A stretch of 64,000 nt of DNA from Candidatus Flemingiibacterium sp. (GCA_045579745.1 JAZNMQ010000070.1:3383-67382); one strand, 5' to 3'. Numbered from the stretch's first letter, positions 1-64,000 are shown. Translations and numbers: made by a program. Notes: generated by a model not told the origin, from the sequence alone.

Positions 1-1622
1 ATCTGTGGCACGGCCGTCGTGACCCGTATCTTTATTGCTTGGAAGTCGAAATCGTCGAAGACGGCGAGGTCGTTGATAATGTTTGCAGTCGTTTTGGCTG
101 CCGCAGCTTTAAAATTGATCCAGACAACGGATTTATCCTCAACGGCGAGGAGTATCCGCTTCGCGGCGTATCGCGCCATCAGGACAGATGGGGCGTTGGT
201 AACGCATTGCTGCCCGAGCACCACAGAGAAGATATTGATCTGATTATGGAAGTCGGTGCTACTACTATTCGTTTGGCACATTATCAGCACGACCAGTATT
301 TTTATGATCTCTGCGACGAAAAAGGCCTTGTAATCTGGGCGGAAATTCCCTATATTTCCAAGCACATGCCCGGCGGACGAGAAAATACGATCTCTCAGAT
401 GAAGGAATTGGTCACGCAGAACTATAATCACCCATCCATTGTGGTTTGGGGCCTTTCAAATGAAATTTCCATCGGCGGCTCTGATGACGATCTCCTGGAG
501 AATCACCGTATTCTCAACGATCTTGTTCACGAGATGGATAAGACACGTCTTACCACTATTGCGGCCGTATCGATGTGCAAGATGGATGATCCGTATCTGC
601 AGATTCCGGATGTTGTATCCTATAACCACTATTTTGGATGGTACGGCGGCGATACTACTATGAACGGTCCGTGGTTTGATAAGTTCCACGCAACACATCC
701 AAGCATTCCAATTGGATGCTCAGAGTATGGCTGCGAGGCGCTGAATTGGCATACAAGCGAGCCCAAGCAGGGCGACTACACAGAAGAATATCAGGCGTAC
801 TACCATGAGGAATTGATAAAGCAGTTCTTTACCCGCAAATTCATCTGGGCGACTCATGTGTGGAATATGTTTGATTTCGGTGCTGATGCACGAGCTGAGG
901 GCGGCGAGAATGGACAGAATCACAAGGGCCTTGTGACGATAGACCGAAAGTACAAGAAGGATGCTTTCTACGCATACAAGGCATGGCTCTCCGATGAGCC
1001 CTTCGTACATCTCTGCGGTAAGCGATATATTGACCGCGTTGAGGATGTAACCAAGGTTACGGTGTATTCGAATCTTCCCGAGGTGGAGCTGTTTGTCAAT
1101 GGCGAAAGCATCGGCAAGAAAACGGCAGATGATCATTTCTTCTACTTTGAGGTTAAGAATGAGGGCGAGAGCACGATCGTTGCCAAAGCGGGAGAATTTA
1201 CCGATGAGGGCAAGATCCGCAAGGTTGACCAAATGAATATGGACTATGTTCTCGTTGAAAAGGGTGCGGTTCTCAACTGGTTTGATATTGATGCGCCCGA
1301 GGGCAGATTCTCGCTGAACGACAAGATTTCCGACATAATGTCCTGCATGAGAGGTAAGATCTGGTTTGCCGGTGTTGGCCTTAAACTCAAAAAGAAAATG
1401 GATGCAAACAAGAAGGATAAAAAGGACGGCAAGAAGTCCGGTGGATTTGATGTTGATCTCAAGGGTGCCGGTTCGGGCGGACTCATGGATATGCTCGGTG
1501 GATTCAGCGTTCTTCGTCTTTCCTCTATGATGGGGATGATTAACATTTCCTTCACCAAGGAAGAGCTTCTTAAGATGAATAAACAGCTCAATAGAATCAA
1601 AAAGCCTACAAAAAAGAATTGA
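1..1622 (+). CDS. glycoside hydrolase family 2 (beta-galactosidase/glucuronidase-like), 5'-truncated by window edge
   Basis: Frame 3 is open from nt 3 (LWHGRRDPYLY) into listed ORF 39..1622. GH2 TIM-barrel hallmarks are present (GVSRHQD, IRLAHYQ, WAEIPYIS, WGLSNE, CSEYG). The C-terminal tail is Lys/Gly-rich. Confidence 0.85.
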   Translation, partial: LWHGRRDPYLYCLEVEIVEDGEVVDNVCSRFGCRSFKIDPDNGFILNGEEYPLRGVSRHQDRWGVGNALLPEHHREDIDLIMEVGATTIRLAHYQHDQYFYDLCDEKGLVIWAEIPYISKHMPGGRENTISQMKELVTQNYNHPSIVVWGLSNEISIGGSDDDLLENHRILNDLVHEMDKTRLTTIAAVSMCKMDDPYLQIPDVVSYNHYFGWYGGDTTMNGPWFDKFHATHPSIPIGCSEYGCEALNWHTSEPKQGDYTEEYQAYYHEELIKQFFTRKFIWATHVWNMFDFGADARAEGGENGQNHKGLVTIDRKYKKDAFYAYKAWLSDEPFVHLCGKRYIDRVEDVTKVTVYSNLPEVELFVNGESIGKKTADDHFFYFEVKNEGESTIVAKAGEFTDEGKIRKVDQMNMDYVLVEKGAVLNWFDIDAPEGRFSLNDKISDIMSCMRGKIWFAGVGLKLKKKMDANKKDKKDGKKSGGFDVDLKGAGSGGLMDMLGGFSVLRLSSMMGMINISFTKEELLKMNKQLNRIKKPTKKN

Positions 1623-1651
1623 ACAGTTTCAGTAAATTTGCTTAAGTCAAA

Positions 1652-1695
1652 AACGGAGCTGTCACCATATCGGTGACAGCTCCGTTGCTGTTTAT
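1652..1695. terminator. bidirectional rho-independent terminator between convergent GH2 and pyk
   Basis: Perfect 15-bp stem: aacggagctgtcacc (1652-1666) pairs with ggtgacagctccgtt (1672-1686). An A-run lies upstream and a T-rich tail downstream. Confidence 0.7.
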
Positions 1696-1805
1696 TAATA
1701 TCGTTTGAGTTTATCCGCAGATCACATATTATGATATGTTCAGACAAAACTCAATGTGACAGAGGTATACGTTTGAAATATTTTGGCTTGTCTGACGGAC
1801 CAACA

Positions 1806-3218
1806 TCAGATTTCGTCGATTTTTATTAGATTCGTGTTGCCGGAGTGCCCTGTGGTATCACCACCCGTGATGACGATTCTGTCTTTCTTAGCCAAGCCAA
1901 GCTCTTTACAAGCAATTTTCTTGGCGGTATAGAACAGCACGTCAGTAGAGGTGAATTCTTCGCACATAGCAGGAGTTACGCCCCATGAAAGCGCGAGCTT
2001 TCTCCATGTGTTTTCATTAGTAGTTAGACCAATGATTGGGACAGGAGAGCGGAAACGGGATATCATCCTTGCGGTCATTCCCGAAAGCGAACACGCTACG
2101 ATTGCCTTTGCATCAATATCGATGGACATTCCGCAGGTTGAGTGCGATATAGCATCGGTCATATTGCGGATTTTAAAATCTGCATCGTGAAAACGCTTCT
2201 TATAGTTGATATTTCCCTCGGTGGTTTCTGCAATCTTTGCCATGGTTTCAACCGCCTGCACGGGATATTTACCTGCTGCAGTTTCACCTGAAAGCATTAT
2301 TGCGCTTGTTCCGTCGTAAACAGCGTTTGCAATATCTGAGATCTCGGCTCTCGTAGGACGAGAGTTTGAAATCATTGATTCAAGCATCTCCGTTGCGGTG
2401 ATCACGCGCTTGCCAAGCAAACGGCATTTGGTAATCAGCTTTTTTTGAATGGCGGGCAGATGCTCAAACGGAATCTCAACGCCCATATCTCCACGGGCGA
2501 CCATAATTCCGTCGCAATATTGACAGATCTCCTCAATGTTATCAACGCCAGATTGATTTTCAATCTTGGCAATCAGCTCTATATCTTCAGCGCCGATCTC
2601 GTGCATATAGCTTCGCACGTCGATAAGATCCTGCTTGCAGGAAACGAATGAACAGGCAATATAGTCTATACCGTTGTCAACGCCAAACTTTATGTCCTTT
2701 TTATCCTGTTCGGAGAGGTAGGGCTGTTTCATAACCTTCCCGGGGAAGCTCATACTCTTGCGGTTCGAAAGCTCGCCGCCGCATACAACCTTGCATTCGA
2801 TATTTGCGCCGTCAATCTTATCAACCAAAAAGGTCAAAAGACCGTTGTTGAGAAGTATTGTATCACCAACCGAAAGCTCTTCGGGAAGCTTTGCATAGCT
2901 GACCGAAACACGCTCTCTGCTTCCAATCACCTCATCGGTTGTAAATGTGAAGCGATCACCGTCAGAAAGAAGAATTTTTCCGTCCTCAAAGGTCTTGATA
3001 CGGTATTCGGGCCCCTTGGTGTCGAGCATAATGGCGATGGGAAGTCCCAATTCCTCACGAACCTCTTTTACGAGATCTATTTTCTTCTGATGATCTGCAT
3101 GAGTATTGTGAGAAAAGTTTAATCTTGCCACGTTCATGCCTGCTTTGCAGAGACCAACAATAATATCTTTGGTTTCGCTTGCGGGACCAAGTGTGCAAAC
3201 GATTTTAGTCTTACGCAT
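1806..3218 (-). CDS. pyk: pyruvate kinase
   Basis: 470-aa ORF with MRKTKIVCTLGPA, NFSHN, MVARGDMGVEIP and ATEMLESM motifs. GGAG RBS upstream of the ATG. Confidence 0.95.
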   Translation of the reverse strand: MRKTKIVCTLGPASETKDIIVGLCKAGMNVARLNFSHNTHADHQKKIDLVKEVREELGLPIAIMLDTKGPEYRIKTFEDGKILLSDGDRFTFTTDEVIGSRERVSVSYAKLPEELSVGDTILLNNGLLTFLVDKIDGANIECKVVCGGELSNRKSMSFPGKVMKQPYLSEQDKKDIKFGVDNGIDYIACSFVSCKQDLIDVRSYMHEIGAEDIELIAKIENQSGVDNIEEICQYCDGIMVARGDMGVEIPFEHLPAIQKKLITKCRLLGKRVITATEMLESMISNSRPTRAEISDIANAVYDGTSAIMLSGETAAGKYPVQAVETMAKIAETTEGNINYKKRFHDADFKIRNMTDAISHSTCGMSIDIDAKAIVACSLSGMTARMISRFRSPVPIIGLTTNENTWRKLALSWGVTPAMCEEFTSTDVLFYTAKKIACKELGLAKKDRIVITGGDTTGHSGNTNLIKIDEI

Positions 3219-3240
3219 AATGTTTCTCCATAAAGTAATA

Positions 3241-4515
3241 TCAGATACCGTACATCAGCCACAAATAAACGTACGCCGGAATAATCGCCGCCAAGGTGAA
3301 CGGAATACCTATTTTAAAGAAATCGGAGTTCTTAACGGTATAACCCTCCTTGCGGAGAATGCCGATACCCGTGATGTTTGCAGATGCTCCGATCGGTGTA
3401 CAGTTGCCGCCGAGCGTTGCTCCCGAAAGGAGTCCGAAGTACAACACCGTCGGATCAACGTTTAATGCGGAAGCAAGTCCCGCAATGACGGGGATCATGG
3501 TAGCAACGTAAGGAATATTATCGATAAACGCTGAGATCAGCACGGATGCCCATACGATAACGGTATAGAGTATAAATATATTGCCTCCTCCCATTTTTGC
3601 GAGGAGATTCGCGGCTGCATCAATAACGCCCTGCTCTGAAATTCCGCCGATCATAATGAACAGACCGAGGAGAAGCCCGATCGTCTGTAAGTCAATATCC
3701 TTAAGTGGAGCAATGATGGCGGATGCCTTCTTTTTGCGAAGGAAATTATAAACAAGTCCGATAAGAAATAGGCTGCAGCAGATCAGTCCGTTAGTGATAT
3801 CCGGCTTATTGGGAATGAAGGATGCGCCGATCAACAACAATATTGTGCCAAGCAGCAGGAAGGAGGGAACATAATCTGTTACCTTGGTACGCTCTGCAGC
3901 TTTAGGAATCCCCGCTTTTTCTTTTCTGAATAAAAATGCAATAATAAGCGCGGAAAGGATTGCTCCAAACTCCACAACAAAGAACATACCCGGCTTGCCC
4001 TTGTACCAGAAGAAATCCGTAAAGCTCATATCAAGAGCCGAGCCCAGCATGATTGCGGTGGTATCTCCAACGAGCGTAGCAGCTCCCTGCAAATTCGAGG
4101 ATACCGCGATTGCAATGATGAACGGAACGGGATTGGTATTCAGCTTTCTGCAGATCTCAAGTGCCACGGGAGCGATCATGAGCACGGTCGCTACGTTATC
4201 CATAAAGGCGGATATGAAACCTGCAAACAAAGCCATTGCAACTGCCGCCAACTGCACATTTGGAACCCTTTCCATAATCAAGTCGGCAAGCAATTCGGGC
4301 ATTTTACTTTCAATAAACAGCGATACGATGCCCATTGTGCCTGCGATCATCAAAAGAACGTTGAAATCTATTGCCCCAAAGACTCTCGACAGAGGGAGCA
4401 TTCCGGAAACGATGAAGATAAGTGCTGATGCAAGAGCAATATAAGGTCTGTACTTGCTGAATATCAGCATCAAAACGTACGTTGCCGCAAACAGCGCCAA
4501 AGCAGCGTAAATCAT
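3241..4515 (-). CDS. ArsB/NhaD-superfamily (CitMHS/YbiR-like) anion permease
   Basis: 424-aa polytopic membrane ORF. It carries the duplicated hairpin motif typical of this fold (FMDNVATVLMIAPV and FIDNIPYVATMIPV). Confidence 0.7.
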   Translation of the reverse strand: MIYAALALFAATYVLMLIFSKYRPYIALASALIFIVSGMLPLSRVFGAIDFNVLLMIAGTMGIVSLFIESKMPELLADLIMERVPNVQLAAVAMALFAGFISAFMDNVATVLMIAPVALEICRKLNTNPVPFIIAIAVSSNLQGAATLVGDTTAIMLGSALDMSFTDFFWYKGKPGMFFVVEFGAILSALIIAFLFRKEKAGIPKAAERTKVTDYVPSFLLLGTILLLIGASFIPNKPDITNGLICCSLFLIGLVYNFLRKKKASAIIAPLKDIDLQTIGLLLGLFIMIGGISEQGVIDAAANLLAKMGGGNIFILYTVIVWASVLISAFIDNIPYVATMIPVIAGLASALNVDPTVLYFGLLSGATLGGNCTPIGASANITGIGILRKEGYTVKNSDFFKIGIPFTLAAIIPAYVYLWLMYGI

Positions 4516-4535
4516 AGAGATTGCCTATAACCCTT

Positions 4536-6218
4536 TCAGTTTTCTTTTTGAGATCCAATAGGATTGATAATACTGTAGCCTACGTTAATAAGATGGTCTG
4601 CCACACGCTCAAGCCCTGATACGGCAGAGGAATAATAAGGACTTACATCCATACTGCACTTACCCTCTGCAAGGCGAACAAAGTGGTCGCTTATAAGCTT
4701 TTTTTTCATTGCGTCGACTGTGTTTTCCAACGCCGTCAGTTCATGGAGCCTGTCTTTGTTCATATTTTCAAAGGCATCTTTAGCTATATCAAGCATCTGC
4801 ATAATAGTTTTATGCATTATTTTTATATCGGCTTGGCCTCTCTCGGAAAATTCAATTTTCTTTGCGCGCATTTCTTCGCCAATTTCCCAGAAGTTTTCAG
4901 CGTGGTCACCGATACGCTCAAGGTCGTTAAGCACATGGAAATACGAGCCAATCACGCGTTCATCGCTTTGCGATGCACTTGAGGATAGGTTAATTAAGAA
5001 TTTTGTGAGTGCTCCATTAGTGAAGTCGATAATTGCCTCGTTGTTCCTGAGATGCTCGCCGTTTACCATCAAACCTTTTTCTATGGCAACGAAGGAAAGA
5101 TTCATATTATCCTCAACTAAGCTGAGCATATAATCCATTTCTTTTTTGACCTGCATCAATGCAATAGGAGGTGTGGACAAAAGTCTGTCGTCGACGTATT
5201 TAAGAGAACGCGTTTCTTCGGCTGTCTTTTTATCCTTGATAATAAGGCTGGAATATTTAACGAGGTATTTCGTAAACGGAAGCAAGAGGCAAGTGGTGGA
5301 AACGTTGAAAATTACGTGGAATGCCGATACTCGCATTTGCAAGGACATTGGGTCAGATTCGGGGAACATGGAAACAAGAAGATTTACGGCAGGCTCCTTG
5401 AAGATCCAGATAAGTGCCGTGAACAGCGCCGTACCGATAACATTGAATGTAAAGTGTATCAATGCAACTCTCTTGGAATTTGCATTTGCACCTACGGAGG
5501 CAAGCAATGCAGTCACGCAGGTACCTATGTTTGCACCAAGAATGATGAACAGCGCAAGCTCAAGCGGAAGCACGCCCGTACCAACCATAGTAATAACTAC
5601 ACCGGTTGCCGCGGAAGAACTTTGAATAAGCGCGGTAAAGATAACGCCCACTAAAATAAAGAGAAGCGGAAAATCAATAGTCTTGAATATATTTGCAAAC
5701 AAATCCTCGACGAGCGGATTTCCGAAAGCCTCCTCGCTGCTCATAACATTAAGTCCAACGAATATCAAACCGAGACCAGAGCAAAGCACGCCTGCAAGCT
5801 TAATCTTCTCATTTTTGGAAAAGCCCATCATAACTCCCGCAAAAGCAGCGAGGTACATAAGCATATTGAAGTAGTCGTTTTTGAGTGCGACGAGAACACC
5901 TGTAATCGTCGTACCGATATTTGCACCCATAATGATCGGAGTAGCTTGCATAAGCGTCATAACGCCTGCATTAACCAAACCGATAACCATAACCGAGGTA
6001 GCCGATGAGCTTTGAATGATCGCAGTGACGCCTGCACCGATGCCAACGCCGGATATACGGTTGTTGCTGATCTTTTCTAGCATTTTTTTCATTCCGCTGC
6101 CTGCACTTTTTTCAAGTGCGTCGCTCATAAAGTTCATTCCTACAATGAACACGCCGACACCGGCAAGCAGCCATATCAAGCTTTGAAGCAACTGAATAAT
6201 TTCATTTCCTGAGGGCAT
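4536..6218 (-). CDS. Na+/phosphate cotransporter family protein with PhoU-like C-terminal domain
   Basis: 560-aa ORF with a duplicated QSSSA motif (IIQSSSATSVMV, LIQSSSAATGVV) in the membrane part. The soluble tail has two PhoU-like repeats (ERIGDHAEN, ERVADHLIN). Confidence 0.85.
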   Translation of the reverse strand: MPSGNEIIQLLQSLIWLLAGVGVFIVGMNFMSDALEKSAGSGMKKMLEKISNNRISGVGIGAGVTAIIQSSSATSVMVIGLVNAGVMTLMQATPIIMGANIGTTITGVLVALKNDYFNMLMYLAAFAGVMMGFSKNEKIKLAGVLCSGLGLIFVGLNVMSSEEAFGNPLVEDLFANIFKTIDFPLLFILVGVIFTALIQSSSAATGVVITMVGTGVLPLELALFIILGANIGTCVTALLASVGANANSKRVALIHFTFNVIGTALFTALIWIFKEPAVNLLVSMFPESDPMSLQMRVSAFHVIFNVSTTCLLLPFTKYLVKYSSLIIKDKKTAEETRSLKYVDDRLLSTPPIALMQVKKEMDYMLSLVEDNMNLSFVAIEKGLMVNGEHLRNNEAIIDFTNGALTKFLINLSSSASQSDERVIGSYFHVLNDLERIGDHAENFWEIGEEMRAKKIEFSERGQADIKIMHKTIMQMLDIAKDAFENMNKDRLHELTALENTVDAMKKKLISDHFVRLAEGKCSMDVSPYYSSAVSGLERVADHLINVGYSIINPIGSQKEN

Positions 6219-6277
6219 AGTAATAAATCTCCTTCTAAGGTGTACGAATAAAAACCAAATTTAAGCCATTATATAAT

Positions 6278-6306
6278 AATATACCATATATTTATGAATT
6301 TTTCAA
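6278..6306 (-). promoter_or_regulatory. candidate sigma-A promoter for the permease operon
   Basis: Minus strand reads TTGAAA (6306-6301), 17-nt spacer, TATATT (6283-6278). Confidence 0.4.
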
Positions 6307-6317
6307 TTGTTTGAACT

Positions 6318-6353
6318 AAAAAGTCCTCGCTGAAAATTTAGCGAGGACTTTTT
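6318..6353 (-). terminator. rho-independent terminator downstream of the 1063-aa ORF
   Basis: aaaaagtcctcgc (6318-6330) pairs with gcgaggacttttt (6341-6353). U-runs are present on both strands. Confidence 0.65.
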
Positions 6354-6406
6354 GTCGTTTTGTGTAAGTCTCTGAATTTTTGATGGATGTTATAGGGAGA
6401 TGCCTA

Positions 6407-9400
6407 TTATTTCTTTTCGAAATCGAGTGCGCCGTGTGCGCCGATTTTGCCGAATACGCCGATTCGGTTGTCCTTGTTGCCAACGATATCCGACCATTCC
6501 TTGTTTCCTGCATTCCATGCGGGAGAGGTGTCGCGAGGCATTACGTTGTAAACGCCTGCCTTTGTGATATCGTAGCAATCTCCGAGAACGAAGCCCGACT
6601 TTCTTGCATTGTCCTTCTTTTCCTCAGACCAATCTTCTGGATAAACAGCGTTCTCGTAGTCGTGTACGACCGGCTTGAGCTCAGTAAATTGGGGGTCAAC
6701 CTTGTACATGTTGTGCTTGCCGACGGTTGTTCCTCTGTACTCGGTGCCGACATTGCTGTCGTTGTTGTAGTTGTAGAAAATGTTGTTGTCGTATGCGATA
6801 TCTATATCTCTTGAGCTTGCAGGAGATTCCTTTGTTCTGGAGCGCGAGTATACGATGTTGTTGAACATATTGATGTGGTTTGCGGTGTTCGCAAACATAT
6901 CGGCATATCCGAGTGCAGGGGTTGCGCTGTTGTAAACAAAGGTGTTGTTAATGATATCAGTATAATCAGACCTGAACGCGTGTGCTCCCGAGCCGCCGTT
7001 TTCGTAGGAAAGGTTGTTAGCAACGAGAATCTTGCCTGTGTAGGGAAGTCCCTTGAAGCAGCCGACTGTTGTGTCGATGATGATTCCGTTTCCGTCACTC
7101 AGACGCTTTATATGGAGCCAGGGTATGAAGTGTCTGTTGCCTGCTGTGAGGTTGTTGCGGAAAATGATCTTGTAATCCGTTGTATTGTCATCAATATCGA
7201 TGTTTCCGAGCGTGCCGAAGCCAGAGGTTGCGTAGATGCTCCACCAACCGATATTTAAAGCGGTGCAGTTTTCAATGGTTACATAGTCTGTAAAGCGAGT
7301 TCCGATACCGCCGCCGGGCACCTTGTTTGCAGTACAGTTGCGGACAATGATATGATGAGGTACTATTACAGCCGGGCTGTAAATACCGCCGCTTTCTTTG
7401 TTGGAACCAATTGTGTGAGCGGAGATAGGCTCAATCGGAAATGCGTTTGTCTGTGTAACGCTGACTTCTCTGCCTACGGATTTGTTGATTCCCTTGAGCT
7501 TTTCGTCGTAGAGATTCCATGAGTAGTCATATCCGTAATCATCTGCAAGGCCCTCAAAAGTGAGTCCGTCTATAATTATATAGTACGACTGAAGGATCAT
7601 GATGTTCCATTCGCCATTCGACATCAGAACGGGATGCTCACCCTCAGCCGCCTTGATGGTGATGTAAGCGTCCGGCAAGCCCGAATTTGTTATGATAAAC
7701 GGACCGTTGTGTACATAGGTGTCCTTATTCCAGCCGTACGGTTCGCGGCTTTCATGAATTATCATAGTATCGCCCGGACGAAGCTTGTCATGAGCTGCCA
7801 TGATTGTCTTCATCGCGGTTTCCTCGCTCAGACCGTCGTTATCATCACAGCCTGTATCGCCGTTTACATAGTATGTCTTGAATGTAGGAGTATAGCCGAC
7901 ACGAATTTCGATACGGGTTTTGAACTCTCCGCCTTTGCCGTCCTCGCTCTTGATTATGAAGTTTACGCCGATGGGGTCGAGCGAATTGTTAGAGTTGAGC
8001 GCATCTCTCTTAATAAAGTCGGGCTTGACGAAATCCTTGTTCGGGGTAGTGTATGTCCAATCACCGGTTGCCGGGTCAACTGTAACCTTGCCCTCGCATT
8101 CGGGAAGCTCTTCCTCGAGAGAATATGTAATAACATCTCCGTCGGGGTCCTCAACGAGAATCTTTCCGCTGATGCTTGAGCCCTGAACGATTGAATAGGT
8201 GTAGAATGCGCTGCCGGTCGGTGCGCTGTTGACATGCGCTTTGATATTGGGATTGTTAATGAAGATTCTGCCGAGGTCAGCAACTGCATCGTTGCCCCAA
8301 ATGCCCCACCATTCGGCTTTGCTCCAGAAGTTCATAGAGCTTCTGTGACCTGCGAATACATCAAATCCAATTTGCGAATAATTGTCGCGCTGAACGAAGC
8401 CGTCCTTGAGTGCTGTAAGTCTTTCCCAAGGCATAGCGAACAAAAGGAAGTATCCGTCGTCAAGCTTTATTTGCTTAACGGTTACCCCTGCCTCATCCTG
8501 CGAAATGTAGGAGGTATGATGGTCGGAGGTTGCGCACCAGAATACGGTTTTCTTTGTGGTCGGGAACCAGTTGAATATATAATCAAACTCGTTCTTAGGA
8601 CCCTTTGCGGTATTGTCGCCGTCAAGGATAAACTGAACGAGAGGAGGTGCGTCCTCGCCCTTGTCATCTTTGAGAACAGTATCAAACGATTTTAGCGGAT
8701 CCTCAACCTTAAAGCCAAGGTAGAGGTGCTTGCTGTCGCAGACTGAGCCGAAGCTTACGCTTGCGCCCTCATATTCTTTAAATGCGATAGAGTTGTGAAG
8801 CTCCCATTTTGCAAGGTCGAGCGTTCCGTCGAGCGCGGGAGATTCGTCGGTCGAAACGACTGCGGGAATTCTGTCATAGAGGTAAAGCGAGCCCCATGTC
8901 GAAGGCTTGTTGTAAACCATATATCTGTCCCATGTTAAAACCTGTCTGTCGCTTCTTGTATCGTCGTCATTGTCATTATTTGCTACTTCAATGCCGATAA
9001 GAGAGGTGGGAGAGGGAGTTATACCGAGCGTTTCAAACGGAATGTTGATTTCTGCGGTGAAGCCGCCTTCGTCGCATTTGACAGCATAGAGAAGTCCGTC
9101 AAGGCTTGTTGCATCAGCTGACCTGTCCTTGCCGCCCTGAATGAGTATTTTGCCGTCATACTGAAGATAGATATGGTACGAGTTTACGCCGTTGTAGCCT
9201 TCTGCCTTTGAGTTGGAGCCGTCGATGAAGATTTCGACGGAGTCGTTCTCGTAGATGTTTTCTGCCATGTATTTTGTGACAACATGCGCATCTCTTACAT
9301 CGATTGCAATACTGAGATACTTGTCAGTCCATTTGGTGTCGAATTTGCACTCGTTGTTTGGAGTGGTAGCTTCAAGGCACTGGTTAACCTCATATTTGAG

Positions 9401-9598
9401 CTCGCCCCATTCGCTGAGATCTCCGTCTACAGTGATAGCCGAACCGGCAACAACTGCATCTGCGGTTGAGTACTTGCCGTTCTCGAATTTGAGAGCGACA
9501 CCTTTGGCATTATATTCGGGAAGCGCTTCTGCTTTTTTTGAAAACGCGAGCTCGCCCGTAATCAATGCCTGAGTAGCTGATTTACTGTACGCTGACAT
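6407..9598 (-). CDS. large CBM9-like / cadherin-like / right-handed beta-helix protein (paralog A, no signal peptide or anchor)
   Basis: 1063-aa ORF with AAAGGAG RBS. Two CBM9-like modules (ITVDGDLSEWGE, ENIYENDSVEIFIDG; PALDGTLDLAKWE, VQFILDGDNT). Cadherin-like motif DPDGDVITYS. PbH1-type repeats (HIIVRNCTA, DYVTIENC, IIFRNN, NNLSYENGGSGAH). Collinear with ORF 41230..44712. Confidence 0.8.
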   Translation of the reverse strand: MSAYSKSATQALITGELAFSKKAEALPEYNAKGVALKFENGKYSTADAVVAGSAITVDGDLSEWGELKYEVNQCLEATTPNNECKFDTKWTDKYLSIAIDVRDAHVVTKYMAENIYENDSVEIFIDGSNSKAEGYNGVNSYHIYLQYDGKILIQGGKDRSADATSLDGLLYAVKCDEGGFTAEINIPFETLGITPSPTSLIGIEVANNDNDDDTRSDRQVLTWDRYMVYNKPSTWGSLYLYDRIPAVVSTDESPALDGTLDLAKWELHNSIAFKEYEGASVSFGSVCDSKHLYLGFKVEDPLKSFDTVLKDDKGEDAPPLVQFILDGDNTAKGPKNEFDYIFNWFPTTKKTVFWCATSDHHTSYISQDEAGVTVKQIKLDDGYFLLFAMPWERLTALKDGFVQRDNYSQIGFDVFAGHRSSMNFWSKAEWWGIWGNDAVADLGRIFINNPNIKAHVNSAPTGSAFYTYSIVQGSSISGKILVEDPDGDVITYSLEEELPECEGKVTVDPATGDWTYTTPNKDFVKPDFIKRDALNSNNSLDPIGVNFIIKSEDGKGGEFKTRIEIRVGYTPTFKTYYVNGDTGCDDNDGLSEETAMKTIMAAHDKLRPGDTMIIHESREPYGWNKDTYVHNGPFIITNSGLPDAYITIKAAEGEHPVLMSNGEWNIMILQSYYIIIDGLTFEGLADDYGYDYSWNLYDEKLKGINKSVGREVSVTQTNAFPIEPISAHTIGSNKESGGIYSPAVIVPHHIIVRNCTANKVPGGGIGTRFTDYVTIENCTALNIGWWSIYATSGFGTLGNIDIDDNTTDYKIIFRNNLTAGNRHFIPWLHIKRLSDGNGIIIDTTVGCFKGLPYTGKILVANNLSYENGGSGAHAFRSDYTDIINNTFVYNSATPALGYADMFANTANHINMFNNIVYSRSRTKESPASSRDIDIAYDNNIFYNYNNDSNVGTEYRGTTVGKHNMYKVDPQFTELKPVVHDYENAVYPEDWSEEKKDNARKSGFVLGDCYDITKAGVYNVMPRDTSPAWNAGNKEWSDIVGNKDNRIGVFGKIGAHGALDFEKK

Positions 9599-9792
9599 TT
9601 TTGATTTCTCCTTTAAACCATAATATGTGATAAAAACGCTTGTTGAAACAATTATAGAGTGTTGATTTCATGGTTTCAGTACTTTTTAAGAATATAATTG
9701 CCAAAATTGTGTTTGCTTTTTTTGAAAATAGGTGCGAAAAAATTCGCAAAGCCGTGAGAAAAATCAAACACAGAGGTAAAGACTTAAGCAGG

Positions 9793-10155
9793 TTACTCTC
9801 GATTGTTGACCGCTTCTCCGCAGGCTGAGCAAAATTTCATATCACTGTTTATAACAGCACCGCAGCTCGCACAGCGGATCGGTGATTTTACACCGCCAAG
9901 CTGTTTGGTATAATCGGCGATTTTGGCTTCGGAAGCGGAGATGTTGTCGATCATTTCCGCAAATCCCTCGTCAGCGTCAGCTCCGTGGCGCTCAACATAA
10001 AGCTTTCCGATTTGCTTATATTTGTTGTTGATCTTGTTTTTTTCGCAGGCAATCATTCCGTTGATTTTTACAATTTCAGCCATCTCTTTCGCCTTGTTAA
10101 CGACCGTGTGTCCTACCTTTGTCAATGTATCGCTGAGATCATCAAGAAATGCCAT
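9793..10155 (-). CDS. zinc-ribbon domain protein
   Basis: 120-aa ORF with a helical N-terminal half and a C-terminal CASCG-x9-CSACG zinc ribbon. GGAGGA RBS. Confidence 0.65.
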   Translation of the reverse strand: MAFLDDLSDTLTKVGHTVVNKAKEMAEIVKINGMIACEKNKINNKYKQIGKLYVERHGADADEGFAEMIDNISASEAKIADYTKQLGGVKSPIRCASCGAVINSDMKFCSACGEAVNNRE

Positions 10156-10272
10156 ACCGATATCCTCCGTAATTATAAATTTGGACGTTAGTCTAAACTA
10201 ATTGTAACATATATGTAATGTAAAAGCAATGCTATTTTATTATTTTTTACTGAAAAATAAGCGATTGCTTTC

Positions 10273-10301
10273 TTGACAGCAGATTGCCTTTGTGATATAC
10301 T
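10273..10301 (+). promoter_or_regulatory. sigma-A type promoter
   Basis: TTGACA (10273-10278), 17-nt spacer, TATACT (10296-10301), about 45 nt upstream of the URO-D-family gene. Confidence 0.55.
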
Positions 10302-10344
10302 TTATTAAAATAGGCGAATAAATTTTAGTTTTCGGAGGTTAATT

Positions 10345-11601
10345 ATGACATCAAGAGAAAGATTGCGTGCCGCACTCAATCACCAACAGCCCGATAAGGT
10401 TCCCGTAGACCTCGGCTCAACAAGCGTTACCGGTATGCATGTGCTTGCAGTAGCAAAGCTTCGTCAGGCTCTCGGACTTGAAGATATCCCCGTCCGTATC
10501 CACGAGGTGTTCCAACAGCTTGGATATATCGATAACGATCTGCAGGAGGCTATCGGCGGTGATGTTGTCGGCGTTACTGCATATACCGACTTTTTTGGCA
10601 ACCGTTTGGCTGATTTTAAGCCGTATCCCAATAGCTGGGGAATCAAAACCACTATCCCCGGTGGATTTATTTGGGAGGACCGTCCCGACGGAAGCCGCAT
10701 TACATATCCGCACGGTGACACATCAGCAAAGCCGACTGCTGAGATTTTGAAGGACGGATATTTCTACAACGTGCTTCGCCGCGGCTCTGCATCCTGTGAT
10801 GAAGAGCGTAATGGCCGCGAGGATTTTAAGGAGGATTTCCAGGTTCTCACCGACGAGCAGGCACGTCATTACGAAAAGACTGCCGACGAGCTTTATCGTA
10901 ATACCCAGTTCGGACTTATCGGACTTCTCGGCCCTGCAGGCTTTGGAGATGTTGCAATGGTTCCGGGCGGTCAGCTCAGCGCTCCTCAGGGCGTGCGCGA
11001 TATCGAAGAATGGATGATGGCGCACTATACTAATCCTGACTACATTCACGAGGTGTTTGAGTATCAGACTGAGGTTGCACTTGAAAATCTCGAAATTTAC
11101 CGCCAGGCTGTCGGTGACAAAATTGAGGTTATTTACATGGGCGGAACAGATTTCGGAACTCAGAACGCTCCGATGATCTCACTTGACTGCTACCGTGAAT
11201 TTTATAAGCCGTATTGGAAGCGTGTTAACGATTGGGTACACAAGAACACAAATTGGAAAACCTTCTATCATAGCTGCGGTGCTGTTGCAACATTTATTGA
11301 TGATTTTATCGATGCGGGTCTTGATGTTTTGAACCCCGTACAGTGCTCTGCTGTCGGAATGGACGCGCAGACACTCAAGGACAAATACGGCGACCGCATT
11401 GTATTCTGGGGCGGCGGTATCGATACTCAGAAGGTGCTCCCATACGGTACACCCGATGAGGTTCGCGAAATGGTCAAGGAACGCATAGACATCTTCTCAA
11501 AGAACGGCGGCTATGTTTTCAACACCATTCACAATGTTCAGGGAAATGTCCCGATTGAAAACATCGTATCAATGTATAAGGCGGTTAAGGATTTCAGATA
11601 A
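10345..11601 (+). CDS. uroporphyrinogen decarboxylase (URO-D/MtaA-like) family protein
   Basis: 418-aa ORF with GGAGG RBS. N-terminal MTSRERLRAALNHQQPDKVPVDLG and C-terminal HSCG...LNPVQ...GGYVFNTIHN blocks are typical of URO-D-fold methyltransferase/decarboxylase-like proteins. Confidence 0.75.
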   Translation: MTSRERLRAALNHQQPDKVPVDLGSTSVTGMHVLAVAKLRQALGLEDIPVRIHEVFQQLGYIDNDLQEAIGGDVVGVTAYTDFFGNRLADFKPYPNSWGIKTTIPGGFIWEDRPDGSRITYPHGDTSAKPTAEILKDGYFYNVLRRGSASCDEERNGREDFKEDFQVLTDEQARHYEKTADELYRNTQFGLIGLLGPAGFGDVAMVPGGQLSAPQGVRDIEEWMMAHYTNPDYIHEVFEYQTEVALENLEIYRQAVGDKIEVIYMGGTDFGTQNAPMISLDCYREFYKPYWKRVNDWVHKNTNWKTFYHSCGAVATFIDDFIDAGLDVLNPVQCSAVGMDAQTLKDKYGDRIVFWGGGIDTQKVLPYGTPDEVREMVKERIDIFSKNGGYVFNTIHNVQGNVPIENIVSMYKAVKDFR

Positions 11602-11672
11602 TCGCCTGCCAAAGCGACCCAAGCCCTTTCACGCTGAACGAAAAACGTTAAGCTAACGATCCGAATATTTAG

Positions 11673-11712
11673 CCATCCTCTGACAGATATACACTGTTTG
11701 AGGATGGTTTTT
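11673..11712 (+). terminator. rho-independent terminator
   Basis: ccatcctc (11673-11680) pairs with gaggatgg (11700-11707), followed by ttttt. Confidence 0.6.
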
Positions 11713-11774
11713 GTATCATTTGACTAATAATCACAGGATAAATCGGTACATGTTGCCAAAATGTAAATAGAATA

Positions 11775-11803
11775 TTGACAGATTGCGTCGAATGTGGTAT
11801 ATT
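11775..11803 (+). promoter_or_regulatory. sigma-A promoter with extended -10
   Basis: TTGACA (11775-11780), 17-nt spacer ending in TGg, TATATT (11798-11803). Confidence 0.6.
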
Positions 11804-11854
11804 AATAAGGTAGATATATTTCAAAATCTAATTATCTTTGGAGGTATTGGCAGT

Positions 11855-13246
11855 ATGAAACTTATTTATAACGTAAAAGATAAGCCGCCAATCGGTCAGC
11901 TTGTCGTATTCGCGATCCAGCAGCTTCTTGCTATTATGGCGGCAACTATAGCTGTTCCCGCTATCGTAGGCAACGGTATGACCGCTTCCGCAGCACTTTT
12001 CGGTGCAGGTGTCGGTACTATCGTTTACCAGCTCTTTACCAAGTTCAGAAGCCCTGTTTTCCTCGGTTCTTCCTTCACGTTTATCGGCCCTATGGTTGCA
12101 GCATTTGCCGGTGCACTGGGCAACACTCTTCTCGGATATCTTGGACTTATAATCGGTGCGATATTCGCAGGACTTGTTTATGTAATTATTGCAATTGTTG
12201 TTAAGTTCGCAAGCGTTAAGTGGATCAACAAGATCATGCCTGCTTCCGTTATCGGACCCACAGTTACACTTATCGGTCTTTCACTTGCGGGCGCAGCTAT
12301 AAATGACGTATTTTCTTACGGCCCCAAGGAAACTTACGGAACGTCAAGCTATTTCATAATGACCTCAAATATCTGGGTATCATTGATATGCGGATTGGTT
12401 ACACTTGCTGTTGTTATTCTGTGCTCTGTTTACGGCAAGAAGATGGCTAAGCTTATTCCATTCATCATCGGTATTCTTGCAGGATATGCTGTTGCTCTTA
12501 TCTTTACCGTTATCGGTATTGCTACAGACAATTCCTCCATTATGGTCATTGATTTTGCGCCCTTTAAGGCACTTGTTGCTGATGGTGTTACAATCAAGAC
12601 GTTCTTTGCACTTCCCGAATTCACTTTCATTAATGCTTTCAAGGGCATTGGCGATTTCAGCTGGAGCTACGTTGCCACAGTTGCAGTTGCATATATTCCC
12701 GTTGCATTCGTTGTATTTGCTGAGCATCTTGCAGACCACAAGAACCTCTCCTCCATTATTGAGCACGATCTTCTTGAAGAACCCGGTCTTCACAGAACTC
12801 TCCTTGGCGACGGTATCGGTTCTCTCGTTGGCGCAATCTTCGGCGGCTGCCCCAACACTACTTACGGCGAATCTGTAGGCTGTGTGGCTATCACCAAGAA
12901 CGCTTCCGTTGTTACCATAACAACTGCGGCTATCATGGCTATCGCAGTTTCTTTCATCTCTCCCTTCGTAGCATTCCTTGATTCCATTCCCGGATGCGTA
13001 ATGGGCGGTGTTTGTATCACCCTTTACGGCTTTATCGCAGTTTCGGGTCTTAAGATGATTCAGGAGGTAAATCTTGAAGACAACGCCAATCTCTTCACAG
13101 TAGCCGCAATCCTTATTCCCGGTATCGGCGGTATGTCAATGGCAATCGGCGGCGCGAGCAAGATTTACATCACATCCATCGCCTGCGCTCTTATCCTTGG
13201 CATCATTGTAAACCTTGTCGTAGCAAAGGGTAAGGAGAAAGAATAA
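11855..13246 (+). CDS. uracil/xanthine permease (NCS2 family)
   Basis: Polytopic membrane ORF. ATG 11855 is preceded by GGAGG, so the 24 codons at the listed ORF start 11783 are probably not translated. It sits immediately upstream of upp. Confidence 0.85.
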   Translation: MKLIYNVKDKPPIGQLVVFAIQQLLAIMAATIAVPAIVGNGMTASAALFGAGVGTIVYQLFTKFRSPVFLGSSFTFIGPMVAAFAGALGNTLLGYLGLIIGAIFAGLVYVIIAIVVKFASVKWINKIMPASVIGPTVTLIGLSLAGAAINDVFSYGPKETYGTSSYFIMTSNIWVSLICGLVTLAVVILCSVYGKKMAKLIPFIIGILAGYAVALIFTVIGIATDNSSIMVIDFAPFKALVADGVTIKTFFALPEFTFINAFKGIGDFSWSYVATVAVAYIPVAFVVFAEHLADHKNLSSIIEHDLLEEPGLHRTLLGDGIGSLVGAIFGGCPNTTYGESVGCVAITKNASVVTITTAAIMAIAVSFISPFVAFLDSIPGCVMGGVCITLYGFIAVSGLKMIQEVNLEDNANLFTVAAILIPGIGGMSMAIGGASKIYITSIACALILGIIVNLVVAKGKEKE

Positions 13247-13276
13247 TATAGGCTTTTAAAACGCAGGAGAAAACTA

Positions 13277-13906
13277 ATGAAAAACGTAACAATTTTCGAT
13301 CATCCTCTAATTCAGCATAAAACAACAATCATGCGAATGAAGTCAACCTCTAATAAGGAATTCCGCGAATCGGTCGAAGAGATCACAATGCTTATGTGCT
13401 ATGAAGCACTTCGCGACCTTCCTCTTGAGGATGTAGAGATCGAAACTCCGATAAAGAAATCCGTTCATAAAATGATCAAGGGAAAGAAGTTAGCGGTCGT
13501 TCCGATACTTCGTGCCGGTCTTGGAATGGTAAACGGACTTTTGAATCTCGTTCCGTCTGCAAAGGTTGGACACATCGGCATGTACCGTGATGAAGAAACG
13601 CTTCAGCCGCACGCATATTATTGCAAGCTTCCCGCAGATATTGAGGAGCGTCTGATCGTCGTAGTTGACCCAATGCTTGCGACAGGCGGTTCTGCTATCG
13701 ATGCTATTACACAGATTAAGGAGCGCGGCGGAAAGCATATAAAATTCCTCTGCTTAATTGCCGCACCTGTCGGAATTGATGCTCTGTCAAAGGCTCATCC
13801 TGATGTGCAGATTTACTGCGCGAATGTTGATGAATGCCTTAATGAAAACGGCTATATCGTACCTGGTCTTGGAGATGCAGGCGACAGAATTTTCGGAACA
13901 AAATAA
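13277..13906 (+). CDS. upp: uracil phosphoribosyltransferase
   Basis: 209-aa ORF with PRPP loop [13 protein letters not shown] and C-terminal [16 protein letters not shown]. Confidence 0.95.
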
Positions 13907-13910
13907 AAAT

Positions 13911-13952
13911 ATGCCTACAGCAACAGATTTTTGCTGTAGGCATAAATTTTTT
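13911..13952 (+). terminator. rho-independent terminator after upp
   Basis: atgcctacagcaa (13911-13923) pairs with ttgctgtaggcat (13931-13943), followed by a T-run (13947-13952). Confidence 0.75.
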
Positions 13953-14049
13953 CAAATTAATTCCTCTAAAGGGTGACAAACGCATTTTTTTCTGATATAA
14001 TGTAGTTAATGTAATAATATGCTTGTACATTAGGTATGGAGGAGCAAGT

Positions 14050-15528
14050 ATGTATCAAAAGGATATCCACAAAATATGGCTTGCCACATCGGATGAGCGC
14101 GTATATCTCGAGCCGTCGATGGCAAATCGCCACGGACTTATCGCAGGCGCGACCGGAACCGGTAAGACGGTTACGCTCAAGGTTCTCGCGGAATCGTTTT
14201 CCGATATGGGAGTTCCGGTGTTCGTTGCCGACATAAAGGGCGACCTTTCGGGAATGTGCCAAAAGGGCTCGGAAAACAAACACATTCGCCGCAGTATTGA
14301 TACGATGGGAATTACGGGCTTTGACTATTGCACCTATCCCGTACAGTTTTGGGATGTTTACGGCAAGCAGGGGATTCCCGTGCGTACCTCGATTTCGGAA
14401 ATGGGCCCCGAGCTTTTGGCAAGACTGCTCGGACTTAATGAAACTCAGACGGGAATACTTCGCATAGTTTTCAGAGTTGCCGATGACAAGGAGCTGCTGC
14501 TGATTGACTTAAAGGACCTTCGCGCGATGGTTCGTTTCGTTGGAGATAACGCCAAGGAATATAAGATGACATACGGTAATATCTCGCCCCAATCGATAGG
14601 AGCTATTCAGCGCGCACTATTAGCGCTCGAGGACTCCGACGGAGAGCTGTTTTTCGGCGAGCCGACACTTGAGCTTGATGACTGGATGAGGTCTGCAGGC
14701 GACGGAAGAGGCTACATGAATATTCTCGAATGCTCGGCGCTTTTTAAACAGCCGCTGCTATACAGCACATTTCTTCTGTGGATGCTTTCGGAAATTTACG
14801 AAATGCTTCCGGAAGCGGGTGACCTCGAAAAGCCGAAATTCGCGTTTTTCTTTGACGAAGCGCATCTTCTTTTCAAGGATGCTCCTGCGGCTTTGATCGA
14901 GAAGATTGAGCAGGTCGTTCGTCTTATTCGCTCAAAGGGCGTCAGCGTGTGGTTTATTACTCAGAACCCGACGGATATTCCCGACAGTGTTCTCTCTCAA
15001 ATAGGAAACCGCGTTCAGCACGCGCTTCGTGCATACACTCCGAATGACCAAAAGGCGCTGAATGCGGCGGCAAAATCATTCAGAGCTAATCCGAAATTTG
15101 ACACGGCAGAGGCAATTCAGGCTCTCGCTGTCGGAGAAGCTCTCGTTTCTGTACTCGACGCAGATGGAATCCCGACTATTGTTGAAAGAGCAAATATTCT
15201 TCCGCCAAGGAGCAGTATGAACGCGGTTGATCCGATCATGCTTCAAAGCGTTATTCTCGCAAGCGAGCTTCGCGACAAATATGTTAAAGAGGATGACCGC
15301 GAATCAGCGTTTGAGCTTTTGACAGAGGAGCAGGAAAAGCAGGAAAAGGCTGCGGCTGAGGCTAAGGAAAAAGCGGAAAAGGAGAAAGAAAAAGCCGCAA
15401 AAGCCAAAGCAAAAACACGCAAAAAAACCACACTGATCGAACGTACCATCAATAGCACAGCACATTCCATAGGTCGTGAGATCGGCAAAAAAATTGTTCG
15501 CGGAATTTTCGACACATTCTTTAAATAA
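14050..15528 (+). CDS. HerA-like / DUF853 (YjgR-type) P-loop ATPase
   Basis: Walker A GATGTGKT and Walker B FFFDEAHLLF. The C-terminal tail is Lys/Glu/Ala-rich. ATG 14050 follows a GGAGG RBS. Confidence 0.75.
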   Translation: MYQKDIHKIWLATSDERVYLEPSMANRHGLIAGATGTGKTVTLKVLAESFSDMGVPVFVADIKGDLSGMCQKGSENKHIRRSIDTMGITGFDYCTYPVQFWDVYGKQGIPVRTSISEMGPELLARLLGLNETQTGILRIVFRVADDKELLLIDLKDLRAMVRFVGDNAKEYKMTYGNISPQSIGAIQRALLALEDSDGELFFGEPTLELDDWMRSAGDGRGYMNILECSALFKQPLLYSTFLLWMLSEIYEMLPEAGDLEKPKFAFFFDEAHLLFKDAPAALIEKIEQVVRLIRSKGVSVWFITQNPTDIPDSVLSQIGNRVQHALRAYTPNDQKALNAAAKSFRANPKFDTAEAIQALAVGEALVSVLDADGIPTIVERANILPPRSSMNAVDPIMLQSVILASELRDKYVKEDDRESAFELLTEEQEKQEKAAAEAKEKAEKEKEKAAKAKAKTRKKTTLIERTINSTAHSIGREIGKKIVRGIFDTFFK

Positions 15529-15559
15529 TCTGAAATCTTAATTTTAGGAGGTGTTTGTC

Positions 15560-16333
15560 ATGGCATTTTTACAGGTCCAATTTTTCAGTAAGGCATTGGT
15601 CGTAGCATCCACAGTCAATGTTATTCTTCCCGAGATTGATCAGGGGGTGGGAGTTACGGCTTCCAAGGAGGAGAAGCTTCCAAAGGTGCTCTATCTGCTC
15701 CACGGCTACAGCGATGACCATTCGATCTGGATGCGCCGTACAAGCGTTGAGCGGTATGCGGCTGAGCATAATTTAGCGGTCATAATGCCGGCTGTAAACC
15801 ACAGCTATTATTGCAATGAGCCGATGGGAGAGCGTTATTGGGATTACATAGCCGATGAGCTTCCGCAGACGATGCACAGATTCTTCAGACTTTCAAACGA
15901 CCCCAAGGATACCTTTGTTGCCGGACTTTCGATGGGCGGCTACGGTGCGATGAAATTGGCTCTGACCTATCCCGAACGCTTCAGTGCGGCAGGATGCTTC
16001 TCAGGCGCGCTTGATGCCGCTCCGATTGGTGAGGTTAACGAAAGGGTGAAGGAACGCAAAGAAAAGACCTTCGGCCCCATCGACAAAATAGCAGGCTCGG
16101 AAAACGATCTTTACTATTTAATGAAAAAGAATGAGGACGCTCCCTCAAAGCCTCGGCTTTATGTTTCGTGCGGAACGGGCGATTATTTGTACGACTCGTT
16201 TTTGAGATTTGTTCCCGAGGTAAGGGCACACGGATGGGATGTTTCCACATATGAAAAGCCCGATGAAACTCACAATTGGCGTTTTTGGGATGAGGAGATC
16301 GAAAAGTTTATTCCGTTCGCACTCAAAGGTTGA
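15560..16333 (+). CDS. alpha/beta-hydrolase esterase (esterase D / tributyrin-esterase-like)
   Basis: Nucleophile elbow GLSMGG and an LHGYSDDH block. AGGAGG RBS 9 nt upstream of ATG 15560. Confidence 0.75.
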   Translation: MAFLQVQFFSKALVVASTVNVILPEIDQGVGVTASKEEKLPKVLYLLHGYSDDHSIWMRRTSVERYAAEHNLAVIMPAVNHSYYCNEPMGERYWDYIADELPQTMHRFFRLSNDPKDTFVAGLSMGGYGAMKLALTYPERFSAAGCFSGALDAAPIGEVNERVKERKEKTFGPIDKIAGSENDLYYLMKKNEDAPSKPRLYVSCGTGDYLYDSFLRFVPEVRAHGWDVSTYEKPDETHNWRFWDEEIEKFIPFALKG

Positions 16334-16364
16334 AATTTGGCTAATCAATAGCAAAATCAGTCCA

Positions 16365-16393
16365 TTGACAAGGCGGATTTAATGTGATAATAT
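16365..16393 (+). promoter_or_regulatory. sigma-A type promoter
   Basis: TTGACA (16365-16370), 17-nt spacer, TAATAT (16388-16393). Confidence 0.5.
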
Positions 16394-16439
16394 TAGTTTG
16401 AGCAATATCAAAAATCTATTAATGAATAGGAGAAACGTT

Positions 16440-17777
16440 ATGATTAAGATTACATTTGTCGGTGCCGGAAGTACGGTTTTTGCCAAGAACGTTTTGGGAG
16501 ATGTAATGTGCACACCTTCCCTTTTGGACAGTGAGATTGCACTGTACGACATTGACGCAGAACGTCTTGAAGAATCATACATAATGCTCACAGCACTCAA
16601 TAATAATTTGAATAAGGGTGCGGCTACAATCAAGAAGTATCTCGGCGTTGAAGAGCGCAAGGAAGCTCTTGCAGGTGCAAGATTCGTTGTAAACGCTATT
16701 CAGGTCGGCGGATATGAGCCCTGCACGGTTACAGACTTTGAGGTTCCGAAAAAATACGGCCTTCGTCAGACAATCGGTGATACCCTCGGAATCGGCGGTA
16801 TTTTCCGCGCACTTCGTACTATCCCTGTGCTTGAGGGTATTGCAAAGGATATGGAGGAGGTTTGCCCTGACGCATGGTTCCTCAACTATACAAACCCGAT
16901 GGCAATGCTCGCCGGATATATGCAGAGATTCACTAAAATAAAGACTATCGGTCTTTGCCACAGCGTTCAGTCATGCGCACCCGGTATTCTCCGTGCACTT
17001 AAGATGGAGGAATATGTTGATAATCATACCGCGCTTATCGCAGGAATCAATCATATGGCATGGCTTCTCGATATTCGCGACTTAAACGGCAACGATTTGT
17101 ATCCCGAAATTCGCGATCGTGCATTCGCAAAGAATCTGAACGAAAAGCATGGAGATATGGTTCGCTATGAGTATATTCGCCGTCTTGGCTATTACTGCAC
17201 CGAATCTAGCGAGCATAATGCTGAATATAATCCTTTCTTCATTAAGTCGAAGTATCCCGAGCTTATTGACAAGTTCAATATTCCGCTTGACGAATATCCC
17301 CGCCGCTGCGTAAATCAGATCGCAGGCTGGAAGAATCAGAAAAAGGAGCTTGTCGAGGATAGCAGCAAGCTCACACATTACCGTACACATGAGTACGCTT
17401 CCTACATCATGGAGGCTATGGTCACCAACAAGCCCATTACTATCGGCGGAAACGTAATCAACAATGGACTTATCGACAATCTTCCTGCTGAAGCTTGCGT
17501 TGAGGTTCCGTGCCTTGTTAACGCTCAGGGCGTTCAGCCCTGCCATGTAGGCAAGCTTCCCACACAGCTTGCGGCAATGAATATGTCCAACATCAATGCT
17601 CAGCTTTTGACCATCGAGGCTGCTGTTACAAAATCAAAGGCGAAGATCTATCAGGCGGCAATGATGGAGCCTCATACTGCGGCAGAGCTTTCTATCGACG
17701 ATATCTGCGCATTGTGCGATGACCTCATTGCGGCTCACGGCGATTGGCTTCCCGAGTACATCAACGATGTAAGATAA
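16440..17777 (+). CDS. glycoside hydrolase family 4 (NAD/Mn-dependent alpha-galactosidase/alpha-glucosidase)
   Basis: N-terminal Rossmann MIKITFVGAGS, a GLCHS metal/catalytic block, and length typical of GH4. AGGAG RBS. Confidence 0.85.
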   Translation: MIKITFVGAGSTVFAKNVLGDVMCTPSLLDSEIALYDIDAERLEESYIMLTALNNNLNKGAATIKKYLGVEERKEALAGARFVVNAIQVGGYEPCTVTDFEVPKKYGLRQTIGDTLGIGGIFRALRTIPVLEGIAKDMEEVCPDAWFLNYTNPMAMLAGYMQRFTKIKTIGLCHSVQSCAPGILRALKMEEYVDNHTALIAGINHMAWLLDIRDLNGNDLYPEIRDRAFAKNLNEKHGDMVRYEYIRRLGYYCTESSEHNAEYNPFFIKSKYPELIDKFNIPLDEYPRRCVNQIAGWKNQKKELVEDSSKLTHYRTHEYASYIMEAMVTNKPITIGGNVINNGLIDNLPAEACVEVPCLVNAQGVQPCHVGKLPTQLAAMNMSNINAQLLTIEAAVTKSKAKIYQAAMMEPHTAAELSIDDICALCDDLIAAHGDWLPEYINDVR

Positions 17778-17795
17778 TTGTATAACAAATTATAT

Positions 17796-17833
17796 GGCGA
17801 GATGTGCATGTTTTTTGCACATCTCGCTTTTTT
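17796..17833 (+). terminator. rho-independent terminator
   Basis: ggcgagatgtgca (17796-17808) pairs with tgcacatctcgc (17816-17827), followed by tttttt. Confidence 0.8.
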
Positions 17834-17878
17834 GTATAATTTGCGGTTAATAAAAGTCGATTTTATTAACCAAACCAC

Positions 17879-17907
17879 TTGATTTGTTAATAAAAAAGCG
17901 ATATAAT
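17879..17907 (+). promoter_or_regulatory. sigma-A type promoter upstream of galU
   Basis: TTGATT (17879-17884), 17-nt spacer, TATAAT (17902-17907). Confidence 0.55.
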
Positions 17908-18006
17908 ATATAATGCATAGGTATTTTCTCTGCCGATTCTGTGATGTGATTCAGGATCAGACGGAATTATATATTATTTTAGATTAAATTAAGGAAAGAA
18001 TTGAAT

Positions 18007-18879
18007 ATGGCCAAGATAAAAAAAGCGGTCATTCCTGCCGCAGGGCTTGGAACACGCATGCTGCCGATATCAAAATCGGTTCCAAAGGAAATGCTTCCAA
18101 TCGTTGATAGACCTGCAATATCCTTCCTTGTTGAAGAAGCGGCGGCAGCGGGGGCTGAAGATATACTGATAATAACGGGCAGAGGTAAGGATGCTATCGA
18201 AAATTATTTCGATTATTCTGTCGAGTATGAGCAAAAGCTGAGCTCATCCGGCAAGACCGAGCTGATTGACCAAATGCGTCATATTTGCTCGCTTGCAAAT
18301 GTCTATTTTGTGCGTCAAAAGGAAACTCGCGGACTTGGTCACGCTGTTCTGACGGCAAAGAATTTTATCGGCAATGAGCCTTTCTACATCCTTTACGGTG
18401 ACGATGTTATTCTATCCGAAACTCCTGTTTGCGCTCAGCTTAACGAAGCGTACAACAAATACGGTAAGGCGTGCTGCGCTGTAAAGCCCGTTCCGTGGGA
18501 GCTTGTTTACAAATATTGCTCGCTTAAAGCCGAGGCTAATCCGGACAACACATACGCTATCTCTGATATGATAGAAAAGCCAAAGCCTGAGCAGGTTTAT
18601 TCTAACCTTTCAATCCTCGGACGAGTGCTGATGACGCCGGATGTTTTCGAAATTCTTGAGCGCACCGAGCCGGGCGCGGGCGGTGAGATTCAGCTCACTG
18701 ACGCAATGGCTGAAATGGCTCGAAACGTCGGAATGACGGCGGTCGATTTCGAGGGCGAAAGATTCGATTTCGGCTCTAAGCTCGGATTCTTGACTGCGAA
18801 TGTAAAAGAGGGGATCAAGCATCCCGAGATCGGCGAGGACTTCAAACGCTTTTTGATTGATTTTGTTAAGACACTTTAA
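18007..18879 (+). CDS. galU: UTP--glucose-1-phosphate uridylyltransferase
   Basis: KAVIPAAGLGTRMLP nucleotide-binding loop, VPKEMLP, and a GHAVL block. Confidence 0.9.
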   Translation: MAKIKKAVIPAAGLGTRMLPISKSVPKEMLPIVDRPAISFLVEEAAAAGAEDILIITGRGKDAIENYFDYSVEYEQKLSSSGKTELIDQMRHICSLANVYFVRQKETRGLGHAVLTAKNFIGNEPFYILYGDDVILSETPVCAQLNEAYNKYGKACCAVKPVPWELVYKYCSLKAEANPDNTYAISDMIEKPKPEQVYSNLSILGRVLMTPDVFEILERTEPGAGGEIQLTDAMAEMARNVGMTAVDFEGERFDFGSKLGFLTANVKEGIKHPEIGEDFKRFLIDFVKTL

Positions 18880-18894
18880 TAGGAGGAGCATTTT

Positions 18895-19383
18895 ATGCAG
18901 AGAGTATCAAAACATATCTACTATCTCGACATTGCACAAACTGTCGCAGAGAGAAGCACATGCCTCAGAAAAAAATACGGCGCGATAATAGTTAAAAACG
19001 ATACCATCATTTCGACGGGCTATAACGGTGCTCCGCGCGGCCGCAAGAATTGCACAGACCTCGGTGTTTGTATGAGAGATAAGCTGAATATACCCCGCGG
19101 CGAGAGATACGAGATGTGCCGTTCGGTGCATTCCGAGGCGAATGCAATAATTGCCGCTCCGAGAGATCAAATGCTCGGCTCGACGCTCTATATGGCAGGA
19201 ATCGATTCCAAGACGGGCGAGCTCGTCTGCGATGCATGCTCCTGCATGATGTGCAAGCGAATGATAATCAATGCCGGAATTGATAAGGTGGTTATCCGTA
19301 CCGGAAAGGACACCTTTAATACTATAGATGTTCAAAGCTGGATTGATGACGACGACAGCTTGTCAGGACAGTTCGGCTATTGA
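18895..19383 (+). CDS. dCMP (deoxycytidylate) deaminase
   Basis: Zinc motifs HSEANAI and C-x2-C (CSCMMCKRMI). 162 aa. Confidence 0.85.
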   Translation: MQRVSKHIYYLDIAQTVAERSTCLRKKYGAIIVKNDTIISTGYNGAPRGRKNCTDLGVCMRDKLNIPRGERYEMCRSVHSEANAIIAAPRDQMLGSTLYMAGIDSKTGELVCDACSCMMCKRMIINAGIDKVVIRTGKDTFNTIDVQSWIDDDDSLSGQFGY

Positions 19384-19880
19384 TTTGCGACACAATGACA
19401 CAGATAATGACATCACCCGTAGAGTCTATGCTTGATGGAATAATGCCTCGTCTTATTTGCTTTGTTTGTACGGGCAATACATGCAGAAGTCCGATGGCTG
19501 CTGCAGTATTCAACATGCTCGCTGAGAAAAACGATTTGCCGCTTCGCGCAATTTCGGCAGGGCTGTATGTTTCTGAGCTTTCAATTTCCGATAACGCGGT
19601 AAGAGCACTCGAGATTGCAGGAGTTGAATCTACTCCCACAAACAATTACCGCGAGCACATTGCATGTAATATTAACGAAGCTATCGTTAGTGAATGCGAG
19701 CGCATTATCGGAATATCGTCGGCGCATGCGATGGAGCTTATTTCACGCTTTCCAAGGCATGCAAATAAAATCAGCGCGATGCCATACGACATTTCTGACC
19801 CGTATGGAGGCGATATCGAACGGTATGGACGCTGTCTTGATGAGATAACAAAGGCGATCTCGGAGGAGTTTTTTAAATGA
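19380..19880 (+). CDS. low-molecular-weight protein phosphatase (LMW-PTP/arsenate-reductase fold)
   Basis: CX5R(S) P-loop CTGNTCRS and a DP motif (ISDPYGG). The start is uncertain; ATG 19443 (MPRLICFVCTGN) is the most family-typical. Confidence 0.75.
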   Translation: MICDTMTQIMTSPVESMLDGIMPRLICFVCTGNTCRSPMAAAVFNMLAEKNDLPLRAISAGLYVSELSISDNAVRALEIAGVESTPTNNYREHIACNINEAIVSECERIIGISSAHAMELISRFPRHANKISAMPYDISDPYGGDIERYGRCLDEITKAISEEFFK

Positions 19881-20317
19881 TCATCCGAAGTGCGTCCGAG
19901 GAAGATATAAAATCCTTGTGTGAGCTTGAAGCCGAATGCTTTTCCATGCCGTGGACGGAGAGCGGATTTAAGGATTTTTTCGCAAATGAGTACTCTCGCT
20001 GCTTCGTGGCAGAGGATGAGGGCAAGCTTTGCGGATATGTCGGAATGTATCTTATATCGGGAGAGGCTGAAATTACAAACCTCGCGGTATTTAACGCATT
20101 TCGCAGACGAGGTATCGGCGGATTGCTTATTGAAGCGGTATGCTCAGAATGCGGTGTTGAGAGGGTACTGCTTGATGTGCGCGAGTCTAATACAGCGGCG
20201 AGAAAATTATATGAAAAACATGGCTTTCAGATTGACGGAAAAAGGCGAGGCTTTTATTCAAAGCCACGCGAGGACGCCATACTGATGAGTCTTGATATAT
20301 CAAAAAGGATCAGATAA
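19877..20317 (+). CDS. rimI: ribosomal-protein-alanine N-acetyltransferase (GNAT)
   Basis: GNAT acetyl-CoA motif RRRGIGGLL. Overlapping stop/start codons with both neighbours, immediately upstream of tsaD. Confidence 0.8.
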   Translation: MIIRSASEEDIKSLCELEAECFSMPWTESGFKDFFANEYSRCFVAEDEGKLCGYVGMYLISGEAEITNLAVFNAFRRRGIGGLLIEAVCSECGVERVLLDVRESNTAARKLYEKHGFQIDGKRRGFYSKPREDAILMSLDISKRIR

Positions 20318-21321
20318 TGCTTATACTTGCTTTTGAGAGCTCGTGTGATGAAACCTCTGCATCTGTCTGCGAATTTGACGGAAGGGTGCCCATCATACGT
20401 TCTAACATAATTGCTTCACAAATCGAAACGCACAAGCTTTATGGCGGAGTAGTGCCCGAGATTGCAAGCCGCGCGCATTGCGATGCGATATCTGCGATAA
20501 CCTATGAAGCACTTGATAAGGCAGGCGTCGGTCTTGATAAGATTGATGCGATCGCTGTGACAGCCATGCCGGGCTTGATAGGAGCACTGCTTGTTGGTGT
20601 AAATTTCGCAAAGTCATTGGCACTTGCAAACGGCAAGCCGCTTGTGCCCGTAAATCATATAAAAGGGCATGTTGCGGCGAACTATTTTGACCATCCCGAG
20701 CTTGAACCACCGTTTCTTGCGTTGGTTGCGTCGGGTGGACATACCTCACTCATAAAATTCACAAGCTATACCGAATTTGAAACGATCGGACGCACTCGCG
20801 ACGACGCAATCGGCGAGGCGTTTGACAAGGTTGGCCGCGTTATGGGTCTTACTTATCCCGGCGGCGCGGAAATGGACCGCTTGGCTTCAATCGGAAATCC
20901 AAACGCAGTAAAATTCCCGTCGGCGGCAGTTGTCGGTGACAATCTCGATTTTTCCTTTAGTGGGCTCAAAACCGCTGTGATAAACCATCTGCATACGCTT
21001 GAACAAAAGGGTGAAGCGTATGTCAAGGAGGATATTGCCGCATCGTTTACTAAAGCGGTCGTTTCCTCGGTACTTAAGAAATTAGAAATGGCACTCGACA
21101 AAACGGGGCTTGACAGATTCGTGCTTGCAGGCGGTGTTGCCGCCAATTCGCATCTGCGCTCGGCATTAGAGGAATTTTGCATCAAACGCGGAGTTAAATT
21201 CTGTATGCCTGCTCGCGCACTGTGCGGAGATAATGCGGCAATGATAGCCGCTCAGGCGTATCATGAATATCTTGCGGGTGTCAGAGCCGACTCGTCCTTA
21301 AATGCAAGGGCGACAAATTAG
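20317..21321 (+). CDS. tsaD: tRNA N6-adenosine threonylcarbamoyltransferase
   Basis: Kae1/TsaD family: ESSCDETS, metal site NHIKGH, and GGVAANS. Confidence 0.95.
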   Translation: MLILAFESSCDETSASVCEFDGRVPIIRSNIIASQIETHKLYGGVVPEIASRAHCDAISAITYEALDKAGVGLDKIDAIAVTAMPGLIGALLVGVNFAKSLALANGKPLVPVNHIKGHVAANYFDHPELEPPFLALVASGGHTSLIKFTSYTEFETIGRTRDDAIGEAFDKVGRVMGLTYPGGAEMDRLASIGNPNAVKFPSAAVVGDNLDFSFSGLKTAVINHLHTLEQKGEAYVKEDIAASFTKAVVSSVLKKLEMALDKTGLDRFVLAGGVAANSHLRSALEEFCIKRGVKFCMPARALCGDNAAMIAAQAYHEYLAGVRADSSLNARATN

Positions 21322-21518
21322 ACTGTGGAAAAGCGGAGTCGTTTTCCACAACTTGTTGAAAAACTCTTCCAAAAACCCGTCAAATTCAGTAGTCAAATAG
21401 TATTTATGGCATAAAAGCATGGCTGTTTCGGTAGAATGATGCCGAATGGCTGTGGAAAACTCAGTTGATAATGTGGCAATCACTTAATCATAAAATTTTT
21501 AAAATGGAGAAATGAACA

Positions 21519-22691
21519 ATGAACAATTACGAATCAAACATTAAAAACGCCCTCGAAAAGTTTGAGAAGGTTCTTCGCGGACAGCTTGAGCGTGTTGAAG
21601 AGATAAACGCGGCTAAGGATTTTGTGGACTATACCACGCTCCCCGTTTTGACGATAGGAATCTGCGGCGGTGACGGAATCGGTCCGATTATTACTAAGGC
21701 GGCTCAGGATGTTCTTGAGTATCTGCTTGCAGATGAAGTTAAGGCAGGAAAAGTCGTATTCAAGGTGATTGATGGCTTGACTATCGAAAATCGTGCGGCT
21801 TGCAATAAGGCTATCCCGGACGATGTTATGGAGGAGCTCTACAAGTGCGATGTTATTTTGAAGGGCCCGACAACCACACCTCGTGCAGGCGATCCATGGC
21901 CGAACATCGAGTCTGCAAATGTTGCAATGCGCAAAAATCTCGACCTTTTTGCAAATGTAAGACCTGTCAAGGTTCCCGATAAGGGCATAGATTGGACATT
22001 CTTCCGCGAGAACACAGAGGGAAGCTATGCTGTCGGCTCGCAGGGTGTTAATGTTACAGACGACCTTGCGGTTGACTTCTGCGTTACAACTACTGAGGGC
22101 ACAAACCGCATTGCGCGCCTTGCCTTCGAATACGCTCGCAAGAATAAGAAGAACCGCGTTTCTATCGTTACAAAGGCTAACATTATCAAAACTACCGACG
22201 GTAAATTCCTCCGCATTTGTGAGGAGATTGCCAAGGAATACCCCGAAATCAGCTCCGACGAGTGGTTTATTGATATCATGACTGCGAAGCTTGTTGACGA
22301 AAAGCGCCGCACAGATTTCAAGGTATTCGTTCTTCCCAACCTTTACGGCGATATCATCACCGACGAAGCTGCAGAGTTCCAGGGCGGCGTAGGTACAGCA
22401 GGCTCTGCTAACATCGGTAAGAAATATGCAATGTTCGAGGCTATTCACGGCTCCGCTCCGCGTATGATCAAGGAAGGCCGCGGAAAATATGCTGATCCTT
22501 GCTCTATGCTCAGAGCAACCGTTCTTCTTCTTTCGCATGTCGGCAGACAGGCTGAGGCTGACAAGCTTGAGCGCGCACTCGACTTCTGCATGTTCGAGGA
22601 TAAGAAATTTGTTATTACCGGTCGCGATACGGGTGCAACATGCGACGAATTCGCGGCGTATGTAATGGATGCAATTAGAGCTCAAAAATAA
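21519..22691 (+). CDS. isocitrate/isopropylmalate dehydrogenase family protein (probable NAD-isocitrate dehydrogenase)
   Basis: GDGIGPII, NLYGDIITDEAA and HGSAPR blocks. About 40 aa of N-terminal extension precede the Rossmann-like start. Confidence 0.8.
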   Translation: MNNYESNIKNALEKFEKVLRGQLERVEEINAAKDFVDYTTLPVLTIGICGGDGIGPIITKAAQDVLEYLLADEVKAGKVVFKVIDGLTIENRAACNKAIPDDVMEELYKCDVILKGPTTTPRAGDPWPNIESANVAMRKNLDLFANVRPVKVPDKGIDWTFFRENTEGSYAVGSQGVNVTDDLAVDFCVTTTEGTNRIARLAFEYARKNKKNRVSIVTKANIIKTTDGKFLRICEEIAKEYPEISSDEWFIDIMTAKLVDEKRRTDFKVFVLPNLYGDIITDEAAEFQGGVGTAGSANIGKKYAMFEAIHGSAPRMIKEGRGKYADPCSMLRATVLLLSHVGRQAEADKLERALDFCMFEDKKFVITGRDTGATCDEFAAYVMDAIRAQK

Positions 22692-22718
22692 TTCCATTAC
22701 GAAAGGACGACATAAATC

Positions 22719-23396
22719 ATGAACAATGAATTCGGAGACACCCATCAGCGGATTGTTTTAGGGGATAATACCAAGAGTCATGTGTCTCCGGCTGTTATTA
22801 AACGGTTGCCGAGATATTACAGATATCTGCGTGAGCTGTTAAACAGCGATATTCTTCGCATTTCATCGAACGAATTATCGAAGATTATGCACGTTACGGC
22901 ATCGCAGATAAGACAGGACCTTAACTGCTTCGGCGGCTTCGGTCAGCAGGGATACGGCTATAATGTAAAATATCTTTACGGGAAAATAGGCGAGATACTC
23001 GGTGTTACAAGAAGCTTTACAGCTATAATTATAGGAGCGGGCAATCTTGGCAGTGCTCTTGCATCAAGTCCGATTTTTGAGAAGCGCGGAGTTAAGCTGA
23101 TTGCGCTTTTTGATGTAAATCCTAATATTATCGGACAGCGGATTTCAGGCTATCAGGTTCACTCCATAGATGAGCTTGAGCGGTACTGCAAGACGAATAT
23201 GGTAAACATTGCCGTGCTGACACTCCCTAAGGAGGCTGTACAAAAAACCGCGGAGCATTTGTCGGAGCTTGGAGTTAAGGGCTTTTGGAATTTCGCGAGC
23301 ACGGAGCTTGACCTTCCCGGCGAGGATGCAGTTGTGGAGAATGTTCACATGGGGGATTCGCTTATGACTCTTTGTTATGAGCTGACTCTTGATTGA
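22719..23396 (+). CDS. rex: redox-sensing transcriptional repressor Rex
   Basis: IKRLPRYYRYL winged-helix motif and NADH-binding IIGAGNLGSAL. Confidence 0.9.
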   Translation: MNNEFGDTHQRIVLGDNTKSHVSPAVIKRLPRYYRYLRELLNSDILRISSNELSKIMHVTASQIRQDLNCFGGFGQQGYGYNVKYLYGKIGEILGVTRSFTAIIIGAGNLGSALASSPIFEKRGVKLIALFDVNPNIIGQRISGYQVHSIDELERYCKTNMVNIAVLTLPKEAVQKTAEHLSELGVKGFWNFASTELDLPGEDAVVENVHMGDSLMTLCYELTLD

Positions 23397-23419
23397 TAGG
23401 TAAGATTGGAGGTGTGAGA

Positions 23420-24391
23420 GTGAAAAAACTGAAATTAGAATATGGCGACAGCGTTTTTTCGCTCCCACGCGAAAATCTTATGACTGCGCTGTCGCAGGCG
23501 AGCGAGCAGCACTTAAAGGTTTTGCTTGTAATAGCTTCCGACGATTCACTCAGAATGGATTACAGCGCAATGTGTGCATCGGTTTGCAAAAAGCTTGACT
23601 GCACGCAGACTGCTCTTGAGCGCTCGCTGAAGTTTTGGAGTGAAACAGGCGTTGTCCGTATTATGGAAACGGCGGATATAACAAATCCGACGGTTACCGC
23701 AAAGCCTGTAGTAACACAGCAATCTCCGACGCTTCCAAGCTATTCAGAGGGGGCGGCGGCTGATATTATGCAAAAAAATCCCGAGCTTTCGGGGGTTATC
23801 GAAATGTGTCAGCAGATTATCGGCAAAATCTTCACTCCGGCTGAGGTTGAAATTGTCGTTGGACTTTACGACCATTTGCGGCTTGATGCAGAATATATCG
23901 TCACATTGGTCGCTTATTGCAACGGAAATGGCAAAAAATCACTTCGTTACATAGAAAAAACTGCGCTTAATCTTTATGATGAGGGTATCGATTCGACTGA
24001 GGCGTTAAAGGATTATATCAGACGGCGCGAAACACGCGATGACGATATGTCAAAAATTCGCACGATTATCGGAGCGGGAGCGCGTCAGTTTACATCTAAG
24101 GAAAAAAAGGCGTTCGATTGTTGGCTTGATGAATGGAAATTCGATATTGATGTCATTACACGGGCATATGAAGTGACAATCGACAACATAAACGAGGTGT
24201 CTGTGCCCTATATGAACCGTGTGCTTGAGAATTGGCACAAATCGGGGCTGACAACAATAAAGGCGGTCGAGGAATCGCTTGCCGCCTACAAAAAGAATAA
24301 GGCTGAGGCGGAAAATTCACACTCGGGCTTTGCAACCGATGAATTCTTCGAGGCGGCACTTAAACGAAGCGAAAAATATTACGCTGACTGA
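23420..24391 (+). CDS. DnaD-domain replication initiation/helicase-loading protein
   Basis: About 323-aa ORF with DnaD-like repeat blocks (FTPAEVEIVVGLYD, RYIEKTALNLYDEG, VPYMNRVLENWHKSG). GTG 23420 follows a GGAGG RBS. Confidence 0.7.
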   Translation: MKKLKLEYGDSVFSLPRENLMTALSQASEQHLKVLLVIASDDSLRMDYSAMCASVCKKLDCTQTALERSLKFWSETGVVRIMETADITNPTVTAKPVVTQQSPTLPSYSEGAAADIMQKNPELSGVIEMCQQIIGKIFTPAEVEIVVGLYDHLRLDAEYIVTLVAYCNGNGKKSLRYIEKTALNLYDEGIDSTEALKDYIRRRETRDDDMSKIRTIIGAGARQFTSKEKKAFDCWLDEWKFDIDVITRAYEVTIDNINEVSVPYMNRVLENWHKSGLTTIKAVEESLAAYKKNKAEAENSHSGFATDEFFEAALKRSEKYYAD

Positions 24392-24411
24392 CGCGGAATC
24401 TGGAGGTAAAT

Positions 24412-25392
24412 GTGGGATACAACAAGGAAAACTACATACGCATTCGTCGTGAATATGCCGATAAAAATCTCCGCGCCAAGGAAGCCGCTCAAAAACGCGC
24501 TAATGAGCTTCATGAAAAATTTCCCGAGCTTCTGAAGATTGACCGTGTATTATCCGAAACAGGTCTGAATATTCTTGCTGAGTCAATGAAGGGCAGAGAA
24601 GGGCTTGAGGAGCGCATAGCAAAGCTTCGTGCGAGCAACAAGGAGCTTCAGGAGGCTCGTGCGATGTATCTTCAGTCGATTGGCTATCCTGCCGATTACA
24701 CCTCGGTGAAATATGAGTGCAAGCTTTGCAGCGATACGGGATTTGTCGGAACAAAGCTGTGCAGCTGTATGAAGCGCGACCTTATTCTCGCAGGATATGA
24801 AAGCTCGGGAATAGGCAGACTGATTCGTACGCAGAGCTTTGATACATTCAGGCTTGATTATTACAACAGGACCCCCGAGGAGCGTCGAAATATGGAGCGT
24901 GTGCTCACATCCTGCCGAACATATTCGGAACAGTTTTCGGCTGAGAGCAGTACGAATCTTTTGTTCTGCGGAACGACGGGGCTTGGAAAAACGCATCTTT
25001 CGACATCTATTGCTAAGGTGGTTATTGAACGGGGCTTTGACGTCGTTTACGATACCGCGCAGAATATTTTGTCGGATTTTGAGTACGAGCGTTTTGGAAG
25101 AGGATATGGAGATAATTCCGAATCGAGGACGGACAAATATTTTGAGTGCGATTTGCTCATTATTGATGACCTTGGTACAGAAATGACAAATCAGTTCACC
25201 CTTTCCTGCCTCTACAACATTATGAACACCCGTATCAATCATTCAAAGTCAATGATTATCAGCACCAATCTGACGCAGGGAGAAATACGCGACCGTTATA
25301 ACGACCGTATCACGAGCCGTTTGTTTGGAGAATTTTTAGTGCTTTTGTTTGAGGGCAAGGATGTAAGACTGCAAAAAGCACTTGGAGAATGA
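24412..25392 (+). CDS. DnaC/DnaI-type helicase loader ATPase
   Basis: Walker A GTTGLGKTHL and Walker B LLIIDDLG. An N-terminal Cys cluster (CKLCSDTG...CSC) resembles the DnaI zinc domain. GTG start after GGAGG. Confidence 0.8.
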   Translation: MGYNKENYIRIRREYADKNLRAKEAAQKRANELHEKFPELLKIDRVLSETGLNILAESMKGREGLEERIAKLRASNKELQEARAMYLQSIGYPADYTSVKYECKLCSDTGFVGTKLCSCMKRDLILAGYESSGIGRLIRTQSFDTFRLDYYNRTPEERRNMERVLTSCRTYSEQFSAESSTNLLFCGTTGLGKTHLSTSIAKVVIERGFDVVYDTAQNILSDFEYERFGRGYGDNSESRTDKYFECDLLIIDDLGTEMTNQFTLSCLYNIMNTRINHSKSMIISTNLTQGEIRDRYNDRITSRLFGEFLVLLFEGKDVRLQKALGE

Positions 25393-25433
25393 ACTGAATC
25401 TGAACTTTTTTTGAAAAAATTTTGTTAATTGTA

Positions 25434-25462
25434 TTGCAATTTTTACTAAATTAATGTATAAT
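25434..25462 (+). promoter_or_regulatory. sigma-A type promoter for the TAXI-TRAP operon
   Basis: TTGCAA (25434-25439), 17-nt spacer, TATAAT (25457-25462). Confidence 0.55.
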
Positions 25463-25508
25463 TAAGGTGTATTTAGTAAAAAAATATAAATTTGGAGGTA
25501 AATCTATC

Positions 25509-26465
25509 ATGACTAAGAGAATTCTTTCGGTCATTGCTATCGCACTTGTTTGTGTATTCGCACTTGCTTCCTGCGGCGGCGCTAAGATGACCATGGGTAC
25601 CGGCGGTACCGGCGGTAACTACTATGCTTTCGGCAATGTTCTTTGCCAGTACATCAAGAACTATGCAGGCGCTGATGCTGTTGCGGTTTCTACCGACGGC
25701 TCCAAGGCGAACATTCAGGGTATCGACGTTGGCGACTACCAGCTTGGTACTGTTCAGTCCGACGTTATGGCTTATGCTTGGAACGGCACCAACACATTTG
25801 CTGAGGAAGGAAAGATCGATTCCTTCCGCGTAATCGGCGGTCTTTACGCTGAGTGCGTACAGATCATTACTATGGATCCCGCTATCAAGAGCGTATCCGA
25901 TCTTAAGGGCAAGTCCGTTTCTATCGGTGCTCCCGGCTCGGGCGTTTACTTCAACGCTATCGATGTTCTCGGCGCAGCAGGCCTTACCGAGAACGACATC
26001 AAGGCTCAGTATCAGAGCTTCAACGACAGCACCGAAGCACTCAAGGACGGCAAGATCGACGCAGCTTTCATCGTAGCAGGAGCTCCGACTCCCGCTATTA
26101 CTGAGCTTGTTACCACTTCCGATGCTTATCTTGTTCCGATCGACGGCAAGATCGCTGAGGATGTTATGGCTAACTGCCCCTACTACACCGTTTACACAAT
26201 TCCCGCAGGTACATACAACGGCCAGGAGGCTGACGTTAAGACTGTTGCGGTAAAGGCTACTCTTATCGTTTCTGCTGAAACTGATGAAAACACTGTATAC
26301 GAGATCACCAAGGCGATCTTTGACAATGTTGAAGCAATCTCTGCTGAAAACGCAAAGGGCTCAGAGCTCAGCATCCAGAATGCTACGGACGGTATGACCG
26401 CTCCGTTCCACGCAGGTGCTGCAAAGTACTACGCTGAAAAGGGCGTTACAGTAGTTACCGAATAA
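25509..26465 (+). CDS. TAXI-family TRAP transporter solute-binding lipoprotein
   Basis: Lipobox LASCGG after a hydrophobic signal sequence. TAXI hallmark GTGGTGGNYYAFG. ATG 25509 follows GGAGG. Confidence 0.85.
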   Translation: MTKRILSVIAIALVCVFALASCGGAKMTMGTGGTGGNYYAFGNVLCQYIKNYAGADAVAVSTDGSKANIQGIDVGDYQLGTVQSDVMAYAWNGTNTFAEEGKIDSFRVIGGLYAECVQIITMDPAIKSVSDLKGKSVSIGAPGSGVYFNAIDVLGAAGLTENDIKAQYQSFNDSTEALKDGKIDAAFIVAGAPTPAITELVTTSDAYLVPIDGKIAEDVMANCPYYTVYTIPAGTYNGQEADVKTVAVKATLIVSAETDENTVYEITKAIFDNVEAISAENAKGSELSIQNATDGMTAPFHAGAAKYYAEKGVTVVTE

Positions 26466-26492
26466 TTCCGTTTTAAATTACAAGCGATATGC

Positions 26493-26521
26493 GGGGGTGT
26501 CGCAGAAAAAGCGACGCCCCC
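26493..26521 (+). other. intercistronic GC-rich hairpin between binding-protein and permease genes
   Basis: gggggtgtcgc (26493-26503) pairs with gcgacgccccc (26511-26521), with one G-U pair. There is only a weak T-tail, so it more likely acts as a partial terminator or mRNA stabiliser. Confidence 0.5.
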
Positions 26522-26602
26522 TATCTTATTATTTAGTATGTATGCAAGCTTTCCCGGACGGCTCCGTTATGGGAAATGAAATAACACCGAAAGGAGAGAA
26601 AT

Positions 26603-28564
26603 ATGTCATCGATAAATGAAACACAGACGACAGTGAACACACCGTCAAGTGAAGAGCTTGTCGACGCCGTGATGAAAAAATACGATCGCGAATCCAACGT
26701 CCGGATCTGGGAAGGAGTTCCTAAGGTGATCGTTACTATAGTACTCGCTGCGTTTTCTCTTTTTTGCATCTACGTTACACTGTTTACAACCTGGCTTGAA
26801 GAAATACGACTGACTTCGTTCGTGGCGCTGATTGTGCTCATGGGATACCTTGTATTCCCTGCTAAAAAAGGAGTGCAGAAGGTCAATTATATCCCGTGGT
26901 ACGATATCCTGCTAATGGTGGCGGGAACGGCTTCGTACCTCTACTTTACAGCCAATGCGCTGACTATTATTCAGCAAGGCGCAAAGTTTGAAACATATCA
27001 GATAATTATAGGTATCATCGGTATTATTGCACTTGCGGAGGTTTGCCGACGCAGTGTTGGTTTGCCGATCCTGATCGTAGCGATCGCGTTTATAATCTAC
27101 GCACTCTTCTTTGGGCTTAACAATCCGACCTTTGGCGGCAGGGTGAACTATCTTGTGCGCGCATTGTTCTATTCCAAAGAGGGTATCTTATCAACACCGA
27201 TCAACACCTGCTCCAAATTCATCGTTGTGTTTATCATATTCGGTGCATTCCTTGAGCGTACAGGTATCGCGGACTTCTTTATCCAGGCGGCAAATGCTGT
27301 CGTTGGCGGATTCTCCGGCGGTCCTGCTAAGGTAGCGGTTGTTGCGAGTGCTCTTGAGGGAATGGTATCCGGCTCATCTGTTGCAAATACCGTCGGAAGC
27401 GGATCGGTCACTATTCCGCTTATGAAGAGGACGGGATACAAGCCGGAGTTTGCCGCAGCGGCTGAAGCGGCGGCTTCAACCGGCGGACAGATCATGCCGC
27501 CTATTATGGGTGCGGCAGCGTTCTTGATGGCTGACTATGTTGGTGTTCCGTACAGCAACATCATTTACAGAGCAATTCTTCCTGCACTTTTGTATTTTGC
27601 AGGTATCTTTATCGCCGTACATCTTGAGGCGAAGAAGCTCGGACTTCGCGGCCTTTCCCGCGAAGAGCTGCCGAAGTTTAAGAACCTTGCTAAGAAGCTG
27701 TATCTGCTTCTTCCACTTGCAGTACTTATCTATCTTGTAACATCCAACTCCAAGACTATTCAGACATCTGCGGCAATCGCGATCGTTGTAGCTATCGCGG
27801 TAAGTATCTTTAACAAGGGCAACCGAATTACGCCAAAGCGAATTCTTGAAGCACTTGCGGCAGGCGGTCAGGGTACAATTGCTGTTGCGGCAGCCTGCGG
27901 TATTGCGGGTATTATTGCGGGAACGATCACTATGACCGGTCTTGCAAACATGATTATCAACGGCATCGTAACTCTTGCGGGCAGCCAGGTAATTATCGCG
28001 CTGTTCCTTACCATGATCTGCTGTATCGTACTTGGTATGGGCGTTCCGACAACTGCAAACTACTGCATCATGGCGGCGACATGCGCACCTATTCTTGTCC
28101 GTATGGGAGTTCCGCTTCTTGCAGCGCATTTCTTTGTGTTTTATTTCGGTATCGTTGCAGACTTGACACCGCCTGTTGCGCTTGCGGCATACGCAGGTGC
28201 GGCGATCGCGCAGTCAAATCCGCTCAAGACAGCGCTTACATCAACAAAGCTTGCAATTGCGGCGTTTATCGTACCGTACGCGTTTGCGATGAACCCTGTA
28301 ATGCTTCTTATCGATGCGAGTGGACCGCTCCAGATCGTACAGATCGTCATTACATCGCTTGTTGGTATTTTTGGAATATCTGCGGCGCTTGAAGGATATA
28401 TCTTTGCTCATATGAATCCGTTGCAGCGCATTATGAGCGCGGCAGGAGGACTCTTGCTGATTGATCCCAACCCGATCACCGACATTATCGGAATTGCACT
28501 TGTTGCCGGTGTTGTCGTATGGCAGTATTTTGACAAGAAGCGCAAGCTTAAAATTGCGGCGTAA
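26603..28564 (+). CDS. TRAP transporter fused (small+large) permease, TAXI-type
   Basis: 653-aa polytopic ORF directly downstream of the TAXI binding protein. DctM-like repeats are visible. Confidence 0.85.
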   Translation: MSSINETQTTVNTPSSEELVDAVMKKYDRESNVRIWEGVPKVIVTIVLAAFSLFCIYVTLFTTWLEEIRLTSFVALIVLMGYLVFPAKKGVQKVNYIPWYDILLMVAGTASYLYFTANALTIIQQGAKFETYQIIIGIIGIIALAEVCRRSVGLPILIVAIAFIIYALFFGLNNPTFGGRVNYLVRALFYSKEGILSTPINTCSKFIVVFIIFGAFLERTGIADFFIQAANAVVGGFSGGPAKVAVVASALEGMVSGSSVANTVGSGSVTIPLMKRTGYKPEFAAAAEAAASTGGQIMPPIMGAAAFLMADYVGVPYSNIIYRAILPALLYFAGIFIAVHLEAKKLGLRGLSREELPKFKNLAKKLYLLLPLAVLIYLVTSNSKTIQTSAAIAIVVAIAVSIFNKGNRITPKRILEALAAGGQGTIAVAAACGIAGIIAGTITMTGLANMIINGIVTLAGSQVIIALFLTMICCIVLGMGVPTTANYCIMAATCAPILVRMGVPLLAAHFFVFYFGIVADLTPPVALAAYAGAAIAQSNPLKTALTSTKLAIAAFIVPYAFAMNPVMLLIDASGPLQIVQIVITSLVGIFGISAALEGYIFAHMNPLQRIMSAAGGLLLIDPNPITDIIGIALVAGVVVWQYFDKKRKLKIAA

Positions 28565-28626
28565 AAGCTGACTTGTTGGGACTTGTTTTTAATCGCGGAA
28601 TCTTTTCGGATTGAACGTATTTATTC

Positions 28627-28655
28627 TTGACAAAATGAGAAGATTCATGTATTAT
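28627..28655 (+). promoter_or_regulatory. sigma-A type promoter upstream of uxuA
   Basis: TTGACA (28627-28632), 17-nt spacer, TATTAT (28650-28655). Confidence 0.55.
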
Positions 28656-28685
28656 TATATTAATTAAACGAAGGAGGAGTTACCA

Positions 28686-29741
28686 ATGAAGGAAATGAAA
28701 ATGACTTTCCGTCATTATGGCGATGGCGATCCCGTCAGTCTTGAGTATATCTCGCAGATACCCGGCATGAGCGGCATCGTTTCTGCTGTTTATGACGTTC
28801 CACCCGGCAAGGAGTGGAGTGCAGAGAGTATTGCTAAGATCAAGAACTCTGCCAATGCACACAACCTTGCTTTTGAAGTTGTTGAGAGTGTTCCCGTACA
28901 CGAGGATATCAAGCTCGGCAAACCTTCCCGCGATGAATATATCGAGGTTTATCGCCGCAATATCAAGAAGCTCGCCGAAGCAGGCGTAAAGGTTATCTGC
29001 TACAACTTCATGCCCGTATTTGACTGGCTTCGCTCGGATCTCTCTTACAAGAACTGCGACGGTTCTACCTGCCTTGTCTACCGTGATGAGGAAGTTCTTG
29101 CAATGGATCCCAACACAAAGAAGCTTTCTCTTCCCGGATGGGATGAGAGCTACACGCAGGATGGCCTGCGCGCCCTTTTGACTGAATACAAGTCAATCGA
29201 CGAGGAAAAGCTTTGGGAAAATATGAGCTACTTCTTGCACGGAATTATTCCGGTGTGTGAGGAGAGCGGAATTAAAATGGCTATTCATCCGGATGATCCG
29301 CCGTGGGGTATTTTTGGTTTGCCGCGCGTTATCACAAATGCTAAGAATCTCGACCGTTTCTGCAAGCTGGTTGACAGCGAGTGCAATGGTCTGACACTCT
29401 GCACGGGCTCGCTCGGAGTTGCTCCTACCAATAATGTTGTCGATATGATCCGTCATTTCGGCGCAATGAAGCGCATTCACTTCCTGCATGCCCGTAACAT
29501 CAAGATTACAGGCCCCCGTGATTTTAATGAAACCGGACATCGCAGCGAGGATGGTTCACTCGATATGTACGAGATCCTTAAAGCGGCATGGGATGTTGAC
29601 TTTGACGGATATATCCGTCCTGACCACGGTCGCATGATCTGGGGCGAAACGGGAAGACCGGGTTACGGCTTGTATGACCGCGCTCTCGGTGCTGTTTACA
29701 TAAACGGCATTTGGGAAGCAATCAACAAAGAAAATCGCTAA
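28686..29741 (+). CDS. uxuA: mannonate dehydratase
   Basis: N-terminus [22 protein letters not shown] matches the UxuA-type start (xWRWYGPxDPVSL). 351 aa. AGGAGG RBS. Confidence 0.85.
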
Positions 29742-29744
29742 AAA

Positions 29745-29778
29745 GACGGTTCATGTTGGGCGTACTCTAAAGGACAGA
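29745..29778. repeat. left arm of a 34-bp imperfect inverted repeat flanking the XRE cassette
   Basis: gacggttcatgttgggcgtactctaaaggacaga matches the reverse complement of 31897-31930 at 28/34 positions without gaps. It starts 4 nt after the uxuA stop and is preceded by AAAA. Confidence 0.8.
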
Positions 29779-29817
29779 TTTAAATCTTAATAGAGTAAAA
29801 CACCTATCAACGAGAAA

Positions 29818-29855
29818 AGGACAGAGAATTTTTACGTTCTCTGTCCTCTTTTTTG
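29818..29855 (+). terminator. rho-independent terminator
   Basis: aggacagagaa (29818-29828) pairs with ttctctgtcct (29838-29848), followed by cttttttg. Confidence 0.75.
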
Positions 29856-30067
29856 ATAAGCACTGCATTTGTAGACACAAATGCTTTCCTATTGAATAAT
29901 TCGAAATTATATGTTATTATTTATGGCAAAAATTGCGAGTTTATGTGGTGATTAATATTAAACTAAAGTTTCTTTCATCGTGCTTTTTATAATCCTTAAA
30001 AACAACCATTGATTTGATGACTATGAATTAAATCTCTATTGCGGAGAGTTTATAAAAAATCGCTCTG

Positions 30068-30096
30068 TTGACTCTACCGTTGGTTTCGTGTATAAT
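30068..30096 (+). promoter_or_regulatory. sigma-A type promoter for the tandem XRE genes
   Basis: TTGACT (30068-30073), 17-nt spacer, TATAAT (30091-30096). Confidence 0.6.
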
Positions 30097-30142
30097 ATAG
30101 TCACAAGCTCCGGAACTTGAATTTTTTCGAGAGGTAAAAAAT

Positions 30143-31006
30143 ATGTGCGAATGTAAGATTGCAGAAAAATTAGTGGAGCTCCGCACTTCAAAGGGAGTAA
30201 CGCAGGAGGATGTGGCTCAAAGTCTATCCGTATCAAATAAAACTATTTCAAAATGGGAGAATGGCGCCTCTACGCCGGATCTTCCTATGGTCGTAGAGCT
30301 TGCAAAATATTATGGCGTCACCACCGATACACTTCTCGGACTTTCCGAGGACAAAAAGCAAAGCACAAAAGAAGAAATTCGCTCTTTGTTTGAAGGACTT
30401 GACCGTCGCGAATCTGTGCTAAAAGCATTTGAAACGGTCAAGGCACTTGTGCCTGCGATGTATGGAACGGTTTCTAAATATGATGATGATGTTTATGACA
30501 AGGAAAACGTCTTTCCGTCCGAGATGTCGCATTTTTACCGTTCCAACATTTCGCTTCACGAATTTTTTGAGTTTGTCGCAAGTTATGAAAATGTGAATGT
30601 AGCCGTAATGATGCTGCGAAACAAGGCTAACTTTGCGTGGATGAACGATAACGATAATCAAAAAAGAATCGTTAAGATGTTCAAATTTCTTTCTAACGAA
30701 GATGCGCTTTCCGTGCTGTACTTTGTTCATTCCACTAACTGCTCCGAGAGCTTTACTGCAGATTATATTTCAAAGAATACGGGGATAACCGAAGAACGCG
30801 TTTCGGAAATCCTTAACGAATTCTGTTCTGTCGGTGCTTGTCATTGGGTAACCGCACACCTTGCTGAAGGTGAAGTCAGAGTTTATGAATGTTACGGTGA
30901 CGGTATAGTCTTGTCCTTGATCTCTCTTGCTTATGAGGTAATGTGCGGCAGAAACTCCTATGAATATAACTTCAACGGCAGATGCAAGATGATCGGAGGT
31001 AAATAA
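30143..31006 (+). CDS. XRE-family HTH regulator with about 200-aa C-terminal domain
   Basis: N-terminal HTH_3 (LRTSKGVTQEDVAQSLSVSNKTISKWENG). The C-terminal part includes a second winged-helix-like segment (FTADYISKNTGITEERVSEILNEF). Confidence 0.75.
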   Translation: MCECKIAEKLVELRTSKGVTQEDVAQSLSVSNKTISKWENGASTPDLPMVVELAKYYGVTTDTLLGLSEDKKQSTKEEIRSLFEGLDRRESVLKAFETVKALVPAMYGTVSKYDDDVYDKENVFPSEMSHFYRSNISLHEFFEFVASYENVNVAVMMLRNKANFAWMNDNDNQKRIVKMFKFLSNEDALSVLYFVHSTNCSESFTADYISKNTGITEERVSEILNEFCSVGACHWVTAHLAEGEVRVYECYGDGIVLSLISLAYEVMCGRNSYEYNFNGRCKMIGGK

Positions 31007-31007
31007 G

Positions 31008-31835
31008 ATGAGTTTATCGGCTAATATCAAAAGATTGCGCCTTGAAAAGAACCTAACACAAGAGCAGCTTGCTACAAAGCTTGGAGTATCCGCTCAAGCG
31101 GTTTCCAAATGGGAAACAAGCGAAACATACCCCGACGGGGCGCTTCTCGTTCCTCTTGCAAATGAGCTTGAGGTTTCTCTCGACGAGCTTTTCGGAAACG
31201 ATTCGGTCACGATGGCAGATATTTCGGGCAGAATTGTGAAATTGATTCATAACACCGAGGCAAATGATCGTTTTAATGTTGCGCGTGATATCGGTTGGCA
31301 GATCGAGCGCGGCTTGTTCAACTGCCGTATGGAGATTGAAAAGAAGTACGATCCTAATGAAATCAAGAATCAGAAAAACGCATCCTATATTCTTGATGAT
31401 AACGGATTTACAATCGTATCGAACGGAAAAGAGCCTTTCTTTTCTGTATTTCCGCAGCCGCCAGAGGGATACGGACATTTTTTGGATGATAAGGATGATC
31501 TGCAAAAAATCTTTGCAGCACTATCGCATACGGACACAATTGATGCTTTATGCTATTTGTACCATAAAAACGAAAACTACGTTTTTGAAAGCTCTGTTCT
31601 TGCGAGGGATTGCGGCATTCCGAGTGATAAAATTGAAGCGGTATTGGATGATTTGTTGCTGTTGAGGGCAATGTGGAAGCAGAATCTTGCCATTAACGGT
31701 GAAGAACGTACGCTCTACTATTCAAGACCGAGTCACAAACTACTCGCGCTGTTTATCATGGCAAGGCAGATTGGTTATAAAGGTGCTTATAGTTTGCAAT
31801 CTCACATTAGATACACACCGTTTTTCAAGAAATAA
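31008..31835 (+). CDS. XRE-family HTH regulator, paralogous architecture to the upstream gene
   Basis: N-terminal HTH_3 (LRLEKNLTQEQLATKLGVSAQAVSKWE). The C-terminal segment (LARDCGIPSDKIEAVLDDL) is analogous to the upstream gene. Start is 1 nt after the preceding stop. Confidence 0.75.
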   Translation: MSLSANIKRLRLEKNLTQEQLATKLGVSAQAVSKWETSETYPDGALLVPLANELEVSLDELFGNDSVTMADISGRIVKLIHNTEANDRFNVARDIGWQIERGLFNCRMEIEKKYDPNEIKNQKNASYILDDNGFTIVSNGKEPFFSVFPQPPEGYGHFLDDKDDLQKIFAALSHTDTIDALCYLYHKNENYVFESSVLARDCGIPSDKIEAVLDDLLLLRAMWKQNLAINGEERTLYYSRPSHKLLALFIMARQIGYKGAYSLQSHIRYTPFFKK

Positions 31836-31841
31836 AGTTGT

Positions 31842-31880
31842 ACCGCCGAGAGTAACCGTTTGGTCGCTCCCGGCGGTTTA
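31842..31880 (+). terminator. candidate terminator hairpin after the XRE pair
   Basis: accgccgagag (31842-31852) pairs with ctcccggcggt (31867-31877), with one mismatch and a short T-tail. Confidence 0.45.
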
Positions 31881-31896
31881 GTTATTCAATTTATTT

Positions 31897-31930
31897 TCTG
31901 CCCTTTAGAGTTCGCCCCATGCGAACCGTC
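31897..31930. repeat. right arm of the 34-bp inverted repeat
   Basis: tctgccctttagagttcgccccatgcgaaccgtc. It is followed by ATTTTTT and lies 12 nt from the hom stop codon (31943-31945, minus strand). Confidence 0.8.
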
Positions 31931-31942
31931 ATTTTTTAAAAT

Positions 31943-33133
31943 TTAGAGCACTCTCATAGCAGTGCACTTTTCGCTCAGGGTTATACCAATCTCAAGCAGA
32001 CTGACCTCGCCGGTAACGACAGCAAAACAGTCCTCGCTGTCTTCAAGCACCTCAGCGTCGAGCATGCAGAGGCAATGATTTGGCTTTTTGTCGAATCTTA
32101 AATACCAACGCGATTTAAGTCTGTCTGCAGGGAGAATATCTGCTTCCGAAAGGCGATCCCATGCGTGGATAGCATGTGGATGCTCAAGATTCGTTGCAAT
32201 TTCAATGATGTCAGATACAACAGCACTTGCTGTCGGGAGCTTGCCTGCACCCTTTCCGTAGAACATTACATCGCCGATTGCATTGCCGTTGACAAGTATG
32301 CCGTTGTAAACATCGCTTATGTTTGAAAGCGGATTCGTGTAGCGAACGAGTGTCGGTGAAACACACGCGCTTATCTTGTCATCAACACGGATAGCCTTTC
32401 CGATGAGCTTTATCGATGCGCCGATTTTTGCCGCATTGGCAACATCGCGCAAAGTGACATTTCTAATGCCCTCGGTCTGAACCATTTCAGGCGGAATGAG
32501 CTTTCCAAAAGCAATCGCGCTAAGAATTGAAATCTTTCGGCATGTATCGATGCCGTCGATATCTGCCGAGGGGTCGCGCTCTGCATAGCCCTTTTCCTGA
32601 GCTTCGGCAAGCGCTGTATCAAAATCCTTATTCTCATTTATCATCTGAGTGAGAATGTAGTTTGTCGTTCCGTTCAGGATTCCGTTAACCTCGGTTATAT
32701 CGTTTGCTGTCAAGCAGTTTCCTATCGGATGGATAACGGGAATACCGCCTCCGACGCTCGCTTCAAAGAGGTAGCTGACACCGTTTTCCTCAGCGATTTT
32801 CAAAAGCTCGGGGCCGAAAGTTGCGACGACCTCTTTGTTTGAGGTAACAACGCTTTTTCCTGCCTTCATAGCTGCCGAAGAAAACTCAAACGCCGGATGT
32901 GATCCGCCCATCAGCTCGGCGCAAATTTTAACCTCAGGATCGTTAAGAATTACATCTATATCGTGAACTATCTTGTCAGCGAACGGGCTGTCGGGAAAAT
33001 CGCGTAAATCGAGAATATATTTTATATTGATTTCATCGCCCACGCGCTCAGAGATCAATGAGGCGTTTTGCGTCAAAACCTCAGCCGTTCCGCTGCCGAC
33101 AACTCCAAAGCCGAATATTGCTATATTTATCAT
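31943..33133 (-). CDS. hom: homoserine dehydrogenase
   Basis: N-terminal Rossmann IAIFGFGVVGSG, a central catalytic block (NGILNGTTNYIL), and an ACT-like C-terminal domain. Confidence 0.9.
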   Translation of the reverse strand: MINIAIFGFGVVGSGTAEVLTQNASLISERVGDEINIKYILDLRDFPDSPFADKIVHDIDVILNDPEVKICAELMGGSHPAFEFSSAAMKAGKSVVTSNKEVVATFGPELLKIAEENGVSYLFEASVGGGIPVIHPIGNCLTANDITEVNGILNGTTNYILTQMINENKDFDTALAEAQEKGYAERDPSADIDGIDTCRKISILSAIAFGKLIPPEMVQTEGIRNVTLRDVANAAKIGASIKLIGKAIRVDDKISACVSPTLVRYTNPLSNISDVYNGILVNGNAIGDVMFYGKGAGKLPTASAVVSDIIEIATNLEHPHAIHAWDRLSEADILPADRLKSRWYLRFDKKPNHCLCMLDAEVLEDSEDCFAVVTGEVSLLEIGITLSEKCTAMRVL

Positions 33134-33220
33134 AATAATGTTCCTTTTTGTATTAAAATATACTTTATTATAACACAGTATAAATAAGAATGCAAGAGCT
33201 TTTCGGTATTTTTACACTGC

Positions 33221-34633
33221 TCAGGTAAAATAGCGAAGCAACAGCTTTTGTATGAGATAAAAGTCATCGAATGGCGGATAGCGGAATGGATTCAGCTCCA
33301 AGCGTGACGAGAATAAAACAGAGGATTCGTCGCTGAAGGTGTCAAAGCCTGCTTTGCCGTGATATTTACCGAAACCGCTTTCACCAACTCCGCCGAACGG
33401 GAGATGAGGATTTGATAGCTGAATAACGGTATCATTAATACAGCCGCATCCGAAATCGAGGTTGTCAAGCACGGCTTTGCGCGTTTCCTTGTTCTTGGTG
33501 AAAAGGTAGAGCGCAAGAGGCTTAGGACGCTTTCGAAGTGTATTTAATACGATATTAATATCGTTGAATTCGAACACCGGGAGTATAGGACCGAAAATTT
33601 CCTCGCTCATCAGCTTGCTGTCTTTTTTTATCTTTTCCATGAGTGTGAGTGAGATCTGTCCGGATTTCTCGTTGAAATCGCCGCCCATCAGGATCGTTCC
33701 GTCGCTCAGATAGTTTTTGAGGCGGTTGAAGTGCATCTTATTGATTATCTTGGGATAAAATTTGTTTTCACACGGCGTGAGCGAATAGAAGCGGTCGTGA
33801 TATTCCTTAATATAGCCGAGAAGGTCCTCCTTAACGCTGCTGTCAACAAATAGATAGTCGGGAGCAACGCAGGTCTGCCCTGAGTTTATGAGCTTTCCGC
33901 ATACTATGCGTCTTGCGGCAAGGCGCAGATTTGCTGTTTTATCGACAATACAGGGTGATTTTCCACCGAGCTCCAAAACTACGGGAGTGAGCTGAGTAGC
34001 AGCCGCCTTGCTGATAATTCTCGCAACGGTTAAACCACCGGTATAAAATATCAGTCCAAACTTTTCGTGGCGTATAGCCTTTACAGCCTCGAAGCTGTCC
34101 ATATATGCCGCGATGTATTCTCTATCAAAGTATTTGTCAATCAATTCGCAAAGCAGGCGGCTTGTGTTAACCGAATGCTCCGATAGCTTTAATATTGTGC
34201 AGTTGCCTGCCGAGATGGATGATATGAGCGGCATTATAGTCAGCTGAAACGGGTAATTCCACGGTGAAAAAACCATTGTAAGACCGCGTGGATGGCGGAT
34301 TTTTTTGCTTGATGAGGGAAACAGGTAGTATGGTGTTGGAACGGATTTTGGGGCGTTCCACATTTTTAAATGACGCAAAGCGTGATTGATTTCTTGGTCA
34401 ACCATTCCGATTTCGGTCATATAGCCCTCGCTTTGCGATTTGCCGAGGTCGGCGCGCAGAGCCTCAAGAATGAGCCCCTCATTGTCGCGAACCATTCTTT
34501 TCAGGTTTAACAGCAGTTGTCTGCGAAACGAAATATCGCGAGTTTTGCCGGTAGCAAAGAATTCGCGCTGAGCGGAAATGATCTCCGCGAGTTCAGGGTC
34601 GTATTGGGGCTTCATACTCTGATTTGTATTCAT
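33221..34633 (-). CDS. aldehyde dehydrogenase (ALDH3-like, non-acylating)
   Basis: VVLELGGKSP glutamate motif and catalytic Cys in NSGQTCVAPDY. 470 aa. GGAGGG RBS. Confidence 0.85.
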   Translation of the reverse strand: MNTNQSMKPQYDPELAEIISAQREFFATGKTRDISFRRQLLLNLKRMVRDNEGLILEALRADLGKSQSEGYMTEIGMVDQEINHALRHLKMWNAPKSVPTPYYLFPSSSKKIRHPRGLTMVFSPWNYPFQLTIMPLISSISAGNCTILKLSEHSVNTSRLLCELIDKYFDREYIAAYMDSFEAVKAIRHEKFGLIFYTGGLTVARIISKAAATQLTPVVLELGGKSPCIVDKTANLRLAARRIVCGKLINSGQTCVAPDYLFVDSSVKEDLLGYIKEYHDRFYSLTPCENKFYPKIINKMHFNRLKNYLSDGTILMGGDFNEKSGQISLTLMEKIKKDSKLMSEEIFGPILPVFEFNDINIVLNTLRKRPKPLALYLFTKNKETRKAVLDNLDFGCGCINDTVIQLSNPHLPFGGVGESGFGKYHGKAGFDTFSDESSVLFSSRLELNPFRYPPFDDFYLIQKLLLRYFT

Positions 34634-34809
34634 GTTTTCCCTCCAGATGGTTTTTGCGTATAGTATTATTATATACCAACAATTGTTAATAAAGCAAGTG
34701 ATTCGCCGAAAAAACTTGTATTTGGCACCTAAAAAAGACGCTCAAGGTCCATTTTGCCACGCAAAACGATAAATGCTAATATTACAACTATAAATCACAA
34801 ACTATTCTC

Positions 34810-34838
34810 TTGACAATTGTATAATAAAAGTGTATATT
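34810..34838 (+). promoter_or_regulatory. sigma-A type promoter for the activase/GRE operon
   Basis: TTGACA (34810-34815), 17-nt spacer, TATATT (34833-34838). Confidence 0.55.
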
Positions 34839-34868
34839 ATAATTGAAGTAATAAAGGAATCGGTGAAG

Positions 34869-35774
34869 ATGAAAAATACCGGAATCGTTTTTGATATACA
34901 GAGGTTTTCCATCCATGACGGGCCGGGCATTCGTACAACCGTCTTTTTGAAAGGATGTCCACTCAGTTGTGCATGGTGTCATAATCCCGAATCGTGGGAT
35001 GTTAAGCCTCAGCTTATGTTTAACGGAGAAAAATGCGTCGGCTGTATGGCATGCGTTGAGGCTTGCCCGAATAATGCGCATAAACTTGAGGACGGGAAGC
35101 ATGTTGTAGATTACTCAATTTGCAGCGGATGCGGCGCTTGCGTATCAAGATGCGTTTACAGTGCGCTCAAATTGTCAGGCAGGGAACAGAGCGTCGAGGA
35201 AGTTTTAGCAGAGGTTTGCGCTGACAGAAAGTTCTATGAAAATTCGGGCGGCGGAATGACTGTGTCGGGCGGAGAACCAATGCTGCAATTTGAATTTTTG
35301 CAGACACTCCTCTCAGAAGCTAAGCGTCAGGGAATAAGCACATGTGTTGAAACGAGCGGCTTTGCTCCGCGCGAAAAGTATGAAGCAATACTTAGCGATG
35401 TTGATTTATTTTTAATCGACATAAAGCATATAAACAGAGATGAGCACAAAAAATACACGGGCGTTTACAATGATCTGATACTTAAAAATATTGAATTTTT
35501 ACACGACAACGGTGCAAAAATTTTAATCAGATTGCCGCTTATACCCGGTATAAACGATACAGATGAGCACATAAACGGAGTTTCGGCTCTGCTTAATAGA
35601 CTTCCGGGTCTTCTTGGCGCGGAAATATTGCCGTACCATGATATGGGCAAGGGCAAATGGAATCAGCTCGGCAAGCAGTATGAGCTTATGGAGCTCAAAA
35701 ATTCTGACAAAGAGCAAAAGGCGAAGCTTTTACAGCGGTTTATTGACGCCGGATGCAGAAACGTTAAAATATAA
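34869..35774 (+). CDS. glycyl-radical enzyme activating enzyme (radical SAM)
   Basis: IQRFSIHDGPGIRT followed by CX3CX2C (GCPLSCAWCHN). Two ferredoxin-type clusters (CVGCMACVEACP, CSGCGACVSRC). Start taken at ATG 34869. Confidence 0.9.
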   Translation: MKNTGIVFDIQRFSIHDGPGIRTTVFLKGCPLSCAWCHNPESWDVKPQLMFNGEKCVGCMACVEACPNNAHKLEDGKHVVDYSICSGCGACVSRCVYSALKLSGREQSVEEVLAEVCADRKFYENSGGGMTVSGGEPMLQFEFLQTLLSEAKRQGISTCVETSGFAPREKYEAILSDVDLFLIDIKHINRDEHKKYTGVYNDLILKNIEFLHDNGAKILIRLPLIPGINDTDEHINGVSALLNRLPGLLGAEILPYHDMGKGKWNQLGKQYELMELKNSDKEQKAKLLQRFIDAGCRNVKI

Positions 35775-35788
35775 TAACAGGAGGAACG

Positions 35789-38023
35789 ATGATGAAAAAA
35801 CTCAACGATTTTTCGGTTGAAAGAAGATTCACCGAAGTGTACAGAGAAAATCAGAACGCACATATTGCCATCAGAGAGGCAAAATGTATTGATACCATGT
35901 ACCCCGATATCTTCGGTGAGATCAAACCGGGAGATAAATTTGCAGGTCGCATTCAGATGAGCATTCTCGGCTTTAGTCCGGAACCGGGTGGACTCGGATA
36001 CTACTGCAACTCTGCAGCTATCAGAAATATCGTAAAAAATGGCGATTATTCCGATGAGTTCAGGGCAGAAATGAACGAGATCGCCGATTTCTGGGAAAAG
36101 GAAAATACACAGTATAAAACAAGAGCCGCATACACGAATGATATCAGCGAAGCGCTTCCGTCTGATAACTGGGGTGGCGAACCGCTTCCTGCGGCACCGC
36201 TTTACCGCATGGCAGGTATTTACATTGATTACGAGAAGCTTTTAGCTAACGGTATTCCCGGACTCAAGGCGCTTGTAGCTGAAAAGAAAAAATTCGCTGA
36301 GGAAAATGGCGGCGATGTTGAGCTGTTTGTCGGAATGGACATGGCTCTCGATGTTTTGGTAAAATCTTGTCTTGCTTACAGCAAGGAAGCCCTCGAGCTC
36401 TCTAAAACCGTTGAGGATGAGGCTGAGGTTAAGAACCTCGAGATCGTTGCTAAAACGCTTGAAACCATCGCGTACAACAAGCCGGAAACTACTCGTGAGG
36501 CGATTCAGCTTTATTGGCTGTATACCTTGATTTGCAATACCATCAACTACGGACGCTTTGATATTGCGATCGGTGATTTCCTCGCAAAGGATCTTGAAAC
36601 CGGTGTTCTCACAATGGATGAGGCGCAGGAGCTCATTACGGGTCTTTGGCGACTTATTATCGATCGTCACACAACGTGGAACGGTCGCGTAGTTATTGGC
36701 GGAAAGGGCAGAAGAAACGAAAAGAATGCTGATGTTGTAGCTATGCTTGCTATGGAAGCATCAAGAATTTGCCACGACATCGAGCCTCAGCTCACCCTTC
36801 GTTTCTACGAGGGCATGAATCCGATGCTCATGGAAAAGGCTATTCAGGTTATCGGCGAGGGCTGCACCTATCCGATGCTTTACAACGATGATGTCAATAT
36901 TCCGGCAGTCAGCAACGCTTTCAGAATCAGCATGGAAGAGGCTGAGGATTATGTTCCGTTTGGCTGCGGCGAGTATGTTATCAACCACAAGAGCTTCGGT
37001 ACACCTAACGGAATTATCAACCTTTTGAAATGCCTGGAGCTCACGCTTCACAACGGCTACAACATGATGAGCGGTGAAAAATCCGGAATCGATGTAGGAA
37101 ACGTTGAGGACTTCAAGACATTTGACGAGCTCTTTAACGCATATAAGAAACAGGTTGAGTACTTTGTAGACGCTCTTGCTAAGCAGGAGGCTCTCACATA
37201 CAAAATTACGGGTGAGGCAGCTCCATTCCTCTTTATCAGCATGCTGTACGATGACTGCATGGAGAGAGGAAAAGGCATGTTCTCCGGCGGTATTAAGTAT
37301 CTTGGCGGTACTATTGAAACCTACGGCAACATCAATACCTCTGACAGCTTGACCGCAATTAAGGAAGTCGTTTATGATAAGAAGCTCCTCACACTCAAGC
37401 AACTCGTAACAATCCTCGATGCAAACTTTGAGGGCTACGAGCAGGAGCATCAATGGCTTGTTAACGCGCCGAAATACGGTAACGATAATGCGGTAGCTGA
37501 TGAAATTGCAGAGGCTGTTCACGAGCACGTTTGCAACTTCGTAAGAGATGAGATCGAAAAGGTTGATTTGCACTCCTATTTGGTAGTTATCATTAACAAC
37601 AGCACGAACACCTCAATGGGTATCCAGACTGCGGCTTCCGCGGATGGACGCAAAAAGGGCGTTTACATGGCGAATGCAAACAATCCTTGGGGCGGAAATG
37701 ATAAGACGGGTCTTACCGCGATGCTCAACTCTCTCGTAAAGCTTCGTCCTGATATTCACGCAGGAGCGGTACAGAATATGAAATTCTCGCCCGAGATCTT
37801 CGCAAACGACGGAGCTATTATCAAGAGCGTTTTGAAGACCTATTTCGATAACGGCGGAACACAGGCTATGATTTCCGTCGTGAATAAGGACGACCTTGAG
37901 CAGGCTATGATTCATCCTGAAAAATATGGCAATCTCTATGTGCGTGTAGGTGGCTTCAGCGCACGCTTCATTGAGCTTGGTAAGGAAATTCAAAAGGAAA
38001 TTCTCAGCCGTACGCTTTATTAA
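35789..38023 (+). CDS. glycyl-radical enzyme, PFL-like fold, Cys-x-Glu type, substrate unknown
   Basis: 744-aa ORF. C-terminal glycyl-radical fingerprint YVRVGGFSARF (Gly722 = nt 37952-37954). Thiyl loop FGCGEYV (Cys393/Glu395 = nt 36965-36973). AGGAGG RBS. Confidence 0.9.
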   Translation: MMKKLNDFSVERRFTEVYRENQNAHIAIREAKCIDTMYPDIFGEIKPGDKFAGRIQMSILGFSPEPGGLGYYCNSAAIRNIVKNGDYSDEFRAEMNEIADFWEKENTQYKTRAAYTNDISEALPSDNWGGEPLPAAPLYRMAGIYIDYEKLLANGIPGLKALVAEKKKFAEENGGDVELFVGMDMALDVLVKSCLAYSKEALELSKTVEDEAEVKNLEIVAKTLETIAYNKPETTREAIQLYWLYTLICNTINYGRFDIAIGDFLAKDLETGVLTMDEAQELITGLWRLIIDRHTTWNGRVVIGGKGRRNEKNADVVAMLAMEASRICHDIEPQLTLRFYEGMNPMLMEKAIQVIGEGCTYPMLYNDDVNIPAVSNAFRISMEEAEDYVPFGCGEYVINHKSFGTPNGIINLLKCLELTLHNGYNMMSGEKSGIDVGNVEDFKTFDELFNAYKKQVEYFVDALAKQEALTYKITGEAAPFLFISMLYDDCMERGKGMFSGGIKYLGGTIETYGNINTSDSLTAIKEVVYDKKLLTLKQLVTILDANFEGYEQEHQWLVNAPKYGNDNAVADEIAEAVHEHVCNFVRDEIEKVDLHSYLVVIINNSTNTSMGIQTAASADGRKKGVYMANANNPWGGNDKTGLTAMLNSLVKLRPDIHAGAVQNMKFSPEIFANDGAIIKSVLKTYFDNGGTQAMISVVNKDDLEQAMIHPEKYGNLYVRVGGFSARFIELGKEIQKEILSRTLY

Positions 38024-38030
38024 TTAAAAA

Positions 38031-38065
38031 AATGGTGTAACCTATATGGGTTACACCATTTTTTT
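38031..38065. terminator. strong rho-independent terminator after the GRE
   Basis: aatggtgtaacc (38031-38042) pairs with ggttacaccatt (38049-38060), with an A-run upstream and ttttt downstream. Confidence 0.8.
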
Positions 38066-38141
38066 GAAAAGTATTGAATTTTGTAGGTTATTGAGGTATA
38101 ATGTTTTTGCTGACATAATTTTATGAAGGTAGACTGTCTTT

Positions 38142-38711
38142 GTGGATGGTAGTTGCATGGATGACTTGAAAATTATTGAGCTTTTTTTGAACCGCGACGA
38201 AAGCGCGATAACCGAAACAGCTAACAAATACGGGAAGCTATGCTTCAGCGTGGCATTCGCAATACTCGAAAATGATGAAGACTGCGAAGAATGCGTTAAC
38301 GATATGTATTTGACCTTGTGGAAAATGATTCCCCAAACAATCCCCGATAATTTCTCGGCGTTTATTTGCAGGGTGACACGAAATTTAGCGTATAAACGCC
38401 TCGAATTCAATCTTGCATTAAAGAGAAACCCGTGCTCGGAGGTTTCGCTTTCGGAGCTTGAGGAATATCTGATTGACGACAGCTTTAACCCCAATATTTT
38501 GGATGAAAAACTCGACGAGCTGATACATAATTTTCTGAGCGGCGAGAAGGCGGATGTTAAAAACGTTTTCGTTCGTAAATATTGGTATCTCGAATCGGTA
38601 GGCGATATTGCTGCGAGATATTCCTTCAGCGAGAGCAAGGTCAAATCAATGCTGTACCACACGCGCTGCAAGCTCAGAGAATATTTAAAGCAAGAGGGCA
38701 TGCACTTTTAA
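38142..38711 (+). CDS. sigma-70 family (ECF-like) RNA polymerase sigma factor
   Basis: Region-2-like block (DCEECVNDMYLTLWKMIPQ...FICRVTRNLAYKR) and a region-4 HTH (DIAARYSFSESKVKSMLYHTRCKLREYL). Start is ambiguous between GTG 38142 and ATG 38157. Confidence 0.75.
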   Translation: MDGSCMDDLKIIELFLNRDESAITETANKYGKLCFSVAFAILENDEDCEECVNDMYLTLWKMIPQTIPDNFSAFICRVTRNLAYKRLEFNLALKRNPCSEVSLSELEEYLIDDSFNPNILDEKLDELIHNFLSGEKADVKNVFVRKYWYLESVGDIAARYSFSESKVKSMLYHTRCKLREYLKQEGMHF

Positions 38712-38764
38712 GCTGTAATATAGGAAGCTTCATTAAAATATATACGCAGATTTCCCGATTTTTC

Positions 38765-38793
38765 TTGACAAATTTATTTGCGTGATATATAAT
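38765..38793 (+). promoter_or_regulatory. consensus sigma-A promoter for the thrS leader
   Basis: TTGACA (38765-38770), 17-nt spacer, TATAAT (38788-38793). Confidence 0.7.
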
Positions 38794-38799
38794 ATAGTA

Positions 38800-39075
38800 A
38801 AGGCTGAGCAGATATGCCGATTTGCACGATTTCAGAGAGAGCTCCATTTGCTGTGAGGGGCTTATTGCGGTAAATACGGTCAACTAACCGCTGCTCGGGT
38901 GCGGGAGCTATCTTGCACATTGCCGCGCGCAGGAAATGGCGCGACGTTCTCCGACGTTACACGGACTCGGGTGCTATTTGCTCGAGATAAAGTTAAAAAA
39001 TCGGGTGGAACCGTGGGATATTTCTCACCCCGAAGGGATAATTTTATTATTATGCCCTCGGGGTGTTTTTGTTTT
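38800..39075 (+). promoter_or_regulatory. T-box leader (tRNA-Thr responsive) with terminator/antiterminator
   Basis: AGAGAG stem-I start (about 38838). Thr codons ACU/ACC lie in the candidate specifier region (38883-38889). T-box core aatcgggtggaaccgtggg (38998-39016). Terminator stem: caccccgaaggg (39026-39037) pairs with ccctcggggtg (39055-39065), followed by tttttgtttt. It sits directly upstream of thrS. Confidence 0.85.
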
Positions 39076-39104
39076 CCCCTGGGCTGAAAGGAAAGGTATT
39101 CATT

Positions 39105-41039
39105 ATGTTCAAAATTACTTTTGAAGGCAACGCGCCGCTCGAGTTTGATGCTCCGATTACTGCTTATGAAGCGGCAAAGGGAGCGGGACTTACCGACCGT
39201 TCCTCTCTCGCTGTAAAGGTTGACGGCGAGGTTCATGCTCTCTCCTATTTGATTGATCACGACTGTGATGCAAAAATCTTAACCTTTGAGGATGCTGACG
39301 GAAAGCATGTTTTCTGGCATACCGCTTCTCACATTCTCGCGCAGGCGGTTAAGCGTCTTTATCCTTCTGCAAAGCTCACAATAGGTCCCGCTATCGAAAC
39401 GGGCTTCTATTACGATATCGACAGCGAAACCTCATTTACACCCGAGGTTTTGGCAAATATCGAAGCAGAAATGCAGAAGATCGTTAAGGAAAATCTTATT
39501 ATCGAACGCTTCGCACTTCCTCGCGATGAGGCTATAAAGCTTATGAGCGAGAAGGACGAGCCTTATAAGGTTCAGCTTATCGAGGAGCTCCCCGAGGGCG
39601 AGGAGATCTCGTTCTACAAGCAGGGAGAATTTACTGACCTCTGTGCAGGACCTCACCTTTTCTCAACGGGTTCCGTCAAGGCTTTAAAGCTCATTCAATG
39701 CACAGGCGCATATTGGAAGGGCGATCAGAACAACAAACAGCTTCAGCGCATCTACGGTGTCGCTTTCCCCTCAAAGGATATGCTAAAGGAGCATCTTACT
39801 GCAGTTGAAGAGGCAAAGAAGCGCGACCACAATAAGCTCGGACGCGAGCTTGAGCTCTTTACAACCGTTGACTCCATTGGCCAAGGCTTGCCGATTATGC
39901 TTCCCAAGGGAGCACGCGTTATTCAGCTTCTTCAGCGTTGGGTCGAGGACGAGGAGCAAAAGCGCGGCTATTTGCTTACAAAAACTCCGCTCATGGCAAA
40001 ATCCGACCTTTATAAAATTTCCGGACACTGGGATCACTATAAGGATGGCATGTTTGTACTCGGAGATGAAGAAAAGGACAAGGAAGTCTTTGCGCTTCGT
40101 CCGATGACATGCCCGTTCCAGTACCAGGTATTCCTCAACCGTCAGCGCTCGTATCGCGACCTCCCGATGCGTCTTGGAGAAACATCAACTCTCTTCCGTA
40201 ACGAGGATAGCGGCGAAATGCACGGACTTATCCGCGTTCGTCAGTTTACAATTTCCGAGGGACATCTGATTCTCCGTCCCGAACAGCTTGAGGATGAATT
40301 CCGCGGATGTGTTGAGCTTGCAAAGCATATGCTTGACACTATCGGACTTGGCGAGGATGTATCCTATCGCTTCTCGCAATGGGATCCCAATAACCGCGAA
40401 AAATACGAGGGTACAAATGAGCAATGGGAAGAAGCTCAGGGCGCGATGAAGAAGATTCTCGATAACATCGGCATCAATTACACTATCGGTATCGGTGAGG
40501 CAGCATTCTACGGTCCTAAGCTTGACATTCAGATTAAGAATGTTCACGGCAAGGAGGATACTCTTATCACAATTCAGATCGACCAGCTTCTTGCTGAAAA
40601 GTTTGGAATGGAGTATATCGATGTTGACGGTCAGAAACGCCGTCCGTACATCATTCACCGTACATCCGTCGGATGCTATGAACGTACGCTTGCTCTGCTT
40701 ATTGAAAAATATGCAGGTGCGTTCCCGATGTGGCTTGCACCGACTCAGATAGCAATTCTGCCTATCGGATTCGATCAGCACGAATATGCTGAGGCACTCA
40801 ACGAAAAGCTTAGTGCTTGCGGCATCCGTACATTCCTTGATGAGCGTAACGAGAAGATTGGCTACAAGATTCGCTCCGCTCAGCTCGAGAAGATTCCGTA
40901 TATGCTCGTAATCGGAGATAAAGAGAAGAACGATGGCACAGTTGCGGTTCGTTCGCGTAAAGACGGCGACCTTGGTGTAATGAGCATTGACGAATTCCTC
41001 GGAAAGGCTCTTGTTGAAATCAACACAAAGGCAAGATAA
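39105..41039 (+). CDS. thrS: threonine--tRNA ligase
   Basis: TGS N-terminal domain, editing-domain HTASHILA, class II motifs (FRNEDSGEMHGLIRVRQF), and a C-terminal anticodon-binding domain. ATG 39105 lies downstream of the T-box terminator; listed ORF start 39063 lies inside it. Confidence 0.95.
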   Translation: MFKITFEGNAPLEFDAPITAYEAAKGAGLTDRSSLAVKVDGEVHALSYLIDHDCDAKILTFEDADGKHVFWHTASHILAQAVKRLYPSAKLTIGPAIETGFYYDIDSETSFTPEVLANIEAEMQKIVKENLIIERFALPRDEAIKLMSEKDEPYKVQLIEELPEGEEISFYKQGEFTDLCAGPHLFSTGSVKALKLIQCTGAYWKGDQNNKQLQRIYGVAFPSKDMLKEHLTAVEEAKKRDHNKLGRELELFTTVDSIGQGLPIMLPKGARVIQLLQRWVEDEEQKRGYLLTKTPLMAKSDLYKISGHWDHYKDGMFVLGDEEKDKEVFALRPMTCPFQYQVFLNRQRSYRDLPMRLGETSTLFRNEDSGEMHGLIRVRQFTISEGHLILRPEQLEDEFRGCVELAKHMLDTIGLGEDVSYRFSQWDPNNREKYEGTNEQWEEAQGAMKKILDNIGINYTIGIGEAAFYGPKLDIQIKNVHGKEDTLITIQIDQLLAEKFGMEYIDVDGQKRRPYIIHRTSVGCYERTLALLIEKYAGAFPMWLAPTQIAILPIGFDQHEYAEALNEKLSACGIRTFLDERNEKIGYKIRSAQLEKIPYMLVIGDKEKNDGTVAVRSRKDGDLGVMSIDEFLGKALVEINTKAR

Positions 41040-41055
41040 GCTTTAATAATAATGA

Positions 41056-41097
41056 AAAGGCTCGTAACACCGCGTTAATGCTGTGCTGCGAGCCTTT
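41056..41097 (+). terminator. candidate terminator hairpin after thrS
   Basis: aaaggctcg (41056-41064) pairs with cgagccttt (41089-41097), with an imperfect inner extension. The T-tract is poor. Confidence 0.4.
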
Positions 41098-41229
41098 AAG
41101 CATAGTTTTGTGGCATAGAGCTGTTAATCTTGCCGACTAATCCAAAGTAATAAATAATGCATGGGCTGCCGCATTTCGCGTCAGCCCATTAATAATATGC
41201 CTTAAATTGTTATGCGATTTTTGTAGTAA

Positions 41230-44200
41230 TTATTTCTTCTTAGACTTTGTTACCGCGAAAATCACAACTGCTCCGACAACTATCACTGCAACAATAACGA
41301 TGATAATTGCTGTCGGGAATGAGCCTTGTGCATCATCTGTTTGACCGTCGTCCGGGTTTCCTGCGCCCTCGTCGGTTTCGGTATCAGAAATTGCATCGTC
41401 ATTCTTATCAGTATCAGTGGGTTTGCTTGTGTCCTTCGGCTCATCAGTTTCAACCGGATCCGCGGGAAGCTCGTAGTCCTCTATTGCAAGACCAACGTGA
41501 GCATAGATACCGATAACGTTATCCGTATTTCCAACGATTTCAGACCATGCTGCATTGCCTGCGCCGAATGCGGGAGAGGTTGCTTTGAGTGCAACATCAT
41601 ATGTTCCGTTTGTGGTGACATCATAGTTATCACCCGGTACATAACCTGCCTTCTTCGCATTCTCTATCGCTTCCTTAGACCATGTGGACGGATAGGTTGC
41701 CTTGTTTACATCATGAACTGCGGGAGCGAGGTTGGTGAACTGCGGGTCAACCGGATAGAGGTTGTTGATTCCTACAACTACACCCTTGATTGATTTGCCG
41801 ATGTTGCTGTTGGAGCTGTAGTTATAGAAAATGTTGTTGTCATACTCTACACCGGTGTAGCCAGCGCCAACGGGATTTTCAACGCAGCCAGTGCGCGAAT
41901 ATACGATGTTGTTGTACATTCTGAAGTTGTTGGACTGGTTGTTGAAAAGTTCGCCCCAATTAAGGTGAGGAGTTGCGTTGTTGTAAAGAACGGTGTTGTT
42001 GATTACATCAACATTATCACTTCTGAAAGAGTGAATGCCCGAACCGCCGTTTTCGTAAACGAGGTTGTTTTCTATGAGTATTTTTCCTCTGTAAGGAAGA
42101 TTGTCGAAAGTGTTATTGTTACTGTCGATGAGGATTCCGTTACCGTCACTGAGAGCTTTGTGTCCTACCCACGGGATAAAGTGACGGTTACCGATTGAAA
42201 TGTTGTTGCGGAAGATGATCTTATAGTCCTCGGTGTTGTTGTCAACATCGATGTTACCGAGCGAACCGAGTCCGGAGGATGCGTACATGCCCCACCAACC
42301 ATTATTAACCGAAACACAGTTCTCTATTGTTACATAGTCAGAGAATCGAGTGCCGATGCCGCCTGAGCAAAGCAGGGTTGCGGTACAGTTGCGAACGATT
42401 ATGTGGTTAGGTACGATTACGCCGGGGTTGAGAACGCCATCTGAGAATTTATCAGGAGTGTGACCTGAGGTAGGCTCGATGCACATACCGTTAGTATTGG
42501 TAACACTGACCTTTCTTCCCCATTCGCTATCTGTCTTGAATTCCTTGCCGTAGTAAACATCCCAAGCCTGCTCGTAGGTAACCTCATCAGCAAGACCTTC
42601 AATGGTTAAGCCGTCGAAAATTACATAGCTTGCCTGAACGATAATGGTGTTCCATTCGCCGTTTGACTTGAGCACAGGCTTTTCACCGGGAGCTGCTTTG
42701 TAGGTGATATAAGCTTCCGGCAAACCCGAACGGGTAATTACAAACGGACCGTCGTTTGAATATACAGTCGACCAGCCGTACGGGATTTCGCTCTCGAAGA
42801 TGATAACTGTATCGCCGGGGTTTGTCTTGAGATGTGCCGCTTGAATTGTCTTTAAAGGCTTATCCTTATAAAGACCGCTGTTGGAGTCACTTCCGATATC
42901 TCCGTCAACATAATATGTTTTGTATGTCGGAGTTTTAAGAACCTTGATTTCAACGCGGGTTTTGAGTATTCCGCCAAGACCATCGGAGGTTTCAACTACA
43001 AAGTTTACACCTACGGGGTCGGTCGATGCGCCGTAGTAAAGCGGGTCGTCTACAATGTATGCAGGCTTTACGAATTTATCACTCGGAGGAGTGTAGGTCC
43101 ATTCGCCTGTCGCTGAATCGATCTTGACGCTTCCCTCATCGGCGGGGATATCCTTGATTATAGTGTATGTAAGCGGATCGCTGTCCTTATCGGTAGCTTC
43201 GATTTTGCCCTTAAGGGTAGTGCCCTGAGCGATAGCGTATGCGTATAGCTGAGTACCCTGAGGAACACTATTGATATGAGCGGATACGTTTGAATTGTTT
43301 ACAAAAAGTCTGCCGAGGTTGTTGCATCCCTGGTCGCCCCACATGGGAACCCAGCCGCCGCTGAAGTAGCCGGCGCCTGAATCATCACGGCCTGACATGA
43401 TATCAATTCCCACGAGTGAGAAGTTGTCACGCTCAGCCAAATTAGTGCCTTCGGCAAGAGGTGAAATGGAGTTCCACGGAATCGTGCAAAGGAGGAAATA
43501 ACCGCCATTTACTTCAAATTGCTGTGCTTTTGCTGTCTTATTGGGAGCAGCCGAAACATAGTGGCACTGCGTGAAGCTTTCAGTAGGTCGCCACTGAATA
43601 ATAACGTCATGCTCATCTCTTGCGCCGCTTGCGGTATTGTCACCGTCAATCATTATCTGAACGACGGGCGGATGTTCCGTAATCTCGCCATCTGTTTCCT
43701 TCGTTTGTATAGTATTGAAGGAACCGTCAGGGTCTTCTACAAAGAAGCCAAGGTAGAGATTTTGGTTGTCACACATAGCGCCAAAGCTGTTTGTGGCACC
43801 AATGTATTTTTGAAAATCCATCTTGCTGCTGAGGTCCCACTCGGAGAGAACAGGCTTGTCAAGCGTAGGAGTTCCGGGGTTCGCTACAAGCGGAGCCTTG
43901 GAAGCTCCAAGATAGAGAATACCCCATGTGTTAGGCAGGTTGTAAGCCATATCCTTGTTCCAAAGCCAGGTATGGCGAACGGAGCTTGTATGAGAGTCGT
44001 TATCGTTGTTTGAAACTTCAAGACCGATAACCGTATTTTGTGCAGCGGTAATTCCAAGTGATTCGAAGGGAATGTTTACCTCTACATTGAAGCCATCGGC
44101 ATCTTCCTTTACCGAATAAAAGACTCCTTCAAGCTCAGTCTTTGTCCACTTGTCCTGTTTGCCGCCATGAATTTCAATTGTTCCGTCGTACTGAATGAAA

Positions 44201-44712
44201 AAGTGGTAGTCGTTTACTCCGTCGTAATTGTCACCCTTGCTGTGGTCAGCGTCGATGAAGATCTCGACTGAGTCGTTTTCGTAAATGTTTTCGCTTGTAA
44301 AGTCCTTGACAATATCGCTGTCAACAACATCAACTGCGATGCTCAGGTATTTGGCGTTCCATTTTGAGTCGAATGTACAGATGTTGTTGTAGATGGTAGC
44401 CTCTGTCTGCTGATTTACAGAATAGCGAAGCCCGCCCCATTCGCCAAGATCTCCGTCGACTGTTACAGGAGAACCTGACAAACTTGTGTCTGCGGTCGTG
44501 TACTTGCCATTGGCAAACGAAAGCATCGGTGCTGTATGCTCTTTGGCATTTCCTGCTTTAGTTGAAACAGCGAATTGGCGAGAGGGTAACAGCTCTGTTG
44601 TTTCCTCAGCCTGCACATTCTGCGCCATGGAAAGCACGCCAAGGCACAGAGCTGAGCTGAGAAAGCTTGCCAAAAGTTTGTTCATAGCAATCTTCTTGCA
44701 TGAATAAGACAT
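41230..44712 (-). CDS. large secreted, C-terminally membrane-anchored CBM9-like / cadherin-like / beta-helix protein (paralog B)
   Basis: 1160-aa ORF with GGAGG RBS and signal peptide MNKLLASFLSSALCLGVLSMAQNVQA. CBM9-like blocks (VTVDGDLGEWGG, ENIYENDSVEIFIDA). DKDSDPLTYT motif. PbH1 repeats. Acidic D/T/P linker, then a TM helix (IIIVIVAVIVVGAVVIFAV) plus KSKKK. No LPXTG. Confidence 0.85.
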   Translation of the reverse strand: MSYSCKKIAMNKLLASFLSSALCLGVLSMAQNVQAEETTELLPSRQFAVSTKAGNAKEHTAPMLSFANGKYTTADTSLSGSPVTVDGDLGEWGGLRYSVNQQTEATIYNNICTFDSKWNAKYLSIAVDVVDSDIVKDFTSENIYENDSVEIFIDADHSKGDNYDGVNDYHFFIQYDGTIEIHGGKQDKWTKTELEGVFYSVKEDADGFNVEVNIPFESLGITAAQNTVIGLEVSNNDNDSHTSSVRHTWLWNKDMAYNLPNTWGILYLGASKAPLVANPGTPTLDKPVLSEWDLSSKMDFQKYIGATNSFGAMCDNQNLYLGFFVEDPDGSFNTIQTKETDGEITEHPPVVQIMIDGDNTASGARDEHDVIIQWRPTESFTQCHYVSAAPNKTAKAQQFEVNGGYFLLCTIPWNSISPLAEGTNLAERDNFSLVGIDIMSGRDDSGAGYFSGGWVPMWGDQGCNNLGRLFVNNSNVSAHINSVPQGTQLYAYAIAQGTTLKGKIEATDKDSDPLTYTIIKDIPADEGSVKIDSATGEWTYTPPSDKFVKPAYIVDDPLYYGASTDPVGVNFVVETSDGLGGILKTRVEIKVLKTPTYKTYYVDGDIGSDSNSGLYKDKPLKTIQAAHLKTNPGDTVIIFESEIPYGWSTVYSNDGPFVITRSGLPEAYITYKAAPGEKPVLKSNGEWNTIIVQASYVIFDGLTIEGLADEVTYEQAWDVYYGKEFKTDSEWGRKVSVTNTNGMCIEPTSGHTPDKFSDGVLNPGVIVPNHIIVRNCTATLLCSGGIGTRFSDYVTIENCVSVNNGWWGMYASSGLGSLGNIDVDNNTEDYKIIFRNNISIGNRHFIPWVGHKALSDGNGILIDSNNNTFDNLPYRGKILIENNLVYENGGSGIHSFRSDNVDVINNTVLYNNATPHLNWGELFNNQSNNFRMYNNIVYSRTGCVENPVGAGYTGVEYDNNIFYNYSSNSNIGKSIKGVVVGINNLYPVDPQFTNLAPAVHDVNKATYPSTWSKEAIENAKKAGYVPGDNYDVTTNGTYDVALKATSPAFGAGNAAWSEIVGNTDNVIGIYAHVGLAIEDYELPADPVETDEPKDTSKPTDTDKNDDAISDTETDEGAGNPDDGQTDDAQGSFPTAIIIVIVAVIVVGAVVIFAVTKSKKK

Positions 44713-44754
44713 TTTTTTACCTCCAAAAGTGATTTTTGAGTTGTTGCTAAAAAT

Positions 44755-44783
44755 ATTATATATTAATTGAACAAATTTGTCAA
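44755..44783 (-). promoter_or_regulatory. consensus sigma-A promoter for paralog B
   Basis: Minus strand reads TTGACA (44783-44778), 17-nt spacer, TATAAT (44760-44755). It is embedded in the inverted repeat ATTGAACA-N13-TGTTCAAT (44765-44793). Confidence 0.65.
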
Positions 44784-44874
44784 TATGTTCAATGTAATAA
44801 GCTATTCTTGACGCTTCCCATCACAAATTCTGACTATATGTTAAGCATAGCACAGCTTGTTTGTTGAACGGCGG

Positions 44875-45786
44875 TCAATCGTTTTTCTCGGTATGATTTT
44901 TTCTGAACAGGAATTCAAGCTTAGTTTCCGATACAATTACCGCAATGAAGATTAAAATAAATCCTGCCAAGCCCTTGAATGTCAGATTCTCGCGGCCTAA
45001 GGCTACCGAGAATATTACGCCGAAAACAGCCTCGAGTGACAGTATTATCGATGCTGTTGACGGGTCGGTATGCTTTTGGCCGAAGTTTTGAAGAGTGAGC
45101 GCAATACATGTGCAGAAAACTGTGAGATAGGCGATGCTTAGTCCTAAAGAGGGGCTGAATACTATCGACGGATAGTCAGAGCGTTCGGTTATCAGCGACA
45201 GAACGAGCGCGCATATTCCGCTTGAAGCAAACTGCAGTATAGTGAGAAGCACAGCATCACGAGTGCCTGTAAACTGAGATACCGCGATGATATGAAGCGC
45301 ATAGAAAACGCCGCATGTCAAGGATAACAAATCTCCCATGCCGACAGTCAGTTCGTTTGTCAGAGAAACAAGGCCTATTCCGACAATACAGACCAAAGCT
45401 GAAACGATATTATAGCGGTCGGGACGCTTTTTCGAAATTCCCCATGCCATAAAAGGCACCATTACGCAGTAGACAGCAGTCAGAAACGCGTTCTTTCCCG
45501 GAGTCGTTTCGGGAAAGCTTATGCCTAAGGTTTGAAAGCAATATGCGGTAAACAGCAGTACTCCGAGGATCGAGCCCCGTACAAGATACTGCAAATTCAA
45601 CAACTTCAGTCTGCTGTGAAAAACGATTGCCAAAATTACCGCCGCACTCAGAAAGCGGATAGCAAGCAGAACATTTGTCGGAACGGTATCTACAACATCC
45701 TTTACGATAATAAAGGAGCTGCCCCAAATTATTGTTGCAAGAAGCATTGCAAGCTTTGCAACTACACCAATTTTCAGATTTTTCAT
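44875..45786 (-). CDS. DMT-superfamily (EamA-type) transporter
   Basis: About 10-TM ORF with two EamA-like halves. ATG 45786 (MKNLKIG) follows GGAG; the 25 upstream codons of the listed ORF are unlikely to be translated. Confidence 0.8.
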   Translation of the reverse strand: MKNLKIGVVAKLAMLLATIIWGSSFIIVKDVVDTVPTNVLLAIRFLSAAVILAIVFHSRLKLLNLQYLVRGSILGVLLFTAYCFQTLGISFPETTPGKNAFLTAVYCVMVPFMAWGISKKRPDRYNIVSALVCIVGIGLVSLTNELTVGMGDLLSLTCGVFYALHIIAVSQFTGTRDAVLLTILQFASSGICALVLSLITERSDYPSIVFSPSLGLSIAYLTVFCTCIALTLQNFGQKHTDPSTASIILSLEAVFGVIFSVALGRENLTFKGLAGFILIFIAVIVSETKLEFLFRKNHTEKND

Positions 45787-45841
45787 AGTGATCTCCATTC
45801 CGCCGCGCTGCGGCGGCACAAATACTACAATTAAATTAATT

Positions 45842-45866
45842 AAAAATGGGACGAGTCCCATTTTTA
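45842..45866 (-). terminator. candidate terminator between the fab operon and the DMT gene
   Basis: aaaaatggga cgag tcccattttt palindrome with U-run on either strand. Confidence 0.45.
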
Positions 45867-45950
45867 ATCAATTTAAGGCGTGAAATCGTTTGCTTCATTA
45901 CCCGCTAAACTAAACTTTCACGCTAACACTCAATTCTTTTAAACAATGCA

Positions 45951-45985
45951 CAGCCGTGAGAGGCGCATGACACTTCTCACGGCTG
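45951..45985 (-). terminator. hairpin downstream of acpP
   Basis: cagccgtgaga (45951-45961) pairs with tctcacggctg (45975-45985). The T-tract on the minus strand is weak. Confidence 0.4.
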
Positions 45986-46009
45986 ATTATAGTATGAACG
46001 ATTTAATGA

Positions 46010-46234
46010 TTATATATTAGCCTCGACATACTCAACAAGGTCGCGAACAGTCTTGAGGTTAGGAATCTCTTCATCGGGAACTGTTACTCCGATTTTGTCC
46101 TCGACCTCCATAAGCATCTCAACAACGTCGAGAGAGTCAGCCTCAAGGTCTTCCATTATGTTGGTATCCTCGGTAATTTCATCAGCAGAAATATCAAGCT
46201 GCTTTGCGATGATATCAGCTATTTTTTCAAACAT
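46010..46234 (-). CDS. acpP: acyl carrier protein
   Basis: 74 aa with phosphopantetheine site LEADSLDVVEMLME. Confidence 0.9.
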   Translation of the reverse strand: MFEKIADIIAKQLDISADEITEDTNIMEDLEADSLDVVEMLMEVEDKIGVTVPDEEIPNLKTVRDLVEYVEANI

Positions 46235-46292
46235 GGTAAATCCTCCAAAAATTAATAGTATTCCGGATGCCCGAATTTATTTTGATAGCTCT

Positions 46293-47132
46293 TTATTCGA
46301 TGATTTTATATTGTCCCATCTTTCTGAACTTATCATATCTTTCATTATATAGCATCTCGCCGTCTTTTTCAAGTAGTAAAGCCAAATTTTGCAAAATATT
46401 TACTTTTAGGGCATCGGCAGTTGCATCATAGTCAAGGTGCGCTCCTCCCGATGGCTCATCGACGATTGAATCGATTATTCCGAGTTCAAGAAGGTCGCAG
46501 GCGGTCATACGAAGCGTTTTAGCGGCATCCTTTTCGCGTGAGGCATCCTTCCATAAAATGCTTGCAAAACCTCTCGGAGATATTACGGAATAGGTTGCGT
46601 TTTCGAGCATAATAACACGGTTTGCACATGCAATTCCGAGCGCGCCGCCCGAACCGCCCTCGCCTATTATTACGCTGATTATCGGAATTCGAAGGCCCAT
46701 CATATCGCGAAGATTCTGCGCAATTGCAAGCCCTTGACCGCGCTCCTCGGCGGAAATTCCGCAGTCGGCACCCGGTGTATCGACAAATGTAATTATTGGA
46801 CGGTGGAATTTTTCGGCAAGCTTCATCTGACGCATTGCCTTACGATAGCCCTCGGGATGAGCCATTCCGAAGTTCGCCTCTATATTCTCGGCAACGGTAT
46901 GACCCTTCACATGCCCGATAACGGTTACGGGGATTCCATCAAGCTGTGCTATCGCGGTGTACATCGCTTTGTCATCTCCGAGCGCTCTATCTCCGTGAAG
47001 CTCAAGCACATCGGTGAAAATGCGGCTGACATAATCGTGTATTCCCGGGCGATTCTTATGGCGTGAAAGCGTGAATTTCTCAAGGGCATCGGTGAGATGC
47101 TCGGATGCTTTTTCAGCATTGATACCGCTCAT
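46293..47132 (-). CDS. accA: acetyl-CoA carboxylase carboxyltransferase alpha subunit
   Basis: RPGIHDY, FVDTPGA, and [10 protein letters not shown] blocks. Confidence 0.9.
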
Positions 47133-48010
47133 TTGCGCTCACCGCCTCTCGATAATTTTATTACAAGTGCAATTTTGTCGGGAAGCTCCTCGCGTGGGAC
47201 AATGCTGTCGACAAAGCCATGCTCAAGCTGAAATTCGGCAGATTGGAAATCAGCGGGAAGCTTTTTGCCGATCGTACCCTCGATAACGCGTCTTCCTGCA
47301 AAGCCGATGAGAGCCTTAGGCTCAGCTAAGATTACATCTCCGAGCATAGCAAAGCTTGCTTCGACTCCACCCGTGGTGGGGTCGCACAAAACGGTGATGT
47401 AAAGAAGTCCGGCGTCGCTGTGAAGTCCGACGGCGGCGCTGACCTTTGCCATCTGCATGAGCGAGAGCGTTCCCTCGTGCATACGAGCTCCGCCCGAGGC
47501 TGTGAATATAACGACAGGCAAGCGCTCGGTTATGGCGTCTTCAAACAGACGCGTGAGCTTTTCACCTACCGCAGAGCCCATTGAAGCCATCATAAAGGTC
47601 GAATCCATAACGGCGATCATGCACTCCTCGCCGCGAATTTTTGCGCGTCCGGTTACAACCGCTTCGTTAAGAGAGGTCTGCGCACGCAGACGGTTGACCT
47701 TTTCGGTATATCCCTCAAATTCGAGCGGATTCGCCGATGTTATGTTTTGGTAAAGCTCGGTAAAGCTTCCTTCATCGCAGGTGAATGCTAAACGCTCATG
47801 TGCGCTCAGCCGTGCATATGCTCCACAGTGTGGGCAAACTGCAAACGCTGCGTCGTATACTCGCTTTGATATCTCCTTTTTGCATTTCGCGCAAATGATT
47901 GTATCTTCAGCTGCCTTTTCGTCGGTTTCCGTTTTAGCCTTGTGCCTTAGCGATTCAGGAATGGTGATATACTGAGCTTTTTTTAACAAATCCTTTAGCA
48001 AACTACTCAC
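47129..48010 (-). CDS. accD: acetyl-CoA carboxylase carboxyltransferase beta subunit
   Basis: N-terminal Cys4 zinc ribbon (CAKC...CPHCG) and a carboxyltransferase core (SGGARMHEG). Confidence 0.9.
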
Positions 48011-48011
48011 C

Positions 48012-49370
48012 TCACTCTGACATCAGCTTTTTAATGTCAATATTGTCGAGAAATGAATTTGTATAATTTCCTTCCACAAACTCGGGGCAGCTCGTGAGAG
48101 CTAACTGAAAATCCCGATTGCAGCTTATTCCCGAAATAATAAATTCGGCAAGCGCACGACGCATGCGGATTATCGCCTCATTGCGGTCACGGCCGCTGAC
48201 TATAAGCTTTGCAATCATTGAGTCATAGTAAGGCGGAACGGTGTAGCCCTGATAAACAGCCGCGTCAAAACGCACGCCAAGTCCGCCGGGAACATTAAAA
48301 TCAACAATTTTACCCGGACACGGCGCAAATTCTCGTAGTGGGTCCTCAGAATTTATACGGCATTCGATAACATGACCGCTTGCTGTGATGTCACTTTGCT
48401 TAAAGCGGAGCGGCATCCCCGCAGCAATTTCGATCTGCGCTCTGACAAGGTCGATTCCGGTCAGACATTCTGTGACGGGATGCTCGACCTGAATACGGGC
48501 GTTCATCTCCATAAAGTAGAAATTTCTATCCGCGTCAACGAGATATTCGACCGTTCCTGCTCCAACATAGCCCGAAGCCTTTGCGGCGGCTATAGAAGCG
48601 GCACCCATTCTCTCGCGAAGCTCGGGGGTCATGAATGCTGAGGGCGTTTCCTCAAGCACCTTTTGATGCCGACGCTGCATTGAGCAGTCGCGTTCCATGA
48701 GATGAACGGTATTTCCAAATTTATCCGCAAGTATCTGAAATTCGATGTGGTGCGGGTCGCGAATAAATTTTTCGATGTAAACTCCGTCATAACCGAAGTT
48801 TGCGGCAGCCTCGCTTTTGGCAGTCGCAAACGCGTGGCGAAGCTCTGTTTTGTCGCTCGCCATTCGAATGCCCTTGCCGCCACCGCCGCTTGCGGCTTTA
48901 ATCATAACGGGATAGCCAATTTTTTCGGAAATCTCCTCTGCCTGCTCTAAATCGGTGACGATTCCGTCTGAGCCGGGTACAACGGGAACTCCCGCAGCAA
49001 CAACTGTGCGCCGAGCCTCAGCTTTGTCGCCGACAAGCTCAATGGAACGAGAGGTCGGGCCGATAAACTCGATGCCGTTTTCCTCACAAAGGCGCGCAAA
49101 TTCGCTGTTTTCGGAAAGGAATCCATATCCGGGATGGATAGCTTCAGCTCCGACAAGCTTAGCAGCGGTCAGGATCGCATTCATATTTAGATAGCTGTCG
49201 CGTGAGTACGCGGGACCGATGCAAACGCTCTCATCTGCAATCAGTGTATGAAGCGATTCGCGGTCGGCATCTGAATAAATTGCCACGCTGATAATGCCCA
49301 TGTCACGGCATGCGCGAATAACTCTCACCGCAATCTCGCCGCGATTGGCAATCAATATTTTTCTGAACAT
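48012..49370 (-). CDS. accC: biotin carboxylase
   Basis: [16 protein letters not shown] start, an ATP-grasp block (GGGGKGIR), and [14 protein letters not shown]. Confidence 0.95.
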
Positions 49371-49382
49371 TTTGTCACCCTA

Positions 49383-49808
49383 TTACTGTACCATGCACTT
49401 TATATCTGCTGTACAGCAAACCTCGCCGTTAACAGATGCTGTGCCCGTTGCAACAGCTAAACCGAAGCGGCATTTTACAAGCTCACAGCGAAGCTCGAGC
49501 GTTTCTCCCGGAAGCACCTTGCGCTTGAATTTTACATTGTCTGCGCCTGCGAAATACGCGATCTTGCCGCGGTTTTCGGGCATTCCGAGGATGACGACGG
49601 CACCGCATTGAGCCATGGATTCGAGCATTAAAACTCCGGGAAGAACGGGTGTGCCGGGGAAGTGTCCTTTGAAGAAATATTCCTCGCCGGTCAGCTGCCA
49701 GCGCGCTTCTGCAAATTTCCCGTCCTCTAAAGCCGTGATTTCATCAATCAGCAAAAACGGCTCTCGATGGGGGATGATTTCTTTGATTTGCTCTTTATTT
49801 AATACCAT
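49383..49808 (-). CDS. fabZ: 3-hydroxyacyl-ACP dehydratase
   Basis: IPHREPFLLID and GHFPGTPVLPGVL hot-dog motifs. Confidence 0.95.
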   Translation of the reverse strand: MVLNKEQIKEIIPHREPFLLIDEITALEDGKFAEARWQLTGEEYFFKGHFPGTPVLPGVLMLESMAQCGAVVILGMPENRGKIAYFAGADNVKFKRKVLPGETLELRCELVKCRFGLAVATGTASVNGEVCCTADIKCMVQ

Positions 49809-49817
49809 TGCACTCTC

Positions 49818-50309
49818 CTATTTGACGGCAATGAGCGGCTGACCGTATTCGACCATCTTGCCGTTTTCGAACAGGATATCCGTTACTGTGCCGTCCTTGT
49901 CGGCTTCGATCTCGTTCATGACCTTCATAGCCTCGATTATACAAATGATGTCGCCCTTTTTGATAGACTGTCCGACCTTGACAAACGGAGCTGCGTCCGG
50001 CGAGGATGCGGCATATGCCACTCCGAGAAGCGGAGCCTTGATTGTTTCAAGCTCGCTATTGCTCGCAGCGGCTTGTGCGTCCTCAGAAACGCTGCTTGTA
50101 GGCTTAACAGTATCGCTTGCGGGTATATGGCTGACCGTCTGAATGGATGTAGGTACAGTATAATTTGTTGCGACTGGAGTGTGACGGTCAAGCTTGATGC
50201 GGATATTATCAATCTCAAGCTCGAGGCTGTCGGTTCGGCTTGAATCAAGCTTATCAATAAGTCTTGAAATAAGCGCTTCAATTTGTGCTGCGTTGTTTAA
50301 ATCGTTCAT
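49818..50309 (-). CDS. accB: biotin carboxyl carrier protein
   Basis: C-terminal biotinylation motif EAMKVMNEI. Confidence 0.9.
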   Translation of the reverse strand: MNDLNNAAQIEALISRLIDKLDSSRTDSLELEIDNIRIKLDRHTPVATNYTVPTSIQTVSHIPASDTVKPTSSVSEDAQAAASNSELETIKAPLLGVAYAASSPDAAPFVKVGQSIKKGDIICIIEAMKVMNEIEADKDGTVTDILFENGKMVEYGQPLIAVK

Positions 50310-50412
50310 ATTATTCCTTTATGCCGCGAGAAGCGGCTCTCATAGATTTTATTATGTGGTTGATGGCTTGAAGGTGGATTTATCTGTCGATTAAATTGCC
50401 TCGCCTTTTACA

Positions 50413-51648
50413 TCAGCCCTCAAATTTCTTGAAAAGCAGGGATACATTTGTTCCGCCGAAGCCGAGGGAGTTCGACAGCGCATATCGAAGCTCGCGATTA
50501 TTAGGCCTGAGAGGGGTGTAATCGAGGTCAAGCTCGGGGTCGGGCTCTTTTAGATTTGCCGTCGGAGGAACGATGCCGCGCTCAATTGCCATTGCGGTAA
50601 TAATCGCCTCTGTAGCACCTGCCGCGCCGAGAAGATGTCCCGTTACGCCCTTTGTTGACGAAATCGAAACCTTGTACGCCGCTTCGCCTAGCGCCTTTTT
50701 GATTGCCAGCGTTTCAGAGGAGTCGTTGTGGTCTGTTCCTGTGCCGTGCGCATTGATATAATCTATCATGTCGGGAGTAATTCCACCCTCTCTGATAGCT
50801 CCCGAAATTGCGAGAGTTGCGCCCGATGCCTCGGGGTCGGGAGCGGTTATGTGATAAGCGTCGCTCGTAGTTCCGTATCCGATTATCTCACCGTAAATTT
50901 TTGCGCCGCGAGCCATAGCATGCTCGTAGCTCTCGAGCACGAGAGCGGCTCCGCCCTCTCCCATTGTAAAGCCGCTTCGTCTTTTGTCAAACGGAAGTGA
51001 GCATGTATCGGGGGTCGTTCCGTGAGTCAGGGCTGTCATGTTTGAAAAGCCTGCGACTGCCATTTTGGTTATGGTAGCTTCCGCGCCGCCTGCAATAACT
51101 ACATCGGCATAGCCGTCCTTAATGTGACGGAAAGCCTCGCCGATCGCGGTTGCGCTTGAAGCGCATGCGGTAACCGTTGCGTAGCAGGTTCCCTTGAAGC
51201 CATATTTCATCGCTATGTGTCCGCAAGCAATATTGCTGATCATCATCGGGATAAAGAGCGGCGAAACTCTGCCCGGACCCTTTTCCATAAGCTTTGTGTG
51301 CTCGTCCTCGAGCGTTGAAAGTCCGCCGATGCCGCTTCCGAAAATTACTCCGCAGCGTGTAACATCAAGCTTGTCAGCATCAAGCTCGCTCATATCATAT
51401 GCGCCCTTTGCCGCCGCCATTGCAAATTGGCAATAACGGTCCATTCTGCGTGCCGCCTTGGCGTCTATATCGTAATCGGTCGGTGCGAAGTTTTTGACCT
51501 CGCAGGCGAATTTGCACTTATAGTCCTCTGTGTCGAACGCGGTAATCTCATCAACAGTTGTTACTGCGCTGAGAACACGCTCAAAAAGCTCATCAGGGGT
51601 AGAGCCTGCCGGTGTGACAGCTCCCATGCCGGTAATTACAACTCGCAT
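50413..51648 (-). CDS. fabF: 3-oxoacyl-ACP synthase II
   Basis: MRVVITGMG start, active-site Cys in TVTACASS, and HGTGT/GHLLGAAG blocks. Confidence 0.95.
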   Translation of the reverse strand: MRVVITGMGAVTPAGSTPDELFERVLSAVTTVDEITAFDTEDYKCKFACEVKNFAPTDYDIDAKAARRMDRYCQFAMAAAKGAYDMSELDADKLDVTRCGVIFGSGIGGLSTLEDEHTKLMEKGPGRVSPLFIPMMISNIACGHIAMKYGFKGTCYATVTACASSATAIGEAFRHIKDGYADVVIAGGAEATITKMAVAGFSNMTALTHGTTPDTCSLPFDKRRSGFTMGEGGAALVLESYEHAMARGAKIYGEIIGYGTTSDAYHITAPDPEASGATLAISGAIREGGITPDMIDYINAHGTGTDHNDSSETLAIKKALGEAAYKVSISSTKGVTGHLLGAAGATEAIITAMAIERGIVPPTANLKEPDPELDLDYTPLRPNNRELRYALSNSLGFGGTNVSLLFKKFEG

Positions 51649-51678
51649 TTGTAATATCCTCCATATTAATAGGTTAGA

Positions 51679-52425
51679 TTAAAGCGTGATAGCGCCATCA
51701 ACGCAAAGCGTCTGTGCGGTGATATATGAAGCATCCTCGCTTGCCAAAAATGCCGCCGCATTTGCAATATCCTCGGGTTTGCCTGTGCGTCGGAGCGCAA
51801 TTCTATCGCAAAGCTCCTTGCGTGTGTCCTCGCTAAGAGCACCCGTCATATCGGTTTCGATGTAGCCGGGAGCGATGCAGTTGACTGTAATTCCGCGGCT
51901 GCCGATCTCCTTTGCAAGCGATTTTGTAAAGCCGATTATAGCCGCCTTTGATGCTGCATAGTTGGTTTGTCCGGCGTTGCCGAAAATGCCGACTACCGAC
52001 GAAATGTTAATGATTCTGCCATGACGAGCCTTCATCATTATCGGAACAACAGCCCTTGACATATTGTAAACCGATTTGAGATTGCAGTTGATAACAGAGT
52101 CAAACTGTTCCTCGCTCATTCGCATGAGCAGACCGTCGCGCGTTATTCCTGCATTGTTTATCAGTGCACAAATGCTCCCGAAACGCTCGACAACCTTGTC
52201 AACCATTTCTTTGCATTCCTCGTAGCGTGATACATCGGCTTTAAAAAGCTCACACTCAGCACCGTCAGCCAATGAGGCGTGAACTGCTTCAAGCGCGGCG
52301 TTTTGTGAACCGTTGTCCGAGCGGTAGTTGATAGCGACATTATAGCCGCGTGAGGCGAAGCCGCATGCGATGGCAAGACCAATCCCGCGCGCAGCACCTG
52401 TTACGATAACCGTCTTTTTTTCCAT
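51679..52425 (-). CDS. fabG: 3-oxoacyl-ACP reductase
   Basis: SDR motifs TGAARGIG, NNAG and YAASKAA. Start chosen at ATG 52425 (MEKKTVIVTGA); listed ORF start 52446 is possible. Confidence 0.9.
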   Translation of the reverse strand: MEKKTVIVTGAARGIGLAIACGFASRGYNVAINYRSDNGSQNAALEAVHASLADGAECELFKADVSRYEECKEMVDKVVERFGSICALINNAGITRDGLLMRMSEEQFDSVINCNLKSVYNMSRAVVPIMMKARHGRIINISSVVGIFGNAGQTNYAASKAAIIGFTKSLAKEIGSRGITVNCIAPGYIETDMTGALSEDTRKELCDRIALRRTGKPEDIANAAAFLASEDASYITAQTLCVDGAITL

Positions 52426-52530
52426 ATCTATGCCCATGACCTGCAAATGCAGGTATGCCTTTCTTACCTGTTTATGTGCTATAAAGCATCCTACTTTATT
52501 TTAATTCCTGCTCTCTCAGACGAATGCTGC

Positions 52531-53550
52531 TTACCATTCGACTATTGCAACGCCGTATGTGAGCCCTGCACCAAAGCCTGCGATAGCAAGCTTGTCACCT
52601 CGGCTTAACTTCCCGGCACGGTTTAATTCATCAAGCAATATCGGAACGCTCGCGCTTGAGGTGTTGCCGTAACGCTCAATGTTTGTGGGGGCTTTTTCGG
52701 GGGCAAGCCCGAGCCGTTCAACGGCTGAGTTTATTATGCGGACATTCGCTTGATGCATTACGAGATATTTAAGCTCGGATGCTGATATGTCAGCGGCGGC
52801 TAAAGCCCCCTCAAGTGCTTCGGGAACTGCCTTCACCGCGAATCTGTAAACCTCGCGTCCGTTCATTTTGAGCCCGACCTGCACAGAGGCGTGATCAGCA
52901 TTTGATAATGTACCATCCTCGTTCTTTCTGACTGGGGGCAGAGCCTTGGCAGTTATAGCGTCAGCACCCGTTCCGTCGGTCTTTATATAGGATGAAAGGA
53001 ATCCGTGCTCGCTGTCGGCACTGACTACCGCTGCGCCTGCTCCGTCACCAAAGAGTATGCACGAGGAGCGGTCTGTATAATCGGTAATTCTCGATAAATT
53101 CTCGGAGCAGACTATCAAAATATTATTTATCCGCTTTGAGCCGACACGCTCGCTTGAGATAAACGCCGAGGCGGTTTCAAGCGCATATACAAAGCCTGAG
53201 CAGCCTGCGTTAAGGTCAAACGCAAAGGCGTTTGATGCGCCTATGTCGGCTTGAACATAGCAAGCAAGTGCGGGGGAGTAATTGTCGTTTGTTACAGTCG
53301 AGCATATCACGATGTCGATATCGAGCGGGGATAATCCCGATGCTTCAAGTGCGCGCTTGGCGGCAATAGCTGCCATTTCACGATTTGAGAGCTCGGTGTT
53401 GATTCTGCGCTCAGAAATTCCCGTTCGTTCGCGTATCCATTCGTCGTTGGTATCGACCATTCGCGAAAGTGCTTCGTTTGTGAGCGTGAAGTCCGGCAGG
53501 TATGAGCCGGTAGATATTATACGCGCAATGCGTTTGTCTTTTTTACTCAT
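52531..53550 (-). CDS. fabH: 3-oxoacyl-ACP synthase III
   Basis: NAGCSGFVYAL active-site Cys, HQANVRI, and GNTSSASV blocks. ATG 53550 follows AAGGA. Confidence 0.9.
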   Translation of the reverse strand: MSKKDKRIARIISTGSYLPDFTLTNEALSRMVDTNDEWIRERTGISERRINTELSNREMAAIAAKRALEASGLSPLDIDIVICSTVTNDNYSPALACYVQADIGASNAFAFDLNAGCSGFVYALETASAFISSERVGSKRINNILIVCSENLSRITDYTDRSSCILFGDGAGAAVVSADSEHGFLSSYIKTDGTGADAITAKALPPVRKNEDGTLSNADHASVQVGLKMNGREVYRFAVKAVPEALEGALAAADISASELKYLVMHQANVRIINSAVERLGLAPEKAPTNIERYGNTSSASVPILLDELNRAGKLSRGDKLAIAGFGAGLTYGVAIVEW

Positions 53551-53703
53551 AGTATTGTCCTTCCCGTATGGCGGCTGCCACACAATTAAGATGGATTACT
53601 GAGAATATATTCTACCATACAAATTAATCGGAATTATTGACGAAATGTAAAAAATTACATATTATTGCAGGATTTGATTTTTGACGTATAGCGAACTGAA
53701 TGA

Positions 53704-53732
53704 TTGACAAAGCTCAATTTTTCATGTATAAT
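53704..53732 (+). promoter_or_regulatory. consensus sigma-A promoter, divergent from fabH
   Basis: TTGACA (53704-53709), 17-nt spacer, TATAAT (53727-53732). Confidence 0.65.
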
Positions 53733-53767
53733 CAAGGTGTAAAATGCTGTTTTGGGAGGCGATTTTG

Positions 53768-54613
53768 ATGCTTTATGATGGCTCGAGCACGCTTGCTGTA
53801 TTTGACGCTATTGCAAATTGCCGCGAGATAAGCAGAGCGGAGCTGTCAAAAATTACGGGCTTCAGTCAGGTTACGATTGGAAAGGCTGTCGATGCGCTTG
53901 AAGCCTGCGGCATTGTGACACAATATAAAAAGGAGCGAAGCACAGTCGGAAGAAAGACGGGAATTTGTCGGCTTAACGAGCGATATGGCATGCTTGTTTT
54001 CGATTATGACTGCATGCGCTTTCGCGTAACGGATATAAATTTAAATGAGCTTGGCGAATTTGAGCTAAAAAATATCGAGGACTCTCTGAGTGTGGGCTTT
54101 TTGCGCTTTGCCGAATTGTTTGACGGAGAGCTGATTGGCATTGGATGCATTGTGCCAGAGGGCAAAATGGCAGAATACAGCGAAAAAATACGAGAAATAT
54201 TCGGGCAAGCTCCCGAGCTTCTTGTTGACAGCGGTTCTGCCTTGACCCTCGCAAATTCGAAACGCTTCGATATATCGAGCATAGCTGTATTTTTGCGAAT
54301 TCGCGAGAGTGTAAGCGGTTCGATAATGCTTGGCGACAGGCTTTTTCGAGGCGCAAGAGGACGGGCAGGTGACTTTTCGCGGATTTTTGGAGATAAAGCC
54401 GAGCTTTCGCAAAGGCTACCCGAAATATGTGCGATGCTTGACCCGGAGTTCATTCATATTGCAAGCGATGATGTGCTGTCAATCCCCGATTTACCCGAGG
54501 GAGTACAGCTTATAGTTGAACGCTTTGACGATTGCAAAAGCGCGATTGACGGCGCTTTGCTGATGTTAAGAGAAAATTGGGTGCGCTCAAAAATCGAACA
54601 AAAGAGTGAATAA
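53768..54613 (+). CDS. short ROK-like transcriptional regulator (winged HTH plus degenerate sugar-kinase fold)
   Basis: N-terminal wHTH (ISRAELSKITGFSQVTIGKAVDALEACGIV) and a ROK-like GARGRAGDF block. No ROK CxCGxxGC zinc motif is visible. ATG 53768 follows GGGAGG. Confidence 0.6.
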   Translation: MLYDGSSTLAVFDAIANCREISRAELSKITGFSQVTIGKAVDALEACGIVTQYKKERSTVGRKTGICRLNERYGMLVFDYDCMRFRVTDINLNELGEFELKNIEDSLSVGFLRFAELFDGELIGIGCIVPEGKMAEYSEKIREIFGQAPELLVDSGSALTLANSKRFDISSIAVFLRIRESVSGSIMLGDRLFRGARGRAGDFSRIFGDKAELSQRLPEICAMLDPEFIHIASDDVLSIPDLPEGVQLIVERFDDCKSAIDGALLMLRENWVRSKIEQKSE

Positions 54614-54687
54614 TTGCGCTGTCTATGAGCAGAATAATTATGAAGTCATCTATGTTGGCTTTATATTATTTCAAAGAGGTAAATGAC

Positions 54688-54891
54688 ATGGAAAACAAGA
54701 CTCCCAACCATTCCATTGAATGCTCTGTTAAGCAGTGCGCTCATCACTGCGGCAATGTAAACTTCTGCGCACTCGACTCGGTTCGCATCGCAACTCACGA
54801 AGCTAACCCTACCGAATGCAAATGTACCGACTGTGAATCGTTCAGAGCAAACGACTCCTGCGGTCCAGGCATGAGTAACTGCAACGCATAA
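54688..54891 (+). CDS. small Cys/His-rich DUF1540-like protein
   Basis: 67 aa with two repeats of the C-x2-C-x-H type (VKQCAHHCGN, CKCTDCESF). AGAGG RBS. Confidence 0.6.
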   Translation: MENKTPNHSIECSVKQCAHHCGNVNFCALDSVRIATHEANPTECKCTDCESFRANDSCGPGMSNCNA

Positions 54892-54898
54892 CAAAAAT

Positions 54899-54929
54899 CG
54901 CCCGAGAGATTTCTCTCGGGCAATTTTTT
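54899..54929. terminator. bidirectional rho-independent terminator
   Basis: gcccgagaga (54900-54909) pairs with tctctcgggc (54912-54921), with T-runs on both strands. It lies between convergent genes. Confidence 0.8.
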
Positions 54930-54934
54930 AGTTT

Positions 54935-55471
54935 TTATGCGAATTTGTAGCCAAGCTCAAGTGCTTTCTTGTTTTTATCGATCAGCGCCGCTTTCGATGC
55001 CGGAATGCCGTCAATCATATGATTTAGGAATTCGTCATACTCAAAGAGCCCCGTGAGCTTCAAAAGATATCCGAGTATGATGACATTTGCCATGCCGGAA
55101 AGTCCGTTGTCGGATGCCATCGAGGTTGCGGGGATTCCTGCTACCTTTACATCATCACGTCCGAGGTCTGCATTGATGAGAGAGGAATCGTAAATAACGA
55201 GTCCGCCTGCCTTGACATTCGGAACAAATTTTGTAAAGGAGGGAAGGTTCATCGCAATGAGAAGGTCGGGGTTTACAACCAACGGAGAGCCGATTTCCTC
55301 ATCGGAGATAATTACGGAGCAGTTAGCCGCGCCGCCGCGCATTTCGGGACCGTAGGACGGGAGCCACGAAACCTGAAGATCGGTGTCCATCGCGATTTTT
55401 GCGAGCTGCTTGCCTGCGAACAGAATACCCTGGCCGCCAAAGCCTGCAAGAAGAATGTTCGTCGTTGCCAT
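54935..55471 (-). CDS. 2-oxoacid:ferredoxin oxidoreductase gamma subunit
   Basis: 178 aa with an N-terminal GFGGQGIL block. It is the last gene of a delta-alpha-beta-gamma operon. Confidence 0.85.
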   Translation of the reverse strand: MATTNILLAGFGGQGILFAGKQLAKIAMDTDLQVSWLPSYGPEMRGGAANCSVIISDEEIGSPLVVNPDLLIAMNLPSFTKFVPNVKAGGLVIYDSSLINADLGRDDVKVAGIPATSMASDNGLSGMANVIILGYLLKLTGLFEYDEFLNHMIDGIPASKAALIDKNKKALELGYKFA

Positions 55472-55472
55472 A

Positions 55473-56246
55473 TCAGTTATCCTCCTTTGTAGAGGTGGGG
55501 TTGAGAGTCTTTACGTCGGTGTCCTTGTAAACTCCAAGCGGATAGAACGGAATCATATCTGTCTTGAGCCATTCGAGAGCAGCCTCGGGAGTCATGCCCC
55601 AGTTTGTCGGGCAGGTCGAGAGAACCTCGACAATTGAAAGTCCCTTTTTGTCGATCTGATTCTGGAATGCCTTTTTGATTGCCGCCTTAGTCTTCTTAAT
55701 GTTAGGTACAGTGTTAACCGCAACACGCTCAGCGTAAGCAACGCCGTCAAGGGTAGACATCATCTCGCATACGCGAATAGGTGAGCCCTGAATGCGGCGA
55801 TCACGTCCGTAAGGAGAGGTTGTTGTTACCTGACCGGGAAGCGTTGTGGGTGCCATCTGACCGCCGGTCATACCGTAAATGCAGTTGTTGATGAAGATGA
55901 TTGTAATGTTTTCACCGCGCGCACCTACATGAACGGTTTCGGCTGTACCGATAGCCGCGAGGTCGCCGTCACCCTGATAGGTGAATACGATGTTGTCGGG
56001 ATGTGTGCGCTTAACGCCTGTTGCAACTGCCGGAGCGCGTCCGTGAGCTGCCTGGATCATATCGCACTCAAAGTAGTTGTAAGCGAATACGGAGCAGCCT
56101 ACCGGCGCAATGCCGACTGCCTTGCCGCAGATGTCAAGCTCGTCTAAAACCTCTGCAACGAGTCTGTGAACAATACCGTGTGTACAGCCCGGGCAGTAAT
56201 GGAAGGGCACGGGCGAGAGTGATTTCGGTTTTTCAAATACTACCAT
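55473..56246 (-). CDS. 2-oxoacid:ferredoxin oxidoreductase beta (TPP-binding) subunit
   Basis: CPGCTHG Cys motif and TPP motif GDGD...NN. Confidence 0.9.
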   Translation of the reverse strand: MVVFEKPKSLSPVPFHYCPGCTHGIVHRLVAEVLDELDICGKAVGIAPVGCSVFAYNYFECDMIQAAHGRAPAVATGVKRTHPDNIVFTYQGDGDLAAIGTAETVHVGARGENITIIFINNCIYGMTGGQMAPTTLPGQVTTTSPYGRDRRIQGSPIRVCEMMSTLDGVAYAERVAVNTVPNIKKTKAAIKKAFQNQIDKKGLSIVEVLSTCPTNWGMTPEAALEWLKTDMIPFYPLGVYKDTDVKTLNPTSTKEDN

Positions 56247-56267
56247 TTTATATGTAACCTCCTGAAT

Positions 56268-57329
56268 TTATAAAGAGGCGGAGATTCTTTCGATTTCCGC
56301 GAGGAGCTCAGCCGGAGAGGTGATGACTCCGCCTGTGCGTCCGAAGAAAGATACGGGCTTTTTGCACTCTATTGCTACCTTAACATCGTCAACCATCTGA
56401 CCCATGTTAAGCTCGCTGACGAGGAAATGCTTTGCTGTGTCTGCAAGCTTTGCAAGTGCCTTCTTAGGATACGGCCAAAGAGTGATGGGGCGGAAAAGTC
56501 CGACCTTAATACCATTGGCACGAGCTGACGCGATTGCAGTCTTTGCAATACGCGAGGAGATTCCGTATGCGACGATTACGATATCAGCGTCATCGCACAT
56601 GTATTCTTCATATTTAACTTCTTTTTCGCAGATTTCGTCATAACGCTTGTAGCGGTCGAGAATCGAATTTTCAAGCACGTTGGGGTCAATAAAGAGCGAG
56701 TTGATTATGTTCTTGCTGCGCTTGCCCTCGGTGCCGTTTGCAGCCCAGGTCTTTTCGGGGATCTCACGCTTTGTAACAATCTCGAAGTCAACCGGCTCCA
56801 TCATCTGACCGAGCGCGCCGTCAGCGAGAATCATCGCGGGAGTTCTGTAAATATCTGCAAGGTCAAATGCCTCTGCGGTAAGCTGAGCCATTTCCTGAAC
56901 AGTAGACGGAGCTAAAACGATGATGTGCTCGTCGCCGTGACCGTTAGCCTTTGTTGCTTGATAGTAGTCCTGCTGAGAGGGCTGAATGCCTCCGAGTCCG
57001 GGGCCTCCGCGCTGTACATTTACTATAACGCAGGGAAGATCGCATCCGACTATGTATGAGATGCCCTCGCTCTTGAGCGAGATTCCGGGGGATGAGGATG
57101 AGGTAAGGCAACGTGAGCCGGCTGCAGCCGCACCCATGATCATGTTGATAGCGGAAACCTCAGACTCAGCCTGAAGGCAAAGACCGCCGACCTTAGGCAT
57201 GCGTTTTGCCATATATTCGGAAATTTCGGTTTGCGGAGTGATAGGGTAGCCGAAGAAGTGGAGGCAACCGCTCTTGATAGCAGCCTCGGCGATAGCTTCG
57301 TTACCTTTCATTAATACTTTCTTAGCCAT
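56268..57329 (-). CDS. 2-oxoacid:ferredoxin oxidoreductase alpha subunit
   Basis: MKGNEAIAEAAI...FGYPITPQTEI N-terminus is typical of POR/KOR/VOR alpha subunits. Confidence 0.9.
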   Translation of the reverse strand: MAKKVLMKGNEAIAEAAIKSGCLHFFGYPITPQTEISEYMAKRMPKVGGLCLQAESEVSAINMIMGAAAAGSRCLTSSSSPGISLKSEGISYIVGCDLPCVIVNVQRGGPGLGGIQPSQQDYYQATKANGHGDEHIIVLAPSTVQEMAQLTAEAFDLADIYRTPAMILADGALGQMMEPVDFEIVTKREIPEKTWAANGTEGKRSKNIINSLFIDPNVLENSILDRYKRYDEICEKEVKYEEYMCDDADIVIVAYGISSRIAKTAIASARANGIKVGLFRPITLWPYPKKALAKLADTAKHFLVSELNMGQMVDDVKVAIECKKPVSFFGRTGGVITSPAELLAEIERISASL

Positions 57330-57345
57330 TTGTTTGTCCTCCTGT

Positions 57346-57555
57346 TCAGTCCTTCTCGACCGTGATCACAACATCGGGGCACATCGTAGCGCACATTGCA
57401 CACGCGATACATTTTTCTGCATCGGTAATGCGTGCGGGATGATAGCCCTTGTTGTTGAGAGCGTCATGGTCGAGGGTGATAATTTTCTTGGGGCATGCGA
57501 GAACACAAAGTCCACAGCCCTTACAAAGATCCTCGGTAAAGGTTACTTTATTCAT
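57346..57555 (-). CDS. 2-oxoacid:ferredoxin oxidoreductase delta subunit (2x[4Fe-4S] ferredoxin)
   Basis: 69 aa with CKGCGLCVLACP and CIACAMCATMCP. GGAGG RBS. Confidence 0.9.
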   Translation of the reverse strand: MNKVTFTEDLCKGCGLCVLACPKKIITLDHDALNNKGYHPARITDAEKCIACAMCATMCPDVVITVEKD

Positions 57556-57582
57556 TTTTCTCCTCCATGATAAAAAGAATTG

Positions 57583-58263
57583 TTAATATAATTGCTTAGT
57601 GGCGTTTTTAATGAAAAAGAAATTATCGCCTTTAAGCTCTGTGCTCAGATTGTCGGGTGCGCAGGTGCACAAAAGCGGCAAGCCGCATTCGTCGGCAAGC
57701 TCCTTTGCCCATCCGATCGCGTCCGTTATATCCTCGGCAGTGGTTTCCGCACCGAGGTTTGAGTTATGAATAACACCGGTTGCACGAAGTCGTCCGCAGT
57801 ATTCTATTTCGCGAAGTATCTCCACAGCATCCGAAATGTTTTCGGTCAGCGGACGGTATTTGTTTACCACATAGAGTAGGTCGTATTTGCCTTCCACAAA
57901 AAATCGGTTATACATTCCGAGCGCAACGGCACCGTTGTCACCGCCGACATCAATGATGGTCACACGCTCGGGCTCTCTTTGAGCCGCCTCAAGCGCACCG
58001 AGCACTGTCGGTGGAAGAGAGGGAATATCGACATTGGTGTTTGCAAAATCGGGGACAATACATTTTACCCCGAGTGCTTCGAGCTCGGATTTGTTGTCTG
58101 CGGCACGAAAATACGGATTGACAATATCGAGGTCAATAAGTGTAACCTCTCTACCATCGGATGCAAGCTCTTTTGCGAGATTAACGGCAAAGTTCGTTTT
58201 TCCTGCACCAAAGTGACCTGCGACAACTATCAGGTTTTTGAGATTTTCGAGTACATTCTGCAT
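57583..58263 (-). CDS. P-loop NTPase (SIMIBI/G3E-like), first gene of the oxidoreductase operon
   Basis: 226 aa with Walker A GHFGAGKT, a LIDLD strand, a DVGGD (G3-like) motif and a VVNKYR (NKxD-like) motif. Its stop lies 27 nt upstream of the delta-subunit start. Confidence 0.65.
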   Translation of the reverse strand: MQNVLENLKNLIVVAGHFGAGKTNFAVNLAKELASDGREVTLIDLDIVNPYFRAADNKSELEALGVKCIVPDFANTNVDIPSLPPTVLGALEAAQREPERVTIIDVGGDNGAVALGMYNRFFVEGKYDLLYVVNKYRPLTENISDAVEILREIEYCGRLRATGVIHNSNLGAETTAEDITDAIGWAKELADECGLPLLCTCAPDNLSTELKGDNFFFIKNATKQLY

Positions 58264-58458
58264 AGCTACCTACATAAATTCGAATTAATCGACGGATTAT
58301 CCGCTAGGAATCAAATAACATAAATATATTATATCATACAATCAACTAAAATAAAAGAACATTTTTTTAAATTTCTCAAGTTTTTTTTATCGTCGTATTG
58401 TACATATTTTACAGCAAAATTCTGTTATAATTTATTTGACTAAATTTTTCGGAAAGGT

Positions 58459-58487
58459 TTGAAATTTTTTTTGTTTTGTGATAGAAT
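58459..58487 (+). promoter_or_regulatory. sigma-A promoter with extended -10 upstream of cdaA
   Basis: TTGAAA (58459-58464), 17-nt spacer ending in TGa, TAGAAT (58482-58487). Confidence 0.55.
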
Positions 58488-58550
58488 ATATACAGATACC
58501 CTTTTTTATAAAAATGAGTGAATAATTTTGCGTGCAAAAGGAACGGTCGT

Positions 58551-59435
58551 ATGGAATATATCATGATGGCGATTTCCTATATCTGGAATATTATCTCCGA
58601 CATAACTTTAATAGATATTATTGATATAGCGATAGTAGCGTTCGTCTTTTATTATATCTATAAATTTATTCGTGAGAGGCGTGCGGGCAAGCTTGCCGCA
58701 GGTATATTAATTCTGATATTGGTTCTCTTTTTGAGCGATGTTTTGCAGATGAACGCGATGCAGTTCATTTTGCAAAATGTATTTCAGGTCGGTATGATCG
58801 CACTGATTATAGTCTTTCAGCCCGAGCTTCGCTCTGCGCTTGAAAAGGTCGGAGCGGAACCGCTTAAGGGTCTTCGCAGTATTGGCGACTCAAAGACAAG
58901 AACCGGTGCTCAAACCGCCGCTATGATTTCTGAGGTTACTCAGGCGGTGTGCGATATGTCGTTTGACAAAACCGGCGCACTTATAGTTATCGAGCGCTCA
59001 ACAAAGCTTGGAGATATTATCACGAGCGGAACGGTTGTAAATGCTAATCCCACTTCATTTTTGATACGCAATATCTTCTTTAATAAGGCACCGCTTCATG
59101 ACGGTGCGATGGTTATACGCGACGACCGTATCTGGTCGGCGGGATGCTTCCTGCCTCTATCTACAAACGACGATATAATAAAGGACCTTGGAACACGTCA
59201 CCGCGCCGCGATCGGAATGAGCGAGAACAGTGATGCCGTAATTATTGTCGTTTCCGAGGAAACGGGAACGATTTCTATAGCACTTGACGGACAGCTTCAC
59301 CGAAACTATTCATATAATACACTAAAAAACGAGCTTACCTCTCTGCTTCAGAAAGAGGAGCCTGCAGCAAATCCCGTCAAAAAGGGCGTTGGCTTCCTTC
59401 GCGGAAAAAGGGAAGAGAAAGCTGATAAGCAGTAG
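58551..59435 (+). CDS. cdaA: diadenylate cyclase CdaA
   Basis: Three N-terminal TM helices and a DAC domain (DGAMVIRDDRI, TRHRAAIGMSENSDA, VVSEETG). Confidence 0.9.
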   Translation: MEYIMMAISYIWNIISDITLIDIIDIAIVAFVFYYIYKFIRERRAGKLAAGILILILVLFLSDVLQMNAMQFILQNVFQVGMIALIIVFQPELRSALEKVGAEPLKGLRSIGDSKTRTGAQTAAMISEVTQAVCDMSFDKTGALIVIERSTKLGDIITSGTVVNANPTSFLIRNIFFNKAPLHDGAMVIRDDRIWSAGCFLPLSTNDDIIKDLGTRHRAAIGMSENSDAVIIVVSEETGTISIALDGQLHRNYSYNTLKNELTSLLQKEEPAANPVKKGVGFLRGKREEKADKQ

Positions 59436-59475
59436 TATTTGAAATTAAACGAGCAATTTTTGAAAGGATACAGCG

Positions 59476-60768
59476 ATGCCTGAAGATAAAGATATAACTC
59501 AAAATGGTGACGAGTACGAACGTCATGTCGCCGAAAACAGCGGTGATTATCAGGTAAAATCGGGTAAATATGAGCATATTATCGCAAAAGTGCTATGCGT
59601 TCTTGCGGCAGTAGTTCTTTGGTTTTATGTTGTGGGAACCGATTCCTCAACCGATGAAACCACGATATCCGGCGTAGCGATAGAGGTTCGCGGTATAGAA
59701 CTGATTCAAGAGGTTCAGGGGCTTTCTGTTATAAGCGGATACGACTGCGTAGTCGATGTAACGGTTCGGGGTGCAAAATCTTCAATAAAGCATCTTGATG
59801 TTGAGGATATCAAGGCGTATGTCGAGGCTGTGGATATTACAGAAGCGGGTGAATATGCGCTTGAGGTTCACACGACCTTGCCGAGCGGTGTTACGCTTGC
59901 AGGACAATCGGCTAATTTCATCAATATTTATGTTGATAAACGCACAACTGTAAGCATTCCGGTTAAGGTTGAGCCGTCGTTTACTATCGAGTCAACATAC
60001 ACGCTCGGAACACCTGAGCCCAGCATTGAGATGGTGAATGTAAGCGGCCCTGCTGAGGAGCTTGAGAAAATTTCCAGCGCGGTTGTGTCGCTTGATCTCG
60101 GCAGAGTAACAAAGACAATGACGGCTACGGGCAAGCTTGAGCTTGTTGATGAAAGCGGAGCAAGAATTACAAATCCGTATGTTAAAATGCAAACCTCAGA
60201 GGTTTCGGTCAGAATCCCCGTGTATACCTACAAGGATATACCCTTGACTGTCGATTACAAATACGGCTATTACAACGACTCCAATGTAAATATAAAGATT
60301 ACGCCTGCCTCGATCCGAATCAAGGGAGATCCCGATGAGCTCGAAAAAATCGAGAATCGCGCTGTATTGCAGCTTGACGAAAAGAAGATAACGGGCGACA
60401 GTACGCTTTCGGCAACTATCATGCTTCCGGATGGTATTGAAAATGTTAGTCAGTCGCGAACCGCTGAGGTTGCGATTACACATAAAAATACCGAAACCCG
60501 TTCGATCGTCGTATCGAATATTTCGGTGGTTAATCCCAACGGTCTGCGCTACTCGCTTGAAGCAGATTATATAACTGTTCAGTTCAGAGGTCCGCTCTCA
60601 CTCGTTTCGCTGTTAAACAGAAACAATGTTACTGCGACCATTGACCTCGGATATCTTAATAATGCGTCGGGAACTGTTTCCGTGCCCGTTTCCATCTCGG
60701 TAACAAGCGTTCTTTCGGGAAGCGTTTGGGAAATAGGCGAATACAAGATGAATGTCACTATAGGTTGA
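59476..60768 (+). CDS. cdaR: CdaR (YbbR-repeat) regulator of CdaA
   Basis: An N-terminal TM helix followed by repeated YbbR-like beta modules. It sits immediately downstream of cdaA. Confidence 0.8.
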   Translation: MPEDKDITQNGDEYERHVAENSGDYQVKSGKYEHIIAKVLCVLAAVVLWFYVVGTDSSTDETTISGVAIEVRGIELIQEVQGLSVISGYDCVVDVTVRGAKSSIKHLDVEDIKAYVEAVDITEAGEYALEVHTTLPSGVTLAGQSANFINIYVDKRTTVSIPVKVEPSFTIESTYTLGTPEPSIEMVNVSGPAEELEKISSAVVSLDLGRVTKTMTATGKLELVDESGARITNPYVKMQTSEVSVRIPVYTYKDIPLTVDYKYGYYNDSNVNIKITPASIRIKGDPDELEKIENRAVLQLDEKKITGDSTLSATIMLPDGIENVSQSRTAEVAITHKNTETRSIVVSNISVVNPNGLRYSLEADYITVQFRGPLSLVSLLNRNNVTATIDLGYLNNASGTVSVPVSISVTSVLSGSVWEIGEYKMNVTIG

Positions 60769-60769
60769 T

Positions 60770-62455
60770 ATGCGTAAAATAGTTATTGTAAAAAATTTGC
60801 GGCTGCCATTGACGGCGTCCATTGAGGACAGCTTTTTGGCCGCAAAAAAGAAGCTTTCACTTGACGGCGGAGAGTTCATCTCCGCCGCACTTCATAAACG
60901 CTCTATTGATGCAAGACGGCGTGGGGATGCACCGACCTTTGTTTATTCGGTAACGGTCGAATGCGAGATCTCCGAGGCTAAGTGCCGTAAAATATCGGGT
61001 ATTTCCGATGTTGAGATAATTAAGCGCGAGGAGCTTTGCGTTACATACGGAAAAGAGCAGATAAACAATCGTCCGCTTGTCGTAGGCTTTGGACCTGCGG
61101 GAATGTTTTCCGCGCTTTTGCTTGCAGAGCACGGTTATCGTCCGATTGTGATTGAGCGCGGTGGAGATGTTGCAGAGCGAAGCGCGGCTGTTAATGAGTT
61201 TATCAAGACGGGAAGACTTAATACGGCTTCAAATATTCAATTCGGCGCCGGGGGAGCGGGAACTTTTTCCGATGGAAAGCTTGTTACCCGCATACATGAC
61301 CCACTTTGCACCTATGTGCTTGAAAGATTTGTCGAATTCGGTGCTCCGAGAGAGATTTTGTGGCTTGCTAAGCCGCATGTCGGAACAGACCGCCTTGTTG
61401 GGATAGTTGATGGAATCGCAAGGCGAATAACCGAGCTTGGCGGCGAGATACGGTATAATACAATGCTTGACGATATCGTGATATCAAACGGCTCGGTCAC
61501 AAAAGCTATTCTTAAATCAACATCCTCGCAAATGCATAGCGACGAGCTTGAAATAAGCGCGCTTATACTTGCTATCGGGCACAGCGCGCGCGATACCTAT
61601 GAGATGCTGGCGTCGCGAGGACTGACCTTGATTGCCAAGCCGTTTTCGGTCGGTGTTCGCGTAGAGCATCTTCAAAGCGATATCAATAGCGCGCTATATG
61701 GAAAATACGCTGACCTGACCGATAAAAACGGAAAGCCGATTCTCCCTCAAGGCGAATATGCGCTATCGATGCGCGAGGTTCAGAAAAACCTGAAATCCGA
61801 TACCGCGAGAGGTGTTTACACCTTCTGCATGTGTCCCGGCGGTGAGGTTATGGCATCTGCGAGTGAGGTCGGAGGTGTCGTTACAAACGGAATGAGCAGA
61901 TACGCTCGTGACGGAATGAATGCCAATGCCGCAGTAGCTGTTTCGGTGTTCCCCGAGGATATCGGCGGAGGCTGGTCTGACGGCATAGCGTTTCAACGCT
62001 CGCTTGAGAGGGCGGCATTTAATGCGGCGGATGTCGGACTTTATGACTACAGAGCCCCGGTTGAAACACTCGGAGATTTTCTTGACGGAAAAACATCCGG
62101 TTTTACAGAGCCTAAGAGAATTATGCCAACCTATCGAAACGGAGCTTTCACGCTTTGCGATCTCTCGTCAGTGCTTCCGGGCTTCGTTTCGGATATGCTA
62201 AAAAAGGGCTTTGGAAATTTCGGAACAAAGCTTCGCGGCTATGATGTGCGCGATGCGGTCTTGACGGGCGTTGAAACGCGAACATCATCTCCGGTCAGAA
62301 TAATCCGTCAGGGTGAAATGACTGCTTCAGCGGCGCAGAATCTCTATCCTTGCGGAGAGGGCGCGGGATATGCTGGCGGTATTACAAGCGCGGCAGTAGA
62401 CGGGATGCGCACTGCGATGGCTTTAATGAATAAATTCGCTCCGTTTGATAAATAA
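60770..62455 (+). CDS. FAD/NAD(P)-binding oxidoreductase (COG2509-like, function unknown)
   Basis: Dinucleotide fold VVGFGPAGMFSALLLAEHGYRPIVIERG and a C-terminal GEGAGYAGGI block. Its start overlaps the cdaR stop region. Confidence 0.75.
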   Translation: MRKIVIVKNLRLPLTASIEDSFLAAKKKLSLDGGEFISAALHKRSIDARRRGDAPTFVYSVTVECEISEAKCRKISGISDVEIIKREELCVTYGKEQINNRPLVVGFGPAGMFSALLLAEHGYRPIVIERGGDVAERSAAVNEFIKTGRLNTASNIQFGAGGAGTFSDGKLVTRIHDPLCTYVLERFVEFGAPREILWLAKPHVGTDRLVGIVDGIARRITELGGEIRYNTMLDDIVISNGSVTKAILKSTSSQMHSDELEISALILAIGHSARDTYEMLASRGLTLIAKPFSVGVRVEHLQSDINSALYGKYADLTDKNGKPILPQGEYALSMREVQKNLKSDTARGVYTFCMCPGGEVMASASEVGGVVTNGMSRYARDGMNANAAVAVSVFPEDIGGGWSDGIAFQRSLERAAFNAADVGLYDYRAPVETLGDFLDGKTSGFTEPKRIMPTYRNGAFTLCDLSSVLPGFVSDMLKKGFGNFGTKLRGYDVRDAVLTGVETRTSSPVRIIRQGEMTASAAQNLYPCGEGAGYAGGITSAAVDGMRTAMALMNKFAPFDK

Positions 62456-62461
62456 CGGGTT

Positions 62462-62523
62462 TTGCATGCAAGATACTAATGCATGCAAAATTCTATTGCA
62501 TGCAAATCAAGATTTACATGCAA
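62462..62523. repeat. four tandem copies (17-18 bp period) of the 10-bp palindrome TTGCATGCAA
   Basis: ttgcatgcaa 62462-62471, atgcatgcaa 62479-62488, ttgcatgcaa 62496-62505, ttacatgcaa 62514-62523. Confidence 0.9.
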
Positions 62524-62531
62524 CAAACATA

Positions 62532-62547
62532 CAATATATATATATTG
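62532..62547. repeat. perfect 16-bp AT-rich palindrome
   Basis: caatatatatatattg equals its own reverse complement. Confidence 0.85.
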
Positions 62548-62554
62548 CTTTTTA

Positions 62555-62589
62555 CGGCTCTCGCGCTTGAATGTCGGGAGCCGTTTTTT
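62555..62589 (+). terminator. rho-independent terminator of the cdaA-cdaR-oxidoreductase transcript
   Basis: cggctctcg (62555-62563) pairs with cgggagccg (62575-62583), with one G-U pair, followed by tttttt (62584-62589). Confidence 0.7.
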
Positions 62590-62720
62590 CTTAAAACATG
62601 GTCAAAAACGGAGAATTCGCGAGGATTTTTAAGATTTTTGCATATTTTCCCAAGAAAACAGCAGAAAAACGCAGATAATATAAAAAATTCTAAAAAATTA
62701 TGATTTTTTTGAAAAAACTA

Positions 62721-62749
62721 TTGATTTTTTTTTATAACTCTGCTACAAT
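62721..62749 (+). promoter_or_regulatory. sigma-A type promoter upstream of potA
   Basis: TTGATT (62721-62726), 17-nt spacer, TACAAT (62744-62749). This implies a leader of about 175 nt. Confidence 0.5.
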
Positions 62750-62929
62750 AATGCTGTCATGATATTTTAACATAGCAAAGCGTTAAATCATCATGAGGGT
62801 GTATTTCGCCGACGATTTGTTTTGCCATCTCTTTCCGGTCGTCCGATGCCGTTTTGTCGGAGTATTGGTTCGGGGTGTTTTTTTTCGTTCGGCAGCAAAA
62901 ATTAATTTATAAGGAGCAATCAGAACAAA

Positions 62930-64000
62930 ATGGACAAAAACAAAATCATCGAACTGAAAAACATCACCATGGAGTACGAAGGCGAGAAGGTATTGAAGGG
63001 CATCAACCTCGATATCCACGACAAGGAATTTGTAACTCTCCTCGGTCCGTCCGGCTGTGGAAAGACGACAACTCTGCGTATCGTCGGAGGCTTCATTACT
63101 CCCGATTCAGGTGACGTGTTTTTCGGAGGCAAGCGCGTAAACGACATTCCGCCGTATAGGCGCCCTGTCAACACTGTTTTTCAGAAATACGCTTTATTCC
63201 CACACTTGAACGTTTTCGAAAATGTAGCCTTCGGACTTCGTCTTAAAAAGACACCCGAATCGGAAATCACTCGACGTGTAGGCGAAATGCTTGAGATAGT
63301 TGACCTTAAAGGCTACGACAAGCGCGGCGTCAATCAGCTATCGGGCGGTCAGCAGCAGCGTATTGCCATTGCTCGCGCGCTGATTAACAACCCGAAGGTG
63401 CTTCTTCTCGACGAGCCGCTTGGCGCACTCGACTTAAAGCTCAGAAAAGAGATGCAGATTGAGCTTAAAAAGATTCAACAGCGTCTTGAAATAACTTTTA
63501 TTTATGTAACACACGACCAGGAGGAGGCTCTCACAATGAGCGATACCGTGGTCGTTATGAAGGACGGTACCATCCAACAGATAGGTACACCTCAGGATAT
63601 ATACAACGAGCCGATCAATGCTTTTGTTGCAGACTTTATCGGCGAATCCAATATTCTTCCCGGAATTATGCACCGCGATCACCTTGTTGAATTTGCAGGC
63701 AATAACTTCGAGTGCGTTGACTCCGGATTTGCTCCGATGGAGCCCGTAGATGTTGTTATTCGCCCTGAGGATATCACTCTCGTTCCTGCATCCGATGAGG
63801 TGCTGAACGGAGTGGTTGAAAACGTACAGTTCAAGGGCGTCCATTATGAGATTATTGTAAAAGCCTACTCTGACACATGGATAATCCATTCAACAAAGGC
63901 TCCGCAGGTCGGACAGATTGTTGGTATTACCCTGACTCCCGAGGATATCCACATAATGAAAAAGAGTGAGGTCAAAAAGGTGAACTATTTCACTGACCAT
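62930..64000 (+). CDS. potA: spermidine/putrescine ABC transporter ATP-binding protein, 3' end beyond window
   Basis: Not in the ORF track because there is no stop before the window end. My translation from ATG 62930 (AAGGAG RBS) gives [16 protein letters not shown]..., Walker [10 protein letters not shown], signature LSGGQQQR, Walker [12 protein letters not shown], and a PotA-type TOBE tail. Confidence 0.9.

Follow-up and report, generated by a model that had tools for sequence, protein, structure and literature searches.

A stretch of 64,000 nucleotides from Candidatus Flemingiibacterium sp. (the window) carries a two-gene operon encoding a genuine, intact glycyl-radical enzyme (GRE) and its activating enzyme. 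The GRE is an intact orthologue in a large, cross-phylum clade with no characterised member, and on balance we lean towards the clade enzyme being a radical C-O-cleaving eliminase or isomerase that acts on a carbohydrate-derived substrate. The observations described below cover the identity of the genes, their catalytic motifs, the predicted fold, membership of the clade, the distinct active-site loops and the comparative genomic context.

The gene pair and its setting in the window

The 744-aa product of the second ORF, whose C-terminus reads ...LYVRVGGFSARFIELGKEIQKEILSRTLY, was matched by the Pfam families PFL-like (PF02901, E=4.6e-122) and Gly_radical (PF01228, E=2e-20). Cys393 and Glu395 of its thiyl-radical loop align with Cys433/Glu435 of glycerol dehydratase (GDH) and Cys434/Glu436 of HypD and are invariant in 23 clade members; Gly722 aligns with GDH Gly763 and HypD Gly765 and is also clade-invariant. 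The AF2 model (pLDDT 85.5, pTM 0.88) has low confidence at residues 600-660 (pLDDT 47-68), a region including the IINNSxNT strand, and Foldseek searches with it matched more than 50 GRE chains (TMq 0.83-0.87). The superfamily features of the PFL-like division, i.e. the barrel and glycine-radical domain, the radical Gly, the catalytic Cys and a cognate activase, are all present, which confirms the original prediction of a non-PFL GRE that has Cys-x-Glu and is encoded beside its activase. Because GRE decarboxylases carry Cys-x-Glu as well, the motif is not proof of elimination chemistry; according to a 2026 GRE review, CXE is retained by all eliminases.

The first ORF encodes a radical-SAM protein with a CX3CX2C motif (CPLSCAWC) at residue 30 (nt 34956-34979), followed at residues 56 and 85 by two CX2CX2CX3C motifs of the ferredoxin type, consistent with its Pfam matches (Radical_SAM, Fer4_12 and Fer4). 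It passes TIGR02494 for GRE-activating proteins (365 bits, cut-off 174), while its top equivalog, the HypD activase, scores below threshold (363 bits, cut-off 425). ORF calling places the start at an in-frame GTG (34830) upstream of the ATG at 34869, with an AAGGA ribosome-binding site about 10 nt 5′ of this ATG. The promoter-like site agrees with the consensus at 11/12 positions and is the top match within 34500-38300, in an AT-rich region where such matches occur only about twice as often as expected from shuffling. Downstream of the GRE gene, the predicted terminator hairpin has a dG of -25.5 kcal/mol (z=-7.2), a stability that none of 200 shuffled sequences reached, although it is missing from the list of a simple terminator scan. 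Because an A-tract and a T-tract flank it, the hairpin could act bidirectionally.

All the features read from the sequence in the original prediction (ORFs, GRE and activase motifs, positions) were found to be present, and its two-gene unit with a promoter-like site of its own and a strong predicted terminator was borne out. The genes flanking the unit have housekeeping roles (HomDH, an ECF sigma factor, ThrRS, fatty-acid synthesis). As had been predicted, no microcompartment shell, transporter or regulator genes for it were seen in the window, and no carbohydrate genes adjoin the pair there.

Table 1. Coordinates of the operon and the adjacent ALDH gene, counted from the first nucleotide of the window
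Feature	Position	Strand	Basis
ALDH3/MdlD-like aldehyde dehydrogenase, divergent, adjacent	33221..34633	-	Pfam Aldedh E=2e-67
Sigma-70-type promoter-like site TTGACA-17 nt-TATATT, 5′ of activase	34810..34838	+	consensus match only
GRE-activating radical-SAM enzyme, 301 aa from ATG 34869	34869..35774	+	Pfam, TIGR02494, Cys motifs
GRE, 744 aa, member of uncharacterised ~745-aa clade	35789..38023	+	Pfam, AF2, clade identity, signature peptides
Thiyl-radical loop FGCGEYV, Cys393-Gly394-Glu395 (Cys-x-Glu, not Cys-Cys)	36965..36973	+	alignment
Radical Gly722, loop RVGGFSARF	37952..37954	+	alignment
Intrinsic terminator hairpin, 20-bp; core stem 38033-38058	38024..38067	+	folding

A cross-phylum clade with distinct active-site loops

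The GRE is 55-77% identical to at least 120 homologues listed, which span phyla and are about 725-770 aa long. The clade was delimited by the signature peptides P[FY]GCGEY[IV][IL] and E[TS]YGN[TIV]NT[AS], the motifs PLYRMxG, IINNSxNT and RVGGFSARF, two active-site loop deletions and at least 50% identity to members. The GRE fits this definition, carrying PFGCGEYVI and ETYGNINTS, and it departs from only 5 of the 226 clade-conserved positions (221 kept), with conservative changes, which is no worse than other members. At least 437 species genomes, from at least 10 phyla, contain the clade-specific peptides, and the annotation there is always generic. Our literature search found no paper on the clade; the 2026 GRE review does not include an enzyme of this kind and notes that entire clades lack annotation.

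Against clade members the GRE scores 900-1700 bits, whereas identity to solved GREs is only 21-26% (E~1e-71 for the best), and by TM-score the AF2 model is equidistant from all of them. The GRE fell short of all NCBIfam equivalogs (90-298 bits, cut-offs 994-1150) and of the PFL2-3 subfamily model TIGR01774 (PFL2/glycerol dehydratase; 320.6 bits, cut-off 678.2), in agreement with the earlier view that its chemistry is unassigned. A characterised GRE matching it with the substrate-contacting residues kept was not found either, at 21-26% identity and with the contact residues of GDH and HypD lost. The enzyme had also been called unusually short: at 744 aa it is indeed below all solved Cys-x-Glu GREs, the shortest of which is E. 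coli PflD with 765 aa and the longest 897 aa; the earlier lower estimate of about 790 aa was a little too high.

The short length results from two deletions in substrate-binding loops, one of 7 aa in the ESN-GHS loop and one of 14 aa in the loop bearing GDH Tyr339 and HypD Phe340. Of the structure modelling and active-site comparison proposed earlier, the model matched the GRE fold, and in the comparison with GDH and HypD the substrate-contacting residues of both were not conserved, the active-site assignments resting on sequence alignment. In GDH and HypD, a histidine after beta-strand 1 (His164 and His160, respectively) protonates the leaving hydroxyl. This conserved active-site His is absent from the clade: PLYRMxG stands in place of the GxGH motif, and opposite the His column lies Gly143 or a gap or, in the pairwise register with HypD, Tyr139. 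Because this general acid is missing, the mechanism of the clade cannot simply copy that of the dehydratases or of YbiW/PflD. Polar residues invariant only in the clade include R300, Y396, H400, N603, N604 and T608.

Carbohydrate context and proposed reaction

The neighbourhoods of 79 non-redundant related loci were compared, with counts that record neighbour presence only, in genomes that are glycoside-hydrolase-rich anyway. The activase adjoins the GRE in 60 of the 79, and within the clade the two genes most often stand alone as a pair. Around the pair we found a divergent AraC regulator (39 loci), LacI (22) and a sugar-binding ABC protein (20); GFO/IDH/MocA (19) and AKR (16) oxidoreductases and an SMP-30 lactonase-like protein (15); and sugar kinases of the PfkB (12), FGGY (9, one passing the XylB model) and ROK (9) families, a kinase directly adjoining the pair in 11 loci. 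Alpha-mannosidases of two unrelated families, GH92 (14) and GH38 (7), are also represented. The nearest non-syntenic relatives (66-68% identity) lie among GH3, GH36, GH63-like, GH88, PL8, PfkB/Khk, AKR and GFO genes. Since most relatives have no gene strictly co-operonic with the GRE other than that of the activase, the link to sugars rests on neighbourhood. A PhyH dioxygenase gene occurs in 23 of the 79 loci and is directly adjacent in six, recorded under five groups (Kryptoniota, Neobacillus, Rhodothermaceae, Neomarinimicrobiota and Verrucomicrobiota); the best solved relatives of this neighbour are the sugar-modifying oxygenases SnoK, EvdO2 and SnoN.

From these data we infer what type of reaction is catalysed and which class of substrate is used. 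The activase would install a radical on Gly722, which would generate a thiyl radical at Cys393, and the substrate, polyhydroxylated and derived from carbohydrate, would then lose a hydrogen atom from a carbinol carbon to Cys393. Deprotonation of the hydroxyl by Glu395 would give a ketyl radical able to expel a leaving group (hydroxyl, ring ether or alkoxy) from the neighbouring carbon, and the resulting alpha-keto radical would regain hydrogen from Cys393. This would yield either a deoxy-keto sugar or a ring-opened isomer, and the sugar kinases and oxidoreductases encoded near the relatives' GREs could process that product.

More tentatively, the reaction may be one undescribed for GREs, in which a C-O bond (hydroxyl, ring ether or O-alkyl) of a free carbohydrate-derived substrate would be cleaved by an O2-independent radical route, at an active site lacking the usual general-acid His; the enzyme would be the anaerobic counterpart of the PhyH-type 2-oxoglutarate dioxygenase that adjoins the pair in several phyla. 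Candidate substrates would be an anhydro-, deoxy- or O-methyl-sugar, a cyclitol or a sugar acid. If true, this would be a new functional class of GRE in polysaccharide degraders of soils, sediments, digesters and guts.

Alternative readings and characterised relatives

As a sub-case of the preferred reading, the clade enzyme could be an isomerase that opens rings as YbiW and PflD do, converting a 1,5-anhydro-alditol, free or phosphorylated, to a 1-deoxy-ketose, but we regard this as unlikely. GFO/IDH/MocA and AKR reductases, the families to which known 1,5-anhydrofructose reductases belong, recur in the neighbourhoods, as do sugar kinases including Khk-type ketohexokinase and GH13 amylase-like genes, and the PhyH oxygenase could be an aerobic alternative for ring opening. 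YbiW and PflD, which open the rings of 1,5-anhydroglucitol-6-P and 1,5-anhydromannitol-6-P by cleaving a C-O bond, are the sole characterised GREs acting on sugars; they have Cys-x-Glu and a carbohydrate context in common with the clade, and PflD (765 aa) is the next-shortest enzyme. However, E. coli YbiW is only 26% identical and no closer than other GREs, the TM-scores are no better, NF007437 gives 227 bits (cut-off 1109), and both the GxxH histidine (GDAH/GQGH) and the ESN-xxS loop are missing from the clade. YbiW and PflD have a PTS and aldolase context, whereas E. coli-type PTS or fructose-6-phosphate-aldolase genes were not seen among the recurrent neighbours of the clade, which instead has AraC/LacI regulators, ABC transporters and cytoplasmic kinases; nor is the PhyH neighbour significantly similar to E. 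coli YbiU (E=0.32).

The original prediction had taken the divergent aldehyde dehydrogenase (ALDH) as its only functional hint, so that the GRE would be an eliminase for a small molecule (diol, amino alcohol or sulfonate), with the aldehyde oxidised by the ALDH. This now appears quite improbable, even though the Cys-x-Glu motif is present, the top sequence and structure matches are glycerol, propanediol and hydroxyproline dehydratases, and the ALDH gene and the operon flank a common 235-bp divergent intergenic region. The ALDH itself stays below the cut-off of its top NCBIfam match, the MdlD-type benzaldehyde dehydrogenase NF045701 (379 bits, cut-off 550). Among 92 related loci, a homologue of the ALDH was seen within 8-10 kb of the GRE in just one, that of the closest relative (L089), where the arrangement recurs in the same synteny as in the window (UxuA-HomDH-ALDH<>AE-GRE-sigma; identity 97% for UxuA, 90% for HomDH and 77% for the GRE). 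Because it is syntenic with the window, L089 is not independent evidence for the link, and the ALDH is probably a coincidental neighbour outside the GRE system. It is not the sole clue, as the relatives' pair sits in carbohydrate-utilisation neighbourhoods. Loss of the ALDH linkage in relatives, together with a neighbourhood of known function, had been named as evidence against the original prediction; the ALDH part was essentially observed, and the claim of unassigned chemistry survives.

The dehydratase matches are only marginally above those to other GREs, and all equivalog models were missed at least 3-fold. Glycerol dehydratase of C. butyricum (1R8W) and 1,2-propanediol dehydratase (5I2G) are the best matches (E=1e-71, TMq 0.85-0.87), sharing the barrel fold, the positions of the Cys-x-Glu and glycyl loops and an adjacent radical-SAM activase. 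In contrast, identity is only 25-26%, the GRE is about 43 aa shorter with deletions in active-site loops, and GDH His164, His281/Ser282, Tyr339, Asp447 and Tyr640 are replaced or deleted (Ser282, Tyr339 and Asp447 deleted, Tyr640 to Ile); the microcompartment or diol-pathway context of these enzymes is lacking around the GRE. HypD (6VXC) and the N-methyl-hydroxyproline dehydratases HpyG and HpzG (8ID1, 8IOF), also Cys-x-Glu enzymes, are comparably similar (E=1.6e-71, TMq 0.84-0.87), but the HypD model NF043068 gives 298 bits (cut-off 1100), no proline-pathway genes lie near the GRE, and the HypD residues are changed (Asp278 to Asn, Ser334 to His, Tyr450 to Ile, Thr645 to Asn), deleted (Phe340) or not conserved (His160). 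CutC and IslA/IseG/HpsG resemble the GRE in fold and combine Cys-x-Glu eliminase chemistry with a ketyl-radical mechanism; the CutC model TIGR04394 reaches 253.7 bits (cut-off 1050), the sulfopropanediol dehydratase models NF048009 (HpfG-type) and NF048011 (HpsG-named) about 263-266 (cut-off 1000), and there is no amine or sulfonate context at the GRE.

It is very doubtful that the pair is a stranded remnant, parted from its pathway genes and playing no current physiological role in the organism: the bare surroundings in the window and a GRE less similar to that of L089 than the flanking UxuA and HomDH would fit, but both ORFs are intact with a promoter-like site, ribosome-binding site and terminator, the clade-conserved residues are retained with only conservative changes, and the stand-alone arrangement typical of the clade is kept in L089.

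Equally doubtful is another known GRE chemistry, i.e. arylacetate-type decarboxylation, fumarate addition (X-succinate synthase) or keto-acid formate-lyase activity: decarboxylases share Cys-x-Glu and all these classes share the fold, but the HPAD and IAD models give about 200 bits (cut-offs 1100-1150), small-subunit genes are absent beside the GRE in the window and in relatives, no aromatic or hydrocarbon context was seen, and BSS, MASS and HPAD are the remotest structural matches. The formate-lyase model TIGR01255 reaches 90.7 bits (cut-off 994.2). PflB/TdcE have the superfamily fold and the glycyl-radical domain in common with the GRE, but their Cys-Cys pair gives way to Gly392-Cys393-Gly394, and they are the weakest GRE match in the PDB (E=2e-15), confined to the C-terminal part.

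Activase and GRE in the window

The original prediction of a glycyl-radical enzyme (GRE) paired with a radical-SAM activase was borne out, with every ORF and motif it named found in place (table below). The activase passed TIGR02494, the curated model of GRE-activating enzymes, with 365 bits against a cut-off of 174, and the two genes almost certainly encode a functional GRE and its activase. An AAGGA ribosome-binding site was read upstream of the activase ATG, and directly 3′ of the GRE stop lies a 20-bp hairpin with an A-tract on one side and a T-tract on the other (−25.5 kcal/mol, z=−7.2). Given the predicted promoter and this terminator, the pair forms a compact unit.

Features of the window and of related loci (window positions unless a locus is named)
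Feature	Position	Strand	Details
GRE	35789-38023	+	744 aa; Pfam PFL-like E=4.6e-122, Gly_radical E=2e-20
Thiyl loop FGCGEYV	36965-36973	+	Cys393/Glu395; read in GRE ORF
Glycyl loop YVRVGGFSARF	37952-37954	+	Gly722; read in GRE ORF
Activase	34869-35774	+	301 aa from ATG; CPLSCAWC at residue 30, two CX2CX2CX3C motifs
Promoter-like site TTGACA-17-TATATT	34810-34838		upstream of activase; 11/12 consensus positions
ALDH3/MdlD-type aldehyde dehydrogenase (ALDH)	33221-34633	divergent from activase-GRE	MdlD model score below cut-off
Tandem XRE-family HTH proteins	30143-31835		287 and 275 aa; between UxuA and homoserine dehydrogenase
Untranslated stretch before ThrRS	38712-39104		about 350 nt
ThrRS	39063-41039		
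CBM9 protein	6407-9598	-	1063 aa
CBM9 protein	41230-44712	-	1160 aa
Short activase, locus L001	10242-11018		
Short activase, locus L090	7154-7936		
Ribosyl-bond hydrolase, locus L090	12753-14111		
Ribosyl-bond hydrolase, locus L091	17300-18229		

The rest of the window is mainly housekeeping (homoserine dehydrogenase, two XRE regulators, an ECF sigma factor, ThrRS and fatty-acid synthesis genes), and UxuA and a TRAP transporter are encoded about 5 kb upstream. The two XRE proteins are tandem paralogs; they are missing from the closest, syntenic relative of the locus (L089), where instead an ICMT-like methyltransferase gene separates the homoserine dehydrogenase and ALDH genes. Both CBM9 proteins are very large and secreted, with the bulk of their length outside any Pfam assignment, and the longer one ends in a Thr/Asp/Pro-rich linker followed by a hydrophobic anchor at the C-terminus. 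An Rfam scan of the whole 64-kb window at the gathering threshold gave 0 matches and thus no riboswitch or leader pointing to an effector; a T-box leader could be expected in the stretch before ThrRS, yet it has no Rfam match.

Distribution and gene neighborhoods of the clade

A protein search retrieved more than 100 homologues of 725-770 aa with 53-77% identity to the window GRE, from Bacillota, Limnochordia, Atribacteria, Ignavibacteria and Bacteroidota, every listed one either unnamed or called just "pyruvate formate lyase family protein". Alignment of 23 diverse members of this clade gave a mean column identity of 68% and about 150 invariant positions. Using the clade peptides P[FY]GCGEY[IV][IL] and E[TS]YGN[TIV]NT[AS] to search species-representative genomes, we found the clade in at least 437 species, and the best-scoring 80 loci among these relatives were examined. 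The records of these 80 further name Acidobacteriota, Verrucomicrobiota, Planctomycetota (Poriferisphaera), Kryptoniota, Calditrichaceae, Cloacimonadota, Spirochaetaceae and Anaerolineaceae. Cultured carriers include Eisenbergiella porci, Melioribacter roseus, Rosettibacter primus, Ruminiclostridium cellobioparum, Clostridium lacusfryxellense and Anaerotaenia torta. One MAG labelled "Mycobacterium leprae isolate MAG73" (L051, JBLNEM010000508.1) has a clade GRE at 50% identity; the label suggests that the bin is mislabelled or contaminated, and ORF calling recovered no intact GRE ORF there. Within a single 22-kb locus, an uncultured Clostridia MAG (L053) carries two clade GREs, each adjoined by an FGGY sugar kinase, which suggests paralogous specialization.

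ORFs were called in all fetched loci and clustered, and recurrent clusters were annotated. The activase adjoins the GRE in 60 of the 79 non-redundant loci, and most loci have a strict operon of just these two genes; the two-gene layout for which the pair had been called "orphan" therefore stands, as the norm of the clade and not as a peculiarity of the window. Two activase architectures occur in the 79 loci: about a third are 242-264 aa long and lack ferredoxin-type CX2CX2CX3C motifs (L001 and L090, in contrast to the window), and the others run to about 300 aa and carry one or two of them. The type differs even among close GRE relatives (66-68% identity).

Within 10 kb of the GRE, the commonest neighbor in the 79 loci is a divergent AraC regulator with a cupin ligand domain (39 loci). 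It is followed by a PhyH-type dioxygenase (23), a LacI regulator (22), a sugar-binding ABC protein (20), a GFO/IDH/MocA oxidoreductase (19), an IU-nucleoside-hydrolase-like protein (17), an aldo-keto reductase (16), an SMP-30 lactonase-like protein (15), a GH92 alpha-mannosidase (14), Zn-ADH (13), PfkB kinase and GH10-like proteins (12 each), a GH106-like protein (10), FGGY kinase (9, one passing the XylB model), ROK kinase (9), Amidohydro_2 of lactonase-type fold (8), a GH38 alpha-mannosidase (7) and a D-lyxose/mannose-isomerase-like cupin (5). A sugar kinase directly adjoins in 11 loci. The closest non-syntenic relatives (66-68% identity) lie between GH3, GH36, GH63-like, GH88, PL8, GH1 and GH5 genes, together with PfkB or ketohexokinase, aldo-keto reductase, GFO and 2-hydroxyacid-dehydrogenase genes. 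Since two unrelated alpha-mannosidase families, two unrelated lactonase-type folds and three kinase families recur, the neighborhoods suggest a carbohydrate pathway, though they do not identify a particular substrate. Microcompartment shell genes were seen neither in the window nor among the recurrent neighbors of the relatives.

The PhyH gene directly adjoins the GRE in six loci (L021, L037, L045, L047, L067 and L073, whose records name Kryptoniota, Neobacillus, Rhodothermaceae, Neomarinimicrobiota and Verrucomicrobiota) and lies nearby in 17 others. The best solved relatives of its product are SnoK, EvdO2 and SnoN, sugar-modifying oxygenases that work by hydrogen abstraction at sugar carbons, and this oxygen-dependent 2-oxoglutarate dioxygenase and the oxygen-sensitive GRE may be aerobic and anaerobic counterparts with a common substrate. 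A parallel with E. coli YbiU, encoded beside ybiW, is not supported by pairwise BLASTP (E=0.32, not significant). Two unrelated ribosyl-bond hydrolase families also recur, one IU-nucleoside-hydrolase-like and the other ADP-ribosylglycohydrolase-like in Lachnospiraceae-type loci (examples of such hydrolases are in L004, L015, L020, L044, L090, L091 and others). Two neighbors lack a Pfam family, one of 726 aa (L049, L057, L059, L061, L062, L065 and L083) and one of about 550 aa with weak GH10-like similarity only (L001, L011 and L012); both may be undescribed glycoside hydrolases of the same pathway. No PDB relatives were found for the recurrent 726-aa and 394-aa neighbors, and a recurrent 528-aa neighbor gave weak GH10-like PDB matches only.

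Comparison with characterized GRE families

None of the curated GRE family models accepts the window GRE at its cut-off: TIGR01774 for the PFL2/glycerol-dehydratase subfamily (320.6 bits, cut-off 678.2), HypD (298, 1100), sulfopropanediol dehydratase (about 265, 1000), CutC (254, 1050), PflD-type (227, 1109), HPAD (205, 1150), IAD (197, 1100) and PFL (91, 994). The best matches among solved structures were glycerol dehydratase, HypD and propanediol dehydratase (E~1e-71). The AlphaFold2 model (pLDDT 85.5, pTM 0.88) superposes on every solved GRE class with TMq 0.83-0.87 at 21-26% identity and with no clear nearest neighbor; as modeled, the protein forms a complete GRE barrel that lies no closer to one characterized class than to another. 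The clade is very likely distinct from all of them.

Residues were mapped by HMMER alignments to the B12-independent glycerol dehydratase (GDH) of C. butyricum and the trans-4-hydroxy-L-proline dehydratase HypD, and by a MAFFT alignment adding the E. coli GRE sugar isomerases YbiW and PflD. Of the known catalytic residues, only Cys393, Glu395 and Gly722 are matched in the clade. The GxGH histidine after strand 1 (GDH His164, HypD His160), also present in YbiW and PflD, is replaced by an invariant PLYRMxG, and GDH Asp447 has no counterpart. The ESN-GHS loop (GDH His281/Ser282) is 7 residues shorter and the loop bearing GDH Tyr339 or HypD Phe340 is 14 residues shorter; together they largely explain the short length already noticed in the original prediction. 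The strand of GDH Tyr640 and HypD Thr645 reads IINNSxNT, in a region where the AlphaFold2 model is weak (residues 600-660), and the glycyl loop reads RVGGFSARF in place of RVAGYSA. Invariant polar residues found in the clade alone include R300, Y396, H400, S402, N603, N604 and T608. From these alignments we infer a more open and polar pocket that would suit a larger hydroxylated or anionic substrate.

Proposed chemistry and alternatives

In all Cys-x-Glu eliminases and isomerases, the thiyl radical takes a hydrogen atom off the carbinol carbon and the Glu removes the hydroxyl proton; the ketyl radical then expels a group from the neighboring carbon, and the hydrogen atom is returned (PMC13450708). 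The clade would apply the same radical core to a carbohydrate-derived substrate, with a hydroxyl, ring ether or alkoxide as the leaving group; with the customary general-acid His missing, its departure would have to be assisted by some other residue invariant in the clade, the candidates being R140, Y139, Y396, H400 and R300. We consider a carbohydrate-derived substrate probable, and give C-O elimination or isomerization an even chance.

A less likely alternative is an anhydro-alditol isomerase like YbiW and PflD, which would also fit the sugar context; the candidate phosphate-binding columns that YbiW and PflD have in common say little either way, being mostly N-terminal, where the comparison lacked GDH and HypD sequence, and they lack conservation in the clade. 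A small-molecule eliminase coupled to the divergent ALDH, the functional hint of the original prediction, has lost its footing: by tblastn an ALDH homologue occurs in 1 of 92 related loci, which rules out the coupling as a conserved feature. That locus, L089, carries the closest relative and shares the whole order UxuA-HomDH-ALDH<>AE-GRE-sigma (AE, activase; identities 97, 90, 87, 80, 77 and 68%, respectively), so that its ALDH reflects shared ancestry and not independent co-occurrence. Because the sole match is syntenic and AraC holds the divergent position in other relatives, the ALDH is most likely a bystander. Decarboxylase, XSS or PFL chemistry would be compatible with the common barrel; membership in PFL, CutC, HypD, glycerol dehydratase, HpsG/HpfG, HPAD and IAD is ruled out by the HMM cut-offs and the residue mapping. 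The housekeeping surroundings might recall a stranded remnant, but of 226 positions highly conserved in the clade, the window GRE departs from the consensus at just 5, each time by a conservative change and as is typical for members, and is thus by its sequence an intact orthologue, not a decaying copy.

Time and again the anaerobic chemistry of GREs has turned out to matter for health and the environment, examples being trimethylamine, hydrogen sulfide, p-cresol and the activation of hydrocarbons. The present analysis opens the "orphan" pair to experiment, with a defined set of candidate substrates and hosts that can be grown in culture, and the clade is noteworthy for its identity of at least 55% across phyla, breadth, sugar context, unusual pocket and cultured hosts. 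Neither full-text searches of a literature library nor a comprehensive mid-2026 review yielded a study of the clade, and absence from that library is not proof of its being unpublished; the same review describes entire GRE clades without validation or assignment (PMC13450708). Uncharacterized GREs as such are not surprising; the clade belongs to a known superfamily but has a distinct active-site variant. If its substrate is sugar-derived, the clade could reveal an overlooked anaerobic route of glycan breakdown and would be a second kind of sugar-directed GRE after YbiW/PflD.
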